Positions 1 through 60,094 of a DNA stretch of 60,094 nucleotides are shown here, piece after piece. The translations under genes and the position numbers were made by a program. The stretch is from the sequence record PZ445424.1, one strand, 5' to 3'. Numbering within the stretch: the stretch's first letter is position 1; every line of letters begins with the position of its first letter. The stretch comes from a phage. A model generated the notes under the pieces. That model ran no database searches, was not told where the DNA came from, and saw nothing but the letters and a program-made list of their open reading frames with translations.

Positions 1-1560
1 ATGGAGCTAAACCGACAACCTGATAACATGCCGCGAGTAGTCTGGAAGCCACATCCAGGTTCACAGACACTCGCTCTATCCTGTCCTGCTGATATCATTT
101 TATACCACGGTACTCGCGGTCCTGGAAAGACGGACTGCCAGCTTATGCGTTTCCGTAAGAATGTTGGCGTAGGGTACGGTAAATTCTGGAAGGGTATTAT
201 ATTCGATCGTGAATATAAAAACCTTGATGACCTTGTGACCAAATCACAGCGTTGGTTCCCTGAATTTAAAGATGGTGCTAAATTCCTTAGCTCGAAGTCT
301 GATTATAAATGGGTTTGGCCCACTGGGGAAGAATTGCTGTTCCGTGTTGCTTGCAAAGAAAAGGATTATTGGTCTTATCATGGTCACGAATACCCGTTTA
401 TCGGATGGAACGAATTAACAAAGTATCCGGACGGGCGTTTGTTTGAAGCAATGATGTCCTGTAACCGTTCATCCTTCCTACCCGAAGATAATCCAATTAT
501 CAATCCGGACGGTACTGTCACATATTTACCAGACATTCCTCTGGAAGTGTTTGCTACAAGTAACCCGTTTGGTGCGGGGCATAACTGGGTTAAGAAACGC
601 TTCATTGACGCTGCACCGATGGGTAAAATACTCAGGAAAACTACGCGAGTGTTTAACCCGCGGACGCAGAAAGAGGAAGATGTGGTTACGACGCAATGCC
701 ATATCTTCGGATCTTATCGTGAGAACAAAAACCTAAGCCCAAAATATATTGCAGAGCTTATGTCCATCACAGACCCGAATAAACGCGCTGCATGGTTAGG
801 CGGTAGCTGGGACATTACCTCCGGCGGTATGTTTGATGATCTGTGGCGTAGCACTGTTCATAAAATACGCCCATTTCCAATCCCATCAAGCTGGAAGATT
901 ACACGTTCTTTCGACTGGGGTTCTTCAAAACCATTCTCCGTTGGCTGGTGGGCTATTAGTGACGGTTCGGATGTTGTGCGTGAGGATGGTACTACATTCT
1001 CTACTGTTCGCGGTGACTTGTTCCGTATTAACGAATGGTACGGCACTAACGGTAAAACAAACGAAGGTCTACATTTGCTGGACTCAGAGATTGCAAGCGG
1101 TATACTGGAGCGGGAATTGGCCTGGGGTATACACGACCGTGTAGTTCCTGGACCTGCGGATAACTCTATTTGGGATCTGGAGAACAATAACTCTACCGCC
1201 GCAACAATGGCGAAGAAAATCCGTCTTAACGGCAAGCTGTATAACGGTATCCATTGGAAGAGAAGTGATAAATCTGCTGGGTCGCGTAAACGCGGATGGC
1301 AGAAAATGCGTGAGTTTCTTAAAGCTGCATTGCGGGAAGATGCAAACGGTAAACCTTTGCCGGGACCACGTGAAAATCCAGCAATGTATGTTTTCGATAA
1401 CTGCAATTATTTCTTTGAACTGGTTCCAAGTCTCCCGCGCGATGAAGTAGATCAGGACGACGTTGATACGGAATGTGAAGACCATATGGGCGATGAAGTA
1501 CGTTATATGGTTCTGGATCAAGCTGTTTATACAGGCGTTGGTAAAACTATCGGTATTTAA
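1..1560 (+). CDS. terL: Terminase large subunit
   Basis: 519 aa ORF with P-loop-like motif GTRGPGKTD near N-terminus; first gene of structural operon, followed by portal. Starts at window edge, so true 5' end not verifiable. Confidence 0.8.
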   Translation: MELNRQPDNMPRVVWKPHPGSQTLALSCPADIILYHGTRGPGKTDCQLMRFRKNVGVGYGKFWKGIIFDREYKNLDDLVTKSQRWFPEFKDGAKFLSSKSDYKWVWPTGEELLFRVACKEKDYWSYHGHEYPFIGWNELTKYPDGRLFEAMMSCNRSSFLPEDNPIINPDGTVTYLPDIPLEVFATSNPFGAGHNWVKKRFIDAAPMGKILRKTTRVFNPRTQKEEDVVTTQCHIFGSYRENKNLSPKYIAELMSITDPNKRAAWLGGSWDITSGGMFDDLWRSTVHKIRPFPIPSSWKITRSFDWGSSKPFSVGWWAISDGSDVVREDGTTFSTVRGDLFRINEWYGTNGKTNEGLHLLDSEIASGILERELAWGIHDRVVPGPADNSIWDLENNNSTAATMAKKIRLNGKLYNGIHWKRSDKSAGSRKRGWQKMREFLKAALREDANGKPLPGPRENPAMYVFDNCNYFFELVPSLPRDEVDQDDVDTECEDHMGDEVRYMVLDQAVYTGVGKTIGI

Positions 1561-1571
1561 CTGGAGGGTAT

Positions 1572-3068
1572 ATGGGTATTGATGCAACTCACCCGCTATA
1601 TGACAAGTGGAAGGATGCATGGGTTAAGTGCAACGACTGCTATGAGGGTGAAGATAAAATTAAGGAAGAAGGTGTTAAATATCTACCACCTTTAGCTTCC
1701 ATGATTATTGATGGGATGAATAACCCTAATGATTTGGGCTTTCAACGTTGGCTCGCTTATCGTTTGCGTGCTAACTTCCCTGACGATTATTCAAGTGCTG
1801 TCACAAATAATTTAGGTCTGTTGCACCAGAAGCCGCCTACAATCCAGCTTCCTCCTGAAATGGAGTACATGCGGGAGCTGTGTACTGCGGATGGTGAAGA
1901 CATTATTGCTCTGCTACGTCGCATCAACGAAATGCAGTTAAAAAATGGACGTTTGGGCCTGCTGCTGGACTTACCAAAAGGTGAGGATGTAAATAACAGA
2001 CCGTATATTAGCGTTTATGATGCTTTATCCATTATCAACTGGGATGATGGTAAAGATGAACTGGGTAATATCAACTTGAACATGGTTGTACTGGATGAAA
2101 GCGGTCCTGTACGTGTTAATCAGTTTGACTGGAAAGAAGAGAAGCGTTATCGAGTTCTGCAATTAGGTCCGATGGACACAGATGAAGTTGCAGGCGGGGC
2201 GGTCTACTCCCAGCATTTATTCATCAACAATACCAATTATGATGAAGGGCAAATGATTGCTCCTTATTATAAAGGTAAGACTCTGGACGAAATACCTTTC
2301 CAGTTTGTTAATACAACAGATATTACCCCAGCACCGGAAGCGCCTCCATTGTTGGGGCTAGCTAACATCTGCTTAAGCATGTATCGAAGTGACGCTGATT
2401 ACCGTCAAAGTCTGCATATGCAAGGTCAGGACACGTTAGTTGTTGTTGGTGGCTCTGGCGAGAATGGGGATAAAGCCCCTCAACGTATTGGTCCTGGTGC
2501 GGTGATTAACGTTGCTCTTGGGGGTGACGCTAAATATGTAGGCGTTAGCGGCGATGGTTTGTCCGAGCAACGCCTTGCATTGGCGGCGGATAAGCAGGAA
2601 GCTCAGATTAAAGCTGGGCAGATGGTAAACAACACCAAGAGCACGCAGGAATCAGGCGAAGCTATGAAAACGCGTATTGCTGCGCGTACCGCTAGCCTGA
2701 TTCGAATTGCGTATACTGGTGCGGCAGGTTTGGAAAACTTGCTGAAGGTCTGCGCTAAATGGATGGGTGCTGATCCAGAGAAAGTTGTGGTTAAGCCTAA
2801 TCTTGAATTTACCAAGAGCATGTTTAACGGTCAGGACTTTGTTCAAATTATTACTGCACGCAACCTTAAGGCTCCGATCAGTTTGCAGTCTATTCATGGC
2901 TGGCTTGTTGATCAGGGCTTAACCACACTAAGCTTTGAAGAAGAAATGGCAATTCTTGAAGAAGAGCTTAAGAAGTGGCCTCTGCCCGATGATGCTAAAG
3001 CTGATTTAAACGCAGAGCAGCAAGTAAACAAAGATCCTAAGGAAGACAACGCTTCCGATAAAGAATAG
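1572..3068 (+). CDS. Portal protein
   Basis: 498 aa ORF directly downstream of terminase with GGAGGG RBS; size and synteny typical of siphovirus portal; no diagnostic motif confirmed. Confidence 0.65.
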   Translation: MGIDATHPLYDKWKDAWVKCNDCYEGEDKIKEEGVKYLPPLASMIIDGMNNPNDLGFQRWLAYRLRANFPDDYSSAVTNNLGLLHQKPPTIQLPPEMEYMRELCTADGEDIIALLRRINEMQLKNGRLGLLLDLPKGEDVNNRPYISVYDALSIINWDDGKDELGNINLNMVVLDESGPVRVNQFDWKEEKRYRVLQLGPMDTDEVAGGAVYSQHLFINNTNYDEGQMIAPYYKGKTLDEIPFQFVNTTDITPAPEAPPLLGLANICLSMYRSDADYRQSLHMQGQDTLVVVGGSGENGDKAPQRIGPGAVINVALGGDAKYVGVSGDGLSEQRLALAADKQEAQIKAGQMVNNTKSTQESGEAMKTRIAARTASLIRIAYTGAAGLENLLKVCAKWMGADPEKVVVKPNLEFTKSMFNGQDFVQIITARNLKAPISLQSIHGWLVDQGLTTLSFEEEMAILEEELKKWPLPDDAKADLNAEQQVNKDPKEDNASDKE

Positions 3069-3163
3069 TTGCAACTTGCAAGTTGATCGGTTTATATTAA
3101 CGAACACGGGGCTGGGACGGCTCAGCTCCAAAAACGTCACACGGGTGACAACGGAGATAAGAA

Positions 3164-4036
3164 ATGAAAAAGAGTTCTGTAGCTATTAGTGTTGGTATGG
3201 CTTTAATTAATCCACGCGCTCGCGGTGAAGGTGATGTGGAACTGGAATACGAATATGCATCTGCGGAAGAGATCCCGGCAGAGTTTGCAACTCTTTACGC
3301 AGAGCAGGGCGGTAAATACGTTCTTGCAAAAGTTAAAGGTGTAGCCCCTGCTGATAGCGTTCGTCGTCTGGAAAGTGCGTTAGCTAAAGAACGTAACGAC
3401 CATCGTCAGGTGAAGCAACAGATTAGCGCACTTGGGCGTCCGGTTGAAGAAGTCCTTGCGGACCTTGATCGTATCCCTCAACTGGAAGCTGCCGCTAACG
3501 GTAAAGGTACTCCGGAAGACATCGAAAAGATGGTTAAAGCCCGTCTTGCTCCGCTCGAGCGTCAATTACAAACTGTAGCAGCTGAACGCGATTCCGTTAA
3601 GCAGGAAATTGAAGGCTACCGCACTCGCGAAACTAAAGCGAAAATTAAAGACGCAGTTATTGCTGCTGCATCCGGTGCTAAGCTGCGTCCGTCTGCTATC
3701 GAAGATGCGGTGACTTATGCACAGTTGCAAATGACCGTCGACGAGAACGGCAATGTGGTTACGAAAGATGGGGCTGGTGTAACTCCATACCTGACTCCGG
3801 CTGATTGGCTGAACGAAATCCTTCCGAAACGTCCGCACTGGGTTGAAGGATCTGCTGGTGGTGGTGCATCTGGTCCGGGCGCTGGCGGACATCACGGCGA
3901 AGACCCTTACAGTCACGACGGTTGGAACATCTCTAAACAGATGAATCTCTGGAAAACTAATCAATCTTTAGCTAAACGCTTAGCTGAAAAGAATGGCGTA
4001 GACCCGCTGAAGCCTGTACGTCCTGCTAAGAAATAA
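3164..4036 (+). CDS. Scaffolding protein (putative)
   Basis: 290 aa highly charged, predicted helical protein between portal and major capsid genes; GGAG RBS; no protease motif seen. Confidence 0.45.
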   Translation: MKKSSVAISVGMALINPRARGEGDVELEYEYASAEEIPAEFATLYAEQGGKYVLAKVKGVAPADSVRRLESALAKERNDHRQVKQQISALGRPVEEVLADLDRIPQLEAAANGKGTPEDIEKMVKARLAPLERQLQTVAAERDSVKQEIEGYRTRETKAKIKDAVIAAASGAKLRPSAIEDAVTYAQLQMTVDENGNVVTKDGAGVTPYLTPADWLNEILPKRPHWVEGSAGGGASGPGAGGHHGEDPYSHDGWNISKQMNLWKTNQSLAKRLAEKNGVDPLKPVRPAKK

Positions 4037-4050
4037 GTTGACATCCCGAC

Positions 4051-4083
4051 GTCCCTGATGTTAAGTTTCAACACATCAGGGAC
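4051..4083 (+). promoter_or_regulatory. Perfect 11-bp inverted repeat (GTCCCTGATGT / ACATCAGGGAC) in scaffold-capsid intergenic region; possible RNA processing or attenuation stem-loop
   Basis: Read directly from sequence; no downstream T-run, so not a classical intrinsic terminator. A TTGACA hexamer lies just upstream (~4038-4043). Confidence 0.35.
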
Positions 4084-4158
4084 ACGGGTTCCTAAACAGC
4101 CTTCCACGGGGAAAGGCTACCAACAGTAAACAAATCAATCCTTTTCCTGGAGACAAGT

Positions 4159-5220
4159 ATGTCTAAATCTAAAATTATTCTACCATTTGGTCGTGGTGAA
4201 ACTGACCTGACTCGTTTGAAGGATGTCATTGTCCCTGAGATCTTCACTGGTTATGTGCAGACGCAGACCGCTGAACTTTCTGCTCTGATTCAATCCGGTG
4301 CGGTTGTAATGGACGAGCGTTTATCTGCTAACCTTGCTGGTGCAGGTCTGACTTTTAACGAGCCGTTCTATAACGACCTGAAAGATGAAGACGAAGATAT
4401 CGCTGTTGATAAAGGCGATCCGTCCAAACCGTCTAACATCACTACCGGATCTGAAGTTCAGGTTCGTATGAGTCGTTCAAAATCCTGGGGTTCTGCGGAT
4501 CTGGTATCAGCTTTGATTGGTAACGACCCAATGACCGCTATCGGTAACCGCGTGTCTGCGTGGTGGGTCCGCCGTCTGCAAGCTGCATACATCGCAACCT
4601 GGAAAGGTGTATTTGCTAATGCGAAGAAATCTCATAACGACGATTTGACTTTCGACATCTCTGGTTCTTCTTTTGTAAATAACCAGACCAACTTTACCGC
4701 GTCTAACTTCATCAACGCAACTGCAACGATGGGTGATGCTGCCCGCGGTCTGACTATGATTATGGTACACTCTACCGTTCGTAACCGTATGCGTCAGTTG
4801 AACCTGATCGACTTCATTCCAGATGCTCGCGGTGAAACTCAGTTTGAGTATTATCAGGGTCTGCGTATTATTGAAGACGACTCCATGCCACACGATCCGT
4901 CTACTGGTGTGTTTGAAAGCTGGCTGTTCGGCCCGGGCGCAACTGCAATGGGTGCTGGATCACCGAAAGTTCCGACCGCTGTGGTGCGTGACGAAGCCGC
5001 TAACCAAGGCGCTGGTGAAGAAGTTCTTCACAACCGTGTTGAATGGATTCTGCATCCGGTTGGCCATGCTTGGGCTGCTGCTCAAACTGCTAAAGGTGGT
5101 CCGTCTAACGCTGCTACCACTAACAACCTGGCCCATGAAGATTCCTGGCGTCGTGCGTTCCCTGAGCGCAAGCAGCTTAAAGTTGCACGCCTGATCACTC
5201 GTGAGTATCAGGGTTCCTAA
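4159..5220 (+). CDS. Major capsid protein
   Basis: 353 aa ORF with GGAG RBS, positioned after portal/scaffold and followed by a strong intrinsic terminator, as expected for a highly expressed capsid gene. Confidence 0.7.
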   Translation: MSKSKIILPFGRGETDLTRLKDVIVPEIFTGYVQTQTAELSALIQSGAVVMDERLSANLAGAGLTFNEPFYNDLKDEDEDIAVDKGDPSKPSNITTGSEVQVRMSRSKSWGSADLVSALIGNDPMTAIGNRVSAWWVRRLQAAYIATWKGVFANAKKSHNDDLTFDISGSSFVNNQTNFTASNFINATATMGDAARGLTMIMVHSTVRNRMRQLNLIDFIPDARGETQFEYYQGLRIIEDDSMPHDPSTGVFESWLFGPGATAMGAGSPKVPTAVVRDEAANQGAGEEVLHNRVEWILHPVGHAWAAAQTAKGGPSNAATTNNLAHEDSWRRAFPERKQLKVARLITREYQGS

Positions 5221-5251
5221 GGCTTCACTCAACGCCGCGCTGTAGTATTTT

Positions 5252-5278
5252 GGGGACATCTTATGTCCCCTCTTTTTT
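5252..5278 (+). terminator. Rho-independent terminator after capsid gene
   Basis: GGGGACAT-CTT-ATGTCCCC stem-loop followed by TCTTTTTT. Confidence 0.7.
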
Positions 5279-5290
5279 AGGAGAACAACC

Positions 5291-5614
5291 ATGCGTTATC
5301 AACGTTATGAACGACATGACTTGATGGAAAAATCGTTGCAGGTGGAGCCAATTTCAATTACTCTCGATCCTGCTACGATTGACACCACAACTTCAGAAGT
5401 AAAAACGGTTACTGTTAAAATAAACTTTGTCCCAGGCGGAACTACAAACAAAGCGTATAGCGCGTCAGTTGACGGTTCCTCTGCTACAATTAAAGACAAC
5501 GGGGACGGTACAATTACTGTGACCACAACCGCAAGCAGTGGTACTTCAAACTTGACAGTAACGTCCAAGGCAAAGGATAGTGTTACTGGTACATGTGTTA
5601 TTAATGTGACCTAA
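5291..5614 (+). CDS. Ig-like (Big_2-type) domain protein, possible head decoration protein
   Basis: 107 aa, Thr/Ser/Val-rich beta-strand pattern (TVKINFVPGG...TITVTTTASSG...TCVINVT) typical of bacterial Ig-like domains; strong RBS AGGAGAA. Confidence 0.5.
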   Translation: MRYQRYERHDLMEKSLQVEPISITLDPATIDTTTSEVKTVTVKINFVPGGTTNKAYSASVDGSSATIKDNGDGTITVTTTASSGTSNLTVTSKAKDSVTGTCVINVT

Positions 5615-5630
5615 AAATAAGGATTAAACA

Positions 5631-6284
5631 ATGAAGACATTAATTGAAGCATTGTTAGAACTTGATCCGGAAAACCCGAATCATTGGACCAGCGATGGCT
5701 TACCTAAAGTAGACGCTCTGCGTTTCGCTACCGCTAACCCGTCTTTAACCCGCGACGATATTACGACTGCTGCCCCTCTATTCACCCGCGATAACCGCGT
5801 GCTGGAAGAGCCCGAGCCAGTGGAACCTGTTAAATCTGCTGATCCAGTTTTACATGAAGCTGTCAAACAGGAGAAAGCTCATGAAGAACAAAAGAAAGTC
5901 GCGGTTGCAACGATGCAAATCGAAGTTAAGATTAGCGAAGCACTGCGTGCTCTTCTGGAGCCGGAAAAAATCGGTGACGCTTCCAGCTTAACCGATGAAG
6001 AACTGAAAGCGAAGCGCGAAAAGCTTAGCAATGTGGTTAAAGAGATTGCCCACACTAAGCACGCGTTGGAGCTCGCTATCGCAGACGTTCAAGCGGATCT
6101 GGATAAGATTATTGTTGAGCAGGAGCGTCGTCGCCCTAAGTCCGGTCTTACTGCAACTCAAATGTATCTTGAAGCGCAGAAAAAACGTAAACCTGAAGAC
6201 ATGCTTTCTGACCATCGCTTCCAGAATCCTATTGACGATCCGGTCGCCCGTATGGTTGCACGTAATATGATGCGTCGAGGTTAA
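5631..6284 (+). CDS. Hypothetical protein (charged, coiled-coil-like)
   Basis: 217 aa ORF in head module, RBS AAGGA; no recognisable motif. Confidence 0.4.
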   Translation: MKTLIEALLELDPENPNHWTSDGLPKVDALRFATANPSLTRDDITTAAPLFTRDNRVLEEPEPVEPVKSADPVLHEAVKQEKAHEEQKKVAVATMQIEVKISEALRALLEPEKIGDASSLTDEELKAKREKLSNVVKEIAHTKHALELAIADVQADLDKIIVEQERRRPKSGLTATQMYLEAQKKRKPEDMLSDHRFQNPIDDPVARMVARNMMRRG

Positions 6285-6339
6285 CCATGGAAATGAGCCA
6301 TAGACAATATGTGTTGTGGCTCCTCCGACGTAATAGAAA

Positions 6340-6367
6340 ACGGCGTCAAGAAGACGCCGTTTCTGTT
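6340..6367 (+). terminator. Putative intrinsic terminator
   Basis: ACGGCGTC-AAGAA-GACGCCGT hairpin followed by TTCTGTT. Confidence 0.5.
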
Positions 6368-6422
6368 CCTGAAGAAGAGCTCCCACCACTTATCCCTACA
6401 ACCATCGCAATGAGGAAGAAAG

Positions 6423-6929
6423 ATGGAGATTCCACTGATAGTTGAAGATGGTACTGGTGTACCGGACGCCAACAGTTATGTCACCATTGAACAAGTCCGC
6501 ATGTATGCAGCAATGCGAGGTATTGTACTTCCAAGTGAAGACGAAGATCTAAAGACAAAGATCTTTGACGCTATGGATTTTGTGGAAGGGTACAGCCAAC
6601 GCTTTAAAGGTTATAAAATTAACCCACAGCAACCGCTAAATTGGCCACGCTACGGGGTGTTTGTGGACGGGTTCGAGCTACCCCAAAGCCCCTTACCAAA
6701 GGCGCTTATAAACGCTGTTTGCCAGCTTACAGCGGACTCAGCTACTGGCGGTCCTCTTAATGGGAAAACTACTGCATATGCAGTCAAAAGAACTAAAGTA
6801 GAAGGTCTTGAGATTGAATACGCAACTGGTAGCACAGCACAGTCAGGTCCAGCAAAAACATATGATAAAGCTATGACGTTTTTATCACCTTTGCTGGGTT
6901 ATCAAATGGGTAATAGATTGATACGGTGA
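6423..6929 (+). CDS. Head-tail connector / head completion protein (putative)
   Basis: 168 aa ORF, position between capsid and tail genes. Confidence 0.4.
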   Translation: MEIPLIVEDGTGVPDANSYVTIEQVRMYAAMRGIVLPSEDEDLKTKIFDAMDFVEGYSQRFKGYKINPQQPLNWPRYGVFVDGFELPQSPLPKALINAVCQLTADSATGGPLNGKTTAYAVKRTKVEGLEIEYATGSTAQSGPAKTYDKAMTFLSPLLGYQMGNRLIR

Positions 6930-6932
6930 TTT

Positions 6933-7313
6933 ATGAGCTTTCCTTACGAGCAGCTAGTTGAAGCTGCAAAGCAAATGATCAACGATGCTGGTGTTAACTG
7001 TACCCTTGTTGTTATGGAGCAAGGGGAAGGTCAAGATGAATGGGACGATCCGAGCGTTGAAAAACGATACCCATTCATTGGAGCTTTCCTTTCACCGAAG
7101 GAAAAGATGATTGGTGGCAGTCTTGTTTCTGCTGGTGAACTGAAAGTGTTGACTTACCCAATGACACCTCCATTGACTCGCGATAAAGCAATGACTGCAC
7201 GCATTGAGCGTGTGTCACCGGATGGGGAGCTGGAAGTGTGGACAATAAATGAGTTTGTTGATACACGACCAGCTAACGTTTCTGTTCTTTACACTTTTAA
7301 GGTGACGCGATAA
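6933..7313 (+). CDS. Head-tail adaptor (putative)
   Basis: 126 aa ORF tightly packed in head-tail joining gene series. Confidence 0.4.
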   Translation: MSFPYEQLVEAAKQMINDAGVNCTLVVMEQGEGQDEWDDPSVEKRYPFIGAFLSPKEKMIGGSLVSAGELKVLTYPMTPPLTRDKAMTARIERVSPDGELEVWTINEFVDTRPANVSVLYTFKVTR

Positions 7314-7720
7314 TGGGATTCGGGGCGGATATTCGACGTGCAAGTCAGAAGGTACTTGTTCAGACAAGCGAGCAAGCCAAAAAAGTCGTTGTCAAGTTCA
7401 CAGAGAACGTGATACAGGATACTCCTGTTAAGACCGGACGCACAAAAGGTGGTTGGCGGTCATCCATTGGTGCGCCGTATGCAACGGAAACTATCCGCCT
7501 CGATCCTACTGGAGAGATGGCTAAAGCTGAAGCCCGAGTTGTTGCACGCCAACTACCTAATGATAAAGACTGGACTTTCTATTTTAGCAACCTGACACCA
7601 TATGCTGGCAAACTGGAGTTCTTAGGTTGGTCACAGCAAGCCCCGAACGGTATGGTTCGTATTAACGTAGCGAAGCTTCCAATGTTGATACGTCAAGCTA
7701 TAGCAGAAGGAAAACTATAA
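7313..7720 (+). CDS. Neck / tail completion protein (HK97 gp10-like, putative)
   Basis: 135 aa; contains DTPVKTGRTKGGW resembling the conserved TG-R motif of HK97 gp10-like proteins; overlapping stop-start with neighbours. Confidence 0.5.
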   Translation: MGFGADIRRASQKVLVQTSEQAKKVVVKFTENVIQDTPVKTGRTKGGWRSSIGAPYATETIRLDPTGEMAKAEARVVARQLPNDKDWTFYFSNLTPYAGKLEFLGWSQQAPNGMVRINVAKLPMLIRQAIAEGKL

Positions 7721-8169
7721 TGCTTGGATACGATTTCATTAATGATGCATTTAATAAGATGCTACGCGAAGCAGTTGGACCGGATATTGGTATAGCGTGG
7801 AAGAATAAGAAGTTCACACCTAAAGCCAACCAGATGTGGTTAAAGGCAATCAATGCTCCCGCTTCCACTTACGCTGCAACGCTAGGTGATAACGGTCTGA
7901 ATGAAATTCCAGGCTTCTACCAAATCACAGTATATAGTCCTTTAAACACTGGAATGTCTAAGCAGAATCAAATCTTGGATTCTATTCGGAAAAAGTTTAA
8001 ACTGGGCTTGCGTATCCCGTGCCCGGATGACCACACGTTACGGATTGTCAGTTTAGACTTTTCGCAAGGTGGACAAACTTCGCTGAACGATTTTACCAAA
8101 GGCGGGGTTGAAGATAACTGGGACGTTAACTTTATCACAATCTATTGGTCGGCTCGTGAGCCGAGGTAA
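7720..8169 (+). CDS. Tail terminator protein (putative)
   Basis: 149 aa ORF immediately upstream of major tail protein gene; synteny only. Confidence 0.4.
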   Translation: MLGYDFINDAFNKMLREAVGPDIGIAWKNKKFTPKANQMWLKAINAPASTYAATLGDNGLNEIPGFYQITVYSPLNTGMSKQNQILDSIRKKFKLGLRIPCPDDHTLRIVSLDFSQGGQTSLNDFTKGGVEDNWDVNFITIYWSAREPR

Positions 8170-8183
8170 GAGAGGATCTAAAT

Positions 8184-9107
8184 ATGGCTACAGGTTCACG
8201 TTATTCGTGTTATTACGTCAAAGAAGATGTGAGCAACACAACTCCAGCAAGCGCGAAGTTTACCCCGTTTCGTGTAACGAGTTCCGGTCTGGATATTAAC
8301 ATTGCGACGCTGGAGTCTGAAGAGCTGCGTGATGACGCAGAAACCGCAGACTTCCGTCTTGGCGCTCGAAGCGTTGAAGGTACGGTAACAGGCGAAATGT
8401 CATTCGGTACATTTGACGACCTCATTGCGGCAGCACTGCGCGGTGAATGGCAGGACAACGTTCTTAAAGGTGGTATTATCCGCCAGTCATTTACTTTTGT
8501 AGACTATAACGCAGATCTGCCATCTGGTAAATACACAATCTATCGCGGTTGTGAAGTTAACAGCATGACTTTCTCATTGTCTGCTGAAAACATGACCACA
8601 GTAGAGTTCGGTATTGTTGGTCGTTCTATGGAGATTGCGGAATCCTTACCTGCTGGATCTTCTATCAAAGCGCGTACAACTACTTCTCCGATGGACGGCT
8701 TCTCTGGTCGCTTGCTGGAAAACGACGAAGAGATTAGCGTTATTACGGAAATCGGTCTTACTGTTGAAAACGATATTGCACCGCGCTTTGTTGTTGGTTC
8801 TAAGTTCTCCATTGAACCGTCCGCTGGTCGCCGTGCGGTAACTGGTACAGCTAACGTTTACTTCCTGGATAACAAGCTGCGTATGAAGTATCTGGATGAA
8901 GTGGAAACTTCAATCAAGTTTGATCTGATTGACCCAAGCAATCCGGAACAAAAATACACTGTGGAAATCCCTCGCGTGAAATTCACTGAAGCCCCACGTC
9001 CTATTGACGGTGAAGGAGATATCATGCTTAATATGGGCTACCGCGGATTGCTTGACCCAACAACCGCAAGTTCCATCAAAATTACCCGCGTTTTAGCGGC
9101 AGCATAA
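8184..9107 (+). CDS. Major tail (tube) protein
   Basis: 307 aa ORF preceding tail assembly chaperone and tape measure genes; RBS GAGAGGA. Confidence 0.6.
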   Translation: MATGSRYSCYYVKEDVSNTTPASAKFTPFRVTSSGLDINIATLESEELRDDAETADFRLGARSVEGTVTGEMSFGTFDDLIAAALRGEWQDNVLKGGIIRQSFTFVDYNADLPSGKYTIYRGCEVNSMTFSLSAENMTTVEFGIVGRSMEIAESLPAGSSIKARTTTSPMDGFSGRLLENDEEISVITEIGLTVENDIAPRFVVGSKFSIEPSAGRRAVTGTANVYFLDNKLRMKYLDEVETSIKFDLIDPSNPEQKYTVEIPRVKFTEAPRPIDGEGDIMLNMGYRGLLDPTTASSIKITRVLAAA

Positions 9108-9116
9108 GGATAAGAA

Positions 9117-9524
9117 ATGACCGACACCAAAAAAGGCAAAGTTGCAGTAGCTAAAAGCTTCCGTGATTTTAAAACTGTGAGCCGGGCAAACGACCCGGCA
9201 AACACTAAGCCTATGAATGTGGTTATTCCTGGTGTAGGCGACACTGGCGAAAAACTCTACATTCGTAGCCGCTACTGCACAGAGTATCGTGACGCAGAAT
9301 TGAAAGCACAGCGTCAACTGTTGGCGCTTATGCAGGGTAAAGACGGTGAAGTAACGGATGCTATGAAGGAAGATATCCTTACCCGTTCACTGTGTAACCT
9401 TGTAGCAGGTTGGACTTTTGACGAGCCACCGACTGTTGATAACGTGTTTGAGTTCTTAACGGAGAACCCAACTGTTCGAGAAGACCTTAACGTATTTGCC
9501 GCTAAAGATAGTAATTTTTTCTAA
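9117..9524 (+). CDS. Tail assembly chaperone (G-like)
   Basis: 135 aa acidic protein directly upstream of tape measure gene; ends in slippery sequence T TTT TTC TAA. Confidence 0.55.
   Translation: MTDTKKGKVAVAKSFRDFKTVSRANDPANTKPMNVVIPGVGDTGEKLYIRSRYCTEYRDAELKAQRQLLALMQGKDGEVTDAMKEDILTRSLCNLVAGWTFDEPPTVDNVFEFLTENPTVREDLNVFAAKDSNFF
9515..9521 (+). promoter_or_regulatory. Candidate -1 programmed ribosomal frameshift slippery heptamer U UUU UUC
   Basis: Heptamer X XXY YYZ sits on the last two sense codons of the chaperone ORF; the -1 frame is open from here to the tape measure start. Confidence 0.45.
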
Positions 9525-9922
9525 AAGCGCGCAGACAGTTAATTGATAAGAAGATCCTCCAATGGGAACTAAATAGTAAAGCCCCCGGCGGGGGATCTTC
9601 TTTATTATCGCAACTGCAAAAGGTTGAGGAACAGTCTGGTAAGACGCCCCCTAAGCTTAAAGAATATCGGGAAAAGGAAATACCGCTTTGCTTCGAATAT
9701 CTATCTACTTTATTTGATGATATCTACACTGGAGGAGATTTTAGTTATACAGAATTGCACAGCTATCAAGTGACAATGGGCTTACATCTTCAACCGTACG
9801 AATGTGAAATACTGCGGCAGCTATGGCTTGAAAAGCGCGTGTCAGAAGCTGAACAAAATGCTAAACTCATGGAAAGTCAACTGCAAAATCAAAATAAAGG
9901 TAGAAGAAAAAGGAGAAGATAA
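9521..9922 (+). CDS. Frameshift extension of tail assembly chaperone (GT-like fusion, putative)
   Basis: 133 stop-free codons in the -1 frame (LKARRQLIDKK...KGRRKRRR) with no strong internal start; stop TAA overlaps the tape measure ATG (TAATG). Not in ORF track because it lacks a start. Confidence 0.45.
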   Translation, partial: LKARRQLIDKKILQWELNSKAPGGGSSLLSQLQKVEEQSGKTPPKLKEYREKEIPLCFEYLSTLFDDIYTGGDFSYTELHSYQVTMGLHLQPYECEILRQLWLEKRVSEAEQNAKLMESQLQNQNKGRRKRRR

Positions 9923-12900
9923 TGGCCGAAACCGCTTCGCTAGTAATCAGAGTTGACGCGAGAGGGATTAGTACCGCGGACTCTATGTTGCGGAACTTAG
10001 CGCGTACAGGTGACACAGCGGAGCGGTCTGCTCAACGTGTTACCTCCAGCTATAAAACATTGTCTAACACATCTAACGAACTTGCAACTGTCACAAGTCG
10101 TTTGGATGCTGCAATTGTAGGAATGATTAGCGTTGACACTATTAGCCGTGTTATATCGCTGTCTGACTCCTGGACCATCCTTACCAACAAACTTGAACTA
10201 GCTCGCATGGGTAATGAAACAGTTGCGGATTCTCAGCAACGTGTATTTGATATTGCCCAGCGTTCGCGTACAAGCTTAGAAGCAACTGCAACTCTGTACT
10301 CCCGTCTCCAGCGTGCGATGAAGAATACTGGCATGACAGGTATGGAGCTCGGGCGCATCACTGAAACAATCAACAAAGCAATGATCGTTTCTGGTGCAAC
10401 GTCCCACGAAGCAAGTGCTGCCCTTATTCAGTTTTCGCAAGCGATGGCATCCGGTGTTTTGCGCGGGGATGAATTCCGATCTGTTGCGGAACAAGCACCG
10501 CGCCTAACTCAAATCATGTCCGATGCATTAGGTGTTACCATTGGACAATTGCGTGAGCTGGCGTACAGCGGAAAGTTAACAGCTGATGTGGTTATCAAAT
10601 CGTTGTCTGGTGCTGCGGATACAATTGATAAAGAATTTAGCCGCACTATGCCAACGTTCAACCAGCAATGGACGGTTGCAACAAACAACCTGACTAAGTT
10701 TATGGGCGAATCCCAAAAGACTCAAGGTGCGGTCGCTGCATTGGGACAGACGTTTGTTGCATTATCTGAAAACTTAGGAACGGTTGTAACGGTTGGTTCA
10801 GCTTTAGCCACAGTGATTACCGCCCGTATCATTACGGCAATGCTTGCTAAGACTAAAGCGTCTATAGCTGCTGCAAAAGCATCACAAATGGAAGCTGCAC
10901 AAACAGCGGCAACTACTGCGGTGATGCAAAGCTCTATTGGCGTTACTGCACAGAAAGCGGCTGCGGATCGTGCTGCTTCGCTTGCAGCGTTACAGGTTGC
11001 TCGCGGGTCATTAGCGGTTGCTAAAGGTACGGCAGCGGAAGCGGGCGCACGTCTTGCCCTTATTAATGCTACCCGTGCGCATTCTGCGGCAATTATGGCG
11101 GACGTGCAAGCGCGGCAAGCGCTCAATGCTGCGCTTAATGCAACTGTACCAGCCGCAAGCCGGGCAGCTACAGCAATGAGCGTGCTGCGCGGTGCTATGG
11201 GGTTAATTGGTGGTCCTGTTGGTGTAGCAATGCTGGCAGCGGGTGCAATTTACTCCTATAAAGCGTCGCTGGAAGCAGGTCGTGCGGAAAACAATCAGTT
11301 TGCGGATAGTGTTGATTCTGTACGCGAAAAACTGATGCAAATGACGGAAGCTCAGCTCGCAGCTAACGCTGTCAAAGCTAGAGCAATCCTTCCTGAGCTT
11401 GAAGAGCAACTGAAGCGGGAGCAGAACGCTCTAAAATCTGCAACAGAAACACAGAAGTTCTATGAAGCACAATTAAAACGCCGTGCCGCGTCCGGCCGTG
11501 ATACAGCTAGTGCCGAGAAGAACTTACAAATTGCAACGGATAACGTCAAGCTTGCTGCCGAGCGTGCTGAAGAAGCTCAACGCCGTTACAACAATGTCTT
11601 AGAAATGACAAGCCCTGCTATCGAGAAGATAATTCCGTTAGCTCGTCAGCTTGCTGCTGATATGAAGGCTGTTCTTAACATCAAATCCGGTCCACTTATT
11701 GACGAGAAAGTCCTTGACCGTTTTAAAGGTCAGTTAGGTGACGTTAACCGTGAGATTGACGTTAACACGGTTAAGGGTGCTGGCAATGCTCGCCAAGCTG
11801 CAATCCTTAGTGGACTGTATCAGACGCTGGGCAAGGATGCAGACACCTATGGAAGTCTAATTCGCAAAGTAGCTATGGGGCAGGACGTTAGCTCAGAGGC
11901 AACAAGCGAATCCGCTAAAGAGCTTGTTAAATATGCTCAAGATTTAGCCCAAGCTCTTGGCAAAAACTACGATCTTGAAGAAGCAGAGAGAAACCGAACT
12001 AAAGCGACAAAAGACGGTATTAAAGCAGAACAACAGAACGCCAAAGTTATTGACGATTTACGCAATAAGCTTAACGAAGTAACCACAGGGGTTAAGGAAA
12101 ACGCCAAAGCGAAAGCGCAAGCGGTAGCACTTAATAAGCTCAATGCGTCTGCAACGGCTGCGGAAAAAGCAGAAGTCGTTAGTCTTGCTGCTGCAATTTA
12201 CGATGCAGAAGAAGCTCAAAAGAAACTGGACGAGCGTAAGAAGAATCGTAAAGCTGCCGAAGACTTGTTAGGGGAAGGTAGAACAGACTACGCTAAAATT
12301 GAATACGAAATGCAAGAAAAGATCATGAAGCTTCATAGGGATCAAGAAGCAGATGACCTTGAGCATTACAAACTGTATGAGGATGCTAAGACTCAAGTAT
12401 TGGCGCAAGCTAACCTTCAAAGGGAAAACCTGAATAAAGTTCTTATGAACAGGATGATATCCTTTTCTCAGGACTCGTTAGGAATTATAATGGATGGTCT
12501 GTCACAGGCTGTAAGCCAGCAGAACTTCTTTTATAAAGCCATGTTTGCCGCACAGAAAGCAATGCAAATCCCGTCAATCCTTGCCAACACGGAAACGGCA
12601 GCATCCGCGGCGCTTGCATGGGGTACACAGCAAGGCGGTGCTACAATGGGCGCAACAATGGCAGCTATAGTGAAAACTATGGGTTATGCCTCGGCTGCTA
12701 CTGTGGGCGGCTTAGCAATTGCTGGTATGGCTCACGATGGTATTGATAACGTTCCGCGTGAAGGTACATGGTTGCTGGATAAGGGTGAACGTGTACTTAA
12801 TGCTCCGTCTAATGACAAGTTAAATCGCTTCCTGGATAGTCAAGCTTCACAACAAGGTGGCGTGAATATGTCCGGTGGTGTTAGCATTGTTCAGTATATC

Positions 12901-13038
12901 ACGGTGCAAGGAAATGGCGATGCCGCACTCACACAAGCCATGCAAAAAGCAGCCCGTGATGGCGCTGAGCAGGGATATAATAAAGTTCTTAATGACTTTG
13001 CATCCCGAGGAACAATTCGTAGAACTGCAATGGGGTAA
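9922..13038 (+). CDS. Tail tape measure protein
   Basis: 1038 aa, Ala/Gln-rich helical protein with Gly-rich hydrophobic segment; canonical position after chaperone. Confidence 0.85.
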   Translation: MAETASLVIRVDARGISTADSMLRNLARTGDTAERSAQRVTSSYKTLSNTSNELATVTSRLDAAIVGMISVDTISRVISLSDSWTILTNKLELARMGNETVADSQQRVFDIAQRSRTSLEATATLYSRLQRAMKNTGMTGMELGRITETINKAMIVSGATSHEASAALIQFSQAMASGVLRGDEFRSVAEQAPRLTQIMSDALGVTIGQLRELAYSGKLTADVVIKSLSGAADTIDKEFSRTMPTFNQQWTVATNNLTKFMGESQKTQGAVAALGQTFVALSENLGTVVTVGSALATVITARIITAMLAKTKASIAAAKASQMEAAQTAATTAVMQSSIGVTAQKAAADRAASLAALQVARGSLAVAKGTAAEAGARLALINATRAHSAAIMADVQARQALNAALNATVPAASRAATAMSVLRGAMGLIGGPVGVAMLAAGAIYSYKASLEAGRAENNQFADSVDSVREKLMQMTEAQLAANAVKARAILPELEEQLKREQNALKSATETQKFYEAQLKRRAASGRDTASAEKNLQIATDNVKLAAERAEEAQRRYNNVLEMTSPAIEKIIPLARQLAADMKAVLNIKSGPLIDEKVLDRFKGQLGDVNREIDVNTVKGAGNARQAAILSGLYQTLGKDADTYGSLIRKVAMGQDVSSEATSESAKELVKYAQDLAQALGKNYDLEEAERNRTKATKDGIKAEQQNAKVIDDLRNKLNEVTTGVKENAKAKAQAVALNKLNASATAAEKAEVVSLAAAIYDAEEAQKKLDERKKNRKAAEDLLGEGRTDYAKIEYEMQEKIMKLHRDQEADDLEHYKLYEDAKTQVLAQANLQRENLNKVLMNRMISFSQDSLGIIMDGLSQAVSQQNFFYKAMFAAQKAMQIPSILANTETAASAALAWGTQQGGATMGATMAAIVKTMGYASAATVGGLAIAGMAHDGIDNVPREGTWLLDKGERVLNAPSNDKLNRFLDSQASQQGGVNMSGGVSIVQYITVQGNGDAALTQAMQKAARDGAEQGYNKVLNDFASRGTIRRTAMG

Positions 13039-13041
13039 CAT

Positions 13042-13626
13042 ATGCTCACTTGGCCCGAAGAAATTAGACCGTCCGAAATGGAATGGTATCTTGTTTCAAA
13101 CTCTGTAGAATTTACAAGCCCCTTCAATGGGGCTTCACAAACTGTATCCTATCCTGGGTCACGATGGGAAGCAACATTAACGTTCAGCAATTTAAATGAC
13201 TGGCAATCCAGAAAGATTGAATCAACGTTAGCTAAGCTTGACGGTAAAGCTGGTCGTATCATGCTTCAGGATTTTGGTCGCTGGGGTCGTGCACCGATTG
13301 GATCACCTGTGGTTAATGGCGCAAACAATACGGGGACAACTTTATCAACCAAAGGTTGGACTCCTAACAGAAAGGTTCTATGGGAAGGGGATTACATCGC
13401 AGTAAACAATGAATTAAAATTAATAACCGAAGATGCTTGGAGCGATTCTTCTGGTAACGTGATTTTAAATATTGCCCCAATGCTGAGGACCATTCCACCA
13501 AACGGGGCTAAAATTGAGACGCAGAAACCACAAGGAGCTTTTCGTTTATCTGACAACACTAACGGGGTTAAGCGTCAACCAGCTTTTAATAATTCATTTA
13601 CTTTAAAATTCTCGGAGGCGTTCTAA
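13042..13626 (+). CDS. Minor tail protein (distal tail, lambda M-position)
   Basis: 194 aa ORF directly after tape measure gene. Confidence 0.5.
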   Translation: MLTWPEEIRPSEMEWYLVSNSVEFTSPFNGASQTVSYPGSRWEATLTFSNLNDWQSRKIESTLAKLDGKAGRIMLQDFGRWGRAPIGSPVVNGANNTGTTLSTKGWTPNRKVLWEGDYIAVNNELKLITEDAWSDSSGNVILNIAPMLRTIPPNGAKIETQKPQGAFRLSDNTNGVKRQPAFNNSFTLKFSEAF

Positions 13627-14210
13627 TGCTATTCAGCCCTTTCAGCAATACGCTTCTTAATGCGATGGAGCAGCCAAACGTTAGTTTGGTCCTTGCTGCG
13701 GAAATTGACTTTCCTTCTGGCGTAACGCGTGTACATACTGGCACAGGTGTTGTTGTTATTAATGGACAGACGTTCCTGGGTGTCGGTACGCTTGGCGACG
13801 TAGGATCTGTAACGGAAGAAAACAGCACAAGCTCCAGCACAATGTCCATGGCGCTAAGCGGTCTGGATATGAGTCTTGTTGGGGAGACGTTAAACGAAGA
13901 AGTTATCGGACGTAATGTTGTCTGCTATATTGCAGTGATGAACGATCAAGGTAACGTCATTGCTGCTAATATTTTGTTTGAAGGTTTCATTACAGACACC
14001 GCATTACAAGCAGGTCAACAGAATGCATTGAGTTATGTTATTTCCAACGTGTTTGAGCGTTGGTCACAAGGTTTACCGGATCGCTATACGGATGAAAGTC
14101 AACAGCGTTTATATCCGGGCGACCGTTTCTTTAGATATATTGCACAAATGGCTGAACGTTCAATCTTTTGGGGGAGTAAAAAAGATGCGCCAGGGTTCTC
14201 CTATGAGTAA
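13626..14210 (+). CDS. Minor tail protein, lambda gpL-like
   Basis: 194 aa; N-terminal region (VSLVLAAEIDF) resembles gpL N-terminus; overlapping stop-start. Confidence 0.5.
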   Translation: MLFSPFSNTLLNAMEQPNVSLVLAAEIDFPSGVTRVHTGTGVVVINGQTFLGVGTLGDVGSVTEENSTSSSTMSMALSGLDMSLVGETLNEEVIGRNVVCYIAVMNDQGNVIAANILFEGFITDTALQAGQQNALSYVISNVFERWSQGLPDRYTDESQQRLYPGDRFFRYIAQMAERSIFWGSKKDAPGFSYE

Positions 14211-14619
14211 GTTGCCAGGCTGGCAGACACGTTTATTAACCACAGTAAAGGAGTTGTCATCGACTCCTTTTTCTTGGGGTGAAAATGATTGCTGCACCTT
14301 CGCGGCAAAATGTGTTGATGCGCAATACGGAACAAATATCTACGAACAAGTCGCTGGAAAATATAGTACAGAGCTTGGAAGTAAAAAGTTCACTATTGAA
14401 AGAGTTGGAACCGCTTACCTTCCATTGTTATTGGATACATATCTGAGCGAACGCGTTGACAAGAACTATGCGCAAAGGGGCGATGTGGTTACATTTGAGG
14501 GAGCATTGGGCTTAACTGCTGGCATATTATGGACTGGATATGTATGGGCTATGGGTCCGAACGGTGTGGAAACATTCCCGCTTAATAAGATCAAAATCAC
14601 GGATATTTGGAGGGTCTAA
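14185..14619 (+). CDS. Tail assembly protein K-like (NlpC/P60-like domain)
   Basis: Start refined to ATG at 14185 (GGGGAG RBS 7 nt upstream); ENDCCTF and QRGDVV motifs resemble the C-terminal domain of lambda gpK. Confidence 0.5.
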   Translation: MRQGSPMSKLPGWQTRLLTTVKELSSTPFSWGENDCCTFAAKCVDAQYGTNIYEQVAGKYSTELGSKKFTIERVGTAYLPLLLDTYLSERVDKNYAQRGDVVTFEGALGLTAGILWTGYVWAMGPNGVETFPLNKIKITDIWRV

Positions 14620-17600
14620 TGCCACCAGCAATAATTGGAGCAGCAATAGCTTTAGGTGCGTCGGCTGCTGCTGCGGCTAGTATTATTTCAGCAACTACTG
14701 CTCTCGTTATCGGTATTGCTGCAACTGCGGCAGGTGCTCTTTTAACTAAGACACCAAATATGAACTTTGATGCTTACAAGGGGCAGCAAGAGCGTAAACA
14801 GGTTCTGCGTGCGGCTACAGCGTCACGTTCTGTTGTATATGGCACGACCGTAGCGTCCGGACTATTAGCATTTGCGGAGGAAGAAGCTGGAGATCAAGAT
14901 GAAGGTGAATGGATGCATCTTGTTGTTGTTCTTGCTAGTCATAAATTGGAAGGTATTGAAACGATTTGGTTGGGTGATGACGGAATCGATTGGTTTGGTG
15001 AAAACGCTACTTGGGAGTTTCATAACGACCGTCAGACTGTTGACCCATTCATGTTAAGACATTGTCCTTCCTGGAAGGAGGATATGATTGGCAAGGGTAT
15101 TGCATGGCTACGTTTAAGCTTAAAGTTTGATGCTGAAAAATTCCCATCAGGTTTGCCAAACGTCAAGGTGTTGAAAAAGGGACGTAGAGTCTATGACCCA
15201 CGTTCCGGTCAAACTGTCTTTAGCGATAATGCTGCTCTTGTTATTCTTGATTATTTCCGCACGTATTTAAAGCGCAAGGACGAGAATATTAACTGGGACC
15301 AATTCAAGGAAGCTGCTAACATCTGCGATGAGTTTGTTACTAACGCAGATGGCACTACGGAAAGACGCTACCGCATTAACGGTGAGTTTGAAGTGGATGA
15401 AGCACCTGCCAAAATCCTTGATGCTATGCTTGAAGCTTGCGGCGGGGAGCTTACCTATATTGGTGGTAAACACGGTCTGTTAGTTGGTGCTTATTACGGT
15501 CCAGCTACCATGACTCTGGATGAAAGCTGCATTGCTGGGGACATTAAGATTATCCCTGAGACATCTTATAAAGAACGCACCAATACCATTACAGGTACAT
15601 TTGTTGACCCGAAGCAAACATACGCTGAAGCAGATTTTCCTCCAGTTGTGGTTAAGGAATGGGTGGAAAAAGATGGAGGCGAAATAACGCAAGACATGGA
15701 TTTCCGCTTCGTTACAAGTGAATATCAAGCGCAACGGCTCGCTAATATTATTTTACGTCGTAAGCGTGTTGGTCGAACAATTGAAGTGCCGTGTAACATG
15801 AAGGGGTATAAATTCCGCCCGGGCATGTATGTCAACGTGGCAATTTCAAATATTGGAATGAAAAATGTTGAGATGCGCGTCACTAAATGGTCATTTGATC
15901 CTAAAGGTGGGATTAATCTTGTCCTTCGTCAAGACTTCCTGGAAATGTGGGACGACGCTATTGGTAAACCAATGGAGCGCCCGGATCTGGTAGACCTTCC
16001 GTCTGGTGCTATTGCTCAACCGCAAAACCTTCAGTATCAGGTATTGCAGATTAGCGATGTTGTGCAGGGTGTTTTAACGTGGAGCAATATTGGACAGGTA
16101 GCGTATAACCGCGTAGCCGTGCGACAGGGAGGTACAACGGTTTGGACCGCACAAGTCCCTGGCCAAAATGTTCGCGTTACTGGGTTGCTGCGTGGCGCGT
16201 ATACAGCGCATGTTCAAGCGGTAGCTTATAGCGGAGCAATATCGCCGGAAGCATATCTGGAATTCAATATTCAAGCACCACCTCCGCCAACTTCTATTGA
16301 AGTGCAACAGGGTTACTTTGCTATAAGTTTGATCCCAAAATCTGCGGATATTGCAAACGTTAGCACGCAATATGATTTCTGGACGTCCGGTGAAACAAGA
16401 TTGTCTTCCGTATCTACGGATATTGTGGAACGAGAAGCAACTCGTAAAGGTATGGGTACAACATGGACTTCAGAAGGCTTGAAGAATGACCACACTTATT
16501 ACTGGTATGTTCGAACCATCAACGCTTTTGGATCGTCTGCATTTGTAGAGGTTGCTGCATTGTGCTTCACAACCGCTACAGACCTGATGCCGCAGATTGA
16601 CGCAGAGTTCAAAAATACGGAAACGTTTAAAGAGCTCACTGCTGAGATTTCAGGTGTCAAAGATGGCGTTACCCAACTCAGTCAAACTGTAGTAGATACA
16701 GAAAAGCGTTTAAGCCAAAGTGTTAGCAACGTTCAGCAGAGCGTTATTACTTTGGACGGTGTTGTTCAGGATCAAGGTGTTACCATCAATGAACAAGGAC
16801 AGCTCATTGATGCACAGGGTAAATTGATTGATACTCAAGGTAAGACCATTGAGACGGTTAGCGCAACTGTACAGGAGACAAGTAAAGCGATTGTAGATCT
16901 GGAAGGTAATGTTAACGCTCAATGGGGTGCTAAGGTACAGGTTGACAGTAAAGGACAAAAATACGTTGCTGGTATCCAGTTGGGTATGGAAGGGTCTGGT
17001 GGTGCTGTCCAATCTTACTTCATGGTAAGTGCCAACAACTTTGCAATTTATAACCCGACAAATAGCGTAGCAGAATTGGCATTTGCTGTTAAGAACGGTC
17101 AAGTGTTCATGAAGGCTGCGTTTATTGAAAACGGTACGATTGATAGCGCTAAAATTTCAAACCAGATTCAGTCAACAAACTACGCTAGCAATAGCGCGGG
17201 TTGGATGATTAACAAGAATGGTAGTGCTCAGTTTAACAACGTAACGATAAGAGGTACTGTATACGCTAGCAACGGGTCTTTCACGGGTACAGTCAACGCC
17301 ACAAGCGGTAAATTCAAGGGTACTGTGGAAGCTACCAGTTTTGTGGGTGATGTTGCGAATATGTGTGTCATTGCTGAGTCTGCAATACCAAACACACAAA
17401 CTACAAGTTCAAGAACCTGGACAAAAACTTTCAAAGACTCATCTGGTTCAACATTATCTAAAGACTTTGTGTTGCTATTAAGTTATAGTTTAACTGCATA
17501 TACATCAAGTCAAGCAAGTCGTATAATTGTGACTGCTAACATAGGGGGGACATCAGTTACAAGGAGGATTGAGCGAGCTGCTAATGGTTCCGCCATGGAT

Positions 17601-17741
17601 GTAACCATACCTTTAGCAGTGAAAGGAAAGACAGCGTCGAGCGTAACAATAAGCGTTAAGGAGGAATATACGAATGTCTATGGGAGTTGCTTGCGTCCGT
17701 CTGTAATATTAATGACTCGCGGAACTGGTAGTTGGTCGTAA
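14619..17741 (+). CDS. Tail tip / host specificity protein, lambda gpJ-like
   Basis: Start refined to ATG 14619 (GGAGGG RBS, TAATG overlap). Clear similarity to lambda J central region (GYFAISLIP, YYWYVRTINAFGSSAFVEV, KYVAGIQLGMEG); hydrophobic Ala-rich N-terminus. Confidence 0.85.
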   Translation: MPPAIIGAAIALGASAAAAASIISATTALVIGIAATAAGALLTKTPNMNFDAYKGQQERKQVLRAATASRSVVYGTTVASGLLAFAEEEAGDQDEGEWMHLVVVLASHKLEGIETIWLGDDGIDWFGENATWEFHNDRQTVDPFMLRHCPSWKEDMIGKGIAWLRLSLKFDAEKFPSGLPNVKVLKKGRRVYDPRSGQTVFSDNAALVILDYFRTYLKRKDENINWDQFKEAANICDEFVTNADGTTERRYRINGEFEVDEAPAKILDAMLEACGGELTYIGGKHGLLVGAYYGPATMTLDESCIAGDIKIIPETSYKERTNTITGTFVDPKQTYAEADFPPVVVKEWVEKDGGEITQDMDFRFVTSEYQAQRLANIILRRKRVGRTIEVPCNMKGYKFRPGMYVNVAISNIGMKNVEMRVTKWSFDPKGGINLVLRQDFLEMWDDAIGKPMERPDLVDLPSGAIAQPQNLQYQVLQISDVVQGVLTWSNIGQVAYNRVAVRQGGTTVWTAQVPGQNVRVTGLLRGAYTAHVQAVAYSGAISPEAYLEFNIQAPPPPTSIEVQQGYFAISLIPKSADIANVSTQYDFWTSGETRLSSVSTDIVEREATRKGMGTTWTSEGLKNDHTYYWYVRTINAFGSSAFVEVAALCFTTATDLMPQIDAEFKNTETFKELTAEISGVKDGVTQLSQTVVDTEKRLSQSVSNVQQSVITLDGVVQDQGVTINEQGQLIDAQGKLIDTQGKTIETVSATVQETSKAIVDLEGNVNAQWGAKVQVDSKGQKYVAGIQLGMEGSGGAVQSYFMVSANNFAIYNPTNSVAELAFAVKNGQVFMKAAFIENGTIDSAKISNQIQSTNYASNSAGWMINKNGSAQFNNVTIRGTVYASNGSFTGTVNATSGKFKGTVEATSFVGDVANMCVIAESAIPNTQTTSSRTWTKTFKDSSGSTLSKDFVLLLSYSLTAYTSSQASRIIVTANIGGTSVTRRIERAANGSAMDVTIPLAVKGKTASSVTISVKEEYTNVYGSCLRPSVILMTRGTGSWS

Positions 17742-17747
17742 TAAATA

Positions 17748-17777
17748 ATTAACCCCTCAAACGAGGGGTTAATTTTC
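17748..17777. terminator. Bidirectional intrinsic terminator between J-like gene (+) and lipoprotein gene (-)
   Basis: AACCCCTC-AAAC-GAGGGGTT hairpin flanked by T-rich tracts on both strands. Confidence 0.6.
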
Positions 17778-18009
17778 AATAATCAATCACACAGTTTGAA
17801 GGTGAACCAATTCTTCGGTATTCATGATCAATCTCATGGCACCATTGTCCAGTCATTGGAAGCTTTTCGGTATCATAAATTAAAGAACCGTTACCATCAC
17901 GATCTAACGGTTTTGGAATTACGCCGGAATTAGGTTTACCAGTATTTAAACCGTTACCACATGCAGTGAGGGATAAAGTTAATGCCAGCATAATTAAAGC
18001 GCGTTTCAT
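17776..18009 (-). CDS. Small lipoprotein, candidate receptor-blocking superinfection exclusion protein (Cor/Llp-like)
   Basis: 77 aa; signal peptide with lipobox LTAC-G (MKRALIMLALTLSLTACGNG); strong RBS AAGGAGG; antisense between host-specificity gene and tail fiber gene. Confidence 0.55.
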   Translation of the reverse strand: MKRALIMLALTLSLTACGNGLNTGKPNSGVIPKPLDRDGNGSLIYDTEKLPMTGQWCHEIDHEYRRIGSPSNCVIDY

Positions 18010-18045
18010 TGGGCCTCCTTTGTGTTGTTGTCAAGGTTCAATTCT

Positions 18046-18073
18046 AATATACTTGTTGTGTTGAGTAAGTCAA
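18046..18073 (-). promoter_or_regulatory. Sigma70-like promoter for lipoprotein gene (TTGACT-16 nt-TATATT on - strand)
   Basis: Read on reverse complement: -35 TTGACT (18068-18073), 16-nt spacer, -10 TATATT (18046-18051), ~30 nt upstream of the RBS. Confidence 0.45.
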
Positions 18074-18091
18074 ATAAATGTGGGAGATATT

Positions 18092-21000
18092 ATGGCAACT
18101 CGTTTACGTGGTACTTTAGTTGATGGTTTAAATAAACCAATTGTCAACGCTACAGTTGCGCTTTTAGCAAAAGGGAATAGCTTATTGGTATTATCAGGCA
18201 GTGAAGCTATCTTTAAAACAAGCGCAACCGGAACATATGATATTACAGTCCAAACAGGCTATTACAAGGTTATTATCGGTCCGCAAGGTAGCGAGCCTTA
18301 TAAAGCTGGTGAAATTGCTATTTACGCGGACAGTAAAGAAGGTACGCTCAATAACTATTTAACTTCCTGGGCACCGGAAGAGCTAACTCCGGAAGTCATT
18401 GCTCAGGTAAAAGATTTGGTTGCACAAGCTGAGACAGCTAAAAATGCTTCTGCTGCATCTGCAACTAAATCCGAGCAGGAACGCGTTAAAGCAGAGACTG
18501 CGGCTCAGAATGCTGTAAACACTGCTAACGGTATGAAAGCTTCTATTGGTTTGACTACTGCACCTAGACATGTTCCTGATATCACAGTAGAACCTACAGC
18601 ATTCTTAGGTTTCATACGAATCGTACGATCTACCACAGTTGGTTATCCGGATATAGCTTCATCAGAAAACGTATTGGCTGGTTTTGTCACTGCTATGGAC
18701 GGAACCCCTGGATATGTTGGGGTATTTGTTGGCGACTTCACCGGAACAGTATATACCTATCGTTGGACAAAGAACGTCGGCGCGGTGTGGTGGAAGCAAG
18801 TTAATTATTCTACTGTAAACAGATACTCCCAGCTTAACGCAGAGACTAATTTTACAAACCAATTAGGTAATGCGAAAGTCCTTATTGATAATAATAAAGT
18901 TTGGGGTGCTTATGATAACGACAATAAACGCTATATACCCCTTGCAATAGCTCAGGGTGGTACTGGAGCGGTGAATGTTAATGATGCTTTGGAAAACTTT
19001 GGGTTAGGTCGTAACTCCGCGCCACGTTTCAAACATCTTGATCTGGACAATGCATCAAATTCTACACAAGCCGCTTCTGGGATTCTAAACGGCTATCTCC
19101 GTGATTCTAGCGGTGTGCAAAGAACTAAGCATAGATTATATTCAGAAATTAAAAGCGACGGCAAAGCGTGGCTAACCATGCAAATCTATTCTGATGAATC
19201 CACACAGAAGACTTTAGGTTATAACATTGACGGCGATTTCCAAATCGTACGTAATTTTATCGGGCAGTCCTTACAATTATCGGATTTAACCACAACTCAT
19301 AAAAATCTACAAATTGATAGATTCAAGCAGTTGTCTTCTGGCACAAGGGTCTACGGAGGTCCAGCCGATGAGCGATATTTTGAAGTTCATACTGGAGCAT
19401 GGGGTGTTTATAACGTAACAGAAAATAAATGGATACCTTTAGCTATATCACAAGGCGGGACTGGCGCTGTTACAGTTGCAGACGCCAAAAAGAACCTTTT
19501 AATCCCCGACGGTGGACTTGATACAGCCACCCGTGTGGATAAACCTGCTGGGGCAGAAGATAATAAATACTATCCAATTATTATCAGCCAACCTAGCGGT
19601 TATGATGGTAGTTACCTAACAGAGATTGAAATGACTACCCCTTCGCGGAGTGCTTCACAAAGTCCTAACTGTAACATTTTAAGAGCTTGGGTTCGAAGTG
19701 CTGGATGGGGCGATAAAGGAACTGTTGGCTTTGCTAATTTCTTTGCTTATGACAGTAAAGAGGTTGCAATTTTATGTATACGTGGTACGACTAAAGGTCA
19801 ATACCCTCATAACGCTGTATATGTGAAGGGTGACGCTTTTCCTGTTTATATTAGAAAAACAGTTGGATCGCGTATCACTGTTCCTACTGCGGATTGGTCT
19901 GCGGATGCAAGCGCATCCGACAAATGTATTTATAAATGGGGAATTACCGGTGATCAAGATGGCGTAGGTGACGAATATGGATGCAGAAATATACTAGACT
20001 TTGTCAAAGGCTTAAATGGATTTTACTGCAATGATTATTTCCGTGATGCTGGAGGAAATGCTTATCTTAAAGACGGTATGAACTACGGCGGGGATATAAA
20101 ATTACAAGTCCGTAAATTGGAAATAAATGGTAATCTTACAGCAGGAAACGCTATAACGGCTTTTGGTCCTACTGTAGCAAATAATACATTTGTATCACAG
20201 TTAACGAATGCGGATGCTAGCCAAGCATTACATCAAAGCGAGTTTAGAGCCGGGGAAAGCGGTGGGCAAATTGTTGTTCGAGATATGACCTCATCTGCTA
20301 ATCATAAATTCTTTAACTTTAATCTGGACGGGAGCTTTAGTCCTCCAAATGGTTTGTTAAGCTCCACTGGTGTAGATTGGAACAGTCAAATTAATACCGT
20401 CAATAAGTTCTATGGAATTGCTGGACAAGTCAACTCAGCAGAAAACAATGTTGTTTACGGGGGCATTCACGTAGGTTTTAGCGGTAATTATGCATTTCAA
20501 CTAGCTGGTAGGAATAACAAAGCAAGTTTTCGTACATTTGAAGCAGGAACTCCTGGGCCTTGGATGCGTCTTATCACGGATCAGTATGCAGACTTCAAAG
20601 TACCAATTTTTGCTAACAAGAATGGTGAAGCTATAACCATTAAATCGACAGTAGCTGACAACTCTGAATCTGGCTATATTGCTGGGAGAAATAATGCCAA
20701 TGCCCGTTTATGGTATATAGGAAAATCCGGTCCTCAAGAAACTGTGGTTATCCGTAACGATATGAACGGAAACCAAATACTGTTAAGGGATGGTGCTGGC
20801 GATATAAGCTTGGATACAAAGGACGGGAACAAGGTTGTATACGCAAACGCGTCGAACTTTAGACTTGTTAATAGTAATGGAAAATATACAAGATTAGTAA
20901 CATCCGGAACTTCAACTCATGCAATTAGCATGGATAATTGGGGTACAACTACAAGACCAACTGTATTTGAATGTAAGTACGAAGATCCTTCTACTTCTGC

Positions 21001-21478
21001 TAACGTTAGTTGGATATTCTACGGTCAAGTAAATACCGATGGATCTAGAGTATTTCAAGTTAATGGTTCCGTTAACTGTGTAACTTTAAATCAAAGTTCC
21101 GACCGTGATCTTAAAGACAATATTAAACCAATCAAAGACGCAACAAATGCTTTGCGGAAAATGAATGGTTATACATACACACTCAAAGAGGACGGCTTAC
21201 CCTATGCTGGTGTTATTGCTCAGGAAGTGATGGAAGCTTTACCTGAAGCTGTTAGCAGCTTCACAAAACACGAGTATATGGAAGGTCAAGATGAAGACGG
21301 TAATGATACCAGATATGATTTTGGTAAGCGATATCTTAGCGTCGACTACTCCGCAGTAACTGGACTTCTTGTTCAGGTCTGCCGTGAAGCGGATGATAGG
21401 ATTAGTAAACTTGAAACTGAAGTTGAGGAACTCAAAAAGTTAGTTGCAACACTTGTTAATAAAGAACCTCTACCATAA
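18092..21478 (+). CDS. Tail fiber protein with C-terminal intramolecular chaperone (peptidase S74-like) domain
   Basis: Start refined to ATG 18092. C-terminus (DRDLKDNIKPIKDATNALRKMNGYTYTLKEDG...GVIAQEV) matches the S74 autoproteolytic chaperone motif; internal repeat QGGTGAV occurs twice. Confidence 0.8.
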   Translation: MATRLRGTLVDGLNKPIVNATVALLAKGNSLLVLSGSEAIFKTSATGTYDITVQTGYYKVIIGPQGSEPYKAGEIAIYADSKEGTLNNYLTSWAPEELTPEVIAQVKDLVAQAETAKNASAASATKSEQERVKAETAAQNAVNTANGMKASIGLTTAPRHVPDITVEPTAFLGFIRIVRSTTVGYPDIASSENVLAGFVTAMDGTPGYVGVFVGDFTGTVYTYRWTKNVGAVWWKQVNYSTVNRYSQLNAETNFTNQLGNAKVLIDNNKVWGAYDNDNKRYIPLAIAQGGTGAVNVNDALENFGLGRNSAPRFKHLDLDNASNSTQAASGILNGYLRDSSGVQRTKHRLYSEIKSDGKAWLTMQIYSDESTQKTLGYNIDGDFQIVRNFIGQSLQLSDLTTTHKNLQIDRFKQLSSGTRVYGGPADERYFEVHTGAWGVYNVTENKWIPLAISQGGTGAVTVADAKKNLLIPDGGLDTATRVDKPAGAEDNKYYPIIISQPSGYDGSYLTEIEMTTPSRSASQSPNCNILRAWVRSAGWGDKGTVGFANFFAYDSKEVAILCIRGTTKGQYPHNAVYVKGDAFPVYIRKTVGSRITVPTADWSADASASDKCIYKWGITGDQDGVGDEYGCRNILDFVKGLNGFYCNDYFRDAGGNAYLKDGMNYGGDIKLQVRKLEINGNLTAGNAITAFGPTVANNTFVSQLTNADASQALHQSEFRAGESGGQIVVRDMTSSANHKFFNFNLDGSFSPPNGLLSSTGVDWNSQINTVNKFYGIAGQVNSAENNVVYGGIHVGFSGNYAFQLAGRNNKASFRTFEAGTPGPWMRLITDQYADFKVPIFANKNGEAITIKSTVADNSESGYIAGRNNANARLWYIGKSGPQETVVIRNDMNGNQILLRDGAGDISLDTKDGNKVVYANASNFRLVNSNGKYTRLVTSGTSTHAISMDNWGTTTRPTVFECKYEDPSTSANVSWIFYGQVNTDGSRVFQVNGSVNCVTLNQSSDRDLKDNIKPIKDATNALRKMNGYTYTLKEDGLPYAGVIAQEVMEALPEAVSSFTKHEYMEGQDEDGNDTRYDFGKRYLSVDYSAVTGLLVQVCREADDRISKLETEVEELKKLVATLVNKEPLP

Positions 21479-21495
21479 CCACATCTAACTTCAAC

Positions 21496-21521
21496 AGCGC
21501 GTCTTCGGGCGCGCTTTTTAT
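21496..21521 (+). terminator. Rho-independent terminator after tail fiber gene
   Basis: AGCGCG-TCTTCGGG-CGCGCT hairpin followed by TTTTTATT. Confidence 0.7.
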
Positions 21522-21649
21522 TGGCTGTCAATCCTAATTTACAAAATCTTTACATATGGATCATTGTAAAAACCATGTTAAGGGGTATGCTTTACTTCGT
21601 AACCAGTTGGTTACATCCGCTTAACAAATCCATATATGGAGATTTTCCT

Positions 21650-21934
21650 ATGTCTGACATGACTCTTTTACCTACTAATCTCGGTGGCGACGGTTTCGGT
21701 GGTGAAGCTGGTGCGGCTGGTATCGGTGGCGCGATCGGTGGCTTAATTGGTTCCTGGATCGGTAATGGTTGGGGTGGCAATGGTGGTTGGGGTGGTCGCG
21801 GTAACTTTGCCGGCCCGGTGGAAGTGCAAGCTTCTGTTGACACCAACGCAATTCTGCAAGCTATCAACAACGGTACTCTTCAGACCATTCAGGGGCAGAA
21901 CGGTACTAACCTGACTGTTGGATTATGGGAGTGA
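21650..21934 (+). CDS. Glycine-rich small protein (membrane-active peptide-like)
   Basis: Start refined to ATG 21650 (GGAG RBS). Gly-zipper tract GGDGFGGEAGAAGIGGAIGGLIGSWIGNGWGGNGGWGG. Confidence 0.4.
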   Translation: MSDMTLLPTNLGGDGFGGEAGAAGIGGAIGGLIGSWIGNGWGGNGGWGGRGNFAGPVEVQASVDTNAILQAINNGTLQTIQGQNGTNLTVGLWE

Positions 21935-22158
21935 TACCGCCTACGCCGGGCACTATCGAACGACCCGTGAATGTGATGTATGTCGGCTTCCACCAGTTTA
22001 AAATCACGATCGCTCCAAACTCCATTAGTCAGTCAGATCTTGATCGTATGCACGTTTACGTCAGCGATGGTACAGACTTTGCAGGTGATTTTATTAATAA
22101 GTTTCTTGGCGTGCAACCGGAGCAACCTGTAGAAGCCCGCGAACATATTAGTCCGTGA
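21925..22158 (+). CDS. Hypothetical protein
   Basis: 77 aa ORF overlapping end of preceding gene; weak RBS; start uncertain. Confidence 0.25.
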   Translation: MGVIPPTPGTIERPVNVMYVGFHQFKITIAPNSISQSDLDRMHVYVSDGTDFAGDFINKFLGVQPEQPVEAREHISP

Positions 22159-22240
22159 CCACCAATGATTGATCAGGAAGTGTTGCAGCCAAAGACCGCT
22201 CAAACGGTCCCTCAGAAACCGGAGCAGAAGGTGAAACCAA

Positions 22241-22525
22241 ATGACGAAGAATGAAGGTATTGATAAAGTTGTTGAAGGACTTTCTATTCGTGCTCATGTC
22301 ATAGTCGATGAAGGTCATGATCAACTCACAATTATGAAATCTGCATTCAGCGATTTCAAGTCGCTTGGAAACTTAAGCGGGTTAATGACAGTAGTGTCGA
22401 CCGGAAAATTAACCCAGCAGCAAATCAGTCTGGCTCAGCGTATTGCTGTTAAAGTTATTGCGGTACTTGGGATGATTGAAGCTGAAAAGCCCAGTTCCAA
22501 GCAGGATAACGAAAGCGACCTTTAA
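22241..22525 (+). CDS. Hypothetical protein
   Basis: 94 aa ORF with RBS GAAGGTGA. Confidence 0.4.
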   Translation: MTKNEGIDKVVEGLSIRAHVIVDEGHDQLTIMKSAFSDFKSLGNLSGLMTVVSTGKLTQQQISLAQRIAVKVIAVLGMIEAEKPSSKQDNESDL

Positions 22526-22536
22526 GGAGGTCTACG

Positions 22537-22740
22537 ATGTGTGGTAATACTAACCGTTGCTGTCTAGGCAGTCCTGCAACACAAGCAGGTATACTTCAGG
22601 GGCAATTAGCTCAAGCAGCGTGTAATTGCAAAACTTTTCAACCAGTAGCGCCAACTCCTGTGTTTGTGAATGCTTTTGCACCGCCTGTTTTCAATACTTT
22701 TGGCGTATACCCATACGGTGCTTTCTTTCGTATATTCTAA
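22537..22740 (+). CDS. Hypothetical small Cys-containing protein
   Basis: 67 aa, N-terminal cysteines (CGNTNRCC, CNC); strong RBS AAGGAGG; last + strand gene before the convergent terminator. Confidence 0.4.
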   Translation: MCGNTNRCCLGSPATQAGILQGQLAQAACNCKTFQPVAPTPVFVNAFAPPVFNTFGVYPYGAFFRIF

Positions 22741-22748
22741 GAAGAGAA

Positions 22749-22768
22749 AAGGGGGCAAACGCCCCCTT
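22749..22768. terminator. Bidirectional intrinsic terminator at late/early block boundary
   Basis: AAGGGGGC-AAAC-GCCCCCTT hairpin between convergent genes, T-tracts on both strands. Confidence 0.65.
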
Positions 22769-22771
22769 TCT

Positions 22772-23053
22772 TTAACGCTTATGAAAAGCTGACAGGATTG
22801 CAAGTGTTACAGCACCCAATCCGACGACGGTAGCATAAGTGAGTTGATGTTGAACTTTAACAAAACCGTAATAGGTGCTAGGGATCTCCACAACCCCAAA
22901 CGCCATAGCAAAACTTGTCCCAAGCAGTGCAACAGCAAGGGCGCGTAATAACGCCCTGCTCATTGCTATAAAACCTTTCTCGTTACTGTCTCCCGTCATT
23001 ATAACCACAATTATAAGAAACAGTGCAACAACTACCAGAAGCAATTCCATCAT
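22772..23053 (-). CDS. Small membrane protein (about 3 TM segments)
   Basis: 93 aa with hydrophobic stretches LLLVVVALFLIIVVIM and VTLAILSAF. Confidence 0.45.
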   Translation of the reverse strand: MMELLLVVVALFLIIVVIMTGDSNEKGFIAMSRALLRALAVALLGTSFAMAFGVVEIPSTYYGFVKVQHQLTYATVVGLGAVTLAILSAFHKR

Positions 23054-23262
23054 TTGCGTCTCCTGTACATGTATTGATCATAAGCAGTCGCAATAATAGT
23101 GACTGGCCAGCAAGCGAGTATACATAGAAGACTTACAATCTTCTCCCAACGTTTCTTATAGGCTAGCGCATAATCATAGTTATTCCAACAAAAGAAATAA
23201 GTCATTGCTGCAATAACTGCGCCAATTACAAAATACATAACCACATATTCAGTCATTAACAA
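23050..23262 (-). CDS. Small membrane protein (2 TM segments)
   Basis: 70 aa; two hydrophobic segments and basic C-terminus RRRK; overlapping stop-start with neighbours. Confidence 0.45.
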   Translation of the reverse strand: MLMTEYVVMYFVIGAVIAAMTYFFCWNNYDYALAYKKRWEKIVSLLCILACWPVTIIATAYDQYMYRRRK

Positions 23263-23446
23263 ACTCCCATGTTAAATGATTACGATATACACCGTTGTCT
23301 ACATACCGTCCGGGACGTGGATCAAAGCTAGGTACAGTAAATGCTAACGTTCCCGCAGTGTAAAGTTGCACCTTTTGTCCGTCCCACGGTCCGCCTATCA
23401 ATTTAAAGGTCTGTCGATAACCTTTTGCTGCTCTAGCCATATTCAC
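23249..23446 (-). CDS. Hypothetical protein
   Basis: 65 aa ORF in tightly packed - strand series. Confidence 0.4.
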   Translation of the reverse strand: MNMARAAKGYRQTFKLIGGPWDGQKVQLYTAGTLAFTVPSFDPRPGRYVDNGVYRNHLTWEFVND

Positions 23447-23483
23447 TCCTTAAAATACCCGCGCGAACGCGGGTATTATTTTA

Positions 23484-23690
23484 TTACGCTTCCGGTGATT
23501 CCGGAGTTGACTCATCTGGAACAACAATAACGTCCGCTAAAACTTTTAACGCTTCTTGCTGCTCCGCGGTCATATTATTCCAGTAATAGACGTGAATGTA
23601 AACTACTGGTTTATCCCCATGTTGCCACGGTTCGCGACTTACTACATCCACACCTAAATCGCTTGCTACGCTCTTTTCTTTACCAGCCAT
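23484..23690 (-). CDS. Hypothetical protein
   Basis: 68 aa acidic ORF. Confidence 0.4.
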   Translation of the reverse strand: MAGKEKSVASDLGVDVVSREPWQHGDKPVVYIHVYYWNNMTAEQQEALKVLADVIVVPDESTPESPEA

Positions 23691-23722
23691 GCTAATATAC
23701 CCCTTTAAGGTTTTACACGCGG

Positions 23723-24016
23723 CTAGCCCCCAAAAGTACCCCTATGATCAAGGGTTCTAATGCGCTGCTCCAGCCAACGTGCGTTCTTTTCAAAATGTTT
23801 ATTGGTACGCGCTGCTTTGCACGCATCAATAATACCTAACTCACATCCAAGCTGCGTTTGCCCCATCACGTAAGAATGAGTTAACATGCTGGATACAAGG
23901 TCTTCACATTGTAACTTAATAGGATGGTCTTGGCATAGTTTCTTTGCTGCATCTTTTAAATCCACAGCTTGGACACCAGGCGCTATCAGCAAAGTTACGA
24001 GTAATAAACGTTTCAT
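23723..24016 (-). CDS. Secreted protein (signal peptide, Cys-containing)
   Basis: 97 aa; N-terminal signal peptide MKRLLLVTLLIAPGVQA with AxA-like cleavage site; four Cys in mature part. Confidence 0.45.
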   Translation of the reverse strand: MKRLLLVTLLIAPGVQAVDLKDAAKKLCQDHPIKLQCEDLVSSMLTHSYVMGQTQLGCELGIIDACKAARTNKHFEKNARWLEQRIRTLDHRGTFGG

Positions 24017-24300
24017 TATGCTTTCCCTTTACGACATAAGGCTTGAAGTTCCAGAAGCGCATCAATGTCTTCCTGTGGAGTTACACCAACGTGAATTGGA
24101 TATTTAGCGCGGCATTCGTTGCCGACTTCAACAGTGTGGTTAATGTAGCCGTAAACACATCCACCAATAACAGTGAAGATAAGCGCAACAATCATTGTAA
24201 GGTATTTACCTTGTTTGCGTTCTTCATTTTGTTTATTAAGCTGACGGTTAAGTTCCACAGCATCAATTTTACCTTTATTGTAATCGTCTACTAAGCTCAT
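24016..24300 (-). CDS. Membrane-anchored protein (single TM)
   Basis: Start refined to ATG at 24300 (RBS AGAGGAGA); TM segment LTMIVALIFTVIGGCVYGYI. Confidence 0.45.
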   Translation of the reverse strand: MSLVDDYNKGKIDAVELNRQLNKQNEERKQGKYLTMIVALIFTVIGGCVYGYINHTVEVGNECRAKYPIHVGVTPQEDIDALLELQALCRKGKA

Positions 24301-24364
24301 TTTGTATCTCCTCTTGTTGTATGCATATATTAAAACAGACCCGCGAAGGGTCTGCAAGTAGAAT

Positions 24365-26350
24365 TTAGGCGTATCCCATGTCTTCGAGATACTTCTCTGC
24401 TTTAGCTATATAAGCATCATAATCTATGTCGTCCGGTACTTTATCCGGTAGCGTCATGATCGGAACACCTCCCGCGCTACCAGCTACACGGTTGCCCGAG
24501 TTAGCATAGATTATTTCAGGTGTTTCTTCATTAGTGCTTAAGTACCAGCGTACAACCTTACCCAAAAATTCGCCATTCCATACCGCACCGCCTTTTACCG
24601 CACGTAGGATAATGAATTTTCTAATATCGTTGCAATTGCGTATAGTACGAGAAACAGGCGTACCGTGGGCCAAACATTCACATACAGCTTCCATAATAAT
24701 TTCACCAGTACAGTTCTTTTGAAGACCTGTTTTTGCGAACCACCCTTTACGTTTGATTTCAACATTTCCTTCCTCGTCAGGTTCTTTTACTGCTACATAG
24801 TTGTTGACGTTAGCACTGTACAACTTGTCATAGTAGTTGGATTCCATTTCAAAACCTGTGACAGACTCCCACCACTTGATCATGCTATCGACGAACTCCT
24901 GCATGTGGTCAGGGTACTTAACCACAATACCATCCGTGTTAGCTGAAATTACTTTAACACCGTTCAGTTCAAACGCTTCAATAAGCATTAACAGCGATAG
25001 CTGTCCGGTTAATGTAACTTGTATCAATAATTGCGGAGCGTACAGTACGGACCACATTGATCCCAACTTACCGAACGATCCGTTGATTACGATCTTCAGC
25101 GTATTGGCTGTGTTCTTGTCCCCTGAGTGCTTAGCTGCAATACGTCGGTCTACAATGCTTTTATAAACACGAAGAAACGCTGGTCCCAACTGCTCAGGAT
25201 ACAAGCCCTGATTAAGAATAATAGAAGGGTAATAGGACGTTACGTCAATGTCCCGCTTCTTAATACCTGGCTCTTTACCGTGACCAGCACATTCTTCAGA
25301 GCTGTGCAAACCGCCAATACCCATACGGTAAACACCGTCTGCAATCTTAATCTCAAGCCCTGTTAACGCTGGGGGTAGGCTAACACCACCGTTATCGCTA
25401 ACAACAAAGCGGCAGTCCCGAACAATATCCAAAACACTATTCATTAGAGGTGTTTGAAAACGAATGAAATCCGGTATGTTGTATGCATACTTTGTTCCAG
25501 GATAAACTTGTGGACGCTGTGGGCGCACGCCCGTCAACGCTTGAATTTCGTGTTTAATTACGTCTTCTGCAATCTGCGCATCAGAACGTGAACGCAGATC
25601 CACACCATATTCTTGCGACATAATTTCACGCAAGTGAATAGGCTCTTGCAATGCAATAAAACATTCTTCCGTCTGTACAAGGTCGTTAATACAGTACCAG
25701 CGTACAATTAACATCTGGTCCTGCGTTAACATTGTATTTGGCTTGAACGGTAAATCCTGCATACGGCGAGTATGTACACGTCCGCCATATTGTTTCAAAC
25801 CACCAGATCCAGGCAGAACTTCCATAATATCAATGTGGTTAACGTTCTGCATACGCTTAAGGCGGTAACTCTTCAACACATCGGAAGGACGCCAGTCTTC
25901 CACGATTATCTTATCGGTTGCATCTTTAAGCTGAGCATTAGAGCAGCCGTTAAGCGCAAGCGTAGCAATGGGCATATCGTACCCGTTACCGTTAAAGCTT
26001 ACGATAAGGAAGTTTGTCATTACCCAGTTAAGTAACAAGCAATTCAAACTACAACCGTGATACATCTCGAAGTAGACAACTTTCTTAGTTCGTACTCCGC
26101 GAAATGCAATTAAGAAATAGTTTGGATAACATTCGATATCGTATACAAGCGGTTCGCGGTTAATCCATGCTTGAATAAGTTCATCCTGCGTATACAGGTT
26201 GTATTGGAAGTTCCGTGCTTCCTCAAGGTTAGGTAGATAATCCGGGCGCTCCCAAGTGCGCTCCGGCGGTAAACGTTTAACTTTTTCTTTCTTTGCTTTT
26301 GGCTCAGGCGGTAAGTCCTGCCAAAAGAAACCAATAGCATCTGTCCGCAT
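24365..26350 (-). CDS. DNA polymerase, family B-like
   Basis: Start refined to ATG 26350 (TAATG coupling with upstream gene). Exo I DxE (VYDIECYP); motif A DxxSxYPSII (DVTSYYPSIIL); motif B KxxxNSxYG-like (KIVINGSFGKLG); motif C variant SANTDGI in place of YGDTDS. Confidence 0.7.
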   Translation of the reverse strand: MRTDAIGFFWQDLPPEPKAKKEKVKRLPPERTWERPDYLPNLEEARNFQYNLYTQDELIQAWINREPLVYDIECYPNYFLIAFRGVRTKKVVYFEMYHGCSLNCLLLNWVMTNFLIVSFNGNGYDMPIATLALNGCSNAQLKDATDKIIVEDWRPSDVLKSYRLKRMQNVNHIDIMEVLPGSGGLKQYGGRVHTRRMQDLPFKPNTMLTQDQMLIVRWYCINDLVQTEECFIALQEPIHLREIMSQEYGVDLRSRSDAQIAEDVIKHEIQALTGVRPQRPQVYPGTKYAYNIPDFIRFQTPLMNSVLDIVRDCRFVVSDNGGVSLPPALTGLEIKIADGVYRMGIGGLHSSEECAGHGKEPGIKKRDIDVTSYYPSIILNQGLYPEQLGPAFLRVYKSIVDRRIAAKHSGDKNTANTLKIVINGSFGKLGSMWSVLYAPQLLIQVTLTGQLSLLMLIEAFELNGVKVISANTDGIVVKYPDHMQEFVDSMIKWWESVTGFEMESNYYDKLYSANVNNYVAVKEPDEEGNVEIKRKGWFAKTGLQKNCTGEIIMEAVCECLAHGTPVSRTIRNCNDIRKFIILRAVKGGAVWNGEFLGKVVRWYLSTNEETPEIIYANSGNRVAGSAGGVPIMTLPDKVPDDIDYDAYIAKAEKYLEDMGYA

Positions 26351-27303
26351 TAGACACGTTCTCCAATTAATACACCGCGAAGATTTTCCCCAAAGAATGC
26401 GCAAGGTTGGGGGTATAAACTAAAGTCCGCAGTCTTAACCACATTTTCAAGCAATAGCAGGATGTCAATATTGTACACTCCCGTTATTGTGCGGTCCTGT
26501 AATACGAAGCTTGCACCTTCTGCATCATCATAGTGAGTACGGGCTAGACCGTTTTCAATATATACGCGAGGTCGGTCTTCTGCGAACGGTTTAATTTTAT
26601 GCAAGCCTTCAAAAAGACCTGGATCAACAGGATGTGCATTGCATGGAACATTTAAAATACGACGTATATCGGGCCATTCCGCATCAATAAGCTGTGTCCG
26701 CAACCAGCGACCTTCCGGATAATGAAACGTTACGTTATTTTTACTAACCTGAATATGCGTCGGGTTAGCTTTAATACGCAGTATTTCTTTAATTGCAACG
26801 GAAGGTATTATGCAATCGATAGGGAACTGATTACCAAACCAGTATTCCGCAATAGTGACGTTATTTGTAGCAAACAGGCTACCGTTATTAATCAGGATAC
26901 CGCAAGCCCACGGACGGGAAGCATCGGACCCAACAAATGGAGCAACGGACTTTACACCATGCACGAAGCGAGCACCGTCTATTTCGTACAAATCACCTTC
27001 AGGGAATACGTGAGGCGTTTCCTTGTCAATGCAGCGTATAGCAACACGAAACGGTCCGGACTTGATATTAAGTTTACCGTTAGCCATCATTGTTAACTGT
27101 ACGGTTTCGTCACAGTTTGAAATAGCTTTAATCATAGGCCCAGCTTCGGGCTTGCAATCAATATCCAGCTCAATAGGGCTACCCAGTGCAATAACACCGT
27201 TAAAGCCTTGCACCTGCCCGTCACGAATAAGAAAACTGGTAAGCCCTTCTACCAGTTCCTTTTTAGCAACGGAACCTTGAACAAATTTAAGAGCGTCAAG
27301 CAT
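26350..27303 (-). CDS. Hypothetical protein, translationally coupled to DNA polymerase
   Basis: 317 aa ORF, stop overlaps polymerase start; no motif recognised. Confidence 0.4.
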   Translation of the reverse strand: MLDALKFVQGSVAKKELVEGLTSFLIRDGQVQGFNGVIALGSPIELDIDCKPEAGPMIKAISNCDETVQLTMMANGKLNIKSGPFRVAIRCIDKETPHVFPEGDLYEIDGARFVHGVKSVAPFVGSDASRPWACGILINNGSLFATNNVTIAEYWFGNQFPIDCIIPSVAIKEILRIKANPTHIQVSKNNVTFHYPEGRWLRTQLIDAEWPDIRRILNVPCNAHPVDPGLFEGLHKIKPFAEDRPRVYIENGLARTHYDDAEGASFVLQDRTITGVYNIDILLLLENVVKTADFSLYPQPCAFFGENLRGVLIGERV

Positions 27304-27539
27304 TAGGAGTCCCCATCTAAGTCTACAAGATACTCAATCTTTAATCTAAAAGGCCCCATATACGATGTAATGGCCATAATACGACCCTCGTTTTTCTCCC
27401 ATATCCAGGGCTCAGGGGGTGGTGGGGTAACTTTTGGTACATAGCCCGCGTTTGTTAACTTAGCGATAGCAACACGACCTACCGCTTTACCCCCAGCTTT
27501 AGATTGGGAAGTAATATATTCTTCACACACAGGTGTCAT
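27303..27539 (-). CDS. Hypothetical protein
   Basis: 78 aa ORF; contiguous with DpdA-like gene. Confidence 0.4.
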   Translation of the reverse strand: MTPVCEEYITSQSKAGGKAVGRVAIAKLTNAGYVPKVTPPPPEPWIWEKNEGRIMAITSYMGPFRLKIEYLVDLDGDS

Positions 27540-27766
27540 TAGCGATCCTCGATTGCTCTAATTGTGGTTAAATCTAATTCACAGGTTGGAGGGTATCCAT
27601 AAAGTCCCATTTGTTTTCCTTGTGCATTAAACCATGTGCCTGACGGATCCTGCCACTGCTTGGGTGTCTTGTGGAGAAATACTACTCTGTTTTCACCGTA
27701 ATAATTAATTCTTACGCCTGTGTGAGTATATTTACGTTTACCTTTTGGTCTTCTTAAGTTAGCCAT
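27539..27766 (-). CDS. Hypothetical protein
   Basis: 75 aa basic ORF immediately downstream of DpdA-like gene. Confidence 0.4.
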   Translation of the reverse strand: MANLRRPKGKRKYTHTGVRINYYGENRVVFLHKTPKQWQDPSGTWFNAQGKQMGLYGYPPTCELDLTTIRAIEDR

Positions 27767-28686
27767 CAGAACAACTCCATTACACGATCACGGAATGTGC
27801 CGTCATGGGTAGCGTTAATGTTTGCAGCAATTACACCATACGCCCATAAGTTGAAGGCAGCACGTGATTCATAGATTGTTGATAAACGTTCGTAAGTGAA
27901 ACCGTTTTGCTCAAGGTATTTAAGGACAGCGTCTTGTTCAATTTCAGTTAATGTTGAAACATGCTTACCAAAATGATGGCGGTCCGGTGACTTATCAGAT
28001 ACGCGCATTGGACCCCACGGAGGAGTAACCACACTTCCAAACGCAGCCGCTTGAATCCAGGAGGATGAGTCACAGCTATACCACGGATAACGCTCCATGA
28101 TGGTAGTGGACGTAATACCAAATGCATGAAGCTTAATCTTAGGGCGACCGCTACCATCGCAAATGTATTTGTCCCACATGCGGTCCAACCAAGTTTTAAG
28201 CGTGTCCGTGGAACGCCCTACCATGCCCCCAATCGTGATATATTCGTAGTTCTTCATGTAGTATTCAAGATAGCGGAAGTCCTCCCCAAAGTGAAAGCAC
28301 GGTAACGGTTTAGCACCGCGTGCTTCCATTTCAAGCTGGTTACGGTATGTTTGCAGCGGATCACCGATACCGTCGAGCACTGACGCCATTACAGCACCAT
28401 CTTCTACGCGAAGGATGTCTTTGTTGCGCTTGATGTATTCGCAGTATTCAACAATATCAATGTGAGCACCCAAAGAGTGCGCAGAGAATGCACCGGAGTC
28501 GAGAAACACTTTAGCCCCATCCGCACGCATTTGATCAACATACTTCTGACGTCCAACGTAGTGGTATGATTCCAAAATATGGGGCAGATTGCGCGTGATA
28601 TTTTTCTCATGCTCAGACAGCTTTTCATAACGCTGCTGTCCAGGCATATATCCGTTTGTGTAAACTGCTGCCATAAAAACGTTCAT
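27766..28686 (-). CDS. dpdA: DpdA-like DNA-guanine transglycosylase (TGT superfamily)
   Basis: 306 aa; VFLDSGAFS matches the catalytic-Asp DSGG(F)Q motif of tRNA-guanine transglycosylases; embedded among FolE/QueD/QueC/QueE genes; GGAG RBS. Confidence 0.65.
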   Translation of the reverse strand: MNVFMAAVYTNGYMPGQQRYEKLSEHEKNITRNLPHILESYHYVGRQKYVDQMRADGAKVFLDSGAFSAHSLGAHIDIVEYCEYIKRNKDILRVEDGAVMASVLDGIGDPLQTYRNQLEMEARGAKPLPCFHFGEDFRYLEYYMKNYEYITIGGMVGRSTDTLKTWLDRMWDKYICDGSGRPKIKLHAFGITSTTIMERYPWYSCDSSSWIQAAAFGSVVTPPWGPMRVSDKSPDRHHFGKHVSTLTEIEQDAVLKYLEQNGFTYERLSTIYESRAAFNLWAYGVIAANINATHDGTFRDRVMELF

Positions 28687-28689
28687 TTC

Positions 28690-28896
28690 TTACTCCACGT
28701 TGTTTAAAGCGACTACTTCAATGAGATAATTTTCTTTCTTAAAGCATTGCTCGCTTAAGATCTGTTCAACTCTAACATGCAGATCCGCATGAATTTGTTT
28801 TGCGTTACTGCTTTCAGCAATACCGTCCATACATAACAGAACTCTGAAAGTACCTTTTTCTACAGCTCGAACGTTGAAAAAGTATTGTCTTACCAT
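28690..28896 (-). CDS. Hypothetical protein
   Basis: Start refined to ATG at 28896 (GGAGGG RBS); 68 aa. Confidence 0.35.
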   Translation of the reverse strand: MVRQYFFNVRAVEKGTFRVLLCMDGIAESSNAKQIHADLHVRVEQILSEQCFKKENYLIEVVALNNVE

Positions 28897-28912
28897 ATTC
28901 CCTCCAATGACT

Positions 28913-28949
28913 AAAAAGCCCATACCAGTATTATGACCGATATGGGCTT
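28913..28949 (-). terminator. Putative intrinsic terminator inside the deazaguanine cluster (downstream of folE)
   Basis: On - strand: AAGCCCATA / TATGGGCTT 9-bp stem with 16-nt loop, followed by TTTTT. Confidence 0.4.
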
Positions 28950-28967
28950 GATCTGTAAAGCTATCTA

Positions 28968-29609
28968 TTATTTACAAGCTTCGAGGAACTCCCGGCGCCA
29001 TTCTTTACCAATATTGCTACCATGCTCCAGTTCTGTAGCGCCCCGGAATGCTTTGGTAATAGTAGAGCTGCCGCATACCTGCTTGACCCCGCGCGACTCC
29101 ATACACATATGCTTAGCATCGATGTAAACGCACACAGCTTTCGGGTCTAAATGCTCCTGGATGGCATCTGCAATCTGGTTAGTAAGACGTTCCTGAACTT
29201 GCAGTCGACGACTAAAAGCATCAACCACGCGAGACAGTTTACTGAGCCCCACAATGCGACCGTTAGGAACGTACCCCACAACAGCACGACCAATAATGGG
29301 AGCCATATGGTGCTCGCAATGACTGTAAACAGGAATATCCCGTACAATAACCATTTCATTAGTATTTTCCGCCCCATCCTCAAAGGTCTTAAACAGCCCA
29401 GCAATATCTGCATCGTAACCGCTAAACCATGTAGCATAAGCTTTAGCTACACGATCTGGAGTCTCTGCTAATCCTGGACGTAACTCAATGCAATCTTCAA
29501 TCTGAGTTAGTAAAGTATGCACCGCGCGAGCAATACGGAATTGAGTACCTTCGTTATCAATAGTAAATTTTGGCATGGTTTGCAGTTTCCTTGTTGTTAA
29601 TGTGGTCAT
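28968..29609 (-). CDS. folE: GTP cyclohydrolase I
   Basis: 213 aa; canonical motifs [10 protein letters not shown] and [10 protein letters not shown]...RLQVQERLT. Confidence 0.85.
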
Positions 29610-29610
29610 A

Positions 29611-30126
29611 TTACAGGCTATAGTTTACGTGACATTTCGAAGTTTCTTCGATGGTGCATTCTACAAGTTGAACACCATGTTCGTCAAGCAGTTGCGGCCC
29701 AATCACGTTAACCATATATGCAGCTAAGTTTTCCGCAGTTGGGTTGAACGGCAGTGATACCAATGAACCTAAATAATCCATTTGATCCCGATGCGACATA
29801 TTGTCCATAGTTGTCGTATCTACAAATTTATTTAAGCTCTCAATGAGTTGATCATGCTCCCAATGCAGGAACTTATGATCCCAGTTGTTTTCCAGCCACT
29901 GGCAAAGTGTAGTCTTAACCACACTAAAGTCGATAACTCGCCCAACATCGTCCAGTTGCTTAAGGGACGCAAAGTCAGCTTCGTGCATGACTGTATAAGG
30001 AACTTTTGGTGCAACCTTAAAATGAAACTTATAGTTGTGACCGTGAAGATGACGGCACTTGCTTTCATGACCTACAACACGATGTCCGGCGCAAATTTCA
30101 TGTGAACGAATTACTGTATAGCTCAT
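29611..30126 (-). CDS. queD: 6-carboxy-5,6,7,8-tetrahydropterin synthase
   Basis: 171 aa; zinc-binding motif CRHLHGHNY and N-terminal CAGHR typical of QueD/PTPS. Confidence 0.8.
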
Positions 30127-30713
30127 TTTAATACCTCTTTAGACTGTTCGATTTCTAACGCACGCTGTGCGGATGCAATAATATCTTTCAAGTCTTCTAC
30201 CAGACTTTTATGACCGCGTTCGCCAGGCTGCAACGCCTTTTTAATCAAATGTTGTAAAGCTGGGTTAGTTGTTTTCCAAGCTTCCAAGACATCATACACG
30301 TCCACGATGCATTTTACAACATTTCCGTTTTCATCTTTACCATAAATAATTTTCTGATATTTATTCATGGGAATTTTAGATGGTTCGTATTTCGTAAAAA
30401 CTGCACCATTAAATGTATTACTTATGCTTATTTCACTAGAAGGTTGATGATACACTCCGGAGCGAGTATTTTCCCGGGCTTGTTTGACGTAATCATCCGC
30501 AACGATATATCTCCAGGCTATAATATCTTGAATTTTATAAGGGCTATTCTCATCCATAGCTGAACGCCCTTCTATAGCCCAGTCCCATCCATGTAATAGA
30601 TTCTTAACGTGTGTGCCGTTTCGCAAACGAACTTCAAACTTTTCATTGCGAAGAAAGATTGGCATTCCTTTCCCATCGTGCTGGTGCCAAATTTTATTAA
30701 GATTATCTTTCAT
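30123..30713 (-). CDS. Hypothetical protein embedded in deazaguanine cluster
   Basis: About 196 aa (start taken at ATG 30713, weak RBS); no recognisable motif; flanked by queD and the transporter gene. Confidence 0.45.
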   Translation of the reverse strand: MKDNLNKIWHQHDGKGMPIFLRNEKFEVRLRNGTHVKNLLHGWDWAIEGRSAMDENSPYKIQDIIAWRYIVADDYVKQARENTRSGVYHQPSSEISISNTFNGAVFTKYEPSKIPMNKYQKIIYGKDENGNVVKCIVDVYDVLEAWKTTNPALQHLIKKALQPGERGHKSLVEDLKDIIASAQRALEIEQSKEVLK

Positions 30714-30715
30714 TT

Positions 30716-31195
30716 TTACGCTCTCGCTGTACGTGAATGAACTTCGTAAACAACCCAAAGGATGGCAGATGCTGTGAACTTACTTAAGCTCATTGCTACC
30801 ATCGATCCTGGATTAACAATACCTATAATACTTAAGAACACAATGGAGTCAATCGGTACAGCTACCAAAGAGCTAATAAATACACGTTGATGAAACGGCT
30901 TCTTAGTAATCGTGTATACCGCATAGTCCGCAAACTCGCTAAGAGCAAAGGATGCAACGGATGCAACTACAACAGCAGGATCCCCAAATACCCAGCTAAG
31001 GATGCAACCCACAATCATTGCAGGAATAACGCCTTTGCCAGCGTTACGCTGTGCGTAGTCACGCAACACAAAGATAATACCTACAAAGAAAGCCATCATC
31101 GGGACTACGCCAAGAGGCGTATTGAGCATTGGAAGGTAGGAAAAGCCCAGGTTTACGAATGTAATTGCAGCCAGATAAGCGACGATAAATTTCAT
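30716..31195 (-). CDS. Queuosine-precursor transporter, YhhQ/DUF165-like membrane protein
   Basis: Start refined to ATG 31195 (RBS GGAGAA). Multi-TM protein; FFVGIIFVLRDYAQRNAG and VPIDSIVFL resemble conserved YhhQ segments (FLATDLTVRIFG, NVSDTLAFF). Confidence 0.55.
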   Translation of the reverse strand: MKFIVAYLAAITFVNLGFSYLPMLNTPLGVVPMMAFFVGIIFVLRDYAQRNAGKGVIPAMIVGCILSWVFGDPAVVVASVASFALSEFADYAVYTITKKPFHQRVFISSLVAVPIDSIVFLSIIGIVNPGSMVAMSLSKFTASAILWVVYEVHSRTARA

Positions 31196-31315
31196 ACTTT
31201 TGTTCTCCAGTTTTAACAGCGTTATTCGCTGGTTGTTGGGTTTAAAAGCTTTAGTAGTATAGTTGGGTTCCCGCACCCTAAACAATGCGCTAGCGGTGCG
31301 GTTTTCTTGGTAAGA

Positions 31316-32023
31316 TCAAGCTTTGCTAATAAATTCGCTGTACCCTTTAGCACGCAGTTTGCACGCAGGACATTCACCGCAACCATAACCCCAGTCATGC
31401 AGAGTACGACGGACGCCGTTATAGCAAGTATGGGACTGTTCAATTACTGTGGTTAAGAAGCCAACCTTATCCGCCAGCTCAAACGTTTCTGCTTTATTTA
31501 AACGCATAAGCGGGGTAACGAAATGAATATCTGTTTCATATCCAACGTTTAACGTAGCTTCAAGCAAGTCTACAAACTGCTGGCGGCAATCCGGATAACC
31601 GCTATAGTCTGTTTCACAGACGCCTGTAACCACATATCGGGCACCAACTTTCTGCGCGTAGGCGTGCGCGGTAGTCAGGAAAAGAGCATTACGGTTTGGC
31701 ACAAAGCTTGCTGGAAGGTTGTTGTGCTGTTCGTGATGTTCGTTAACATCACCTTCGTTCCCAATTAAAGCGCTATTGCCAATCTGTTTCAAAGCAGGTA
31801 ATTCAAAGACAACAAATGGGACATCGTGCTCTTTACAAATTTGATTAGCACAAGCCAGCTCAATGTTATGACGTTGACCGTATGCAAAACCAATAGCGTA
31901 GACCTTATCATAGTTATTAAGGGCAAGACCCAAACAGGTCACGCTGTCCTGGCCGCCAGACAGGACGACAACGGCGGAGTTATGATTTTTTACAGGGAAT
32001 ACCAGTTTATCTAACTTATTCAT
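31316..32023 (-). CDS. queC: 7-cyano-7-deazaguanine synthase
   Basis: 235 aa; PP-loop VVLSGGQDSVTC; C-terminal zinc motif CGECPAC; not fused to an amidotransferase domain. Confidence 0.85.
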   Translation of the reverse strand: MNKLDKLVFPVKNHNSAVVVLSGGQDSVTCLGLALNNYDKVYAIGFAYGQRHNIELACANQICKEHDVPFVVFELPALKQIGNSALIGNEGDVNEHHEQHNNLPASFVPNRNALFLTTAHAYAQKVGARYVVTGVCETDYSGYPDCRQQFVDLLEATLNVGYETDIHFVTPLMRLNKAETFELADKVGFLTTVIEQSHTCYNGVRRTLHDWGYGCGECPACKLRAKGYSEFISKA

Positions 32024-32024
32024 T

Positions 32025-32213
32025 TTAGAAACCTTTAAGGCTAATATTAAGGTTAACGACTACTTGTTCAACTACATCTTCAGAGGTCATCTGACGCTTA
32101 TGAATTTCAAGCTCCGAGTATATTTTCTTGGATGCAGCACGACAAATAGCGTCATTTAACTCGTCCTGTAAACGTTGAATTTTCTGCATAAGAATTACAG
32201 TCTCTTCATTCAT
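32025..32213 (-). CDS. Hypothetical protein
   Basis: 62 aa ORF between queE and queC. Confidence 0.35.
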   Translation of the reverse strand: MNEETVILMQKIQRLQDELNDAICRAASKKIYSELEIHKRQMTSEDVVEQVVVNLNISLKGF

Positions 32214-32418
32214 CTTCTACACCTTTAATATGGCAAGGGTTGATTGTTACGTTTGACATCACAATTGGATGATTGCGTGCCCCGATTGTACTAACGTGAT
32301 TAATATCTAATTCAACATGCACACCCTGCATAGTAGCGTGAGCAATTGCAGAATTAAGTTTTTCTACCAGCTCAGTGATCATTTCCTGATGCTGTTTCGC
32401 TTCTTCCAAAGTGATCAT
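32206..32418 (-). CDS. Hypothetical protein
   Basis: 70 aa ORF. Confidence 0.35.
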   Translation of the reverse strand: MITLEEAKQHQEMITELVEKLNSAIAHATMQGVHVELDINHVSTIGARNHPIVMSNVTINPCHIKGVEDE

Positions 32419-32676
32419 TTAAACCTCCGTTAATGTTTGAGTCCAGTCTAAGCCTTCAAGGTCTACATCAGCTATTTCATCGTACTCGTAAGCTCCCGGA
32501 TCTGCTGGCAGCCATCTATCAAATCGATGGCTGAGTTCTGGAGGAATTGCTTCATACCCCCAAACCTTCCCATCCTTGTCGGCTGCTAGATAATCAACTC
32601 GACTTGGAACGGTTAAAGTGACACCACAAAAATTAACATCTTTAGTATGCACAACCTGACTTAACACACGCATCAT
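32419..32676 (-). CDS. Hypothetical protein (paralog of 54548-54847)
   Basis: 85 aa; shares DGKV...Y.A.P and VDLEG-DW--TL-E motifs with the + strand ORF at 54548. Confidence 0.4.
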   Translation of the reverse strand: MMRVLSQVVHTKDVNFCGVTLTVPSRVDYLAADKDGKVWGYEAIPPELSHRFDRWLPADPGAYEYDEIADVDLEGLDWTQTLTEV

Positions 32677-33380
32677 TCAACCCCAATATATTTGTGAACC
32701 TGAAGCTGCAAAGTGTACCCGTGTTTCATACAGCTTTGGACAACGGCTTGGATATTACTGTGGTTAAGGTCTTCATCCTGCTCGTCCATTGGCTGTAAAT
32801 ATATCTTACCCTTGAACCCCTTCGGAGGTCTAGCGATAAATGGCGTAGCTTGATGATCTAATGCTTGAAGAGGTAAACCGTCTTCCACGTTTACACAGCA
32901 CGCTTTAAGTACATATTTAAATGCATTAGCTCGGTACAGCACAGAAGGATGAATCTTTGAGGTTTTAGGACTACATACAATCACAGGCAACTGTGAAAAG
33001 TTCTTAGGTAAAGGCATAGACCCATTAGTTTCAATCTGCACCAAATAGCCGCGCGATAACAGTTGTTCAATAAACGGGTTAATTTGCTGACGGAACGGTT
33101 CACCCCCAGTGATAACCACAAGTGAGGTGGTATTACCAGATTCCAACTTGCGGCTTTCAATTAAACGCATAATATCGACAATGTGATAAAGACTACGACC
33201 AACAGTATAATCTGTATCACAGCCCGGACATTGCAGGTTACACCCAGCAAGTCGCACAAATACAGCAGGTTGGCCGCAGAACGGACCTTCACCCTGAATG
33301 GTAGAGAATACCGAATGCACGTCTAAATACATATCGTTTTCTTTAGAACGAGACTCGGGAGCTTGTTGATTAATATTCAT
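32673..33380 (-). CDS. queE: 7-carboxy-7-deazaguanine synthase (radical SAM)
   Basis: 235 aa; CNLQCPGC (Cx3Cx2C) cluster motif and VVITGGEP SAM-binding motif; RBS AGAGGA. Confidence 0.8.
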   Translation of the reverse strand: MNINQQAPESRSKENDMYLDVHSVFSTIQGEGPFCGQPAVFVRLAGCNLQCPGCDTDYTVGRSLYHIVDIMRLIESRKLESGNTTSLVVITGGEPFRQQINPFIEQLLSRGYLVQIETNGSMPLPKNFSQLPVIVCSPKTSKIHPSVLYRANAFKYVLKACCVNVEDGLPLQALDHQATPFIARPPKGFKGKIYLQPMDEQDEDLNHSNIQAVVQSCMKHGYTLQLQVHKYIGVE

Positions 33381-33449
33381 CTTAAATCCTCTAGTGAAAA
33401 AGAAAGCGCCTCATTGGGCGCCTTCATTATAACGTGATATGTTTTGATA

Positions 33450-34250
33450 TTACAAGCCGTTCAAGGCTTCCGGTACTGGTACAGGTACGCGACCAGTCAC
33501 ACCATTAAATTTCTTCCAGCGTGCATACTGGGTTTTAACGGTATCTTCGTTCAGACCATGTCGACCAGCCAGGTTCAGAACATAAGAGATCGGAGCAGGC
33601 TGACCCAGCGTAGCGCTAATCTGGTCCATCAGAGCCCAAGCACGACCGCAGGAAGTTTCCGGTTGCGGACGACGAACACCGTTCTGTTCCGGCATACGAT
33701 TAGCTTCTTTTTCTTTCTCGCGGAGCTCTTTAGCGCGCGCTTTTTCCGCTTCTTTTTCTGCCTGTTTTGCAGCACGGATCTTGTCTTTGAAGCCTTTAAT
33801 AGTAGCTTCCAGACCATCCACCAGACCCTGAGCAGAAGTTACAGCACCAGACAGGTCTTCACCTTTAGACTTCTTAACGACAGCTTTCAGCTCTTTCAGA
33901 GCTTCTTTAATGGTCTTCAGGTTTGCAGATCCCTGAGTTTCTGCTTCCGTGATCTGTTCAACAGTGCTTTCGTCGGTGACGGTAGCCAAAGAGTTTTTCA
34001 GAATATCAGCAGCGTTAGCAATCGCATTAAATTTGTTTTCCGCTTCAATGCGGATTTCAGCTTGTTTCTTTTCAGCGGCAGCTTTTTTCTCTGCTTCTTT
34101 TTTCTCTTTTGCTACGCGTGCAGCTTCAGCAGCAGCGGCTTTCTTAGCTTCTGCGTCATTCACAGTAGCTTCTTTCTTTGCAGGTTTAGCAGATTTTGCA
34201 GCGGCAGCGGCGGCTGCGGCAGCAGCTTTTTTGTCTTCAATGTTGCTCAT
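33450..34250 (-). CDS. Ala/Lys/Glu-rich low-complexity protein with structured C-terminal domain
   Basis: Start refined to ATG 34250 (GGAGTG RBS). Poly-Ala run and KAAAEKK repeats encoded by GCN-rich DNA; the overlapping + strand ORF is an antisense shadow. Confidence 0.5.
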   Translation of the reverse strand: MSNIEDKKAAAAAAAAAAKSAKPAKKEATVNDAEAKKAAAAEAARVAKEKKEAEKKAAAEKKQAEIRIEAENKFNAIANAADILKNSLATVTDESTVEQITEAETQGSANLKTIKEALKELKAVVKKSKGEDLSGAVTSAQGLVDGLEATIKGFKDKIRAAKQAEKEAEKARAKELREKEKEANRMPEQNGVRRPQPETSCGRAWALMDQISATLGQPAPISYVLNLAGRHGLNEDTVKTQYARWKKFNGVTGRVPVPVPEALNGL

Positions 34251-34377
34251 TCTCTTCACTCCGAATTGTTATGGGTTCGTTTGTTACCAACGGGGTTAAA
34301 TGTACCAAAGGATTTTGTGACACGCAACCCCTTATCTGAACATTTTTAAAAATATTTTTGATCAAGCTTAGAACTTA

Positions 34378-34872
34378 CTAGCTCTTTGCCCCTCTGCCCG
34401 GCGTCCATGCGGCTTGCAATGCGGGTTGCTCACAAACGACCCTGGCACCGGAAATAATACCACCCTCCCGTTCAGCATCGTATTTGACACGGGCAGGTTT
34501 CCAAAGTCCTTCATCCATTGACGGAACGTATTGCCCAATTTGAGGTGAGCAAAAGCCTTGGATATCGTATTCCACACAGAATTCGGCTTGTGCGCTGATT
34601 TGGGTGTGATCCATGATTGTTTCTGGAAGTTGCGTAAAGTAATCAAACAAAATGCGCTCAACGATTTCCCGTTCATAAGGTGCAGCTCCTAAGTTTTCTG
34701 TCAAGTTAATATAAAGCATTTGAAGATCAACATCTTCAAGATCGTGTAAATCGTCTACTGGTGTTACCAGTGTTGACTCAGGGCAACAAATAATTCCAAG
34801 TTGGTGTAGTGTCAGCCAATTGGGATGCTTTGCCAAGAGTTCAAATTTATCTGTATCAATCAGGACGTACAT
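34378..34872 (-). CDS. Hypothetical protein
   Basis: 164 aa ORF. Confidence 0.4.
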   Translation of the reverse strand: MYVLIDTDKFELLAKHPNWLTLHQLGIICCPESTLVTPVDDLHDLEDVDLQMLYINLTENLGAAPYEREIVERILFDYFTQLPETIMDHTQISAQAEFCVEYDIQGFCSPQIGQYVPSMDEGLWKPARVKYDAEREGGIISGARVVCEQPALQAAWTPGRGAKS

Positions 34873-35291
34873 TGTTCAGCTTCCTTTAACATTAGAAAGA
34901 CAATCATAACCGCGCGAAAGGGTCTTGCATCTGTATATTCGAATCCAGTCACCTTTACCCCCAACCAAGACATATCAATGTCTGTAGTTGCTGTCCATCC
35001 ACGATCGGTAGAAAGAAGACTTATGTTATTTTCTTCAAGGATAGACAAACCTTGAGAAGCATTTGAACAAGGATCAAAGTCAATTCTAACAGGCTCCCCA
35101 TCGCTAAAGTACGCACTGTCAATATTCGTATAATCTAGAATGAAAGGCCCATCCTCATCAATTTGAATGTCACAGTATCTTGCCACTAATGTATTGATTT
35201 CAGAGTCTGTAAGTTTGCTGTAATCCGTCATTTTTCTAACCCTATAAATAAGTAATGCCCCAATAGTAGGGGCATTAGATGTTGAAGTCAA
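34860..35291 (-). CDS. Hypothetical protein
   Basis: 143 aa acidic ORF. Confidence 0.4.
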   Translation of the reverse strand: MTSTSNAPTIGALLIYRVRKMTDYSKLTDSEINTLVARYCDIQIDEDGPFILDYTNIDSAYFSDGEPVRIDFDPCSNASQGLSILEENNISLLSTDRGWTATTDIDMSWLGVKVTGFEYTDARPFRAVMIVFLMLKEAEQCTS

Positions 35292-37274
35292 TTAGAACGG
35301 GACGTAATCCGGATCATCTACTTGTACAGGATTAACCACATTATTCACTGTTATGCCTTGCGTATTCTGTGAAACAATATCATCCCAGCTCACATCATCG
35401 TTATAGCTTGGACCTTCGGTTGTTCCATCCTGCCCGTATACTTTAACCTGAATAGCTTCGTCGTCCTGCGGTGCTTCAAACTTACCGAAACACGTACCAT
35501 CATAATCATAGTTCAATATTTCAGGCCATTTCTTATTGGTATGAACTTTGATGTATTTCGGCGTTTTGAGCATTGCAGCAACATCAAGAGCTTCTTCAAT
35601 AGTTTGTGGTAAAGGAAGATGAGTCCTTTTCTTCCACCATGCAACCGCTTTACGACCTGCCCAGTCACCGTGAAGTAGAGCTACCCATTCGCTGAATATT
35701 TTACTACCGCAATAATAAGTCACCTTCATTGTTGGAGGTTTGGAGCTGTCATTGCGTTTAGTGTGCTTCGCATAAGTGACATGCGTAACTTTAAAGTCTT
35801 CAACTACCGGAATGTCCTGTTTGATCAGTGCTTCTGTACTTGCCGCCTTTTTAAGTTTCGTCTGGAACTTAAACTCATGACCGCAAAATCCTTCTTTAAC
35901 ATAATCCGTTCCACGTAGTCTGAATCCCTTCAAATATAATTGTTGAGCTTGTTCCTGTGTAACGCTGTCCATAGGAATTGGTGCAAAGCCACCGCAATAG
36001 CGAGCAGATGCATGATTATACGACCCGCACACATCGCATTCTTTAACCGGAGCAGTACCAGCACCTTTTTCGCCCGGGCGCTTGGGTTTAACAGGGTCGT
36101 TAATAGGGCCCAAACGGCGCGTATTACCGCTGAAATCCAGTACAAGGCAGTTTTGCTTGGGGCTTGCTGCAATAGCTTGCAAGCGGCCTTCCTGCGTGGA
36201 AAGATCAAAGCCTTCAGCGTATACCGGACGCGTACCGCGACCCAGCATCTGAACCCATAGCACCGCCGACGCAGTGGGGCGAAGCATAATAATCAGATCA
36301 AGCATCGGATGGTCGAAACCTGTGGTTAGGACGTTGTTATTCGTCAACGCTCGAAACTCTCCACGCTTGAACTTTTCAATAATTTCATCACGCTCTTTTG
36401 CATCAAGCTTTGAATGGATACATCCGCAACTAATACCCATATCGTTCAGCATATCACACGCGTCTTTAGCGTGTTCAATGCCAGAACAAAATATAAGCCA
36501 GCTTTGGCGGTCTTCACCACATTCAATGGCTTCCTCAAGCGCGCGGAGTGTTGCATCGTCGCGGTTCACCGCGCTTTGCAGCTCACTCTGGATAAACTCA
36601 CCGCCGCGTTTACCTACCCCGTTGAGGTCCAGCTCCATCTTAGTACGCTTTGGTACAACCGGAAGAAGATAACCTTGCTCCAGGAACCAGTTGAAGGCTT
36701 CCGGAGTAGTTGCATCGAACGTTACCTTATCAAATAACGCATCATCGTCTTCGTTTTCCTTAACGATTGAACCATACCCCAGTCGATAAGGTGTAGCGGT
36801 AAGACCGATGATTTTTAAATACGGGTTAACTTCACGCAATGCTGCAAAGAACTTCTTATACATTGTTGCATCACGCGGACTAATAAGGTGCGCTTCATCC
36901 ACAAAGATTAGATCAACCTTGCCGAACTTTTTAGGATGCTTAGCGACGGAAGCAATCCCCGCAAATGTGATAAGATTATAAACTTCTTTACGCTTCAAAC
37001 CTGCACTGTAAATACCTGCTGGCGCTTCAGGCCAGACTTTCATTAATTTATCATAGTTTTGCGCAATCAACTCTTTGACGTGAGTTAACATCATTACGCG
37101 CTGGTTTGGATACCATTTATAAAGCAGATCGAGGAACCCCGCGATAACGAGCGATTTTCCTGTCCCTGTTGGTAACAGGATCAAAGGGTTCCCCGCGTTA
37201 CCCTTTTCAGCATCAAAATAGCGGAATACGCTATAAACTGCTTCCTGTTGATAATCGCGGAGCTGCATAATCAA
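35292..37274 (-). CDS. DNA helicase, superfamily 2 (DEAH box) with C-terminal Cys cluster
   Basis: 660 aa; DYQQEAV, Walker A LLPTGTGKS, DEAH box (FVDEAHLIS), TATPYR motif; C-terminal CDVCGSYNHASARYCGG zinc-ribbon-like. Confidence 0.7.
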   Translation of the reverse strand: MIMQLRDYQQEAVYSVFRYFDAEKGNAGNPLILLPTGTGKSLVIAGFLDLLYKWYPNQRVMMLTHVKELIAQNYDKLMKVWPEAPAGIYSAGLKRKEVYNLITFAGIASVAKHPKKFGKVDLIFVDEAHLISPRDATMYKKFFAALREVNPYLKIIGLTATPYRLGYGSIVKENEDDDALFDKVTFDATTPEAFNWFLEQGYLLPVVPKRTKMELDLNGVGKRGGEFIQSELQSAVNRDDATLRALEEAIECGEDRQSWLIFCSGIEHAKDACDMLNDMGISCGCIHSKLDAKERDEIIEKFKRGEFRALTNNNVLTTGFDHPMLDLIIMLRPTASAVLWVQMLGRGTRPVYAEGFDLSTQEGRLQAIAASPKQNCLVLDFSGNTRRLGPINDPVKPKRPGEKGAGTAPVKECDVCGSYNHASARYCGGFAPIPMDSVTQEQAQQLYLKGFRLRGTDYVKEGFCGHEFKFQTKLKKAASTEALIKQDIPVVEDFKVTHVTYAKHTKRNDSSKPPTMKVTYYCGSKIFSEWVALLHGDWAGRKAVAWWKKRTHLPLPQTIEEALDVAAMLKTPKYIKVHTNKKWPEILNYDYDGTCFGKFEAPQDDEAIQVKVYGQDGTTEGPSYNDDVSWDDIVSQNTQGITVNNVVNPVQVDDPDYVPF

Positions 37275-38179
37275 TCTTTCCCGTAATAGTTAGCTACTTG
37301 ATAGTTTTGACAACCAACTTTTTGACCCTGAGTATCTACTGCAACGGAATGGAAATTGCAATACCATGTTCCATCATCTTTTGGCTCAAGAAATTGACAT
37401 GTGCGACAGTTTACTTCCGGCATAGTTTTACGCCAGCACAATGAGGAGTGGTCACACCATTTGCATTCGAAGAAGGTAGAGTCTTTGAATGCACGGTCAG
37501 GAATATCAGTAGCAATAGCAATCTGCACACCACGATCAATATACATGTCCGCAGTGACCGGATCAAATGGAATAATTTCTGCGTAAACTTCATCATCGTT
37601 CTTGTTTACAGCAAGATATAACGCTGCGCCAAGTCCAAGCTTTCGCATGTACACGTTCATCTGTACATAGTGCTCAGGTTTAGCTTCTTTGACACCTTTA
37701 GCTTTCAGCTTCTTGAAAGACTTATCATTATGGGTCTTCATTTCAGTAAGCACAGGCATTCCAGGCTGCACGTCCGGACAACCTATAACCACACCATCGC
37801 AGGAACCGCCAAAGTGTCCACCCGCTTCACTGATACGGAACTGGTGTCCGTTTTCATCCTGCTGGTAGACCTGCATACCTGCCGCAAGAAGCATAGCAAT
37901 AAAGCGCGCTTCTTCCAGATGTCCGCGGTTAAATAAGCGGAGCTGGCGTCCATCAAACTCTTTACGCGTAGCCCAGCGATATCCGTAGAACAGCTTGCGA
38001 GCACATTGCTGTCCAATAAGGGAAGCACCTAAGTGGCTGCGATTTCCGCTTTCAGGACGATATGCGTCTTCAATTGTGGGAATAACTACGCCGAGATATT
38101 TACGGTAAGTCCCACCCTGATCTTTTTGCACACCGTCATTGATTGCTTGAAGTGTTTTTTCTGCAATATAAATAGCCAT
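37271..38179 (-). CDS. PD-(D/E)xK exonuclease, RecB/Cas4-like with predicted Fe-S cysteines
   Basis: 302 aa; D...EMK core, QxxxY motif (HYVQMNVY), N-terminal Cys plus C-terminal Cys cluster CKWCDHSSLC...C. Confidence 0.55.
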   Translation of the reverse strand: MAIYIAEKTLQAINDGVQKDQGGTYRKYLGVVIPTIEDAYRPESGNRSHLGASLIGQQCARKLFYGYRWATRKEFDGRQLRLFNRGHLEEARFIAMLLAAGMQVYQQDENGHQFRISEAGGHFGGSCDGVVIGCPDVQPGMPVLTEMKTHNDKSFKKLKAKGVKEAKPEHYVQMNVYMRKLGLGAALYLAVNKNDDEVYAEIIPFDPVTADMYIDRGVQIAIATDIPDRAFKDSTFFECKWCDHSSLCWRKTMPEVNCRTCQFLEPKDDGTWYCNFHSVAVDTQGQKVGCQNYQVANYYGKD

Positions 38180-38244
38180 TGGAGTACCTTAGAAAAATAA
38201 GCCGTCTTTCGACGGCTTAGGGACACTACAGAGGGAGGGTTAAC

Positions 38245-39114
38245 TTACTGCTGCCACGGCGGGACTGCTGCTTGTGCCGGATGCGGTTCAGCTTGCTGCT
38301 GTGGCTGCGCTTGCTGCTGTGGTGCTGCTGCCTGGCCCGGCTGTGCTACCTGCTGCGCCCACGGCTGCTGAGCTGCTTCCGGTGCTACTGGCTGTTGTAC
38401 CGGAGCTTGCTGAACTGGCTGCTGCGGCGCTGCGTTTTGAGCAGGATTATCCCACGGCTGCGGTGCTGCGTTCTGCCACGGTTGAGCTGCTGCGCCCTGC
38501 TGCGGTGCTGGTTGCTGAACAGGCTGCTGTTGCTGTACCGGAGCTTGCTGCTGTACAGGTGCTTGCTGTTGCTGAGCAAACGGGTTAGCTGCTGGTTGCT
38601 GTGGCGCTGCGCCCGGGAAAGTTGGCTGCTGTGCTGGCGCACCTGCACCAAACGGGTTAGCTACTGCTGGAGCACCCATTGATGGAGCCTCTGCTGCTTT
38701 TTCTGCATATTTAACCGGATCGTTAATGTTAGCGTAACCGTTAGGCTCGTTGCTGTCTTCATAACCTTCCTGAGAACGAACTTTCAGACGCAGGTTCAGC
38801 GGAATGTTATGCAATTGAGCAGGAGTATCCCAGCGAATTACACCAACTGCATGAGACAGAGCGCCCAGTTGCTCGTAAGCGATACGAACAGTATCTTCGT
38901 TGTCATTGATGACGTTATAACGAGCGAAGATTTTACGACCTTTAGCAAAACCGTCAATGATGCTAAACGTTACCTGGATCGCCATACCGCCATTTTTGGT
39001 CGCTTTAAACTCAGACGCTTCAATTACTGCTTTATACCAACCTTTTGGCAATGCGCCGTAAGAAGGTGCTTGATATTGGCTCGCGTCAAAGGTGAATTTA
39101 GTTGGCATAGTCAT
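38245..39114 (-). CDS. DUF669-like ssDNA-binding protein with Gln/Pro/Ala-rich C-terminal tail
   Basis: 289 aa; structured N-terminal ~130 aa followed by QQPxxQQ low-complexity tail; adjacent to Sak4-like ATPase, the usual DUF669 context. Confidence 0.45.
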   Translation of the reverse strand: MTMPTKFTFDASQYQAPSYGALPKGWYKAVIEASEFKATKNGGMAIQVTFSIIDGFAKGRKIFARYNVINDNEDTVRIAYEQLGALSHAVGVIRWDTPAQLHNIPLNLRLKVRSQEGYEDSNEPNGYANINDPVKYAEKAAEAPSMGAPAVANPFGAGAPAQQPTFPGAAPQQPAANPFAQQQQAPVQQQAPVQQQQPVQQPAPQQGAAAQPWQNAAPQPWDNPAQNAAPQQPVQQAPVQQPVAPEAAQQPWAQQVAQPGQAAAPQQQAQPQQQAEPHPAQAAVPPWQQ

Positions 39115-39842
39115 TAGTTAATACCTTTCATTTTGTTGATAACAGAACCTAAGTGTGGGACTTCAACCGCATCTAAACGTCCCGAACGATCCTTAGCGAT
39201 TGTATTAAAGTCCGGTTGAGTTTGCAAGTAACGATATGAGTTACCTTGCTGATCTTTATTTACATTCAGACGAAATACTTCGTCGAAGAAATAAGGGAGC
39301 ATTTGTCCCAATTTGGACCCAGGCATAGATGGAGCATACGCGGTAACACCGGAGACTTCATCTTTGTCTTTGCCCATTTTAGCAGACATATAAACATGTT
39401 TGCCAGGGATATCGCGAAATTTACGGATCAGATCTTGCATCTTTTCAAGCAAAGTACCATAAGCTTGACGAGGATCTTTTGTTCCTTTTTTCGCATTGTT
39501 TAAACATTGTTCAGCAATTTCGCTCAAGCTGTCAAGCGCAATAGAATCGAAATACTGCTGGTTAGCTGGAGTTACACACCACTGATAAGCAGCTTCAACG
39601 TCCTCCAGACATTTAACTTCGATAACAGGAATGTCATAAACAATCGGCAATCCCATGTTACCATAAACACGATTAAGGTTTTCCGCTGCAATAGATAACA
39701 GACCGGACTCTGCGCTGATCAAAATTGGTTTAGGTAGTGTGGCTACAAGGCTGGTTTTACCCATACCCGCTTCACCGTAAACCAGAATTTTAACGCCTGT
39801 GTCTTGCACTACTTGTGAAGACATTTTAATTTCAATGGCCAT
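39114..39842 (-). CDS. Sak4-like RecA-family ATPase (AAA_24)
   Basis: 242 aa; Walker A VYGEAGMGKTS near N-terminus; size and context typical of phage Sak4. Confidence 0.6.
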   Translation of the reverse strand: MAIEIKMSSQVVQDTGVKILVYGEAGMGKTSLVATLPKPILISAESGLLSIAAENLNRVYGNMGLPIVYDIPVIEVKCLEDVEAAYQWCVTPANQQYFDSIALDSLSEIAEQCLNNAKKGTKDPRQAYGTLLEKMQDLIRKFRDIPGKHVYMSAKMGKDKDEVSGVTAYAPSMPGSKLGQMLPYFFDEVFRLNVNKDQQGNSYRYLQTQPDFNTIAKDRSGRLDAVEVPHLGSVINKMKGIN

Positions 39843-39907
39843 TTAACGCCTCTCTTTTAAGTTCGTGCTCATTGTAACGTAATATACTTTGAACCCTCAA
39901 TTACTTT

Positions 39908-40822
39908 TTAATCTAAAGCCTGATCAGTTTCATCGCGGAAATGCATAAAGTTAGCAAAACGCGGTTTATCTTTAACTCCATGAGGGAAGTGCTTATATGA
40001 AATAGTCCGACCTTTAATCTTATCAGGATTATTCCAATAATAAATCTTATCCTCTTGCGTTAATTTACCAGGACTAACGTTGATTGTATTGCCCGTCTTA
40101 ACGTCTTTACAAACAAGCGTCCCGATCATACCATTAGGAACTTTATTTTCCTGATGTGAAGATCGTGTAGTCCTTCCCAGCTCGTTAACAGTAGCTTCAT
40201 TAAGATTAGTTTCACCCTCAATAATATCGAGGACAATAGCGTCTTCCTGAATAAAGCGTTTAATACGAAGATATCCACCTTCTCGAACTGTACCGCGCCC
40301 ATGCTTATAAGGCTTTTCAGGATCACGGATAATAATACCTTCATAACCCATATCAAGCCAGATGTTTTCCCAGTAGAGCAGCTCTTGCAAAGACTTAACC
40401 ACATACATCGGCACAACTTGCAGGTCGAGCAGTTCACCTTTCGCGTGCTGTGTGGTTATAAAATCTTTCATCATGTTGTAGCGTGCTTCATAGCCCAGCT
40501 CTGCAACACTTTCCGCGCACAGATCAAAGATGTGCCATTTCAGGAACGGTTCGCCTTCAATTGTGTTTACCGCACTGGTTGTTTTACGACACAGATCCGG
40601 GTCCGTTTCAACACCTGCTGCAAGCTCGCCGTCATAGCCCATGTACTGGGGACCGCTGAAAATTGCGCTTGTATGGCGGTTTTTAAACAGCTTTAAGCTG
40701 CGCCCTACTATTTGCCCATCCGGATTTAAACCGCGTACACCGTCGATTTTAGGCAGTATGCAGCACGGAAACTTAATCTTTTCTTCAATCGCGTCAGTTG
40801 CTAAATGTGGTTTAAAAGACAT
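39908..40822 (-). CDS. ATP-dependent DNA ligase
   Basis: 304 aa; adenylation motif I KIDGVRG (KxDGxR); EGIIIRDP resembles motif IV. Confidence 0.7.
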   Translation of the reverse strand: MSFKPHLATDAIEEKIKFPCCILPKIDGVRGLNPDGQIVGRSLKLFKNRHTSAIFSGPQYMGYDGELAAGVETDPDLCRKTTSAVNTIEGEPFLKWHIFDLCAESVAELGYEARYNMMKDFITTQHAKGELLDLQVVPMYVVKSLQELLYWENIWLDMGYEGIIIRDPEKPYKHGRGTVREGGYLRIKRFIQEDAIVLDIIEGETNLNEATVNELGRTTRSSHQENKVPNGMIGTLVCKDVKTGNTINVSPGKLTQEDKIYYWNNPDKIKGRTISYKHFPHGVKDKPRFANFMHFRDETDQALD

Positions 40823-40823
40823 A

Positions 40824-41447
40824 CTACAACCTCATCCAAGTTTGATAGTCAGCTTCTGTATAATGCTGTTCACGCTCACGTTTAGTAAGCATATCAGCTT
40901 TCTCTTTCATACGGGTATTACGACGTAAATGCCCGCTACCATTTTTAGGTCTATTCTCCTTTTTCTTTGCTTCGGAAATAAGCTCTTTGCATTCCTGCAA
41001 ACGGATTTTGCTTCTTTCCAACCGCATAGCAGAACGCGCACGTTCATCACAAAATCTTTGAGCTTTGCTACGCTGGTCCTGATTACTTGTATGACCTTTA
41101 ACGTGGCGAAACTCAATAGTAAGGTTATATTTACGAAGTTGATCGTTCAACCATTTGAAAGCTGTACCTTCCTGTTCGCTTTTCCAGCTTGCCTCTTTAT
41201 ACACTTTAATAGCAGTTGAACAATCTGTTTGCACAATTAGATGATCTCCCGATTGAATCAAATTAGCTTTCAATCCTTCCCAAATAACATTACAAATTGC
41301 CATTGTTTCGGCTGCATTGTTATCCGGAGCACCGCGTAATGGGCCACCATTAGCATTATTTCCACGGTTACAGACTACCCATCCACCATATCCCGCGGCT
41401 TTTGTATTTGGGCAAAAACTTGCATCAGAAATAATTGTTACTCTCAT
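40824..41447 (-). CDS. Ribonuclease H (type 1) with basic C-terminal extension
   Basis: 207 aa; RNase HI motifs ISDASF...AGYGG, NNAAETMA, QTDCSTAI, HVKGH...DERARSA. Confidence 0.75.
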   Translation of the reverse strand: MRVTIISDASFCPNTKAAGYGGWVVCNRGNNANGGPLRGAPDNNAAETMAICNVIWEGLKANLIQSGDHLIVQTDCSTAIKVYKEASWKSEQEGTAFKWLNDQLRKYNLTIEFRHVKGHTSNQDQRSKAQRFCDERARSAMRLERSKIRLQECKELISEAKKKENRPKNGSGHLRRNTRMKEKADMLTKREREQHYTEADYQTWMRL

Positions 41448-41492
41448 TGTTTTTCCTTAATAAAAAGGGGGGTCGAAAGACCCCCTTGTAAG

Positions 41493-41723
41493 TTATGCAG
41501 GAATAGATTCTTCCGGTTCTTCAGGGATCACGATTTCAATCTCTTCTTCATTTTGGAAGGTTAGACGGAAACCATCTCCTGGGCGCCCGAAAGCAAAAGT
41601 AAGGGCTATCGTATTATCCTGCTCGTAATGACAGATACTTTCTACTTTCATTTCGTTACCGTAAAAGTCACGGTAAATCATTCCAGGAAGCGCATCGGTC
41701 GCTTTGATCTTTCTTACAGCCAT
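41493..41723 (-). CDS. Hypothetical protein
   Basis: 76 aa ORF. Confidence 0.35.
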   Translation of the reverse strand: MAVRKIKATDALPGMIYRDFYGNEMKVESICHYEQDNTIALTFAFGRPGDGFRLTFQNEEEIEIVIPEEPEESIPA

Positions 41724-41734
41724 TATTCCCCCGT

Positions 41735-42538
41735 TTACAGTTTGTCTTTGAACTCTTCAATATATTGCTCGATCGGATACTGCTTACGCTTGAAACGATC
41801 AAACAAGATTTTAGCAGATTCTACGTCTTCGTCGCTCTCTTTACTTGCGCCCGGTGCCATAAAATCACGCCATGTAAAACCGTTCAGATTATGCATCTTA
41901 GCGATGTGTTTATTGTAACGACTTTCCCAGTCAATACGCTGAGCACGACCCTGGAGCTGAGCTGGCGGAATACCGCGTCCAAGAACTTGCACATATAGAT
42001 CTTTCTGACGTTGTACAGCTTCGCCGTTATAAGGTCCGGTTTTAAACTCAACAACACTACCTTTAAGATCTACACCATCCGCAAAGTTGTGTAGCATAGT
42101 TTCAATAACGTCATTCAATGTTGGAACAGTCACTTTGCCCTGGGCAATACCTGCCAAATAACCGACATTTTCTTCACCGTACAACTCGATCAGTTCTTTC
42201 TTGGTCGCTTCTGCTTCTTTGTTTGCGGACAAAGCCAACATCTGTTGTTCGAACATGTGCTCCTGTTCCAGGAAGTGGGCATAGCGTTCTTCGTCCACTT
42301 TGCAAACAATCCATTTATATTCAACATCCTTGCTGAAGTCCGGATACTGATCCACTTCTACTACTTCCGTAGTAAAGAACTTGCCGTTATATTGAATAAC
42401 AACAGTATCGCCCGGCTGTAATTCGTCGCTTTCCAGGGCACGGTAGGTATAAAGACGACCACCTGCTTCAAACTTAACTTTGACAGTTACAACACCTTTT
42501 AACAGGGCATGATACGCTTTCTGAAATTCTTTACGCAT
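41735..42538 (-). CDS. Hypothetical protein
   Basis: 267 aa ORF, no motif recognised. Confidence 0.45.
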   Translation of the reverse strand: MRKEFQKAYHALLKGVVTVKVKFEAGGRLYTYRALESDELQPGDTVVIQYNGKFFTTEVVEVDQYPDFSKDVEYKWIVCKVDEERYAHFLEQEHMFEQQMLALSANKEAEATKKELIELYGEENVGYLAGIAQGKVTVPTLNDVIETMLHNFADGVDLKGSVVEFKTGPYNGEAVQRQKDLYVQVLGRGIPPAQLQGRAQRIDWESRYNKHIAKMHNLNGFTWRDFMAPGASKESDEDVESAKILFDRFKRKQYPIEQYIEEFKDKL

Positions 42539-42579
42539 TTTAGTTTCCTCTTGGGCGGATCAACCGCCCGTTAATGTGG

Positions 42580-42990
42580 TTAAGCTTTATTTGGAACGAT
42601 TTCCAGTGACGCGGAACCAACTTTCGATTCAACGCACTGGTTAAAGACTGCGGCTTGCTCCGCTGTAAGTTTACGCCAAGCCGCAACTTTCAACACAGGT
42701 TTATTTTCTACAAGCTGATCAACGTTAACACCAACTTTAATCAGATCGCCCAGGATTCCGTTAAGACTTGGAAGATCAATCTTACGATCAATCTTGTGAG
42801 TCATTTTCATAACCCCGCCAGTAATTTCAACTTTATTAGTCCCCTCAGACGGCGCTGGGAAATATGATTTAATAATCTTTTCGCGTAGTGCTCGCTCGCG
42901 AGCTTGAAGCTTTTGTAATTCTGCTTTGGTTTTATACCACTCAATAACATCTGCTTCGGTTGCTTGTACTGCTTTATCTGCGTCGAACAT
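42580..42990 (-). CDS. Hypothetical protein
   Basis: Start refined to ATG 42990 (RBS AGAGGA); 136 aa. Confidence 0.4.
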   Translation of the reverse strand: MFDADKAVQATEADVIEWYKTKAELQKLQARERALREKIIKSYFPAPSEGTNKVEITGGVMKMTHKIDRKIDLPSLNGILGDLIKVGVNVDQLVENKPVLKVAAWRKLTAEQAAVFNQCVESKVGSASLEIVPNKA

Positions 42991-43231
42991 TTTTCTATCC
43001 TCTGTTGTGTTTCGATGTATGTATAATAGCACATCCATGTGACAGGGCAAGACTCAATCTGTATCAATTAATCTTTTTAAACGGATTAGTAATCTAGCAA
43101 CCTTCCTCCATTCAGCATCCTCCATTAATGGTGAAGGCTTATACGCTTCAGGTATCGGACAAGGTATATAGGGTTCCATGTCAGATATTACTTGCTTTGA
43201 TAACTTTTTCTTCCGTTTACCCATAAATAAC

Positions 43232-43819
43232 CTATTTCAAATAGCGGGAAGTCATGATTGGATGCAAAGACACTTCTTCCTCAGATGTAACCACATTGGC
43301 AGACGTGCCCGTGGACCCAAAGCCATTAGCACCGCGCTCAGTAGTCTTAAGCTCGTCCACTTCTACCAGTTGCACGCAAGGCACCTTAATAAGCATAGCT
43401 TGCGCAATACGATCACCATGACTAACGGTAAAACTACCATCATGATCAATAGTAAGCTTAACTTTAACTTCGCCAGTGTAGTCGCTATCAATAACGCCCA
43501 CGCAGTTTGCCAAACGCACGTCATTTTTGAATCCATGTCCGCTACGGGAATAGACCATAAGCGCATATCCTTTAGGGATATCAAACGCTAACCCTGTGCG
43601 GAATATGTGCTCGTAAGAGAAAATGATTTGTTCACAACCGTCTTCACTTTTGAGATCCGCGTGCAGGTCAAAGCAAGCTGCCCCGGCAGTGGCGAACGCT
43701 GGTAGAATTGCGGTGTCCGTTAAGCGCTTCACACCGACCGGAATTGTGCTTAATGATGCGGCAAATTTTTCAACATCAATTGCAAAAGAATTTTTTGTGA
43801 TATTTAATACGTCAGTCAT
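43232..43819 (-). CDS. dut: dUTP diphosphatase (dUTPase)
   Basis: 195 aa; five dUTPase motifs: AGAACFDL, YSRSGHGF, GVIDSDYTGE, GDRIAQ, RGANGFGSTG; N- and C-terminal extensions. Confidence 0.8.
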   Translation of the reverse strand: MTDVLNITKNSFAIDVEKFAASLSTIPVGVKRLTDTAILPAFATAGAACFDLHADLKSEDGCEQIIFSYEHIFRTGLAFDIPKGYALMVYSRSGHGFKNDVRLANCVGVIDSDYTGEVKVKLTIDHDGSFTVSHGDRIAQAMLIKVPCVQLVEVDELKTTERGANGFGSTGTSANVVTSEEEVSLHPIMTSRYLK

Positions 43820-43828
43820 AATTTCACC

Positions 43829-44296
43829 TTATTGAATTGAACCGCGATCAATTAACCATTGTTTCGCGTGCGCTTTAAAAATAATGCGATAGTCATCAAG
43901 ACTAATCTCCGCGCGGATGGAATCTTTAACTTCGTACCACTGCCACTCGCCATTGCTAAAGACAACTGGATTGAGTGGTAGAACAACCTTCCATCCTTTA
44001 CGTTCTATTTTATACATCAGAACTGGATATCTGCCAAGCTCTTTAGCGGATTGAACAGTCTGCTTCCACCATGTGTTCACCTGTGGTGTAGCATGGTTTT
44101 TTACTTCAACCGCATGGTGGCATGTATTGCTAATGTCGCAACCACCGACCGCACTTTGATTCTGGTTACGCTGAGCAATAGGTTTCTCCGGTAACTGCAT
44201 CCCCAGCTCTGCGTAGATTTCGGCATAAATTGCATTAAAGAAATCGCATACTTCCCGCTCACCGCGTTGACCTTTAGCGCGAATATTTACTGCCAT
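43829..44296 (-). CDS. Putative PD-(D/E)xK nuclease (Holliday-junction resolvase-like)
   Basis: 155 aa; GERE...GGCD...VEVK pattern compatible with a PD-(D/E)xK core; weak assignment. Confidence 0.35.
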   Translation of the reverse strand: MAVNIRAKGQRGEREVCDFFNAIYAEIYAELGMQLPEKPIAQRNQNQSAVGGCDISNTCHHAVEVKNHATPQVNTWWKQTVQSAKELGRYPVLMYKIERKGWKVVLPLNPVVFSNGEWQWYEVKDSIRAEISLDDYRIIFKAHAKQWLIDRGSIQ

Positions 44297-44297
44297 T

Positions 44298-44600
44298 TCA
44301 AATCCCCTTTAAAGACTCACCAATAATCCGTTTAATTTTACATAGTCTGCGAACTTGAGTAAAGAACGCTCCGTTTTTCCATGGTACGCCAAAATCTCCG
44401 GTTGTGATTGGTTGCATAAAACCTGGAAGAACAATGCTAGCGCTAGCTGTAACTCCATCCGGTTTATTGTCAATAGTGATAATATAGTCTTCGTCCATTT
44501 TACTCATAATGCAACCAGACTCGACATCCGTCCCCATATAACGCACTTGCACAGACCATCCTGATTGCGACAGGTGCTGTTTAAATTCTTCATATGTCAT
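44298..44600 (-). CDS. Hypothetical protein
   Basis: 100 aa ORF; candidate promoter TTGAGA-15-TATAAA immediately upstream on - strand. Confidence 0.4.
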   Translation of the reverse strand: MTYEEFKQHLSQSGWSVQVRYMGTDVESGCIMSKMDEDYIITIDNKPDGVTASASIVLPGFMQPITTGDFGVPWKNGAFFTQVRRLCKIKRIIGESLKGI

Positions 44601-44672
44601 ATAATCTCCAAAAGTTGAATATAAAACACTTCATAAAGAATTTTATATTGAAGTTCTGTTGATCTCAAGGAA

Positions 44673-44704
44673 CAAAAAAGCCCAGGCATAAGGATTCCTG
44701 GGCT
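44673..44704 (-). terminator. Rho-independent terminator (- strand)
   Basis: On - strand: AGCCCAGG-loop-CCTGGGCT followed by TTTTTT. Confidence 0.6.
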
Positions 44705-45016
44705 CTCTTGATTGTCGGATAGCTTACTTTGACTGCCGTCTTCGTCTATCCTGGCCTACTTGTACAGCCTCGCCAAAGGCTGGTGACGGTTTGGTACATC
44801 TGGCGCCGTCGCGTTAAACATCGTTCACATCGTTCAGTAAGTTGCGGGTTTACCCTGTCCGCTCCAGGAAGCCCAGCGAAAGTAGTTGCTGTAAGGAGGT
44901 ACAGCTACCGCTTTCAAGGGCTTGAGTTAAGCATCGTTCACTAAGTTAATGTTGTTAAATTGTTAAACCTCGTTAACTGTGGTTATCTTAAAGGATGCAG
45001 TCTTGAATGGCAAGCT

Positions 45017-45334
45017 TCAATTTTGCGCGGTCCCCTTTGCCGCTTTTGGTGCTAAAGTACCATCATTTAACATCAACTCAAAACCTGTTACTTGATCGGT
45101 TGGAACAATAGGGTAATTCATGATAGCCATGTGGATACAACACCCTCCATCACATTCGTCGATGTATTCACTACCCCAATAGTATAAATGACCATCTCTT
45201 CGAATATCCATTGCTGTAGGGAAATCTACAAGAATTCTTTTGATTTCTTTTCGTCCTTCTTTATGCAGATTAGTTTCAATACGGATAAGCTCCGCATAAA
45301 TTGCTTCACAGATAGTATTTACAATTCCCATCAT
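45017..45334 (-). CDS. Hypothetical Cys-rich protein
   Basis: 105 aa; ECDGGCCIH motif. Confidence 0.4.
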   Translation of the reverse strand: MMGIVNTICEAIYAELIRIETNLHKEGRKEIKRILVDFPTAMDIRRDGHLYYWGSEYIDECDGGCCIHMAIMNYPIVPTDQVTGFELMLNDGTLAPKAAKGTAQN

Positions 45335-45529
45335 TTACCCCCTTAAGTTTTGAATCATTCTATCACAGGCAGCTTTTACAGAAGAGTTCTGCCAGTCTTC
45401 TTCAATTTGTGAAGGTTCTTCAGGCGAATAAGCAGCACTAATCAAGCACTGATTATAACCTTCAATATAAGCTTGCTTTGCGGTATCGACTATTGCTCGT
45501 AAAGCGATATTGAATAATTGTTGATCCAT
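45335..45529 (-). CDS. Hypothetical protein
   Basis: Start refined to ATG 45529 (RBS GAGGTG); 64 aa. Confidence 0.35.
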   Translation of the reverse strand: MDQQLFNIALRAIVDTAKQAYIEGYNQCLISAAYSPEEPSQIEEDWQNSSVKAACDRMIQNLRG

Positions 45530-45537
45530 TTTACACC

Positions 45538-45612
45538 TCACAGAATGTACATAAACCAGAAATAACCAGCTACGAAAATAGCACCCGCAAATAATTTTAA
45601 AAGCTCGAACAT
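45538..45612 (-). CDS. Candidate small hydrophobic peptide (24 aa, MFELLKLFAGAIFVAGYFWFMYIL)
   Basis: Unlisted mini-ORF with strong RBS GGAGGG 4-5 nt upstream of ATG; its stop overlaps the RBS of the next gene; single TM-like helix. Confidence 0.3.
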   Translation of the reverse strand: MFELLKLFAGAIFVAGYFWFMYIL

Positions 45613-45770
45613 TGTTCCCTCCGTTAACTTTATGCTGTAAGTATAGCAGGACTTACGATGTATGCAACAACTTTAGACTTGAAATACATCTATAAAATAG
45701 CACGATTTGCCTTTACCTCTGATCCGTCTAGCTGTACTATTAACACATAAACAGAGCGGAGGATTACAAA

Positions 45771-45995
45771 ATGGTCATGCTGAATAAAGTATATAGCACA
45801 ATGGGCGCGGATTATAAAGTTGTACGTCACCCGCGTACTGGTAAATTTGAAGCATATATCCGTCCAATGGGTGAAGGTTGGATGTATTACGGTACTTATG
45901 ACGACGCTGAGCAAGCTTATGAAGAAGCGGAAAGTGCGGCGGAAGCATCCGAAATTATGGCAAGGTACGACATCGATAATTACTACCTCAACTAA
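45771..45995 (+). CDS. Hypothetical acidic protein (lone + strand gene inside - strand block)
   Basis: 74 aa; strong RBS GGAGG 8 nt upstream; followed by a bidirectional terminator. Confidence 0.5.
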   Translation: MVMLNKVYSTMGADYKVVRHPRTGKFEAYIRPMGEGWMYYGTYDDAEQAYEEAESAAEASEIMARYDIDNYYLN

Positions 45996-46000
45996 CAATA

Positions 46001-46027
46001 AAGGGCCGAAAGGCCCTTTATTTATTT
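46001..46027. terminator. Bidirectional intrinsic terminator (GNRA-loop hairpin)
   Basis: AAGGGCC-GAAA-GGCCCTT followed by TATTTATTT on + strand and a T-rich tract on - strand. Confidence 0.65.
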
Positions 46028-48358
46028 GCTTAAGTCTTTGAAAACACTCTCAATTGACTCGTCTATATACCATCCCAACCCCCTGAAATTACGCTTTAAC
46101 GCATCCTCACGTGTGACTGGGACGAGTGCTCCCATATCTACAAGTTGTTTGATAGTGAGGTCTGTTGCAGTACCTGCTCCCATCCTGTGATTCTTGAATG
46201 CTGCCAAGCCGTAGGTTCTGCGTGTGATGGTTGCCTTCGGAATAATACCGTCAACGCGCAGCTCCTTACGATCACATGCAATTTTACCGCCAAGATAGTC
46301 TTTGCAGACCTGACAGATAGCCTTCACACGCGTTTCATCATCACCACCGATAGTACCTTTTTCCCATGCGTTGATCATAATGTCCTGCCCATGCGTAACA
46401 AAATCTACTGCCCATTGCATGTGATTAGGCTGAACGACAGGATTGATCCAGTTTTCCCCAACTGCTAGCAGGGATGCAAGACGCAGAGCTTTAAGGTGTG
46501 CACGGTTCCACGGCTGACGAATTGCTTCGTCTTTTGTTGCGTTAATGTGTTCATCGCACAACAAGTTAAACTCCCGTTCAATCCTTTCCGCTTCAGGGCT
46601 TAACTGGACGGTAACGGTCTGGAACTTTGCCATTGTCACTAACGTGTGGTTAACGAGATGGCAAACCATGTCCTTTAATTGTTGTGGCATTGTGATTTCA
46701 GGATTTTCGTTTGCAGGAACACGATCCCCTTCATATTGCACAATGTGGAAACGGGACAAGAAACCGTCTTCCATCATTTCACGGGTTAATGCTTCAAAGA
46801 AGGTGTCCGGTGTTGTTTCACCCAGTATGCTGAATGCCACCCCTTCCATTGTCTTGGTATTATTAGCCTTATCAGAATATCCGATACCGCCAACAACATC
46901 CATCGCACCAGATTTTTGATACACATCTGTAATAGTTTGCTTCAAGGTGTAGTTCGCAGTGCCAGGCTGAGCTGTCGCCATACCTTTGATGGTTTTACCG
47001 AACTCACCGTTAATATTCACAAACGAAGTGTGATCCGCAAAACTTTTACGCAAGGCAGGACCGGAAGCATAGTTAGTCATATCTACAAATTCATGCACTT
47101 GCGGTAATTGCTCGCCCACTTGCTTACAAATATAGCTGGGCCCAGCGTGAAGCATTTCTTTACCCACACCTGATCGGGCAATGAGCACAAAGTAACCGTT
47201 CAACCCTGTATTGGTGATAGTATTCCACACCTTACCGCACACTCCGGATAAGAATGCTAACGATGCGGTGATTGCAATTTCTTTCACCGGACGCTGCGAT
47301 GCCTTGTAGATATACTTCGCAAGCTCCCCAGCAAGCCCCGGCGGCCATTCAATAGCGGTTGCATCAATGGACGTACTTTCTGCAACTACTATTTCACCGG
47401 ACGGGCTAACTGTGGTCACAGGCATTTCCGTTACCTGCTGCATTGCACTGTGTGCGGCTTGCATACGGGCAGCGTAATCCCGCGCCAGCGCCGCTACGTT
47501 TTCCTGGGCAATGCGCTCACGCTCCATGCGACCGCGACACATGCGCAAACAACGGTCAATATGAACATTGTTCTTATTAGCCTTCTCACGTTTGCCCAGT
47601 GCACTGTAACGGAACAGACGGCGACATTGCTCATTACTTTCTGTGTAGAATGCATACATGGAAATAAGGGCAAGATCTGCTTCAGACTGGGAAGGGAATC
47701 CCATTTCAACCCATTCACCATTGAATAGGCGTGCATACTTATCCCCGTTGTCCGCTTCAAGCGCACGCTGATGAATGGTTGCATCGTCTTCTACCGGATC
47801 TTTTTCTACCAGTTCAATTTCATATGTCTTGCGTTGAAGATCAATTTCATTCACAAGCATAGTAAGATAATGATCACGTTCTGCAACTGGTTTGTTATAG
47901 ACAGGATTGCCCGTGCAGATAATAAAACGCTCCTGACTATAAACTTCGACACCATCACGACGGCGACCTTTACCGATATTTCCTCTTAACCACAGGTGGA
48001 CACCCAAGCCTGAGCGACTTACTTCGGTGTAAGTATCAAACGCAGTCATGATCTGTTCGAAGCGGCGCAACTGCTCCGGCGTCGTGTGCTTCTTAGGATC
48101 CGGTTCATTGGTTGCATTCTTCACATCCAGGTCGATGCAGGTGAACGGGTCTTGCGCAGTAAGCACAAAGCCAATATAAGGTTTATTGAAATGAGCAGCA
48201 CAACCTTTGGCAGCTTCAAACGTCATTAGCATATCCGGATCGGTAACATCCGCAGCCATCAGGCGCCCGATATCGTTATCCCACACAAGCGGCTTTTTAT
48301 CCGCATCGGCGACCGCCCATTGTGGGAAAGCTTTAATTTCAGCGGGAAACAATTCCAT
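46022..48358 (-). CDS. Replication protein with primase-polymerase (Prim-Pol) N-terminal domain
   Basis: 778 aa; Prim-Pol motif I CIDLDV and motif II SRSGLGVHLWLRG; central SQSEADLAL resembles primase C-terminal region; possible P-loop VLIARSGVGKE. Confidence 0.6.
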   Translation of the reverse strand: MELFPAEIKAFPQWAVADADKKPLVWDNDIGRLMAADVTDPDMLMTFEAAKGCAAHFNKPYIGFVLTAQDPFTCIDLDVKNATNEPDPKKHTTPEQLRRFEQIMTAFDTYTEVSRSGLGVHLWLRGNIGKGRRRDGVEVYSQERFIICTGNPVYNKPVAERDHYLTMLVNEIDLQRKTYEIELVEKDPVEDDATIHQRALEADNGDKYARLFNGEWVEMGFPSQSEADLALISMYAFYTESNEQCRRLFRYSALGKREKANKNNVHIDRCLRMCRGRMERERIAQENVAALARDYAARMQAAHSAMQQVTEMPVTTVSPSGEIVVAESTSIDATAIEWPPGLAGELAKYIYKASQRPVKEIAITASLAFLSGVCGKVWNTITNTGLNGYFVLIARSGVGKEMLHAGPSYICKQVGEQLPQVHEFVDMTNYASGPALRKSFADHTSFVNINGEFGKTIKGMATAQPGTANYTLKQTITDVYQKSGAMDVVGGIGYSDKANNTKTMEGVAFSILGETTPDTFFEALTREMMEDGFLSRFHIVQYEGDRVPANENPEITMPQQLKDMVCHLVNHTLVTMAKFQTVTVQLSPEAERIEREFNLLCDEHINATKDEAIRQPWNRAHLKALRLASLLAVGENWINPVVQPNHMQWAVDFVTHGQDIMINAWEKGTIGGDDETRVKAICQVCKDYLGGKIACDRKELRVDGIIPKATITRRTYGLAAFKNHRMGAGTATDLTIKQLVDMGALVPVTREDALKRNFRGLGWYIDESIESVFKDLSK

Positions 48359-48364
48359 ATTTAA

Positions 48365-48568
48365 TTAAGACCTCCGACGCTTATCGCCTTGCATCTTTTC
48401 CAGGACGGGTTCTGCTAATGAACGTTTATAGATGTACACGCTACCGATTTTAATAGCGCCGGGAATGCATTCGCGCATTCTGGAGAGCTTAAATTTTGAA
48501 ATACCGAACTGGTTTTCAATTTCGGTAGTTGTTATATAGTTGTGATTAAATTCTTCGACGTGGGTCAT
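48365..48568 (-). CDS. HTH DNA-binding protein (AlpA/excisionase-like)
   Basis: 67 aa; ITTTEIENQFGISKFKLSRM helix-turn-helix-like; basic C-terminus; directly upstream of the Prim-Pol gene, as in AlpA-primase pairs. Confidence 0.45.
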   Translation of the reverse strand: MTHVEEFNHNYITTTEIENQFGISKFKLSRMRECIPGAIKIGSVYIYKRSLAEPVLEKMQGDKRRRS

Positions 48569-48629
48569 AGCTCCTCCTTTGTCCGCACACTATACACAGA
48601 TAAGAGGAGCCATTGCAATGCGTTTTGCG

Positions 48630-49376
48630 TTACACGATATGGGGGCAATAATATTTATCCATAACAAACTGAAAAACTTCTTCAGGTGTACGGTCATTAC
48701 GAAGTTCAATCATATGATTGTCCAGCCATTGCAAACTCTCCTCAGCCTTATCTCTATTATTAAAGTGCAATAGCGCTGAAGGTGTATCGCCATGAGGTAT
48801 AACTTCAAGTCTAAATACACCTGTTTCCAGATGCGTTATGTTGCAAGTCGGCCAAACGCCGCGGTTTTCCCATACAGAAGGCGCATCCTCAAACCTGCAT
48901 GAGCTATACCATTTATTGCGAAGAGATGTGATCTCCTTACTTGTTAACGGGGCACCCTTAACCCTTTCATGCTCCTCCAGCCAGGCTTTAAATTTTGGGT
49001 TAGGTTTGCGCCCGGGCTTCCCGCCTTTCGCCTTTGCGCTTTCTTTAAACGCTTGCTCATATGGGTCTGAACCCTTGCCCATGTGGTAATTGAATTTTCC
49101 CGTATAGCTGCGAAGCTCTTTGGCATCCAACTCACGTCCCAACTTATCGCTCACCCATGCAAGGAAAGCCTCCCGCTCTGCATCCAGCTTACCCGCTTTC
49201 GGTCTTACAGATTTTTTAACTGGCTGCTCCACATCCTCGTTGAAGTAATCTTCCACCATAGCAAGCGCCTGTAATTTGGTTGGAGCACCACGCAACCGTG
49301 AGCACGCTTGCACAACCCAAGCCGCGAAGCACATATCCTTAACCACAGTGTTGGAGGTAATAATTTCTTCACTCAT
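48630..49376 (-). CDS. Hypothetical protein
   Basis: Start refined to ATG 49376 (RBS AGGTGG); 248 aa, basic central region; first gene downstream of the repeat-rich region. Confidence 0.45.
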   Translation of the reverse strand: MSEEIITSNTVVKDMCFAAWVVQACSRLRGAPTKLQALAMVEDYFNEDVEQPVKKSVRPKAGKLDAEREAFLAWVSDKLGRELDAKELRSYTGKFNYHMGKGSDPYEQAFKESAKAKGGKPGRKPNPKFKAWLEEHERVKGAPLTSKEITSLRNKWYSSCRFEDAPSVWENRGVWPTCNITHLETGVFRLEVIPHGDTPSALLHFNNRDKAEESLQWLDNHMIELRNDRTPEEVFQFVMDKYYCPHIV

Positions 49377-49476
49377 AATCCACCTGTACGCGTAGAAAGA
49401 AAGGTAATCATATAACAAAGTTTTTGTAATCGCAAAACCTTCGCAAAACTTTGTCTTTCCTGCATTATATTAAACG

Positions 49477-49706
49477 ATAGTGCTAGTGGCCAGCATAGTG
49501 GCATCACCGCTTATAGTGCGCCGTTACTGGCTTCACTATAGTGTGCCACTATACGCTCACTATACACTAATAACTAATTTTATTTTGTTTAGTGGTAATA
49601 AAGTTTTGGGTTTTTGGGGGAGACCCCTATATATCCCGGAAAAAACAAAGAAATAGTAGTAGTAGTGAAAAACATAGTGAAATGCCACTATCTCACTATC
49701 ACTACT
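49477..49706. repeat. Iteron-like cluster: at least 11 copies of hexamer ATAGTG/CACTAT including palindrome CACTATAGTG and (TAG)4
   Basis: Copies at 49477, 49495, 49513, 49534-49543 (palindrome), 49547, 49558, 49653-49667, 49674, 49686, 49694; followed by an AT-rich tract at 49740-49900. Confidence 0.6.
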
Positions 49707-50081
49707 AATTTAATGTGATTCATGGGGGTGTCTATGTACCAAAAACCTAAAACTTTCAGTCAACAGACTAAAAACGGATAGAAACTAAAAGTTAATAAGT
49801 AATACCATAAATATATATAAAATAAGGATTTATTAGTAATGTATATAGTACCTATTGGTATTATTTGAATGTTTTTGGGTCATTGTTAAAAAGTCCCAAA
49901 ACTCGCAAAACCTGAACGGATGCAGATCAAAAGTGAGAAGTCAAGTGCTTTTGAGGGAAATTTATTGAACTATTGTGATCGGAAGGTATATCAAGCTATA
50001 ATGCGCTTAATCGCGGGATATTGGAGGAGGACTTTATTGCGCGGTTAACCGGACCAGTAGGAGGGCTGGCCCGGAAGTAGT

Positions 50082-50408
50082 TTAGAGCTGTACAGGTGTG
50101 AAGTGGGTTAGCATATCGTCGGACATGATACCCGACAGTTTTTCGCTTACCCATTCGGACCAAATACTATCCGGTTCCTGGCGGTGCACAAACCAGATTT
50201 CGGATGTGCCTTCTTTGCGCATCGGTTGCACTTCTACAAGGAACTTGTCCTGCATAAGGCGGGTGAAGCATACGCTGGTCATTGGAACCGGCTTTTCGTC
50301 TTTATTGTAATAAGGAATTAATATTTTATTTCCGAAGTTGGCAACTTCATAAACTGTTCCTTTGCGAAGCCCTCTGATGTCTGTGTAAGAGAGGATAAAT
50401 GTTCTCAT
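50082..50408 (-). CDS. Hypothetical protein
   Basis: 108 aa ORF with GGAG RBS. Confidence 0.45.
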   Translation of the reverse strand: MRTFILSYTDIRGLRKGTVYEVANFGNKILIPYYNKDEKPVPMTSVCFTRLMQDKFLVEVQPMRKEGTSEIWFVHRQEPDSIWSEWVSEKLSGIMSDDMLTHFTPVQL

Positions 50409-50458
50409 GTTTACTCCTAGGGCTCCCGCAGAAGCCCGTTGGTTAATGTGGTTATAGA

Positions 50459-50941
50459 TTATGCGTCAAGTCCGTGGTTGGCGTGAAATTTGTAATGCTC
50501 TTCCGCTTGTTTACGGGCCTGTTTTGCGTCCTCTATAGTATCATATAAACCTAGATACTTTTTCAATCCGTTTATTTGAATGTAAGCCTGAAATTTACAT
50601 GCCTTTTTATTAAAGTAAACTCCTGTTACTCCGGTAGAGTTGTTTATTGCCCTGCTAAGATTTTTACTATTATCGCTTGGCAACACTAAGCGCAAATTCT
50701 CTATGCGGTCGTCCCATGTACAATGATTAATATGGTCTATTTGATGCCCTTCCGGTATCGGGCCTTTATGCAACTCCCATACTAACCTTGAACGACGATA
50801 TAGTTTTCCCTTGTATCCTATCAGGATGTATCCGCGCTTATTTGGTACACCAGCTTTACTACCGATAGAAATCTGTTTAGCTGGTTTTATTTTCCAAAAT
50901 AATTCTCCGTTTTGATAGCTGAAGATATTATTTAAGTCCAT
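50459..50941 (-). CDS. HNH homing endonuclease with AP2-type DNA-binding domain
   Basis: 160 aa; HNH motif EGHQIDHINH...NDRIENLRLV; AP2-like SGVTGVYFNKK...KYLGLYDTIEDA. Confidence 0.8.
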   Translation of the reverse strand: MDLNNIFSYQNGELFWKIKPAKQISIGSKAGVPNKRGYILIGYKGKLYRRSRLVWELHKGPIPEGHQIDHINHCTWDDRIENLRLVLPSDNSKNLSRAINNSTGVTGVYFNKKACKFQAYIQINGLKKYLGLYDTIEDAKQARKQAEEHYKFHANHGLDA

Positions 50942-51539
50942 GATAAGTTCTCCAAGCGTAGAACTGAATGGCGACCGTTGTCCCGTTGTAAGAAGGCATT
51001 GCAGCTTTCATTTCTTTCAGCTCCGGCGTGCGGCCCAGTTCGGCTAAAAGTTTGTCGCCCATTGCCCACACTTCGGCGGTTTTTCCTTTCAGAGGCTTGC
51101 GAGCGCCATTTTTGAAATCGCAGCGAGCAGCTTTTGCATCCTGTTTTGGCGCGGCAGCTTTTGGCTCTTCAATTTTGATTTCAGAAACCTGCGTGGCAGC
51201 TTTTGCATGTTTCATATCTTTCTCTTCCTCCTGCTCCAGAGCTTCGAGGCAGCTTTTGACAATTTCCGGATTTACCATCGGGCGCAGTACCGAGACGCTG
51301 GCAGCTGGCGCGGCGGTCGGTGCCGGAACTTTCTGCTCCGGCTGTTGCGCTTTTTTATGGTCGCGCAGCACCTGAAGCACTTCCTTCTCGACGATGTAAA
51401 AACCGATCTCGTCCTGATGGATTAGCTGTTCGTGTGCGTCGCGTGCAACCTGGCCCCAGCGGGTCTTCAGAGCGCGGCGTGCATTCGTTTTCATGGTGTA
51501 ACGCATTTTGTCCTGTTCGCGGTGAGTTACTTTAGACAT
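50928..51539 (-). CDS. Hypothetical protein (Ala/Pro/Lys-rich centre)
   Basis: ORF track 50928-51584 uses a GTG start; first ATG gives start ~51539. Local reading of the printed sequence showed a 1-nt inconsistency here, so the exact start is uncertain. Confidence 0.4.
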   Translation of the reverse strand: MSKVTHREQDKMRYTMKTNARRALKTRWGQVARDAHEQLIHQDEIGFYIVEKEVLQVLRDHKKAQQPEQKVPAPTAAPAASVSVLRPMVNPEIVKSCLEALEQEEEKDMKHAKAATQVSEIKIEEPKAAAPKQDAKAARCDFKNGARKPLKGKTAEVWAMGDKLLAELGRTPELKEMKAAMPSYNGTTVAIQFYAWRTYHGLK

Positions 51540-51612
51540 GGTATAGCTCCTTTCGTTAATATTAGTTTGCTTATTACTGCCCACCGTAATGATGAGCAGT
51601 GTATAAGAAAAC

Positions 51613-51861
51613 TTATTGCACGATTGCTACGAAATCGGCGGTTGCGATATCCATGCTTGCGAAAGCAACGATGCTATAGTCGGTGTCGTTGTCCGCGTTA
51701 AAAGCTTTGAGGAACTGCTGTACTGCTGCTTTATGGTTAAGAGTTACGTCGATAGCATAGTCCCAGCTATAGACTTTGCGCTTGCCAAAACCTTTAACTG
51801 CAATGCGAGCGCTTTTAGTGTTGGTTGGTGCCAAAAATTTGGTGACGATAGAAGTAGCCAT
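51613..51861 (-). CDS. Hypothetical protein
   Basis: 82 aa ORF. Confidence 0.4.
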   Translation of the reverse strand: MATSIVTKFLAPTNTKSARIAVKGFGKRKVYSWDYAIDVTLNHKAAVQQFLKAFNADNDTDYSIVAFASMDIATADFVAIVQ

Positions 51862-51929
51862 AATGTAATCCTCGTTTTGTTTAAGTTGACTTATTATTGC
51901 CCAGTCAGATCAACTAGGCAAGATATAAA

Positions 51930-52142
51930 TCACTTAATTTGTACCAAATCGTATTCTTTGTAAATTTCGCTAATGTACATATCGAACTGACCCATTAAGA
52001 AGATTTCGGCCTCCTCCCAGCTTGGGGCAGATACATAACCAGCTATTTTACCGGACGCGAGTTCCACTAATTTGAATTCCATGATGCAACCCTTAATGTG
52101 GTTAAGCAGTATTGCTTTGTTGAAGTAATAATAGCCTTGCAT
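51930..52142 (-). CDS. Hypothetical protein
   Basis: 70 aa ORF; first gene of the - strand block next to the divergent intergenic region. Confidence 0.4.
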   Translation of the reverse strand: MQGYYYFNKAILLNHIKGCIMEFKLVELASGKIAGYVSAPSWEEAEIFLMGQFDMYISEIYKEYDLVQIK

Positions 52143-52408
52143 CGTGATATTGAATAGGCCAAAAGTGCTATTTTAGATCTATTTCGTATCTATAGTTGCG
52201 CACATGCAGCTACGTAAAAATTTAGCGCGAACAATACTGCAGACAATATAGATTTTGTGTGCGTCTTCCATAGTGCAGATAACGTCTATTATGTTAAATA
52301 GCTAAGTTGTTGATTTATGGTATGCCCTGCAATGCATTGGATAGTTAAGTGGTCTAAGTTATTGTTTTAAAAGGAGTTAAAATTTTGCTGTCTGCCAGCT
52401 GTAAAACG

Positions 52409-52429
52409 TTATGTCATTTACTGACATAA
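52409..52429. promoter_or_regulatory. Perfect palindrome TTATGTCA-TTTAC-TGACATAA in divergent intergenic region (candidate operator)
   Basis: 8-bp arms, 5-nt spacer, within the ~600-bp non-coding region separating - and + strand blocks. Confidence 0.4.
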
Positions 52430-52759
52430 AATGTTGTCACCGAAATAGCACGTTTGGCCTAGACACAGATCAGGTCATGCGGTACTATATAGTCAAAGGA
52501 AAGGGAAGCAGAAGTTGCAAAGTACCAATCCCCGAGTAGTAAAGGTTAGGGAAAGCTGAATAGCTAAAGTACCTAACAGGTAGTCGGAAGGTGAATCGTC
52601 CGGATGAAAAAGGCCGGCAAGTGTTGAGACAAGGGCACGTTGAGTAACTCCCGAACAGGGGGTCTCCAAGACACCTTCTCCGGTCCTGCGGGATCCGGGA
52701 CTTTCCGGGACTACCAACCAAAGAAGCGACAAAATAGTAGACAAAGAGAGGTAGGTATC

Positions 52760-52903
52760 ATGACACGCAAATACACGCTTACACGCGCACAGCACGCGCT
52801 ATTATTGCAGGTCATGCGCATGGAGTACGAAGAGACTACATGGGCGCAGGCTATGCAGACAGGGCGTGAGTTCTACGCGCAACTAATAGCACAAAATGCC
52901 TAG
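52760..52903 (+). CDS. Hypothetical small protein
   Basis: Start refined to ATG 52760 (RBS GAGAGG); 47 aa. Confidence 0.35.
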   Translation: MTRKYTLTRAQHALLLQVMRMEYEETTWAQAMQTGREFYAQLIAQNA

Positions 52904-52961
52904 ACAACATGATCGGTCTGGTGGATACTACACACATCAACCAAACAACGGGGTAAACAAA

Positions 52962-53189
52962 ATGCGTAGTTTCAAATGTGTAAGCGTAAATGCTACTGGT
53001 AACGGTCTGTTCACAGCAGGTAATGTATATGACTTCAACATGGAAAGTTATAAAGACACAACGCTTACAGGTGTAATGTTCGGTGGCGCTCGTGTCGTTC
53101 GCTGCCATTTAAACAAGAACACGGAAAATGAATATACCCTTATCAGTCGCTACACGGGCGAGCCGTTAGCTGTGTTCCATGCAGCTTAA
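52962..53189 (+). CDS. Hypothetical protein
   Basis: Start taken at ATG 52962; 75 aa. Confidence 0.4.
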   Translation: MRSFKCVSVNATGNGLFTAGNVYDFNMESYKDTTLTGVMFGGARVVRCHLNKNTENEYTLISRYTGEPLAVFHAA

Positions 53190-53217
53190 GCTATAACGCA
53201 CACAGCGCCACGCTAGC

Positions 53218-53254
53218 GAGCTAATGCACATAGGCAATGGTAATGCATTAGCTC
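53218..53254. repeat. Perfect 11-bp inverted repeat GAGCTAATGCA / TGCATTAGCTC with 15-nt loop
   Basis: Read directly from sequence in the intergenic region upstream of the second HNH gene. Confidence 0.5.
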
Positions 53255-53265
53255 GGGCGAAACAG

Positions 53266-53318
53266 GCGCACAGCGTCGCGCACAGCTCGCACAGCGCACA
53301 CAGACCCACACAGGCCCA
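53266..53318. repeat. Imperfect tandem repeats of GCGCACAGC (about 5 copies)
   Basis: gcgcacagc gtc gcgcacagc tcgcacagc gcacacagac ccacacaggcc; an additional copy at 53197-53210. Confidence 0.5.
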
Positions 53319-53419
53319 GCCGTGCAACCCGACCCATCCTTTTCCAGGTACTTGGAGTGCTGGGGAGTGCCCTGTCCATCCTGATAGTAAGTCCTTGTCT
53401 AAATCTCACCTGTCACATA

Positions 53420-53432
53420 CCCCCCCCCCCCC
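53420..53432. repeat. Homopolymeric poly(C) tract, 13 nt
   Basis: 13 consecutive C in intergenic DNA about 100 nt upstream of the HNH endonuclease gene. Confidence 0.6.
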
Positions 53433-53530
53433 ACCTACCATAAAAAGTGACCCTTAGGAGTTTCACGCTTTCTATATACTGGGTTTAGTGCTAAAATATA
53501 GGTGATGTAAACTTGATCAGAGGCATTGAA

Positions 53531-54004
53531 ATGAACTGGAATAACATATTTGAATACAGGGATGGTGTTCTGTATTGGAAGGTGAGTAGACGATGTATAA
53601 ACGCAGGAGACAGAGCTGGATACGTTCAAGAGGACGGATACACGAGAATAGCATTTGAAGGCAAGCAATACCTGCGTCACCGAATAGTGTGGTTAATGCA
53701 CGGAAGAACTATTCCGGAAGGTATGGAAATTGACCACATTGACCATGACCGCCAAAATGACCGAATTGAAAATTTACGTTTAGTTACTGCTGTAGTAAAC
53801 TGTCAAAATAAAGGAAAATATATCAGTAACACAAGCGGCGTTACTGGTGTAAGCTGGGACAGAAAGAATTTAAAATGGTTTGTAACTATAAGAGTCAATA
53901 AAAAGAATGTATTTTTAGGTCGTTTTGACAAATTTGATGAAGCAGTTAAGGTACGAAAGGAAGCGGAATTGCTGTATAATTTCCACGAAAACCACGGTAA
54001 ATGA
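53531..54004 (+). CDS. HNH homing endonuclease with AP2-type domain (paralog of 50459-50941)
   Basis: Start refined to ATG 53531; motifs EGMEIDHIDH...NDRIENLRLV and SGVTGVSWDRK shared with the - strand paralog. Confidence 0.8.
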   Translation: MNWNNIFEYRDGVLYWKVSRRCINAGDRAGYVQEDGYTRIAFEGKQYLRHRIVWLMHGRTIPEGMEIDHIDHDRQNDRIENLRLVTAVVNCQNKGKYISNTSGVTGVSWDRKNLKWFVTIRVNKKNVFLGRFDKFDEAVKVRKEAELLYNFHENHGK

Positions 54005-54023
54005 TGGTTAAGCGGAGGAAATT

Positions 54024-54209
54024 GTGAGACTTGGACCTTATCTTGGTTTCTATGGTCGTGCTTTTTGGAATGATGAAACAAACAGGTTTGAAGGTTGGCT
54101 AATTACACCAGATCGTTTTACATTTCACAGTGTGAAAGAGAAGAACATCGTTCTTAATTTTCAAAAATGTGTCACTAAATATGTAGAGGAGCAAGAAGAA
54201 TGCGTGTAG
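54024..54209 (+). CDS. Hypothetical protein
   Basis: 61 aa ORF, non-ATG start in ORF track. Confidence 0.3.
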   Translation: MRLGPYLGFYGRAFWNDETNRFEGWLITPDRFTFHSVKEKNIVLNFQKCVTKYVEEQEECV

Positions 54210-54496
54210 AAGAAATTGTTGAAGGTAAAGAGTACCGTTTGCTAACCGATATCGGTGCTGTAGGCTATACTCCGGACGGTGCAGCTTGTTTTAATGTCTT
54301 ACCGCAAGCGGCAATTGTCACAGTTAATAAGGTTGTGACAAATTTATACACTACTTCGCCTGACGGCAATTGGCCACATGCTGTTATTGTCACCTTCGGT
54401 AAAGATGGTTATGTTGATCTTGAAGATGACGAAAATGACGCTTATGAAGTAAGTTATACCGGACTTGTAAGTCCTAATTTCCTGGAGGAAGTGTAA
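54200..54496 (+). CDS. Hypothetical acidic protein
   Basis: 98 aa ORF with RBS GGAGCAAG. Confidence 0.4.
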   Translation: MRVEEIVEGKEYRLLTDIGAVGYTPDGAACFNVLPQAAIVTVNKVVTNLYTTSPDGNWPHAVIVTFGKDGYVDLEDDENDAYEVSYTGLVSPNFLEEV

Positions 54497-54547
54497 TTAT
54501 CAATCTATAATGGGCTCTACGGAGCCCTTAATTATCTGGAGGTTGTT

Positions 54548-54847
54548 ATGCTGTATTTAGGAATGGACGAAACTGGACACGCAATTCCTTCTGTTAACAA
54601 AGAGACGCAAGTATTTACAGACTATTACGGGTCTGCTATCCCTGTAGAGCCCTGGGCTAACTTTATCGCTGTAGACGCAGACGGTAAAGTACATTGTTAT
54701 GACGCCAAACCTTCTTGCTATGAATCTGGTAAGCAATGGATGCTTGGCGTATACGGATCACATGTCCGCTACTGCGGTGAAGTTGACCTTGAAGGTATGG
54801 ACTGGCGCGATACGTTGAAGGAGATTACTACATATGTCCGCAGCTGA
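54548..54847 (+). CDS. Hypothetical protein (paralog of 32419-32676)
   Basis: 99 aa; shares C-terminal VDLEGMDWRDTLKE motif with the - strand ORF; RBS GGAGG. Confidence 0.45.
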   Translation: MLYLGMDETGHAIPSVNKETQVFTDYYGSAIPVEPWANFIAVDADGKVHCYDAKPSCYESGKQWMLGVYGSHVRYCGEVDLEGMDWRDTLKEITTYVRS

Positions 54848-54923
54848 AGTTACCACATTCATAATAGCTTTTGCGGTTGCTTTATTTCTTCTAGCTAAGT
54901 TAGATTTATTTATGGGGTGACTC

Positions 54924-55148
54924 ATGCGATTACTTATGGTTATTGGCGTTATAGTTGCCGCTTTCGTTGTATTTGAAATTGTAGACTCTAAAGAAATGGA
55001 GCGACAGAATTGCCAACGTACTGGTAACAGCCGGGATGATATCATTTGGCAATATATTTACGATGCAAAAGGTAACGTTATGTCAATGTATCCTCAGGTT
55101 ATTACTGAGTATGAATATAAATGTGATGACCGTAACAGGTGGAGATAA
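54924..55148 (+). CDS. Small membrane protein (1 TM)
   Basis: 74 aa; N-terminal hydrophobic helix LLMVIGVIVAAFVVF. Confidence 0.4.
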   Translation: MRLLMVIGVIVAAFVVFEIVDSKEMERQNCQRTGNSRDDIIWQYIYDAKGNVMSMYPQVITEYEYKCDDRNRWR

Positions 55149-55150
55149 TA

Positions 55151-55420
55151 ATGGAAGTTACTGAAGCTGCTAAACGCATGGTGAAATTCTATGTTGGTTC
55201 TGATTCACCTTTAATTCGCGCTTTTGGTCAGGAGCTTTATGTTTTCCAGGGTGATCGAGAGGAGGCTGAAGAGGTTGCTCAGAAGATTCTTGATTTACAA
55301 GAAAAAGCTAAACGGGCGGATGCCCTGGAAGCTGTAGCAAAGGACTTCCTGCGTCGTAACGCTAACGGTCCTTTGTTCTATCGTGATTTGTATAACCGTT
55401 TTAAGGAGATTGTGAAATGA
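55151..55420 (+). CDS. Hypothetical protein
   Basis: Start refined to ATG 55151 (RBS AGGTGGAGA); 89 aa. Confidence 0.4.
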   Translation: MEVTEAAKRMVKFYVGSDSPLIRAFGQELYVFQGDREEAEEVAQKILDLQEKAKRADALEAVAKDFLRRNANGPLFYRDLYNRFKEIVK

Positions 55421-55686
55421 TTACTGCTCAAGAAGCTCGTGAATTAAGTGATAAGCTGGATATTAGCGAAGATATTGCAGTCATTAGTGATAGTATTCGC
55501 GCAGCTGCTACAAAGGGATACAACAAAGTATTACTGGTGACTAAATACGGAGCTGTTGGTAATCCTGACACTCAAGACCCGACCACTATGAAGATTGCTA
55601 AATGGTTAGCAGATTCAGGTTTTACTGTTCTATACTATCCTTCAATGGACCAACGGGATAACGAGCGTACTGAGGTGGCATGGTGA
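55417..55686 (+). CDS. Hypothetical protein
   Basis: 89 aa ORF with overlapping start-stop. Confidence 0.4.
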   Translation: MITAQEARELSDKLDISEDIAVISDSIRAAATKGYNKVLLVTKYGAVGNPDTQDPTTMKIAKWLADSGFTVLYYPSMDQRDNERTEVAW

Positions 55687-55753
55687 TTGAAGAAAATATC
55701 AAATATTGGAAAGGTTTTATTGACGAAATGCTGAAACCATTGGAGAAGAAATA

Positions 55754-56146
55754 ATGCTATTAGTCGTCACCGGAGGTCGAGATTTTAAGCATGTGGAGTA
55801 TATTTACGCTCAATTGGATAAGCTGCATATGCAAAGAAGGATAACCACACTTCGCCACGGTGACGCTGACGGTGTTGACCGGATTTGCGCACATTGGGCG
55901 GAGCGGAACGGTATTAAGACGGAGGCGTTTCCTGCGCCGTGGGACAATCTTTCGCTTCCAAATACTAAGATACGGTATAACGCCAGAGGTGCTTATAATG
56001 CACAAGCGGGCGCTTACCGTAATCAATTAATGCTGGATACTGATCCTAAACCAGATCACGCTATTGTGTTTCCGGGCGGGGCTGGTACTATGGACATGTA
56101 CAGACGGATTAAAGCATCCGGTATTCCTTACACATTAGCGGAGTAA
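55754..56146 (+). CDS. SLOG/DUF2493-like Rossmann-fold protein (putative)
   Basis: 130 aa; LLVVTGGRDF...HGDADGVDR...IVFPGGAGT pattern resembles the SLOG/LOG-like fold. Confidence 0.4.
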   Translation: MLLVVTGGRDFKHVEYIYAQLDKLHMQRRITTLRHGDADGVDRICAHWAERNGIKTEAFPAPWDNLSLPNTKIRYNARGAYNAQAGAYRNQLMLDTDPKPDHAIVFPGGAGTMDMYRRIKASGIPYTLAE

Positions 56147-56149
56147 ATA

Positions 56150-56620
56150 ATGGCTGACGTTAAAACTATTGTTGATGCAATGAACGAATCCAAAGATTGC
56201 CAACTGAAGAAGTCGTTTGAAGTAAAACAGGTTACAGAGACTCAGTTGGTCTGTAATTTTGCGCGTTATTGTGGACTGGGGCGCGGGAAAGACTGGAACG
56301 GGCTTATTGTTATGCCCACATCACAGATCCTTGTCTATGTCCGTAATGTTGTAGAAGATCTTTTACGTCTCCAAATAGATATTGGTGACGTAGAAATTAA
56401 CATGACCGCGAGCTCTACTATTGTGGTTAAATGGCAGTCGGGCGAGACACTTCGTTTGGAAGCGTGTCATTGTGCTAAGAGCTTGCACCACCTGCGCGGT
56501 TGTCACTACCAGTTTGTTGGGTTTGTGCATCCGCAAGGGTTGAGCGAGCGTACGGCGCTGGTAGCGCGTTTGCTGCTGCGTCCTTATAATAACGAGCCAG
56601 AAGTCATATACGAGGCATAA
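56150..56620 (+). CDS. Hypothetical protein
   Basis: 156 aa ORF. Confidence 0.4.
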   Translation: MADVKTIVDAMNESKDCQLKKSFEVKQVTETQLVCNFARYCGLGRGKDWNGLIVMPTSQILVYVRNVVEDLLRLQIDIGDVEINMTASSTIVVKWQSGETLRLEACHCAKSLHHLRGCHYQFVGFVHPQGLSERTALVARLLLRPYNNEPEVIYEA

Positions 56621-56622
56621 AA

Positions 56623-57048
56623 ATGTCAGTAAATTTTGTCAAACAGCCAACTTTAAATACATGCGTTTCTGCGTGTTTGGCAATGATCCTTAATAAACCT
56701 GTTGAGAAGGTGATTGAGGAATTTCATAGTCGTTATTATAACAACTGGGAAATCACTATCAGCGAATATTTGACTAAAAACGGCGTCCAGCATCATTGTT
56801 CAGAAGGTGGTGGGCGCGAAACTTTGCATATGGGAGGTTTGTTCCTGTGCACTGTCCCAAGTCTCAATGTTCCTGGAGCACTGCATCAGGTTGTGATCGA
56901 TACAACCAATCACAAGTTTATTGTACATGACCCGATTAAAGGTTGGGAAGGTAAAAAGTTCTACGTTGGTCCGGATCAAGATCCTGAACAGCCAGGAGCA
57001 TTTATCATTCATACTTGGGTTAAAGATGTTGAAATTGTGCTTAATTAA
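56623..57048 (+). CDS. C39-like (papain-fold) cysteine peptidase domain protein
   Basis: 141 aa; QPTLNTCVSACLAMIL matches the Q...C(G)xAxLxM catalytic-Cys motif of peptidase C39 domains; His candidates in LHQVVID / IVHDP. Confidence 0.45.
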   Translation: MSVNFVKQPTLNTCVSACLAMILNKPVEKVIEEFHSRYYNNWEITISEYLTKNGVQHHCSEGGGRETLHMGGLFLCTVPSLNVPGALHQVVIDTTNHKFIVHDPIKGWEGKKFYVGPDQDPEQPGAFIIHTWVKDVEIVLN

Positions 57049-57110
57049 AAACCTTGCTATCAGATAACCATTCATTGTATTGTGTACCCATCGAATAAGA
57101 GGGGTACACA

Positions 57111-57296
57111 ATGACCAAACTATACGCCGGATTGTTTTTATTTGCGACGTTAATGTTCGCTGGGCTTTATACCTATACAGTAGTCGAACAACCTTCCACG
57201 GTTATCCGAATCTTTGCAAGTACAGGGCTTTGTATCTGTCTTATTCTATTTGTTTTATGCATTGTTATTATCCAAGACCAAAGGAAAATTAAATGA
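57111..57296 (+). CDS. Small membrane protein (2 TM)
   Basis: 61 aa; two hydrophobic helices; strong RBS. Confidence 0.4.
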   Translation: MTKLYAGLFLFATLMFAGLYTYTVVEQPSTVIRIFASTGLCICLILFVLCIVIIQDQRKIK

Positions 57297-57757
57297 CCAC
57301 AATTGCGTTTGATGGAAAAGTATTAGCTGCGGACCGTGGAGTTATGCGCGGGGAAGCTGTGACTGCTTATAAGAAAGTTCATAGCGTAAATGGACATCGT
57401 GGACGGTTTTTACTGGGATTGTGCGGCCTTACAGCATTTACCGATCAGGTGTTGCGTTATTTTAATAGCGCGGAACCTGTTAAGTTCCCTGATATTAAAC
57501 TTTACAGCAAAGATGATGATTACGGGCAAACTTGCGGTCTTGCTGTCACTCCGGAAGGCACTTGCCATTTTATTTATAACGATGGTACTTTGAGCGAACC
57601 CATGCTGGATGGATGGGGATCTGAGGGTAGCGGTTGTGTGTTTGCTGCTGGCGCGTTAGCTGCTGGTGCAAGTGCGAGCGAAGCTATTGAGTTAGCAATT
57701 AAACACACCACATGCGCATTCCTAGGAGTTGATACAATATCATTTGAGGGTTTTTAA
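57293..57757 (+). CDS. HslV/proteasome beta-subunit-like Ntn-hydrolase (putative threonine peptidase)
   Basis: 154 aa; N-terminus MTTIAFDG with Thr at position 2 as in HslV (MTTIVSV); GSEGSGCVFAAGALAAG parallels HslV GSGGPYAQAAARAL. Confidence 0.5.
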   Translation: MTTIAFDGKVLAADRGVMRGEAVTAYKKVHSVNGHRGRFLLGLCGLTAFTDQVLRYFNSAEPVKFPDIKLYSKDDDYGQTCGLAVTPEGTCHFIYNDGTLSEPMLDGWGSEGSGCVFAAGALAAGASASEAIELAIKHTTCAFLGVDTISFEGF

Positions 57758-58018
57758 ATGACTACATTCAGTCACCTGATCCCACCTGCTTATCATAGTA
57801 AGGTAGTTGACCACGGGACGCATGTTGTAATTGGTGGCGAAATCTTTATCACAGATAACGAGGAAATCGCCATTGCAATTATTGACAGCACTCAGCATGA
57901 CTTTATGGTTATCCTGCAACACGAACCAGATAACTTCACTTTTTACTCCAGCTACGGGGTCGATAAAGGTGGAGAAAGCCTTGTTAGCTGGTACATTAGC
58001 GAGTGGTTTGACGGGTAA
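57758..58018 (+). CDS. Hypothetical protein
   Basis: 86 aa ORF. Confidence 0.4.
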   Translation: MTTFSHLIPPAYHSKVVDHGTHVVIGGEIFITDNEEIAIAIIDSTQHDFMVILQHEPDNFTFYSSYGVDKGGESLVSWYISEWFDG

Positions 58019-58100
58019 TCTCCTTAGATCAATTCTCCTTGCGCCGTATCAAGTTTCTCTGTTACCCTTGAGTGGTTCATGTCAAGCGGAGGAACTCGAT

Positions 58101-58538
58101 ATGGCACTTCAACCTCGTGGTATTCGTAATAACAATCCAGGTAATATTCGCTGGGGTGACAATTGGCAGGGCTTAGTTCCTGCTGATAAGCGAACCGATA
58201 AATCTTTTGCTCAATTCACGCAACCGATTTACGGCATTCGTGCGCTAGCGAAAATCCTGACAAACTACACCAAACGTGAAGGCTTGCCCAATGTGGGTAA
58301 GAAAAACATCGACACTGTACGTGAAATTATCGCTCGCTGGGCACCGCCTAACGAAAACGATACGGAAGCGTATATTCGCTCTGTTGCCAAAGCAATTGGT
58401 GTTCAACCTAACGATCCAATTAATGTCTTTGACAAGGCAATTATGTCAGGATTGGTGAAAGCAATCATTCGTCATGAAAATGGCATGATGCCCTATACCG
58501 ACGACGTAATTAACCGCGCTATTGCAATGGTAATTTAA
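58101..58538 (+). CDS. Putative endolysin (peptidoglycan hydrolase), assigned by position
   Basis: Start refined to ATG 58101 (GGAGG RBS); 145 aa soluble protein directly upstream of holin and spanin genes; motif GIRNNNPGNIRWG; enzymatic class not identified. Confidence 0.4.
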   Translation: MALQPRGIRNNNPGNIRWGDNWQGLVPADKRTDKSFAQFTQPIYGIRALAKILTNYTKREGLPNVGKKNIDTVREIIARWAPPNENDTEAYIRSVAKAIGVQPNDPINVFDKAIMSGLVKAIIRHENGMMPYTDDVINRAIAMVI

Positions 58539-58574
58539 CTGACGGGGCGTTAGCCCCTTTTATTTGGAGGGAAC

Positions 58575-58919
58575 ATGTTCAATTCACCCAACGAACATTG
58601 GGCAGTTCTAGCGGGGTTTGCGTTTATCTCCCTCATTGGGGGAGCTCTCGGTTATGTCATGCGTACAATAGACGCTGGTAAGAAAGTACGGGCAAGCATT
58701 GCATTTCTTGAAGGCTTATCCGCCGCTTTCTTTGGCGTTATAATGTATGCGATCTACAGGGAGTTTAACATCAGCCTTTGGTTCGCTTTTGGCCTTGCTG
58801 GCCTATTTGCTTGGGCAGGTTCACGTGCTACGCTAAAAGCCCTAACGTCGCTTATAGCTTCACGGACAGGGATCAAACTCGATTCAGGGGACTGCAAACA
58901 TGAAAACGATTCTAAATAA
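58575..58919 (+). CDS. Holin (3 TM segments)
   Basis: 114 aa; three hydrophobic helices and charged C-terminus; located between putative endolysin and spanin genes. Confidence 0.55.
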   Translation: MFNSPNEHWAVLAGFAFISLIGGALGYVMRTIDAGKKVRASIAFLEGLSAAFFGVIMYAIYREFNISLWFAFGLAGLFAWAGSRATLKALTSLIASRTGIKLDSGDCKHENDSK

Positions 58920-59376
58920 CTTCTTCGGTTTTATAAAAACTAAACCGCGTCTGTTTATCGAGTATTTGATGATCGGCGCGGTTGTGTTTTTATGCGGGGT
59001 GGCTGCTTACTTGTGGTCACAGAACGAGCTCAGCAAAACTAATTTAAATCATGCTGAGCAAAGACTAACCGTTGTAGAACAGGACAATGCAAAGCTGGGC
59101 GAGGCTGTTGTATTTCTTGCTTCCCAACGGGAGAAGGATACTGAATCATATCGAAAATTGGCTTCAGCAATTGAAAGTGAGCAACATAACCACAGGTTGC
59201 TTCAGGACAAATTAAAAGCACTGGAGAAAAGCAATGCCGACGTCAAAGCTTATCTTAATGAGCGTGTTCCTGATGATTTGCGCAGGCTGCTCGACGGAGA
59301 TACAACCTCCACCACCGCCGCAGATAGTGAAGATAAAACTTCCAGCTCATCTGTTGGTAGAATGTCGGGAAGTTGA
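58900..59376 (+). CDS. Inner-membrane spanin (Rz-like)
   Basis: 158 aa; N-terminal TM helix (LMIGAVVFLCGVAAYLW) followed by coiled-coil-like periplasmic domain; overlapped by a lipoprotein ORF in another frame. Confidence 0.6.
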   Translation: MKTILNNFFGFIKTKPRLFIEYLMIGAVVFLCGVAAYLWSQNELSKTNLNHAEQRLTVVEQDNAKLGEAVVFLASQREKDTESYRKLASAIESEQHNHRLLQDKLKALEKSNADVKAYLNERVPDDLRRLLDGDTTSTTAADSEDKTSSSSVGRMSGS

Positions 59377-59539
59377 TAAATATCCTTTGGTTTATACAAG
59401 GGATATTATCCAACGTTTGCAGGATACAGAAACAGCTCTGACTGAATGTAAACTGAGGGTTAAGGAAATCATACGCTATGAAGCTGAAAATGTTTCGCTT
59501 GATTTTGTAGGATCAAGCAATTATATTCAGCCTAAATAG
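59234..59539 (+). CDS. Outer-membrane spanin lipoprotein (Rz1-like)
   Basis: 101 aa in +1 frame, starting inside the i-spanin gene and extending past its stop; signal peptide with lipobox-like ICAG-C followed by PPPPP tract. Confidence 0.5.
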   Translation: MPTSKLILMSVFLMICAGCSTEIQPPPPPQIVKIKLPAHLLVECREVDKYPLVYTRDIIQRLQDTETALTECKLRVKEIIRYEAENVSLDFVGSSNYIQPK

Positions 59540-59559
59540 CAATAAGAAAGGGGGCTTCC

Positions 59560-60094
59560 ATGAACGGGGCAAGTCAAGAGCAATATGATCGTGACTGGAC
59601 GAATTACATCCAGTATGCAAATAGCTTGTCCGCTGACGAGATGGCAATACGTGACAAAGTTGTTGCTGAGTATATGTTCGACTACAATTGGACTAACGCT
59701 TGCATGAGATGCGGGTTCAATGCTATGTTTGCACAGGAGCTTGGCCAACGCTTTGCCACGGACTGTTACGTTCGATGGAAGCTCAAGGAGATTGAAAGAT
59801 CCCGTGTTCAACGTACTTCTGAGCAAGCTAACATTGAAGCAGACCTAGAGCGTCAGCATATCATTGAAGCATTAAAACGTGAAGCTCATTATACAGGACC
59901 GGGATCTTCTCAAGCTGCTAGAGTAGCCGCATTGGGCAAGCTTGCACAAATTTATGATTTGGATGCTCCCAAGAAGGCTAAAATTGATGTTACTAACAGA
60001 GGCGGCGTAATGATAGTCCCTGCTGTAGCAAATATTGACGAATGGGAAAAAACTGCATCCGAGTCTCAACAACTGCTAGTTAAAGAGACTGAAG
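59560..60094 (+). CDS. Terminase small subunit (putative), 3' end beyond window
   Basis: Open frame from ATG 59560 (RBS AAGGGGG) to the window end with no stop; absent from ORF track because truncated; would sit directly upstream of terminase large subunit on a circular map. Confidence 0.45.
   Translation, partial: MNGASQEQYDRDWTNYIQYANSLSADEMAIRDKVVAEYMFDYNWTNACMRCGFNAMFAQELGQRFATDCYVRWKLKEIERSRVQRTSEQANIEADLERQHIIEALKREAHYTGPGSSQAARVAALGKLAQIYDLDAPKKAKIDVTNRGGVMIVPAVANIDEWEKTASESQQLLVKETE

What the first reader, a model, noticed from the sequence alone, without database searches (positions are those of the whole stretch)
9515..9922. Probable -1 programmed ribosomal frameshift fusing the tail assembly chaperone to a 133-codon extension ending at the tape-measure start
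The chaperone ORF ends ...AAT TTT TTC TAA, so a U UUU UUC slippery heptamer sits on its last codons. The -1 frame from 9521 is stop-free for 133 codons and its TAA overlaps the tape-measure ATG (TAATG). By chance such an open stretch is expected only about 0.2% of the time. This matches the conserved G/GT arrangement of siphovirus tail chaperones, yet the extension has no start codon and is missing from the ORF track. A GC hairpin with a U-tract (9581-9600, CCCCC-GGC-GGGGG ATCTTCTTTATT) lies inside this frame and could act as a partial terminator.
Basis: seen in the sequence. Interest (0 to 1): 0.6.

Follow-up and report, generated by a model that had tools for sequence, protein, structure and literature searches.

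The report
Tail chaperone G/GT ribosomal frameshift
This is the ordinary, already documented -1 ribosomal frameshift that siphophages use to make a little long tail-assembly chaperone (GT) alongside a lot of the short one (G), here in Escherichia phage WildeMaa, whose own database record fails to annotate the fusion.

Summary
The window is Escherichia phage WildeMaa (Seuratvirus). The 135-codon chaperone ORF (9117-9524) ends AAT TTT TTC TAA, so an in-phase U UUU UUC heptamer sits at 9515-9521. The -1 frame opens exactly at 9515 and runs 133 codons past the shift to a TAA (9920-9922) that overlaps the tape-measure ATG.

The -1 frame is translated from the heptamer onward. Third-codon-position substitutions switch frame there. 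dN/dS is 0.08-0.18 in the -1 frame and about 1 or more in the other two, including the 255 nt that contain no start codon. The fused 268-aa protein matches PHROG 569 end to end, and the extension matches Pfam Phage_TAC_18.

In 72 of 72 related metagenomic loci the T part lies in the -1 frame, nearly always with a canonical heptamer.

The same frameshift is annotated as ribosomal slippage in phage Seurat, so it is already known. WildeMaa's record lists only a 48-aa fragment.

It is the tip of a 17-bp hairpin (9544-9607) that is conserved and favoured by codon choice across Queuovirinae. That hairpin starts 22 nt after the heptamer, and its role is unknown.

The parts
8184..9107 (+). Tail tube (major tail) protein gene, immediately upstream of G
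   Evidence: Pfam Phage_tube_2, E 5e-41. Annotated 'tail subunit' in MZ501112.
9117..9524 (+). G: tail assembly (tape measure) chaperone ORF, 135 aa, the 0-frame product
   Evidence: ORF list and translation. PHROG 569 positions 11-126, E 4e-25, and PHROG 313 'tail assembly chaperone', E 4e-11. Annotated 'putative tape measure chaperone'.
9512..9514 (+). TAA in the -1 frame directly before the heptamer. It limits the productive shift window to 9515-9524.
9515..9521 (+). Slippery heptamer T TTT TTC in X XXY YYZ phase
   Evidence: Invariant in 11 Seuratviruses. The same or another canonical heptamer occurs at the homologous place in 12 phage lineages and 60 of 72 IMG/VR loci.
9522..9524 (+). 0-frame stop TAA abutting the heptamer (possible 'shifty stop' context)
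   Evidence: This adjacency is shared with Nonagvirus 9g/HdK1 and Klebsiella phage K9PH25C2, but not with more distant clades (stop 36-93 nt later).
9521..9922 (+). T extension: 133 codons in the -1 frame plus TAA. No start codon before TTG 9755 / ATG 9776.
   Evidence: dN/dS is 0.08-0.18 in this frame only. Pfam Phage_TAC_18 scores 38.9 bits against a cutoff of 27, on extension residues 35-104. PHROG 569 positions 130-256, E 1e-46.
9117..9922 (+). GT fusion product, join(9117..9521, 9521..9922), 268 aa
   Evidence: Matches PHROG 569 end to end, E 5e-76. Colinear, ungapped alignment across the junction in 11 lineages. The equivalent joined CDS is annotated in Seurat and SA126VB.
9544..9607 (+). 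Long hairpin: 17-bp stem with one bulge plus inner helices, starting 22 nt after the heptamer. Function unknown.
   Evidence: MFE and pairing probabilities. Arms invariant in 11 Seuratviruses, p = 4e-5. More stable than 498 of 500 synonymous recodings. Hairpins at the equivalent place in other Queuovirinae.
9582..9594 (+).
   Evidence: Flagged as terminator-like by the consensus scan. -9.1 kcal/mol and about zero equilibrium probability. Not conserved in STP-SP5.
9910..9915 (+). AAGGAG Shine-Dalgarno for the tape measure gene, inside the last codons of T
   Evidence: Read from the sequence, 6 nt before ATG 9922. Seurat annotates a ribosome-binding site at the same place.
9922..13038 (+). Tape measure protein gene
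   Evidence: Pfam TMP_3, E 5e-59. Annotated as such.

Best explanation
Genes 9117-9524 and 9521-9922 are the G/GT tail-assembly-chaperone pair of a siphophage. Most ribosomes translate G (135 aa) and terminate at UAA 9522-9524. A minority slip back one base on U UUU UUC (9515-9521). This can happen by tandem re-pairing of the two tRNA-Phe, or by slippage of the P-site tRNA-Phe from UUC to UUU while the adjacent stop codon waits in the A site. Both routes give the same protein. The slipped ribosomes read CUA AAA GCG... for 133 more codons and stop at the UAA that overlaps the tape-measure AUG, producing a 268-aa GT fusion (...DSNFF-LKARRQ...).

By analogy with lambda gpG/gpGT, the shared G part would bind the tape measure protein. 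The T part would recruit the tail tube protein, with a fixed low GT:G ratio set by the frameshift efficiency.

Shown here: the anatomy of the site, translation of the -1 frame from the heptamer onward, homology of the fusion, and conservation across the family. Inferred: the ribosomal nature of the slip, its efficiency, and the protein-binding roles.

A codon-choice-selected hairpin at 9544-9607 follows the site. It may tune the shift or the fate of the mRNA, but at 22 nt it is too far away to act like a classical stimulator.
For: 1. Anatomy. An in-phase canonical heptamer sits inside a 10-nt overlap window, the only place where a shift can be productive. The +1 frame closes after 6 codons. 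In the 0 frame, the codons read show that readthrough of UAA would add only 5 codons.

2. Coding signature. In G, substitutions against Skure and STP-SP5 pile up at the G-frame third position (50 of 66 and 72 of 118). After 9521 they pile up at the -1-frame third position (24 of 32 and 39 of 64). dN/dS is 0.08-0.18 in the -1 frame against 0.97-4.1 in the other two frames. This also holds for 9521-9775, which has no start codon.

3. Homology. The fusion matches PHROG 569 over 1-268 against profile positions 11-256 of 256, E 5e-76. The extension matches Pfam Phage_TAC_18 above its cutoff. tblastn homology to Nonagvirus starts at extension residue 1.

4. Conservation. An in-phase T TTT TTC or T TTT TTA is present in 12 lineages down to about 21-25% protein identity, and the -1 frame stays open for about 80-132 codons past the G stop, to or just past the tape-measure start. 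The alignment is ungapped across the junction, with FF invariant or nearly so. In 72 of 72 IMG/VR loci T is in the -1 frame. Heptamers vary among TTTTTTC, AAAAAAG, AAATTTT and TTTTTTA but keep the X XXY YYZ rule.

5. Gene order is tail terminator, tube protein, G, T, tape measure.

6. Prior annotation. SA126VB also carries a joined CDS.

7. Literature. U_UU.U_UU.C shifts at more than 0.1% in E. coli without any stimulator, and U_UU.C is the second most shift-prone tetramer (PMC4066793). The lambda G/GT mechanism and its 30:1 ratio are reviewed in PMC5009743.
Against: There is no experimental evidence for this phage or its genus: no junction peptide, no reporter assay, no efficiency measurement.

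No Shine-Dalgarno-like stimulator is seen upstream (my reading of the sequence). No stable structure starts at the classical 5-9 nt spacing; the stable stem begins 22 nt downstream.

The T6 run could also support a one-U insertion by RNA polymerase, which would give an identical protein. Sequence analysis cannot separate the two mechanisms in this genome.

The G part matches Pfam TAC families only below threshold (Phage_TAC_4, E 0.05). No lambda gpG or gpT family is hit.
Confidence: 0.88

Rival explanations
1. Transcriptional slippage. RNA polymerase inserts one extra U on the T6 run (9515-9520), and standard translation of that minority mRNA yields the same GT fusion.
For: The site is a homopolymer run: T6 here and T7 in most relatives (CTT TTT TTC). 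AAAAAAG sites in other clades are also runs. Runs of A or T are known polymerase slippage sites (PMC5009743). The protein product would be indistinguishable from the frameshift product.
Against: About 23 of the 72 IMG/VR loci use A AAT TTT, C AAT TTT or G GTT TTT. These have runs of only 4-5 identical bases but still fit ribosomal A-site or tandem re-pairing.

The run is always in the X XXY YYZ phase, although conservation of the Phe-Phe residues confounds this point.

From general knowledge, efficient bacterial polymerase slippage usually needs runs of about 8-9 or more. The downstream RNA structure enriched across the family fits ribosomal stimulation, not polymerase slippage, whose known stimulatory hairpins lie upstream.
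Confidence: 0.07
2. There is no recoding. The downstream region is expressed on its own from an internal start. This is how the WildeMaa record annotates it (48-aa ORF from ATG 9776), or it could start at TTG 9755.
For: MZ501112 and several relatives annotate exactly such a small ORF as 'putative tape measure chaperone'. Skure annotates the TTG start.
Against: The 255 nt upstream of ATG 9776 show strong purifying selection in the -1 frame (dN/dS 0.08-0.13) yet hold no ATG/GTG/TTG before 9755.

The Phage_TAC_18 domain spans extension residues 35-104, and a start at residue 86 would cut it. Homology to distant relatives begins at residue 1-3 of the extension, and the fusion aligns colinearly.

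No Shine-Dalgarno sequence precedes 9776 (AGCUAUCAAGUGACAAUG). Annotated starts in relatives fall at non-homologous positions.
Confidence: 0.03
3. One reading: the GC hairpin at 9582-9594 plus the U-rich tract is a partial intrinsic terminator that lowers transcription into T and the tape measure gene.
For: The consensus scan flags it: 5 GC pairs, a 3-nt loop and the tail AUCUUCUUUA. Because it is local, it could form first during transcription. Lower expression of the genes downstream of the tube protein and G would make stoichiometric sense.
Against: The stem is short (-9.1 kcal/mol). The U-tract is interrupted and starts with A.

The stem competes with the inner UGGG/CCCG helix and with the 17-bp stem, which takes both the GGGGG and the U-tract. 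Its equilibrium probability is about 0.

The stem decays in STP-SP5. Nonagvirus and Klebsiella relatives keep a hairpin but have no U-tract. The palindrome is largely a by-product of the Pro-Gly-Gly-Gly codons. Terminator-like hits here are not enriched over shuffles.
Confidence: 0.1

Closest known systems
Bacteriophage lambda gpG / gpGT (-1 PRF at G GGA AAG; Levin, Hendrix & Casjens 1993), and the conserved tail-chaperone frameshift of long-tailed dsDNA phages (Xu, Hendrix & Duda 2004), as reviewed in PMC5009743
   Same: Two ORFs lie between the major tail gene and the tape measure gene. The second ORF is in the -1 frame, has no start of its own and overlaps the end of the first. A canonical heptamer sits in the overlap. 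The result is a short abundant product plus a rare C-terminally extended fusion. T ends at the tape-measure start.
   Different: No detectable sequence homology to lambda G or T families. The heptamer is U UUU UUC, not G GGA AAG. The 0-frame stop abuts the heptamer, so G and GT differ by zero G residues. A selected hairpin lies 22 nt downstream.
Escherichia phage Seurat CPT_Seurat13/14 'tape measure chaperone' (KM236243, joined CDS with ribosomal slippage), and the same in vB_EcoS_SA126VB
   Same: Same genus. The query region 9000-10100 is 97.5% identical in nucleotides. The heptamer, frames and 268-aa product are identical.
   Different: Only the annotation differs. WildeMaa's record has G plus a 48-aa fragment ORF and no joined CDS.
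E. coli dnaX and IS3/IS911-type -1 PRF cassettes (heptamer plus a hairpin or pseudoknot 5-9 nt downstream, sometimes with an upstream Shine-Dalgarno sequence)
   Same: A heptamer of the X XXY YYZ class is followed by an unusually stable, selected RNA hairpin. Many other clades of this chaperone family do have a helix starting 4-9 nt after the heptamer.
   Different: In WildeMaa and other Queuovirinae the stable stem begins 21-28 nt after the heptamer, and there is no upstream SD-like element. Only weak, non-conserved outer pairs come closer.

Membership tests
Tail assembly chaperone G/GT -1 frameshift pair (Xu-Hendrix-Duda class) | Located between the major tail (tube) protein gene and the tape measure gene | tested here: met
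   Phage_tube_2 at 8184-9107 and TMP_3 at 9922-13038.
Tail assembly chaperone G/GT -1 frameshift pair (Xu-Hendrix-Duda class) | The downstream ORF is in the -1 frame, overlaps the end of G, and lacks its own start or ribosome-binding site | tested here: met
   The -1 frame is open from 9515 to 9919. The first start codon is TTG 9755. G is the only such case among 14 in the window.
Tail assembly chaperone G/GT -1 frameshift pair (Xu-Hendrix-Duda class) | Canonical slippery heptamer X XXY YYZ, in phase, inside the overlap | tested here: met
   T TTT TTC at 9515-9521.
Tail assembly chaperone G/GT -1 frameshift pair (Xu-Hendrix-Duda class) | The arrangement is conserved in diverged relatives | tested here: met
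   12 of 12 phage lineages and 72 of 72 IMG/VR loci have T in the -1 frame. 60 of 72 have a canonical heptamer and the rest a near-canonical one.
Tail assembly chaperone G/GT -1 frameshift pair (Xu-Hendrix-Duda class) | The extension is under protein-coding selection in the -1 frame | tested here: met
   dN/dS is 0.08-0.18 in the -1 frame against about 1 or more in the others, and the third-position substitution bias switches at 9521.
Tail assembly chaperone G/GT -1 frameshift pair (Xu-Hendrix-Duda class) | Sequence membership in a curated tail-assembly-chaperone family | tested here: met
   T matches Pfam PF23812 Phage_TAC_18 at 38.9 bits against a cutoff of 27. GT matches PHROG 569 at E 5e-76. 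G matches PHROG 313 at E 4e-11. G against Pfam Phage_TAC_4 is sub-threshold, E 0.05.
Tail assembly chaperone G/GT -1 frameshift pair (Xu-Hendrix-Duda class) | The fusion protein is actually made, at a low fixed ratio, and is required for tail assembly. G binds the tape measure protein and T binds the tube protein. | not testable with these tools
   This needs mass spectrometry, reporter assays or genetics. No such data were found for Seuratvirus; the Seurat paper only lists the gene.
Lambda gpG / gpT sequence families specifically | Detectable homology to lambda G or T Pfam families | tested here: not met
   No such family appears at E <= 1 in the Pfam scan. The profile search of PDB sequences gave only spurious hits.
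Intrinsic (Rho-independent) terminator | A stable GC-rich stem-loop followed directly by a run of U, conserved among relatives | tested here: inconclusive
   The consensus scan matches at 9582-9594. Against this, the stem is only -9.1 kcal/mol, is out-competed by the long hairpin, has an interrupted U-tract, decays in STP-SP5, and has no U-tract counterpart in Nonagvirus.
Classical -1 PRF 3' stimulatory structure (dnaX / IS3 type) | A stable hairpin or pseudoknot starting about 5-9 nt after the heptamer | tested here: not met
   The hairpin is present and selected, but its stable stem starts 22 nt after the heptamer. Only weak, non-conserved outer pairs start at 9-14 nt.

The most novel reading that the evidence does not exclude
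The hairpin at 9544-9607 is conserved across Queuovirinae (Seuratvirus, Nonagvirus, the Klebsiella clades) and in the related Vidquintavirus Vid5, and it is favoured by codon choice. It sits 21-28 nt after a heptamer that abuts or lies within 18 nt of the 0-frame stop.

On the most novel reading it is a functional RNA element of a kind not described for G/GT genes. It could be a frameshift modulator acting at a non-canonical distance together with the 'shifty stop'. Alternatively it could be an mRNA processing, stability or anti-polarity element. Such an element would set the expression step between the abundantly needed tube and G proteins and the sparsely translated T region plus tape measure gene.
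Probability: 0.2. Interest if true: 0.45.

Novelty: already known. Interest (0 to 1): 0.15.

Why it matters
The biological point is textbook: the frameshift fixes the GT:G ratio needed to build a tail of the correct length.

The practical value is for annotation. The WildeMaa (Bas23) record and most Seuratvirus and Nonagvirus records split or omit GT. They list a 48-aa fragment, two small ORFs, or nothing, while Seurat and SA126VB annotate the joined CDS. The correct feature is join(9117..9521, 9521..9922) in window coordinates, which is MZ501112 join(9652..10056, 10056..10457).

The family survey also gives a clean comparative data set for the Phage_TAC_18 / PHROG 569 chaperones. All 72 loci have T in the -1 frame, the heptamers interchange, and downstream RNA structure is enriched.

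The one open item is the selected hairpin at an atypical distance from the shift site.

Tried and rejected
- **Rfam.** The whole window at gathering threshold gave no hit. The region 9400-9750 at E <= 10 gave only sub-threshold miRNA-precursor-shaped hits, which merely reflect a long hairpin.
- **tRNAs.** None in the window.
- **PDB sequence search with the GT profile.** Only spurious hits, a designed repeat protein and DNMT3.
- **Structure prediction.** Not run. The diverse alignment A1 contains sequences the tool would refuse, and the result would not change the verdict. The large protein-database searches were skipped for the same reason.
- **Sense versus antisense folding.** I used this to decide between an RNA structure and a DNA palindrome. 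There was no asymmetry: mean -28.9 against -29.5 kcal/mol, p = 0.6, so it is uninformative.
- **Strict covariation of the hairpin.** Only 3-4 distinct sequences are available per clade, and the register differs between clades. The Nonagvirus-like set has 3 compensatory pairs and several breaks. This is suggestive, not conclusive.
- **Pseudoknot search.** I looked for pairing between the invariant spacer 9522-9543 and the hairpin loop and found none (-3.2 kcal/mol).
- **Upstream Shine-Dalgarno-like stimulator.** None seen in GCCGCTAAAGATAGTAA, by reading the sequence.
- **Other recoding routes.** The +1 frame closes after 6 codons. Stop-codon readthrough would add 5 codons before the next TAA. 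Both are rejected.
- **Two adjacent 194-aa ORFs downstream of the tape measure gene.** I checked them for tandem duplication. They are unrelated: a distal tail protein and a tail protein.

Full report
**Identity of the window.** Megablast of 9000-10100 finds Escherichia phage WildeMaa (Bas23, MZ501112.1; Seuratvirus, Queuovirinae) at 100% identity, plus 34 relatives. Window coordinate equals record coordinate minus 535. The local gene order is tail terminator (7720-8169), tail tube protein (8184-9107, Phage_tube_2), the 135-codon ORF (9117-9524), a 400-nt stretch with no long conventional ORF, and then the tape measure gene (9922-13038, TMP_3).

**Observation.**
- The ORF ends AGT AAT TTT TTC TAA, so T TTT TTC at 9515-9521 is in the X XXY YYZ phase.
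- The -1 frame has a TAA at 9512-9514, opens exactly at 9515, and is stop-free until TAA 9920-9922, which overlaps ATG 9922. The only place where a shift can be productive is therefore the heptamer itself.
- The +1 frame closes after 6 codons. Readthrough of the 0-frame stop would add 5 codons.
- A 133-codon open stretch is expected in 0.045% of cases from window composition, 0.009% from local composition, and occurred in 13 of 200,000 shuffles.
- Long open -1 frames after a stop are common here, because the next gene often lies in that frame. Among the 14 such cases on the + strand, G is the only one with no start codon near the stop: the first TTG is at +233 nt and the first ATG at +254 nt.

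**Is the -1 frame translated from the heptamer?** Yes, on three independent lines of evidence.

1. *Substitution pattern.* Against Skure and STP-SP5, changes in G fall on the G-frame third position (50 of 66; 72 of 118). After 9521 they fall on the -1-frame third position (24 of 32; 39 of 64). dN/dS in the -1 frame is 0.08-0.18, against 0.97-4.1 in the other two frames. This holds for 9521-9775, which has no start codon.
2. *Homology.* The 268-aa fusion matches PHROG 569 from end to end (E 5e-76). G covers profile positions 11-126 and the extension covers 130-256. Extension residues 35-104 match Pfam Phage_TAC_18 above its cutoff. tblastn matches to Nonagvirus and other genera begin at extension residue 1-3, upstream of any annotated start.
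3. *Conservation.* In 12 phage lineages an in-phase T TTT TTC or T TTT TTA lies in the overlap window, even though its distance to the G stop varies from 0 to 93 nt. These are Seuratvirus, Nonagvirus, Amoyvirus, Vidquintavirus, Craquatrovirus, Bradleyvirinae and a Stenotrophomonas phage, with protein identity down to about 21-25%. Fusions built at the heptamer align colinearly with no gap across the junction, and the Phe-Phe is invariant or nearly so. Of 73 IMG/VR loci, 72 have both parts, and in all 72 T is in the -1 frame. Sixty have a canonical in-phase heptamer (TTTTTTC, AAAAAAG, AAATTTT or TTTTTTA). The other 12 have C AAT TTT or G GTT TTT.

**Mechanism.**
- The interchange of different heptamers that all obey the re-pairing rule, including A AAT TTT which is not a homopolymer, favours ribosomal slippage over polymerase slippage for the family.
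- U_UU.U_UU.C shifts at more than 0.1% in E. coli without any stimulator, and U_UU.C is the second-best tetramer (PMC4066793).
- In Seuratvirus, Nonagvirus and one Klebsiella clade the 0-frame stop abuts the heptamer. Single P-site slippage at a 'shifty stop' would give the same product.
- The functional model, in which G binds the tape measure protein, T recruits the tube protein and the ratio is about 30:1, is taken from lambda (PMC5009743). It is inferred here, not shown.

**Prior knowledge.** Seurat (KM236243) annotates a joined 'tape measure chaperone' CDS with 'ribosomal slippage (10236)', a position that falls in the same heptamer. SA126VB does likewise. WildeMaa, the other BASEL Seuratviruses (KurtStettler, SeppeHuegi), Greed and CSP1C annotate only a 48-aa ORF (window 9776-9922). 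KS_A3 has two small ORFs, and CAjan has none. The finding is therefore already known; only the WildeMaa annotation is deficient.

**The hairpin.**
It is only -9.1 kcal/mol, and it encodes Pro-Gly-Gly-Gly.
- The minimum-energy fold is a 17-bp stem, 9544-9560 paired with 9590-9607, plus inner helices. It is -26.3 kcal/mol, and the z-score of the region is about -3.4. It consumes both the GGGGG and the 'U-tract'. At equilibrium the small hairpin has probability about 0.
- The core arms are invariant in 11 Seuratviruses. Zero of 27 arm sites vary, against 123 of 369 elsewhere (p = 4e-5). For third codon positions the figures are 0 of 8 against 71 of 124 (p = 0.0016). Meanwhile the small stem decays in STP-SP5.
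- With the protein held fixed and codons resampled, the native sequence folds better than at least 99% of recodings in 7 of 8 lineages: six Queuovirinae-type lineages plus Vidquintavirus Vid5.
- Hairpins of different sequence flank the same W-x-L...P-x-G codons in Nonagvirus, the Klebsiella clades and Vid5, with a few compensatory pairs.
- Family-wide, the 100 nt after the heptamer are more structured (mean z -2.29) than four control windows (-0.24 to -1.01).
- In most other clades a helix starts 4-9 nt after the heptamer, which is the classical spacing. In Queuovirinae and Vid5 it starts at 21-28 nt, or about 14 nt counting WildeMaa's weak outer pairs.
- Its role here is unresolved. It could be a frameshift modulator at an unusual distance, an mRNA stability or processing element, or a guard against polarity in the sparsely translated T region.
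- It is not a known Rfam family, and folding shows no strand asymmetry.

**Verdict.** This is a real and correctly read feature, an ordinary member of the G/GT tail-chaperone frameshift class, already annotated in the same genus. Interest is low. The conserved distal hairpin is a modest open question.

Noticed in passing
window 9776-9922 (MZ501112 10311-10457, bas23_0015): The WildeMaa record annotates a 48-aa ORF from an internal ATG as 'putative tape measure chaperone' instead of the joined GT CDS. Annotation of this region is inconsistent across Seuratvirus and Nonagvirus: some records have a joined CDS, others a 48-aa ORF, a TTG-started ORF, two small ORFs, or nothing.
   Followed up: yes
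window 9510-9603: Nucleotide variability among 11 Seuratviruses drops to about 7% in 9510-9569, against about 23-63% (mostly 30-50%) elsewhere in G and T. The spacer 9522-9537 (UAAAAGCGCGCAGACA) is fully invariant. This constraint is not explained by dual coding, because only 10 nt overlap.
   Followed up: partly
IMG/VR loci L060, L072, L077, L078, L080, L083 (heptamer near position 1144-1344 of each locus): One clade of this chaperone family uses A AAT TTT, with C AAT TTT and G GTT TTT as variants. It has a long hairpin starting 5-6 nt after the heptamer and closing about 84 nt downstream. The stem sequence differs between members, making this a textbook-looking -1 PRF cassette.
   Followed up: partly
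L011 689-1321 (+) = Aeromonas phage AP1 MT713136 about 240638-241270: A 254-kb Straboviridae record holds a stand-alone ORF with a strong T-domain match (HMM E 1e-36) and no G part upstream. It lies on the strand opposite to the annotated CDS AP1_0455. This may be a mis-called strand, a horizontally acquired fragment or an assembly chimera.
   Followed up: partly
window 9521-9919: The T region is A-rich and C-poor (A 36%, C 18%, against 28% and 22% for the window). Its product ends in a strongly basic tail, KGRRKRRR, whose codons also carry the tape-measure Shine-Dalgarno sequence AAGGAG at 9910-9915.
   Followed up: no
window 13042-13626 and 13626-14210: Two adjacent genes encode proteins of exactly 194 aa. 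I checked them for tandem duplication and they are unrelated: PHROG 1302 distal tail protein and PHROG 2048 tail protein.
   Followed up: yes
L007 1087-1778 (phage 9g KJ419279): The 9g record notes a KilAC antirepressor domain (PF03374) inside its tape measure protein. I did not check whether WildeMaa's tape measure protein has one too; the Pfam scan showed only TMP_3 and Phage_HK97_TLTM.
   Followed up: no

What the first reader, a model, noticed from the sequence alone, without database searches (positions are those of the whole stretch)
17748..18073. Antisense lipoprotein gene with its own promoter and terminator between the host-specificity and tail-fiber genes: Cor/Llp-like superinfection exclusion candidate
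A 77-aa ORF with a signal peptide and lipobox (LTAC) is on the opposite strand in the middle of the + strand tail module. It has a strong RBS, a near-consensus sigma70 promoter (TTGACT-16-TATATT) and a bidirectional terminator. Small lipoproteins placed next to receptor-binding genes (T5 Llp, Cor of T1/phi80-like phages) are known to inactivate the phage's own outer-membrane receptor.
Basis: partly seen in the sequence, partly recalled or inferred. Interest (0 to 1): 0.6.

Follow-up and report, generated by a model that had tools for sequence, protein, structure and literature searches.

The report
LamB-type phage superinfection-exclusion lipoprotein gene
A small outer-membrane lipoprotein gene sits backwards between the tail-tip and tail-fibre genes of coliphage WildeMaa; it most likely disables the phage's own receptor, the maltose porin LamB, as a tested relative suggests, and the literature had already flagged this gene for that role.

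Summary
The window is coliphage WildeMaa (Bas23, Seuratvirus). At 17776-18009 (-) lies a 77-aa prolipoprotein gene (lipobox LTA|C, Gly at +2). It has an AAGGAGG ribosome-binding site, a TTGACT-16-TATATT promoter and a two-way terminator hairpin, and it sits between the J tail-tip gene and the lateral tail-fibre gene.

The gene is real. Mature-region dN/dS is 0.02-0.08, and homologues occur in 44 phage records.

It is not a sequence relative of Cor, Llp (PHROG 1119) or Rtp45 (PF24052). It belongs to a narrow third family, PHROG 12984. One member of that family, Lpp010 of phage mEp010 (55-57% identical, same gene arrangement), has been shown to exclude LamB-dependent phages, including lambda.

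WildeMaa uses LamB. Among the 25 BASEL small siphoviruses, exactly the four LamB users carry this gene.

The best explanation is an outer-membrane lipoprotein that makes LamB unusable for phage entry. That function is inferred for this gene; the molecular mechanism is unknown.

Novelty is low. A 2022 PNAS paper already says that LamB phages such as Bas23 likely have superinfection-exclusion lipoproteins, and the homologue was tested in 2025. How a lipoprotein blocks a plug-less porin remains open.

The parts
17776..18009 (-). Prolipoprotein coding sequence (77 aa; stop codon at 17776-17778) = bas23_0021, a member of PHROG 12984
   Evidence: (E = 2e-55). Homologues in 44 phage records. Mature-region dN/dS 0.02-0.08.
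17962..18009 (-). Signal peptide, residues 1-16, ending in the lipobox L-T-A before Cys17
   Evidence: Read from the sequence. Weak matches to lipoprotein-signal models only (Pfam LptM_cons E = 0.022; NCBIfam LptM E = 0.0037). The lipobox Cys is invariant in 25 family members. This part is less constrained (dN/dS 0.2-0.45) but stays hydrophobic.
17779..17961 (-). Mature lipoprotein, 61 aa (C17-Y77). Gly at +2 predicts outer-membrane sorting. Invariant PNSGV (26-30), GQWC (54-57), N72 and C73; a C57-C73 disulfide is likely.
   Evidence: Alignment A2. The +2 rule and the disulfide are inferences from established lipoprotein biology, not tested here.
18014..18020 (-). Shine-Dalgarno sequence AAGGAGG
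   Evidence: Annotated as a ribosome-binding site in the phage Seurat record.
18046..18073 (-). Sigma-70-type promoter: TTGACT (18073-18068), 16 nt, TATATT (18051-18046)
   Evidence: 10 of 12 matches. The hexamers are conserved in Seurat, KurtStettler, Dru_SM1 and CSP1; in 9g only the -10 hexamer is kept. Activity not shown.
17747..17774 (.). Two-way intrinsic-terminator hairpin shared by the J gene (+) and the lipoprotein gene (-)
   Evidence: A hairpin is kept in all lineages with different stems. Annotated as a bidirectional terminator in Seurat and as a terminator in mEp010 and mEp013.
17365..17741 (+). Distal (C-terminal, about 125 aa) domain of the J-like tail-tip protein: the presumed LamB-binding domain that partners the lipoprotein
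   Evidence: No Pfam domain beyond J residue 887. This domain occurs in 32 phage records, all of which also carry the lipoprotein. It is absent from the J protein of the LptD phage VogelGryff. Mosaic joints lie at 17364 and 17742. The literature assigns LamB specificity to the distal GpJ domain.
14619..17741 (+). J-like tail-tip (host-specificity) gene, bas23_0020
18092..21478 (+). Lateral tail-fibre gene, bas23_0022

Best explanation
The gene encodes a small outer-membrane lipoprotein that makes the phage's terminal receptor, the maltoporin LamB, unusable for LamB-dependent phages. This is superinfection exclusion, or 'lytic conversion'.

Proposed steps, each marked as shown or inferred:
1. 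Host RNA polymerase transcribes the gene from its own sigma-70 promoter, independently of the late tail operon that runs the other way, and stops at the shared hairpin. The sequence features are shown; their activity and timing are inferred.
2. The 77-aa precursor is exported, lipidated on Cys17 and cleaved by signal peptidase II. Because residue +2 is Gly rather than Asp, the Lol pathway sends it to the inner leaflet of the outer membrane. Cys57 and Cys73 probably form a disulfide. All of this is inferred from the sequence and the established lipoprotein pathway.
3. The 61-residue mature protein engages LamB, most likely from the periplasmic side. There it could displace or obstruct the surface or channel that the J distal domain needs. 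Incoming phages would then fail to adsorb irreversibly or to eject DNA, and progeny would not be wasted on LamB-bearing debris. This is inferred from the exclusion phenotype of the homologue Lpp010 and from the solved analogues Llp-FhuA and Rtp45-LptDE.

The target appears to be the receptor rather than a particular phage protein. Lpp010 also excludes lambda, whose J tip is unrelated. The lipoprotein also stays nearly invariant while the partner J tips diverge.
For: - Homology to a tested protein: mEp010_116 (Lpp010) is 55-57% identical over the full length, in the same J -> terminator <- lipoprotein arrangement next to a tail-fibre gene. From a plasmid it excluded the LamB-dependent phages mEp010, mEp044, mEp554 and lambda (PMC11893012). 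Both proteins fall in PHROG 12984.
- Receptor correlation: WildeMaa's terminal receptor is LamB (BASEL S5 table). Of Bas01-25, only Bas21-24 use LamB, and only those four carry the gene. Its Seuratvirus relative VogelGryff (LptD) has a different cassette in the same slot.
- Spread: the gene always follows a J gene in Seuratvirus, Nonagvirus, Dhillonvirus, a Drexlerviridae phage, temperate mEp phages, and E. coli and Salmonella lambdoid prophages.
- Constraint pattern: between WildeMaa and KurtStettler the mature lipoprotein is 97% identical, yet the J distal 135 aa are only 25% identical. The lambda J tip is not alignable. This points to a conserved host target.
- Positional analogy: T1 Cor, Rtp45 and T5 Llp are all 75-77-aa prolipoproteins encoded against the direction of the receptor-binding genes.
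- The literature already proposes this for Bas23 (PMC9586334).
Against: - Nothing was tested for the WildeMaa protein itself.
- The Lpp010 evidence is spot and plaque assays only. No adsorption or binding data were found, so receptor masking is not separated from a later block.
- LamB has no plug domain and no known allostery, so the FhuA mechanism cannot simply be transferred.
- Lpp010 did not exclude LamB-dependent mEp013, which encodes an identical mature lipoprotein. Exclusion of the phage's own kind is therefore not guaranteed.
- E. coli Nissle carries a 95% identical copy and still binds lambda slowly through LamB. Whether that copy is expressed is unknown.
- AlphaFold2 gave no confident fold (pLDDT 61 and 55), so no structural support could be obtained.
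Confidence: 0.75

Rival explanations
1. The lipoprotein excludes phages after adsorption. LamB still binds the tail tip, but the lipoprotein, sitting on the periplasmic face of the outer membrane, blocks channel formation or DNA passage. This would resemble injection blockers such as Ltp of TP-J34.
For: Only plating assays exist for Lpp010. E. coli Nissle, which carries a 95% identical copy, still removes lambda from suspension in a LamB-dependent way while being fully resistant. LamB has no known allostery.
Against: The gene tracks receptor type, not tape-measure or J-core type. It excludes both lambda and mEp010, whose tail proteins differ. The mEp013 escape goes with differences in the J distal domain. 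The three solved or studied analogues all act on the receptor. Expression of the Nissle copy is unknown, and lambda removal there is very slow.
Confidence: 0.15
2. The lipoprotein is flipped to the cell surface and masks LamB from outside, instead of acting from the periplasm.
For: This was raised as a possibility for receptors that are not TonB-dependent transporters in PMC9586334. LamB's periplasmic turns are short (my own knowledge of the LamB structure).
Against: For LptD the question was settled in favour of periplasmic binding by the Rtp45-LptDE structure. Llp is also periplasmic. No surface-export signal is recognisable in the sequence.
Confidence: 0.07
3. It is a host-fitness moron unrelated to phage exclusion (for example Bor/Iss-like serum resistance), or a lysis protein (o-spanin).
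For: The Seurat record calls it an 'apparent moron'. There is a weak PHROG match to an Rz-like spanin (E = 0.0058), limited to the signal peptide.
Against: It is present in strictly virulent phages. It correlates perfectly with LamB use. A homologue has exclusion activity. WildeMaa has its own endolysin, holin, i-spanin and o-spanin cassette elsewhere.
Confidence: 0.02
4. It is a chance antisense ORF that is not expressed.
For: Promoter-like matches are no more frequent than in shuffled sequence. Longer antisense ORFs exist inside J.
Against: dN/dS is 0.02-0.08 with saturated synonymous sites. Motifs are invariant across 25 clusters. The gene occupies an intergenic gap with a ribosome-binding site and a conserved terminator. 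A homologue has a phenotype.
Confidence: 0.01

Closest known systems
Lpp010 (gp116, type-C lipoprotein) of temperate coliphage mEp010 (Front Microbiol 2025, PMC11893012)
   Same: True homologue: 55-57% identity over the full length, both in PHROG 12984. Same motifs (lipobox Cys, PNSGV, TEKLP.TGQWC, NC..Y). Same place and orientation after J with a shared terminator. The phage uses LamB.
   Different: Lpp010 comes from a temperate phage of an unrelated lineage and has a longer, different tether after the lipid Cys (AVDKEAALHNL against GNGLNTGK). Its partner J distal domain is only about 26% identical to WildeMaa's. Lpp010 is tested; the WildeMaa protein is not.
Rtp45 of phage Rtp (Pfam PF24052, PHROG 4281; PDB 9RPS)
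   Same: A 76-aa prolipoprotein encoded antisense immediately downstream of J in the same 'RBP locus' of small siphoviruses. It blocks a receptor that is not a TonB-dependent transporter by physically displacing loops from the periplasmic side.
   Different: Its target is LptDE, not LamB. It is co-transcribed with a separate receptor-binding protein gene (rtp44), whereas here the binding domain is fused to J. There is no convincing sequence relation: BLASTP E = 5.3; hhalign probability 64%, driven by the signal peptide; the cysteines do not align; no PF24052 hit.
T5 Llp (PDB 8A60, 7QJF) and T1/phi80/N15 Cor (PHROG 1119)
   Same: Precursors of 75-77 aa with a lipobox near residue 16-18 and an internal disulfide. 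They are encoded against the direction of the receptor-binding genes with their own promoter, and they inactivate the phage's own outer-membrane receptor.
   Different: Their target is FhuA, through plug-mediated 'reverse' allostery, and LamB has no plug. Similarity is confined to the signal peptide, residues 1-21. There is no PHROG 1119 hit at E <= 1 and no PDB hit at E <= 10, although Llp and Rtp45 are in that library.

Membership tests
LamB-associated phage lipoprotein family (PHROG 12984; mEpimmI 'type-C Lpp') | Full-length sequence homology to the family, including the tested member Lpp010 | tested here: met
   PHROG 12984 E = 2.4e-55 over 1-77 of 77. mEp010_116 also hits PHROG 12984 at E = 1e-26. 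tblastn to the mEp phages gives 54-55% identity, E about 1e-22. Invariant motifs in alignment A2.
LamB-associated phage lipoprotein family (PHROG 12984; mEpimmI 'type-C Lpp') | Signal peptide with a lipobox Cys and a non-Asp residue at +2 | tested here: met
   L-T-A-C17, then Gly18. The Cys is invariant in 25 sequences. No dedicated predictor such as LipoP or SignalP was available.
LamB-associated phage lipoprotein family (PHROG 12984; mEpimmI 'type-C Lpp') | Encoded antisense directly downstream of a J gene whose distal domain is of the LamB-associated type | tested here: met
   for the gene arrangement. for J distal-domain homology.
LamB-associated phage lipoprotein family (PHROG 12984; mEpimmI 'type-C Lpp') | The phage uses LamB as terminal receptor | tested here: met
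   From the literature, not from my own experiment: BASEL S5 table lists Bas21-24 as LamB users. The mEp010, mEp013, mEp044 and mEp554 phages are LamB-dependent.
LamB-associated phage lipoprotein family (PHROG 12984; mEpimmI 'type-C Lpp') | Expression excludes LamB-dependent phages | not testable with these tools
   Shown only for Lpp010. This needs a plating or adsorption experiment with bas23_0021.
Cor / Llp family (PHROG 1119) | Sequence similarity of the mature domain to Cor or Llp | tested here: not met
   hhalign of the family profile against T1 Cor and T5 Llp aligns residues 1-21 only. BLASTP aligns 1-19 only. No PHROG 1119 hit at E <= 1, while Cor and Llp hit it at 3e-30 and 1e-19. The PDB profile search misses Llp entries 8A60 and 7QJF.
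Cor / Llp family (PHROG 1119) | The partner phage uses FhuA | tested here: not met
   WildeMaa uses LamB.
Rtp45-type 'Phage_lipoprotein' family (Pfam PF24052, PHROG 4281) | Match to PF24052 or PHROG 4281, or to Rtp45 itself | tested here: not met
   No PF24052 hit at E <= 1, while Rtp45 scores 1.3e-37. BLASTP E = 5.3. hhalign probability 64% with non-aligned cysteines. PDB 9RPS_D is not found by the family profile.
o-spanin (Rz1-like) lysis lipoproteins | Located in the lysis cassette, paired with an i-spanin | tested here: not met
   The lysis cassette with annotated i- and o-spanin lies at record 58632-60070, far from this gene. The PHROG spanin match is limited to the signal peptide.

The most novel reading that the evidence does not exclude
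The lipoprotein inactivates a trimeric, plug-less sugar porin by a mechanism not yet described for any porin. One possibility is that it threads its conserved PNSGV...TEKLPMTGQWC segment from the periplasmic rim into the LamB lumen and displaces the extracellular loops that phage tips bind. This would be a receptor-level block that works against unrelated J tips, lambda included, but that variant tips can escape, as mEp013 does. The 95% identical copy in E. coli Nissle 1917 prophage 3 would then account for part of that probiotic's unexplained complete lambda resistance.
Probability: 0.3. Interest if true: 0.55.

Novelty: already known. Interest (0 to 1): 0.27.

Why it matters
The gene completes a pattern. 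Small siphoviruses carry swappable cassettes after gpJ that pair a receptor-binding module with a receptor-specific exclusion lipoprotein: PHROG 1119 for FhuA, PHROG 4281 for LptD and PHROG 12984 for LamB.

The practical uses are modest:
- The lipoprotein is a clean genomic marker for LamB tropism.
- It predicts cross-exclusion among LamB phages, lambda included, which matters when designing phage cocktails.
- It offers a small peptide ligand of LamB.

The one open scientific question is how a 6.7-kDa lipoprotein can disable a porin that has no plug and no known allostery. PNAS 2022 raised this question, and it is now solved for LptD but not for LamB.

The WildeMaa gene itself adds no new kind of system. 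This exact phage has already been cited as a LamB phage that likely has such a lipoprotein.

Tried and rejected
- **AlphaFold2, twice.** The full precursor and the mature 61 aa were each run with a 25-sequence alignment. Mean pLDDT was 61 and 55 and pTM 0.31. These models are too poor to use, so no fold search was run.
- **Sequence searches for known relatives.** The family profile against PDB sequences gave only chance hits at E > 0.6. Pfam, NCBIfam and PADLOC gave only sub-threshold lipoprotein-signal matches or nothing.
- **Exhaustive profile search of 1.84 billion representatives.** Only three true clusters were found. The fourth hit, P0031 (4467 aa), is a giant repeat protein. Nine repeats of about 4 bits each (a D.NGN...D.E..G motif) add up to the score, so I rejected it as chance.
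- **hhalign against Rtp45.** Probability 64%. Rejected as evidence of homology because the signal peptide dominates the alignment and the conserved cysteines do not align.
- **Promoter significance from the consensus match alone.** Rejected, because such matches are as frequent in shuffled sequence. I used conservation instead.
- **Literature searches.** A search on 'siphophage Seurat / CAjan / moron' returned only irrelevant papers. A search for a LamB-lipoprotein structure found none in the held library.
- **The o-spanin idea.** Rejected because the phage has a separate lysis cassette.
- **Receptor depletion.** The idea that the lipoprotein removes LamB from the membrane is disfavoured. mEp013 still infects Lpp010-expressing cells through LamB.

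Full report
**1. What is there**

The first 25 kb of the window are 100% identical to Escherichia phage WildeMaa (Bas23; MZ501112.1; Seuratvirus, Queuovirinae), with window coordinate = record coordinate - 535.

The gap between the J-like tail-tip gene (14619-17741, +) and the lateral tail-fibre gene (18092-21478, +) holds one - strand ORF, 17776-18009, of 77 aa. GenBank annotates it as 'hypothetical protein' bas23_0021.

- Signal peptide MKRALIMLALTLSL with lipobox L-T-A-C17.
- AAGGAGG 4 nt before the ATG.
- TTGACT-16-TATATT at 18073-18046 on the - strand.
- A 12-bp GC-rich hairpin at 17747-17774 that folds well on both strands: -19.8 and -19.4 kcal/mol, z = -4.8 and -6.2.

The phage Seurat record annotates the same gene as 'putative lipoprotein', with a 'bidirectional terminator ... 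apparent moron'.

**2. Is it real?**

ORF length and the promoter match alone are not above chance. Longer antisense ORFs lie inside J. Promoter-like sites are as frequent in shuffled sequence, 20 against 21.2 +/- 5.3.

The case rests on conservation:
- tblastn finds the protein in 44 phage records at 54-100% identity.
- It forms 29 clusters at 90% identity in a 5.8-billion-protein collection.
- dN/dS of the mature region is 0.02-0.08 while synonymous sites approach saturation. The signal peptide is looser (0.2-0.45) but keeps its hydrophobic character and the Cys.
- Invariant residues are C17, P26-N-S-G-V30, G41, L43, T47, E48, G54-Q-W-C57, R66, G68, N72 and C73.
- The promoter hexamers are conserved across Seuratvirus.
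- Every lineage, including the unalignable EP23, AS5 and mEp010, keeps a GC hairpin right after the stop codon with a different stem sequence. These are compensatory changes that argue for a functional terminator.

**3. What family is it?**

The protein matches PHROG 12984 ('lipoprotein') at E = 2e-55. Pfam, NCBIfam, PADLOC and PDB sequences give nothing beyond sub-threshold hits to lipoprotein signal regions.

An exhaustive profile search of 1.84 billion representative proteins finds only three true clusters. The family is therefore very narrow and restricted to phages and prophages of Enterobacteriaceae.

Direct tests against the known exclusion lipoproteins were all negative:
- T1 Cor and T5 Llp (both PHROG 1119) align only over the signal peptide.
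- Rtp45 (PF24052, PHROG 4281, PDB 9RPS) gives BLASTP E = 5.3 and an unconvincing hhalign probability of 64%.
- As positive controls, Llp (8A60, 7QJF) and Rtp45 (9RPS) are present in the PDB copy that the family profile failed to hit.

So the gene is an analogue, not a homologue, of Cor, Llp and Rtp45.

**4. Evidence for function**

(a) Homology to a tested protein.
- The hits in the temperate phages mEp010, mEp013, mEp044 and mEp554 are the 'type-C Lpp' lipoproteins of PMC11893012.
- The hit in mEp010 is mEp010_116 (gp116, Lpp010). It lies antisense after J with a shared terminator, next to a tail-fibre gene, exactly as in WildeMaa.
- Expressed from a plasmid, Lpp010 excluded the LamB-dependent phages mEp010, mEp044 and mEp554 and, unexpectedly, lambda. 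It did not exclude mEp013.

(b) Receptor correlation.
- The BASEL S5 table gives LamB as WildeMaa's terminal receptor.
- Among the 25 small siphoviruses Bas01-25, only Bas21-24 use LamB, and exactly those four carry the gene.

(c) Cassette structure.
- Against the LptD-using Seuratvirus VogelGryff, DNA similarity stops at window 17156 and resumes exactly at the fibre start, 18092. The distal J domain, terminator, lipoprotein and promoter are therefore exchanged as one block, for a short J end plus an antisense RBP-like gene.
- Against KurtStettler, 9g and CSP1 only 17365-17741, the J distal domain, is exchanged, and the lipoprotein is kept.

(d) Constraint pattern.
- Between WildeMaa and KurtStettler, both LamB users, the mature lipoprotein is 97% identical but the J distal 135 aa are only 25% identical.
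- The lambda J tip is not alignable at all, which a 2026 preprint confirms independently.

Together with the exclusion of lambda by Lpp010, this says the lipoprotein is tied to the conserved host receptor, not to a particular phage tip.

(e) Spread. The same J-then-antisense-lipoprotein arrangement recurs in Nonagvirus 9g, Dhillonvirus EP23, the Drexlerviridae phage AS5, a Salmonella lambdoid prophage and E. coli Nissle prophage 3.

**5. Mechanism and its limits**

Steps that follow from sequence and textbook lipoprotein biology:
- Sec export, then Lgt, LspA and Lnt processing at Cys17.
- Gly at +2, hence Lol transfer to the inner leaflet of the outer membrane.
- A probable C57-C73 disulfide.

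The inferred step is binding to LamB so that the J tip can no longer use it. The precedents are Llp, which acts on FhuA through periplasmic binding and reverse allostery, and Rtp45, which binds LptDE from the periplasm and physically displaces an extracellular loop. LamB has no plug and no known allostery, so a displacement or plug mode like that of Rtp45 seems more likely than allostery. This is speculation.

The mEp013 result is informative. Its mature lipoprotein is identical to Lpp010, yet the phage escapes, and its J distal domain is only about 50-70% identical to that of mEp010. LamB must therefore stay in the membrane and remain usable by some tips. That argues against receptor removal. 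It also warns that self-exclusion by the WildeMaa protein is not guaranteed.

A post-adsorption block is not excluded, because only plating assays exist. AlphaFold2 gave no usable model.

**6. Comparison with the literature and novelty**

- The 2025 BASEL paper repeats this.
- The 2025 mEp paper tested a homologue.

GenBank still calls the gene 'hypothetical', and the WildeMaa protein is untested.

As far as the held library shows, what I add is:
- The explicit link between the BASEL LamB-phage gene and the tested Lpp010.
- The one-family-per-receptor picture: PHROG 1119 for FhuA, 4281 for LptD, 12984 for LamB.
- The contrast between lipoprotein conservation and tip divergence.
- The mosaic joints.
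- The copy in E. coli Nissle.

**7. Verdict**

This is a real, well-supported LamB-type superinfection-exclusion lipoprotein gene. It is ordinary in kind and already anticipated in the literature. The only real open point is the molecular mechanism on LamB. Interest is low to moderate.

Noticed in passing
L020:5890-6123 (E. coli Nissle chromosome NZ_CP148105.1 2214452-2214685): E. coli Nissle 1917 carries a 94.8% identical copy of the lipoprotein, antisense right after the J gene of a lambdoid prophage (presumably the 'prophage 3' of Bury 2018; that identity was not checked). Bury et al. 2018 found Nissle fully lambda-resistant, with the prophage repressor explaining only about 215-fold of it, and left the remaining factor unidentified. 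This gene is an untested candidate. In all, 50 of 5426 complete E. coli genomes hold a homologue.
   Followed up: partly
L023:2855-3103 and L023:3135-7649 (phage mEp013): mEp013 encodes a mature lipoprotein identical to Lpp010, yet Lpp010 does not exclude it. Its J distal domain is only about 50-70% identical to that of mEp010. This suggests that tail tips can evolve to escape the exclusion, and that LamB stays accessible when the lipoprotein is present.
   Followed up: partly
L016:3293-3511 (E. coli metagenome contig; protein P0027): This 72-aa family member has no clean lipobox (…IALCCTAFANT…) and sits among small genes, not next to a J gene. It may be a soluble periplasmic variant or a relocated copy.
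   Followed up: no
Protein P0021 (74 aa; 29 contigs, including a 5.1-Mb E. coli chromosome): This copy matches the family up to residue 55 and then diverges. It looks like a frameshifted, probably inactive, prophage copy.
   Followed up: no
L007:4400-5490 (phage VogelGryff, Bas25, LptD user): The slot between J and the fibre gene holds an antisense 321/333-aa RBP-like gene but no lipoprotein ORF of 40 aa or more. This contrasts with the LptD phage Rtp, which has rtp45 upstream of rtp44. Not every cassette seems to carry an exclusion gene.
   Followed up: partly
window 21575-21934 and 21925-22158 (+): Two small ORFs after the lateral tail-fibre gene match only parts of longer PHROG profiles: 9288 at positions 1-88 of 234, and 8329 at positions 68-144 of 166. 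The first is glycine-rich. They may be remnants of split or truncated genes.
   Followed up: no
window 17156-18092: Sharp mosaic joints. Against KurtStettler, 9g and CSP1, only 17365-17741 (the J distal domain) is replaced. Against VogelGryff, the whole block 17157-18091 is replaced, and similarity resumes exactly at the fibre start codon.
   Followed up: yes
window 17962-18009 (-), residues 1-19: The only Pfam and NCBIfam matches are sub-threshold hits to the signal and lipobox region of LptM, the small lipoprotein that sits inside LptD. They probably reflect generic lipoprotein-signal similarity and nothing more.
   Followed up: no

Follow-up and report, generated by a model that had tools for sequence, protein, structure and literature searches.

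The stretch of DNA that was analyzed (the window) is the 60,094-nucleotide phage record PZ445424.1, and on its minus strand, at 24365..26350, lies bas23_0033, which encodes a 661 amino acid protein and is annotated as 'DNA polymerase' in Escherichia phage WildeMaa (Bas23, Seuratvirus). The polymerase sequence is 100% identical to that in MZ501112.1. At its longest, the minus-strand open reading frame covers 24365..26404 and opens on an upstream TTG; the polymerase start is the ATG at 26350, in agreement with the deposited annotation and with homologues that open with MRxDAxGFFW. This ATG sits on the TAA of the upstream gene for a 317 amino acid protein, bas23_0034 (26350..27303, minus strand), at a junction that reads gtcTAATGcgg, so the two genes share one base. 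Beyond bas23_0034 lies the gene annotated as DpdA, a 7-deazaguanine DNA transglycosylase (27766..28686, minus strand). bas23_0033 is the sole annotated DNA polymerase in the WildeMaa record, which also contains a primase, an SF2 helicase, a ligase and an RNase H. The positions of the polymerase motifs given below were checked by translating the exact coordinates.

A preliminary description of this DNA suggested that bas23_0033 is a divergent family-B polymerase, and both parts of this suggestion are borne out. The protein matches the DNA polymerase profile phrog_1252 (E=4.7e-228), and a profile search against the PDB returned 26 matches that were family-B polymerases only, with Dpo1 of S. solfataricus (1s5j; E=5.9e-8) first and E. 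coli Pol II (3k57; E=1.1e-5) second; no T4/RB69 or herpesvirus chains were found among these 26. In a Foldseek comparison of its AF2 model (pLDDT 91.5) to the PDB, the best 50 matches were all family-B polymerases (E about 1e-15, probability 1.00, about 720-780 aligned columns). Together, AF2 and Foldseek support a family-B fold with an N-terminal domain, a 3'-5' exonuclease domain and palm, fingers and thumb domains, and neither the profile search nor the fold search of the PDB led to a non-polymerase family. The divergence is evident in Pfam, where no family-B polymerase model was significant and the only trace was a weak match to DNA_pol_B_exo2 at residues 116-182; precomputed Pfam domains were likewise absent from the clusters homologous to bas23_0033. 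Since Pfam overlooks the group of family-B polymerases with an NTDG motif, which is described below, the missing match is no argument against the assignment.

Analysis of the protein sequence shows that both active sites are well preserved. The exonuclease motifs, all on the minus strand, are Exo I DIE (D71 and E73; 26132..26140), Exo II NGNGYD (N120 and D125; 25976..25993) and Exo III YCIND (Y219 and D223; 25682..25696), and the residues named do not vary in either the 67 close or the 12 very diverse homologues. Motif A, DIDVTSYYPS (25223..25252, minus strand), contains the catalytic Asp D369 and reads DVTSYYPS against DxxSLYPS; D369, S372 and P375 do not vary in the 12 diverse members. Motif B, KIVINGSFGKLG (25061..25096, minus strand), is of the KxxxNSxYG type, against which it reads KIVINGSFG; it aligns with Dpo1, Pol II and Pol alpha, and its K419, N423 and G427 are invariant. 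Exo I, motif A and motif B had been recognized at the outset, and they prove to be intact. The KxY site is deviant, as it reads KRKG without a Tyr (24743..24754, minus strand), yet K535 is invariant in the 12 diverse members and the site can be aligned to the KG of Dpo1. With the exception of the first Asp of motif C, the catalytic residues of the exonuclease and polymerase sites are invariant in members down to 20-25% identity.

Motif C itself is VISANTDGIVV (24920..24952, minus strand). In phmmer and hmmsearch comparisons to PDB sequences it is paired with VLYGDTDSLFL of Dpo1 (1s5j) and VIYGDTDSTFV of E. coli Pol II (3k57), and therefore N471 (24938..24940) stands where the first Asp is normally found, while the second Asp is kept as D473. 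No second candidate for motif C with a DxD was found elsewhere in bas23_0033, and the non-canonical motif C that had been pointed out, SANTDG in place of YGDTDS, is thus the true one. The substitution is no accident of this one sequence: N471, T472, D473 and G474 show no variation in the 67 homologues. Of 148 cluster representatives of the family, which comprises 6,371 clusters, 146 have NTDG, as do 10 of the 12 very diverse phage polymerases; the motif is also found in crAss-like, 9NA-like, Barbavirus, Jedunavirus, Lactococcus and Leuconostoc phages. The TDG-Ile that follows the variable residue is similar to that in the DTDGI of Pol epsilon. NTDG is the hallmark of a large known group of phage polymerases and not a peculiarity of WildeMaa, and it was already used in 2011 to define the 'PolIIphages' (Kazlauskas and Venclovas; PMC3201878). 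A deviating motif C occurs in other accepted groups of family-B polymerases as well (piPolB, B2/G2, PolB_SITDG and crAss-like), so family membership is not excluded by it.

Two further candidates were considered in connection with this motif and rejected. D367, two residues before the Asp of motif A and invariant in the close homologues, might be seen as a stand-in for the missing Asp; it is clade-specific, and in the wider NTDG members the position is taken by N, A, L, E, I, S, W or R. Membership in the 'PolB_SITDG' cluster (Kazlauskas et al., 2020) does not fit either, as the members of that cluster come from cyanobacteria and algae, with a hydrophobic residue where N471 stands.

The 'PolIIphages' enzymes are phage-encoded and carry the same NTDG active-site motif, and bas23_0033 is a later-sequenced member without substantive difference. 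In 2011 the group was described as more like E. coli Pol II than the core viral family-B polymerases of T4 and herpesvirus (PMC3201878). As Dpo1, and not Pol II, is the best PDB sequence match, this closeness to Pol II is only loosely seen in bas23_0033, whose sequence similarity to E. coli Pol II is confined to motifs B-C (E=1e-5). E. coli Pol II likewise has the family-B fold, with an active 3'-5' exonuclease, and binds a beta-type clamp by the short hydrophobic peptide QLGLF. It differs in its canonical YGDTDS, in the C-terminal location of its clamp peptide and in being a repair/translesion enzyme on the host clamp rather than a phage replicase. A tblastn search with bas23_0033 against the polymerases of crAss-like phages gave E=7e-48 for cr4_1 and about 1e-29 to 1e-31 for cr8_1 and C0521BD4, and NTDG and K-x-K-G are common to both sides. 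In the survey of Kazlauskas et al. (2020; PMC7544198), the crAss-like group is a divergent branch of the EpsilonN-like clade in which motif C and KxY are deviant. Judging from these similarities, bas23_0033 most likely belongs to the crAss-like group within the Pol-epsilon-N-like clade. The crAss-like loci examined are without a partner clamp and N-terminal extension, whereas the Queuovirinae enzyme has both.

A motif C that has lost its first Asp but kept the second is also seen in the piPolB enzymes, whose motif at the matching position we take to be TTD, and in the archaeal B2/G2 polymerases. These belong to other clades, namely the pPolB+piPolB cluster and the B1-3-like clade, and the B2/G2 enzymes differ further in that they have no Exo motifs and carry a compensating D(K/R) motif, whereas bas23_0033 has intact Exo motifs and no universally conserved substitute Asp. 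One reading of the shared substitution, as it is reported for piPolB (PMC7544198), is that bas23_0033 is itself a protein-primed or primer-independent polymerase of the pPolB/piPolB kind. We find this scarcely credible, as its best sequence and fold matches are RNA/DNA-primed family-B polymerases (archaeal B1/B3, Pol II and Pol alpha) and not those of phi29 or PRD1, and the phage has a primase, an RNase H and a ligase for primed lagging-strand synthesis in addition to a sliding clamp. In the 2020 survey, related sequences are placed in 'PolBmain', the label given to Halfdan-like sequences, and not in the pPolB+piPolB cluster (PMC7544198).

The adjoining bas23_0034 had been described as an unassigned protein that might be an accessory factor. 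The label 'unassigned' does not apply, as the public WildeMaa record already gives 'DNA polymerase beta subunit', but the accessory role was well guessed. bas23_0034 matches the processivity factor profile phrog_947 (E=5e-82), Pfam DNA_pol3_beta_2 (E=1.7e-4) and, in a profile search against the PDB, beta clamps (E=3.8e-5). Its AF2 model (pLDDT 92) shows the three-domain DnaN fold, with the best 50 Foldseek matches being all DnaN (TMq 0.74-0.84, about 360 columns, E about 1e-19), so that profiles and structure together identify a beta-sliding-clamp homologue. Its acidic pI of 5.56 fits ring-type clamps under the criterion of the 2011 study, in which polIII-beta clamp homologues were also reported in the related Pseudomonas phage 73 and BcepGomr (PMC3201878). 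Among the mid-sized hypothetical proteins of WildeMaa no clamp loader was found, only an AAA_24 protein and a DUF669 protein. These are presumably a recombination ATPase and an SSB-like protein, respectively, and not a loader of the gamma/tau type. A phage family-B polymerase held to a phage-encoded clamp by a terminal peptide is also found in T4 (gp43 and gp45); for bas23_0033 such an arrangement is proposed only. T4 has a PCNA-like trimeric clamp and a dedicated loader, gp44/62, whereas the clamp of WildeMaa is of the three-domain beta type, with no loader detected and with the proposed tether at the N-terminal of the polymerase.

The candidate for this tether is the N-terminal extension of bas23_0033 (residues 1-45; 26216..26350, minus strand), which consists of DAIGFFW (26321..26341), a Lys/Pro-rich linker and W..PDYLPNL. 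The candidate clamp-binding peptide is MRTDAIGFFWQDL. G7, F9, W10 and D12 of the extension are invariant in homologues, and in the AF2 model the first 20 residues have a pLDDT of 46-60 and the W..PDYLP half one of 80-88. When the presence of an extension of at least 35 amino acids was set against that of an adjacent clamp gene, the two-by-two counts were 49/1/3/23 (Fisher p=3.5e-15, a statistic inflated by shared ancestry, with ~4 independent transitions). On an NJ tree there are at least 4 transitions, and in 3 of the minimum 4 the extension and the clamp gene change together. Inside the clamp clade, the lineages without a clamp (L066 and L056/L070) have also lost the extension. The same peptide also precedes the unrelated catalytic bodies of family-A polymerases whose genes follow a clamp gene (42% identity over residues 2-60, E=7e-10); a related-locus search with the family-A polymerase of Vibrio phage GH32 gave 4 loci, and the family-A result was repeated with tblastn. 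DAIGFFW resembles the beta-binding QL[S/D]LF and the QLGLF of Pol II (for example, SLGLFW against QLGLF), but it is without the conserved Gln and is N-terminal, whereas such motifs are usually C-terminal.

The co-occurrence of the peptide with the clamp gene and its presence on the swapped-in family-A polymerases suggest that this flexible N-terminal peptide may tether the polymerase to the phage clamp. Another explanation, which we regard as rather unlikely, is that the peptide contacts a different replisome partner (helicase, primase or SSB) or acts intramolecularly as an element of the exonuclease domain. The W..PDYLP half may, from its pLDDT, pack on that domain, the canonical Gln is absent, and the clamp gene and the peptide have for the most part been inherited together. 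Against this, the occurrence of the peptide goes with the clamp gene rather than with the family of the polymerase, the clamp-losing lineages dropped it too, and its hydrophobic core fits the beta-binding consensus.

The missing Asp also raises the question of whether the polymerase is dead or weak, with replication left to host polymerases or to a phage primase-polymerase. The phage primase does contain an NrS-1 polymerase-like domain, and the archaeal B2 enzymes, with a single Asp in motif C, were long thought inactive and are weak enzymes (PMC7544198). However, selection for catalysis is implied by the remaining catalytic residues, which stay unchanged in both active sites throughout thousands of clusters, and piPolB, which lacks the same Asp, is highly active (PMC7544198). 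The gene has also been exchanged in situ with bona fide family-A polymerase genes (including cases in PMC11348598), a swap that implies functional equivalence, and a dedicated clamp accompanies the polymerase. A dead or weak enzyme is thus very unlikely. Members of the family have been handled as regular replicative family-B polymerases (PMC11348598). A literature search for biochemical data on any NTDG-type enzyme found none. The DNA polymerase of Enterococcus phage IME199 (PMC10590003) was considered as proof of an active enzyme of the NTD type and set aside, as it is presented as phi29-like and differs in motif spacing; it is absent from the 60 relatives listed for the Enterococcus NTDA-type protein.

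In our opinion, bas23_0033 is very probably the replicative, proofreading family-B polymerase of WildeMaa in the NTDG group, which works with the phage's own beta-type clamp, the peptide tether being a proposal. We infer from the conserved motifs that the enzyme is catalytically competent and that its metal ligands would be the two carboxylates needed by all palm polymerases, D369 of motif A and D473 of motif C. By analogy to piPolB, the Asn in place of the first Asp of motif C may be an ancestral, family-wide and tolerated substitution. The polymerase would work with the clamp encoded immediately upstream, across the TAATG overlap, and DAIGFFW, the linker and W..PDYLP would hold it there.

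It was also suggested earlier that this lineage is adapted to modified-base templates; in this reading the Asn would serve the copying or making of 7-deazaguanine (preQ0) DNA. bas23_0033 is separated from dpdA by about 1.4 kb and adjoins preQ0 pathway genes, and of 80 related loci, 35 have DpdA within 4 kb of the clamp-polymerase pair. Yet NTDG is kept far beyond deazaguanine phages, in all the phage groups named above. The polymerase family has 1,081 phage records against 242 for DpdA, with largely different host genera, and at least about 418 of the 1,081 belong to name groups with no more than 3 DpdA-positive records each (Rheinheimera, Enterococcus, Klebsiella, Gordonia, Leuconostoc and 'uncultured'), and the family-wide motif is found in hundreds of phages without DpdA. 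In the deazaguanine phages Vibrio GH32 and Pseudomonas Baskent_P4_1, the polymerase slot of the dpdA-clamp-polymerase locus is filled by a family-A enzyme. Position 7 of guanine faces the major groove, and Watson-Crick pairing is unaffected by its modification. In phage CAjan, preQ0 is placed at GA/GGC motifs, for which the DpdA transglycosylase is needed, and phi29 polymerase was able to amplify the modified DNA (PMC7544227). The adaptation to modified templates is already largely refuted, and we hold it to be highly improbable.

A different link to DNA modification is hinted at by the tail of DpdA itself. The WildeMaa protein ends in TFRDRVMELF, of which VMELF (27769..27783) is similar to a clamp-binding motif. 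Among the 35 DpdAs near a clamp-polymerase pair, 33 end in Phi-[FY] and 23 in Q-x(1,2)-Phi-F, whereas the QxxLF-like tail is missing from 5 DpdAs of phages without a clamp. A scan of the window for a loose terminal-motif pattern found 4 cases where 3.1 are expected by chance, with DpdA as the only real gene; as this single-genome rate is no better than chance, the case for the DpdA tail rests on conservation across genomes. One tentative possibility, to which we give somewhat less than even credence, is that the clamp acts as a hub which would take up a family-B or family-A polymerase through the portable N-terminal G-Phi-F-W peptide and DpdA through a C-terminal QxxLF-type peptide, with guanine exchanged for preQ0 on freshly replicated DNA at the fork. 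The clamp of T4, gp45, is also a hub, for ligase and late-transcription factors. In a literature search, neither the N-terminal peptide module nor a link between DpdA and the clamp was found. The polymerase group and its NTDG motif are already known; the clamp-peptide module and the DpdA tail are new side results, and the tail gives a hint of a coupling between DNA modification and the replisome.

The motif that drew attention to this locus had been published as the hallmark of a very large group of phage polymerases, and the gene itself was already annotated. From this it can be learned that a missing 'catalytic' Asp in motif C need not point to an unusual or inactive enzyme, nor closeness to DNA-modification genes to a functional adaptation. 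Thousands of clusters make up the NTDG group, among them polymerases from many crAss-like phages of the gut. The terminal peptides offer a testable model for a clamp-centred replisome in these phages of roughly 40-60 kb without a recognisable clamp loader. If the clamp does act as a hub, DNA hypermodification would be a replisome-coupled process, and the same model bears on how DpdA may get to almost every one of its target motifs in the course of an infection.

The region at positions 24365-27303 of the window is identical (100%) to Escherichia phage WildeMaa (Bas23; MZ501112.1), a Seuratvirus of the Queuovirinae, and in this region window positions equal the MZ501112.1 coordinate minus 535. 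A minus strand reading frame from an upstream TTG spans 24365..26404. The true polymerase start is the ATG at 26350, which gives a protein of 661 amino acids; the deposited CDS bas23_0033, named 'DNA polymerase', begins there and the homologues all start with MRxDAxGFFW. The stop codon TAA of the 317 amino acid gene upstream overlaps with this ATG (gtcTAATGcgg). Translation of the exact coordinates on the minus strand gives Exo I DIE, Exo II NGNGYD, Exo III YCIND, motif A DIDVTSYYPS, motif B KIVINGSFGKLG and motif C VISANTDGIVV, and so confirms all the motifs that were named in the preliminary description.

That description had also read the first catalytic aspartate of motif C as replaced, which is correct. 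PDB sequence searches with the protein (phmmer) and with a family profile of 67 sequences (hmmsearch) matched family-B polymerases only (S. solfataricus Dpo1, E=5.9e-8; E. coli Pol II, 1.1e-5; Pol alpha, ~2e-5), and VISANTDGIVV pairs residue by residue with VLYGDTDSLFL and VIYGDTDSTFV of PDB PolBs. No second DxD candidate for motif C was found in the polymerase. The alignments thus place Asn471 at the first Asp position, with the second Asp (D473) kept. The AlphaFold2 model (pLDDT 91.5, pTM 0.85) finds PolB in all of the best 50 Foldseek matches in the PDB, with full-length alignment and a probability of 1.00. None of the Pfam PolB models is significant on this protein (best DNA_pol_B_exo2, E=0.029), and precomputed Pfam domains are absent from all homologous clusters. 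The polymerase really is a divergent PolB, and therefore it looked odd.

The Asn in motif C is not peculiar to WildeMaa. At least 7,962 homologous clusters were found by word-indexed search, while a profile search run exhaustively over 1.84 billion representatives gave 6,371 clusters with E<=1e-3, of which 3,258 reach E<=1e-30; by tblastn the family is present in 1,081 phage records. NTDG is found in 146 of the 148 best representatives with a locatable motif C, and in 10 of 12 members of a diverse alignment (20-45% identity), including Septimatrevirus, Casjensviridae, a 9NA-like phage, Barbavirus, Jedunavirus, two crAss-like phages, a Lactococcus phage and a Leuconostoc phage. The other two are an Enterococcus phage with NTDA and an actinophage helicase-primase-fused enzyme with KTDS, so the first position of motif C tolerates N in some groups of phage PolBs and K in others. 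The residues invariant across the 12 (D71, E73, N120, D125, Y219, D223, D369, S372, P375, K419, N423, G427, T472, D473 and K535) comprise, apart from the first Asp of motif C, all catalytic residues of the two active sites. The NTDA-type enzymes of Enterococcus Efquatroviruses (phage SZ1; L009, 1382..3673) have an unrelated N-terminal region of ~175 amino acids, and the KTDS enzyme of Gordonia phage Gravy (L010, 371..4210) is an actinophage primase-polymerase fusion.

Halfdan, UniRef50_A5A3R5 and L7TMG7, which are close relatives, fall in the 'PolBmain' dataset of Kazlauskas et al. (PMC7544198), and family members from Serratia JS26, barbaviruses and crAss-like phages were described as regular replicative PolBs subject to in situ swaps with PolA (Yutin et al., 2024; PMC11348598). 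NTDG is already known: it has been published as the hallmark of a very large group of phage polymerases, which are annotated as such. Our literature search for a biochemical study of an NTDG enzyme found none; the IME199 polymerase paper was rejected, as that enzyme is phi29-like.

One question raised by this motif is whether it is an adaptation to modified-base templates, as had been proposed. A deazaguanine module (DpdA at 27766..28686, FolE, QueD, YhhQ, QueC and QueE) adjoins the polymerase, and dpdA-clamp-polB synteny is seen in 35 of 80 loci of the closest subclade. Four arguments speak against a functional connection between motif C and this module. First, NTDG is invariant in lineages without DpdA. 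The PolB records include 436 in six name groups, Rheinheimera (115), Enterococcus (109), Klebsiella (77), Gordonia (55), 'uncultured' (41) and Leuconostoc (39); all six are missing from the top ten groups by number of DpdA-positive records, and the last of these ten has 3. Second, Vibrio phage GH32 (Queuovirinae) and Pseudomonas phage Baskent_P4_1 are deazaguanine phages of equal locus architecture in which PolA replaces PolB (Pfam DNA_pol_A, E about 1e-64). Third, the guanine 7-position points to the major groove and has no role in base pairing. Fourth, CAjan, the type Seuratvirus, carries preQ0 at GA and GGC motifs in a DpdA transglycosylase-dependent manner, and its modified genome was amplified with phi29 polymerase (PMC7544227), which has the canonical DTD.

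The 317 amino acid protein (bas23_0034; 26350..27303, minus strand), which had been suggested as an accessory factor, proved to be a sliding clamp homologue. The deposited annotation reads 'DNA polymerase beta subunit'. The protein matches phrog_947 ('processivity factor', E=5e-82) and, weakly, Pfam DNA_pol3_beta_2, and a PDB search with its profile finds beta clamps of bacteria (E=3.8e-5). The model (pLDDT 92) has the three-domain DnaN fold, with TM-scores of ~0.8 to bacterial clamps at just 14-18% sequence identity. PolIII-beta clamp homologues were reported in Pseudomonas phage 73 and BcepGomr, together with an electrostatic criterion that separates ring-forming clamps from direct DNA binders (PMC3201878); under this criterion the acidic pI of 5.56 fits a ring-forming clamp rather than a direct DNA binder.

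No clamp loader is annotated in the record, and none was found by Pfam scans of mid-sized hypothetical proteins in 38245..39842 (minus strand) and the whole replication module (35292..48358). These gave only an AAA_24 protein (39114..39842, minus strand), a P-loop candidate, the adjoining DUF669 protein (38245..39114, minus strand), and a primase; the first two are presumably a recombination ATPase and its SSB-like partner. The 778 amino acid 'DNA primase' (46022..48358, minus strand) carries an NrS-1 polymerase-like HBD (E=1.5e-6) and DUF3987 (E=2.8e-12) and looks like a fusion of a primase-polymerase with a helicase-like domain, not a DnaG-type enzyme.

The surroundings of the clamp gene vary. 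Five loci (L016, L023, L043, L080 and L041) have a clamp-polymerase gap of 330-680 nt that holds an extra small gene, absent in WildeMaa: in L016 a 134 amino acid protein with an HNH-like ...HHVDHIVPLNG motif, recognized by eye, and in L023 and L043 proteins of ~120 amino acids starting ..CGGR...GGARGAD. Escherichia phage phiG7 has a ~570 bp insertion in this region. Between dpdA and the clamp gene the window has small ORFs of 78 and 75 amino acids (27303..27766, minus strand) that overlap their neighbours by one base each (boundaries 27303, 27539 and 27766); RHEph04 likewise has two, and in 9g, Baskent_P4_1 and GH32 dpdA abuts the clamp gene directly. P0142, a 773 amino acid family protein, has ~97 N-terminal residues resembling the clamp start (MLTALQLVLPAVGSKKL...NGYVTAFNGQ...) ahead of the polymerase; a gene fusion, truncation of the clamp or a frameshift artefact could explain this.

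Close homologues of the polymerase share an extension of ~70 amino acids before Exo I, in which R.D..G[FLM]FW.[DE] is followed by a Lys/Pro-rich linker and W..PDYLPGL.EA; G7, F9, W10 and D12 are invariant, and residues 1-20 are modelled with pLDDT of 46-60. Of the 76 IMG/VR and phage loci of the family that could be scored, with the extension scored at >=35 amino acids and the clamp as the adjacent upstream gene, 49 have both, 1 the extension alone, 3 the clamp alone and 23 neither (Fisher p=3.5e-15, inflated by shared ancestry). The gaps of 47-188 nt between the clamp and polymerase genes in the three clamp-only loci suggest miscalled start codons. An NJ tree requires a minimum of 4 changes in the clamp state, 3 of which (L066, L056/L070 and L091) are accompanied by a change in the extension.

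Stronger evidence than this statistic is that the peptide is also found on family-A polymerases that replace PolB downstream of the clamp, in GH32 (L101, 7883..9919) and Baskent_P4_1 (L099, 7868..9880). Residues 2-60 of the window enzyme and 3-64 of GH32 PolA are 42% identical (E=7e-10), whereas the two enzymes have unrelated catalytic bodies. Within deazaguanine phages, PolA and PolB have been swapped in situ with retention of a portable N-terminal module. The PolA of Salmonella phage BP63 (Rosemountvirus; L107, 3501..5468), which also follows a clamp gene, starts MSFLFDSF…GWRPRAHYPDL. The PolA lineage comprises 189 phage records, whose alignments all begin at residues 1-7, many of them annotated beside a 'beta subunit/processivity factor'. 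The hydrophobic core of the peptide (AIGFFW in WildeMaa, SLGLFW in some members) is similar to that of the beta-binding consensus QL[S/D]LF and the Pol II peptide QLGLF (PMC3716654), but it lacks the Gln and is N-terminal. Based on the clamp co-occurrence, the same peptide on PolAs and the beta-binding-like core, we propose that this putative tether would hold the polymerase to the clamp.

DpdA may be recruited in a similar way. WildeMaa DpdA ends in …DRVMELF (VMELF at 27769..27783, minus strand). Among 35 related loci with DpdA, 33 tails end Phi-[FY], Phi being a hydrophobic residue, in the last six residues (chance ~0.07 per tail), and 23 of these 33 have Q-x(1,2)-Phi-F (chance ~0.006) after an otherwise variable tail. 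The DpdAs of 9g (RLQDLFDE), Baskent_P4_1 (NEQMELF), RHEph04 (TREQRLF) and GH32 (LDQPGLF), all clamp-encoding phages, have the same kind of end; these QxxLF-like peptides resemble the beta-clamp-binding consensus. Five DpdAs whose phages lack the clamp-polymerase pair (Arbiter, Typha, Sonali, phiSM and Epa33) have unrelated ends, but these are far more distant, so that phylogeny confounds the comparison. Within the window alone the loose terminal pattern is not rarer than chance, and a literature search for a DpdA-sliding clamp link found no paper. The conserved tails suggest recruitment of DpdA by the sliding clamp; under this hypothesis DpdA would ride the clamp and DNA modification would be coupled to replication.

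Of the initial interpretation, a divergent PolB with an accessory factor stands and the adaptation to modified bases does not. The NTDG feature is already known, while the clamp-tether reading is new and inferred. Of lasting value are the gap in the biochemical literature on NTDG enzymes and the terminal peptides of PolB (N-terminus) and DpdA (C-terminus); the peptides make a model testable in which both the replisome and DNA modification would be centred on the clamp.
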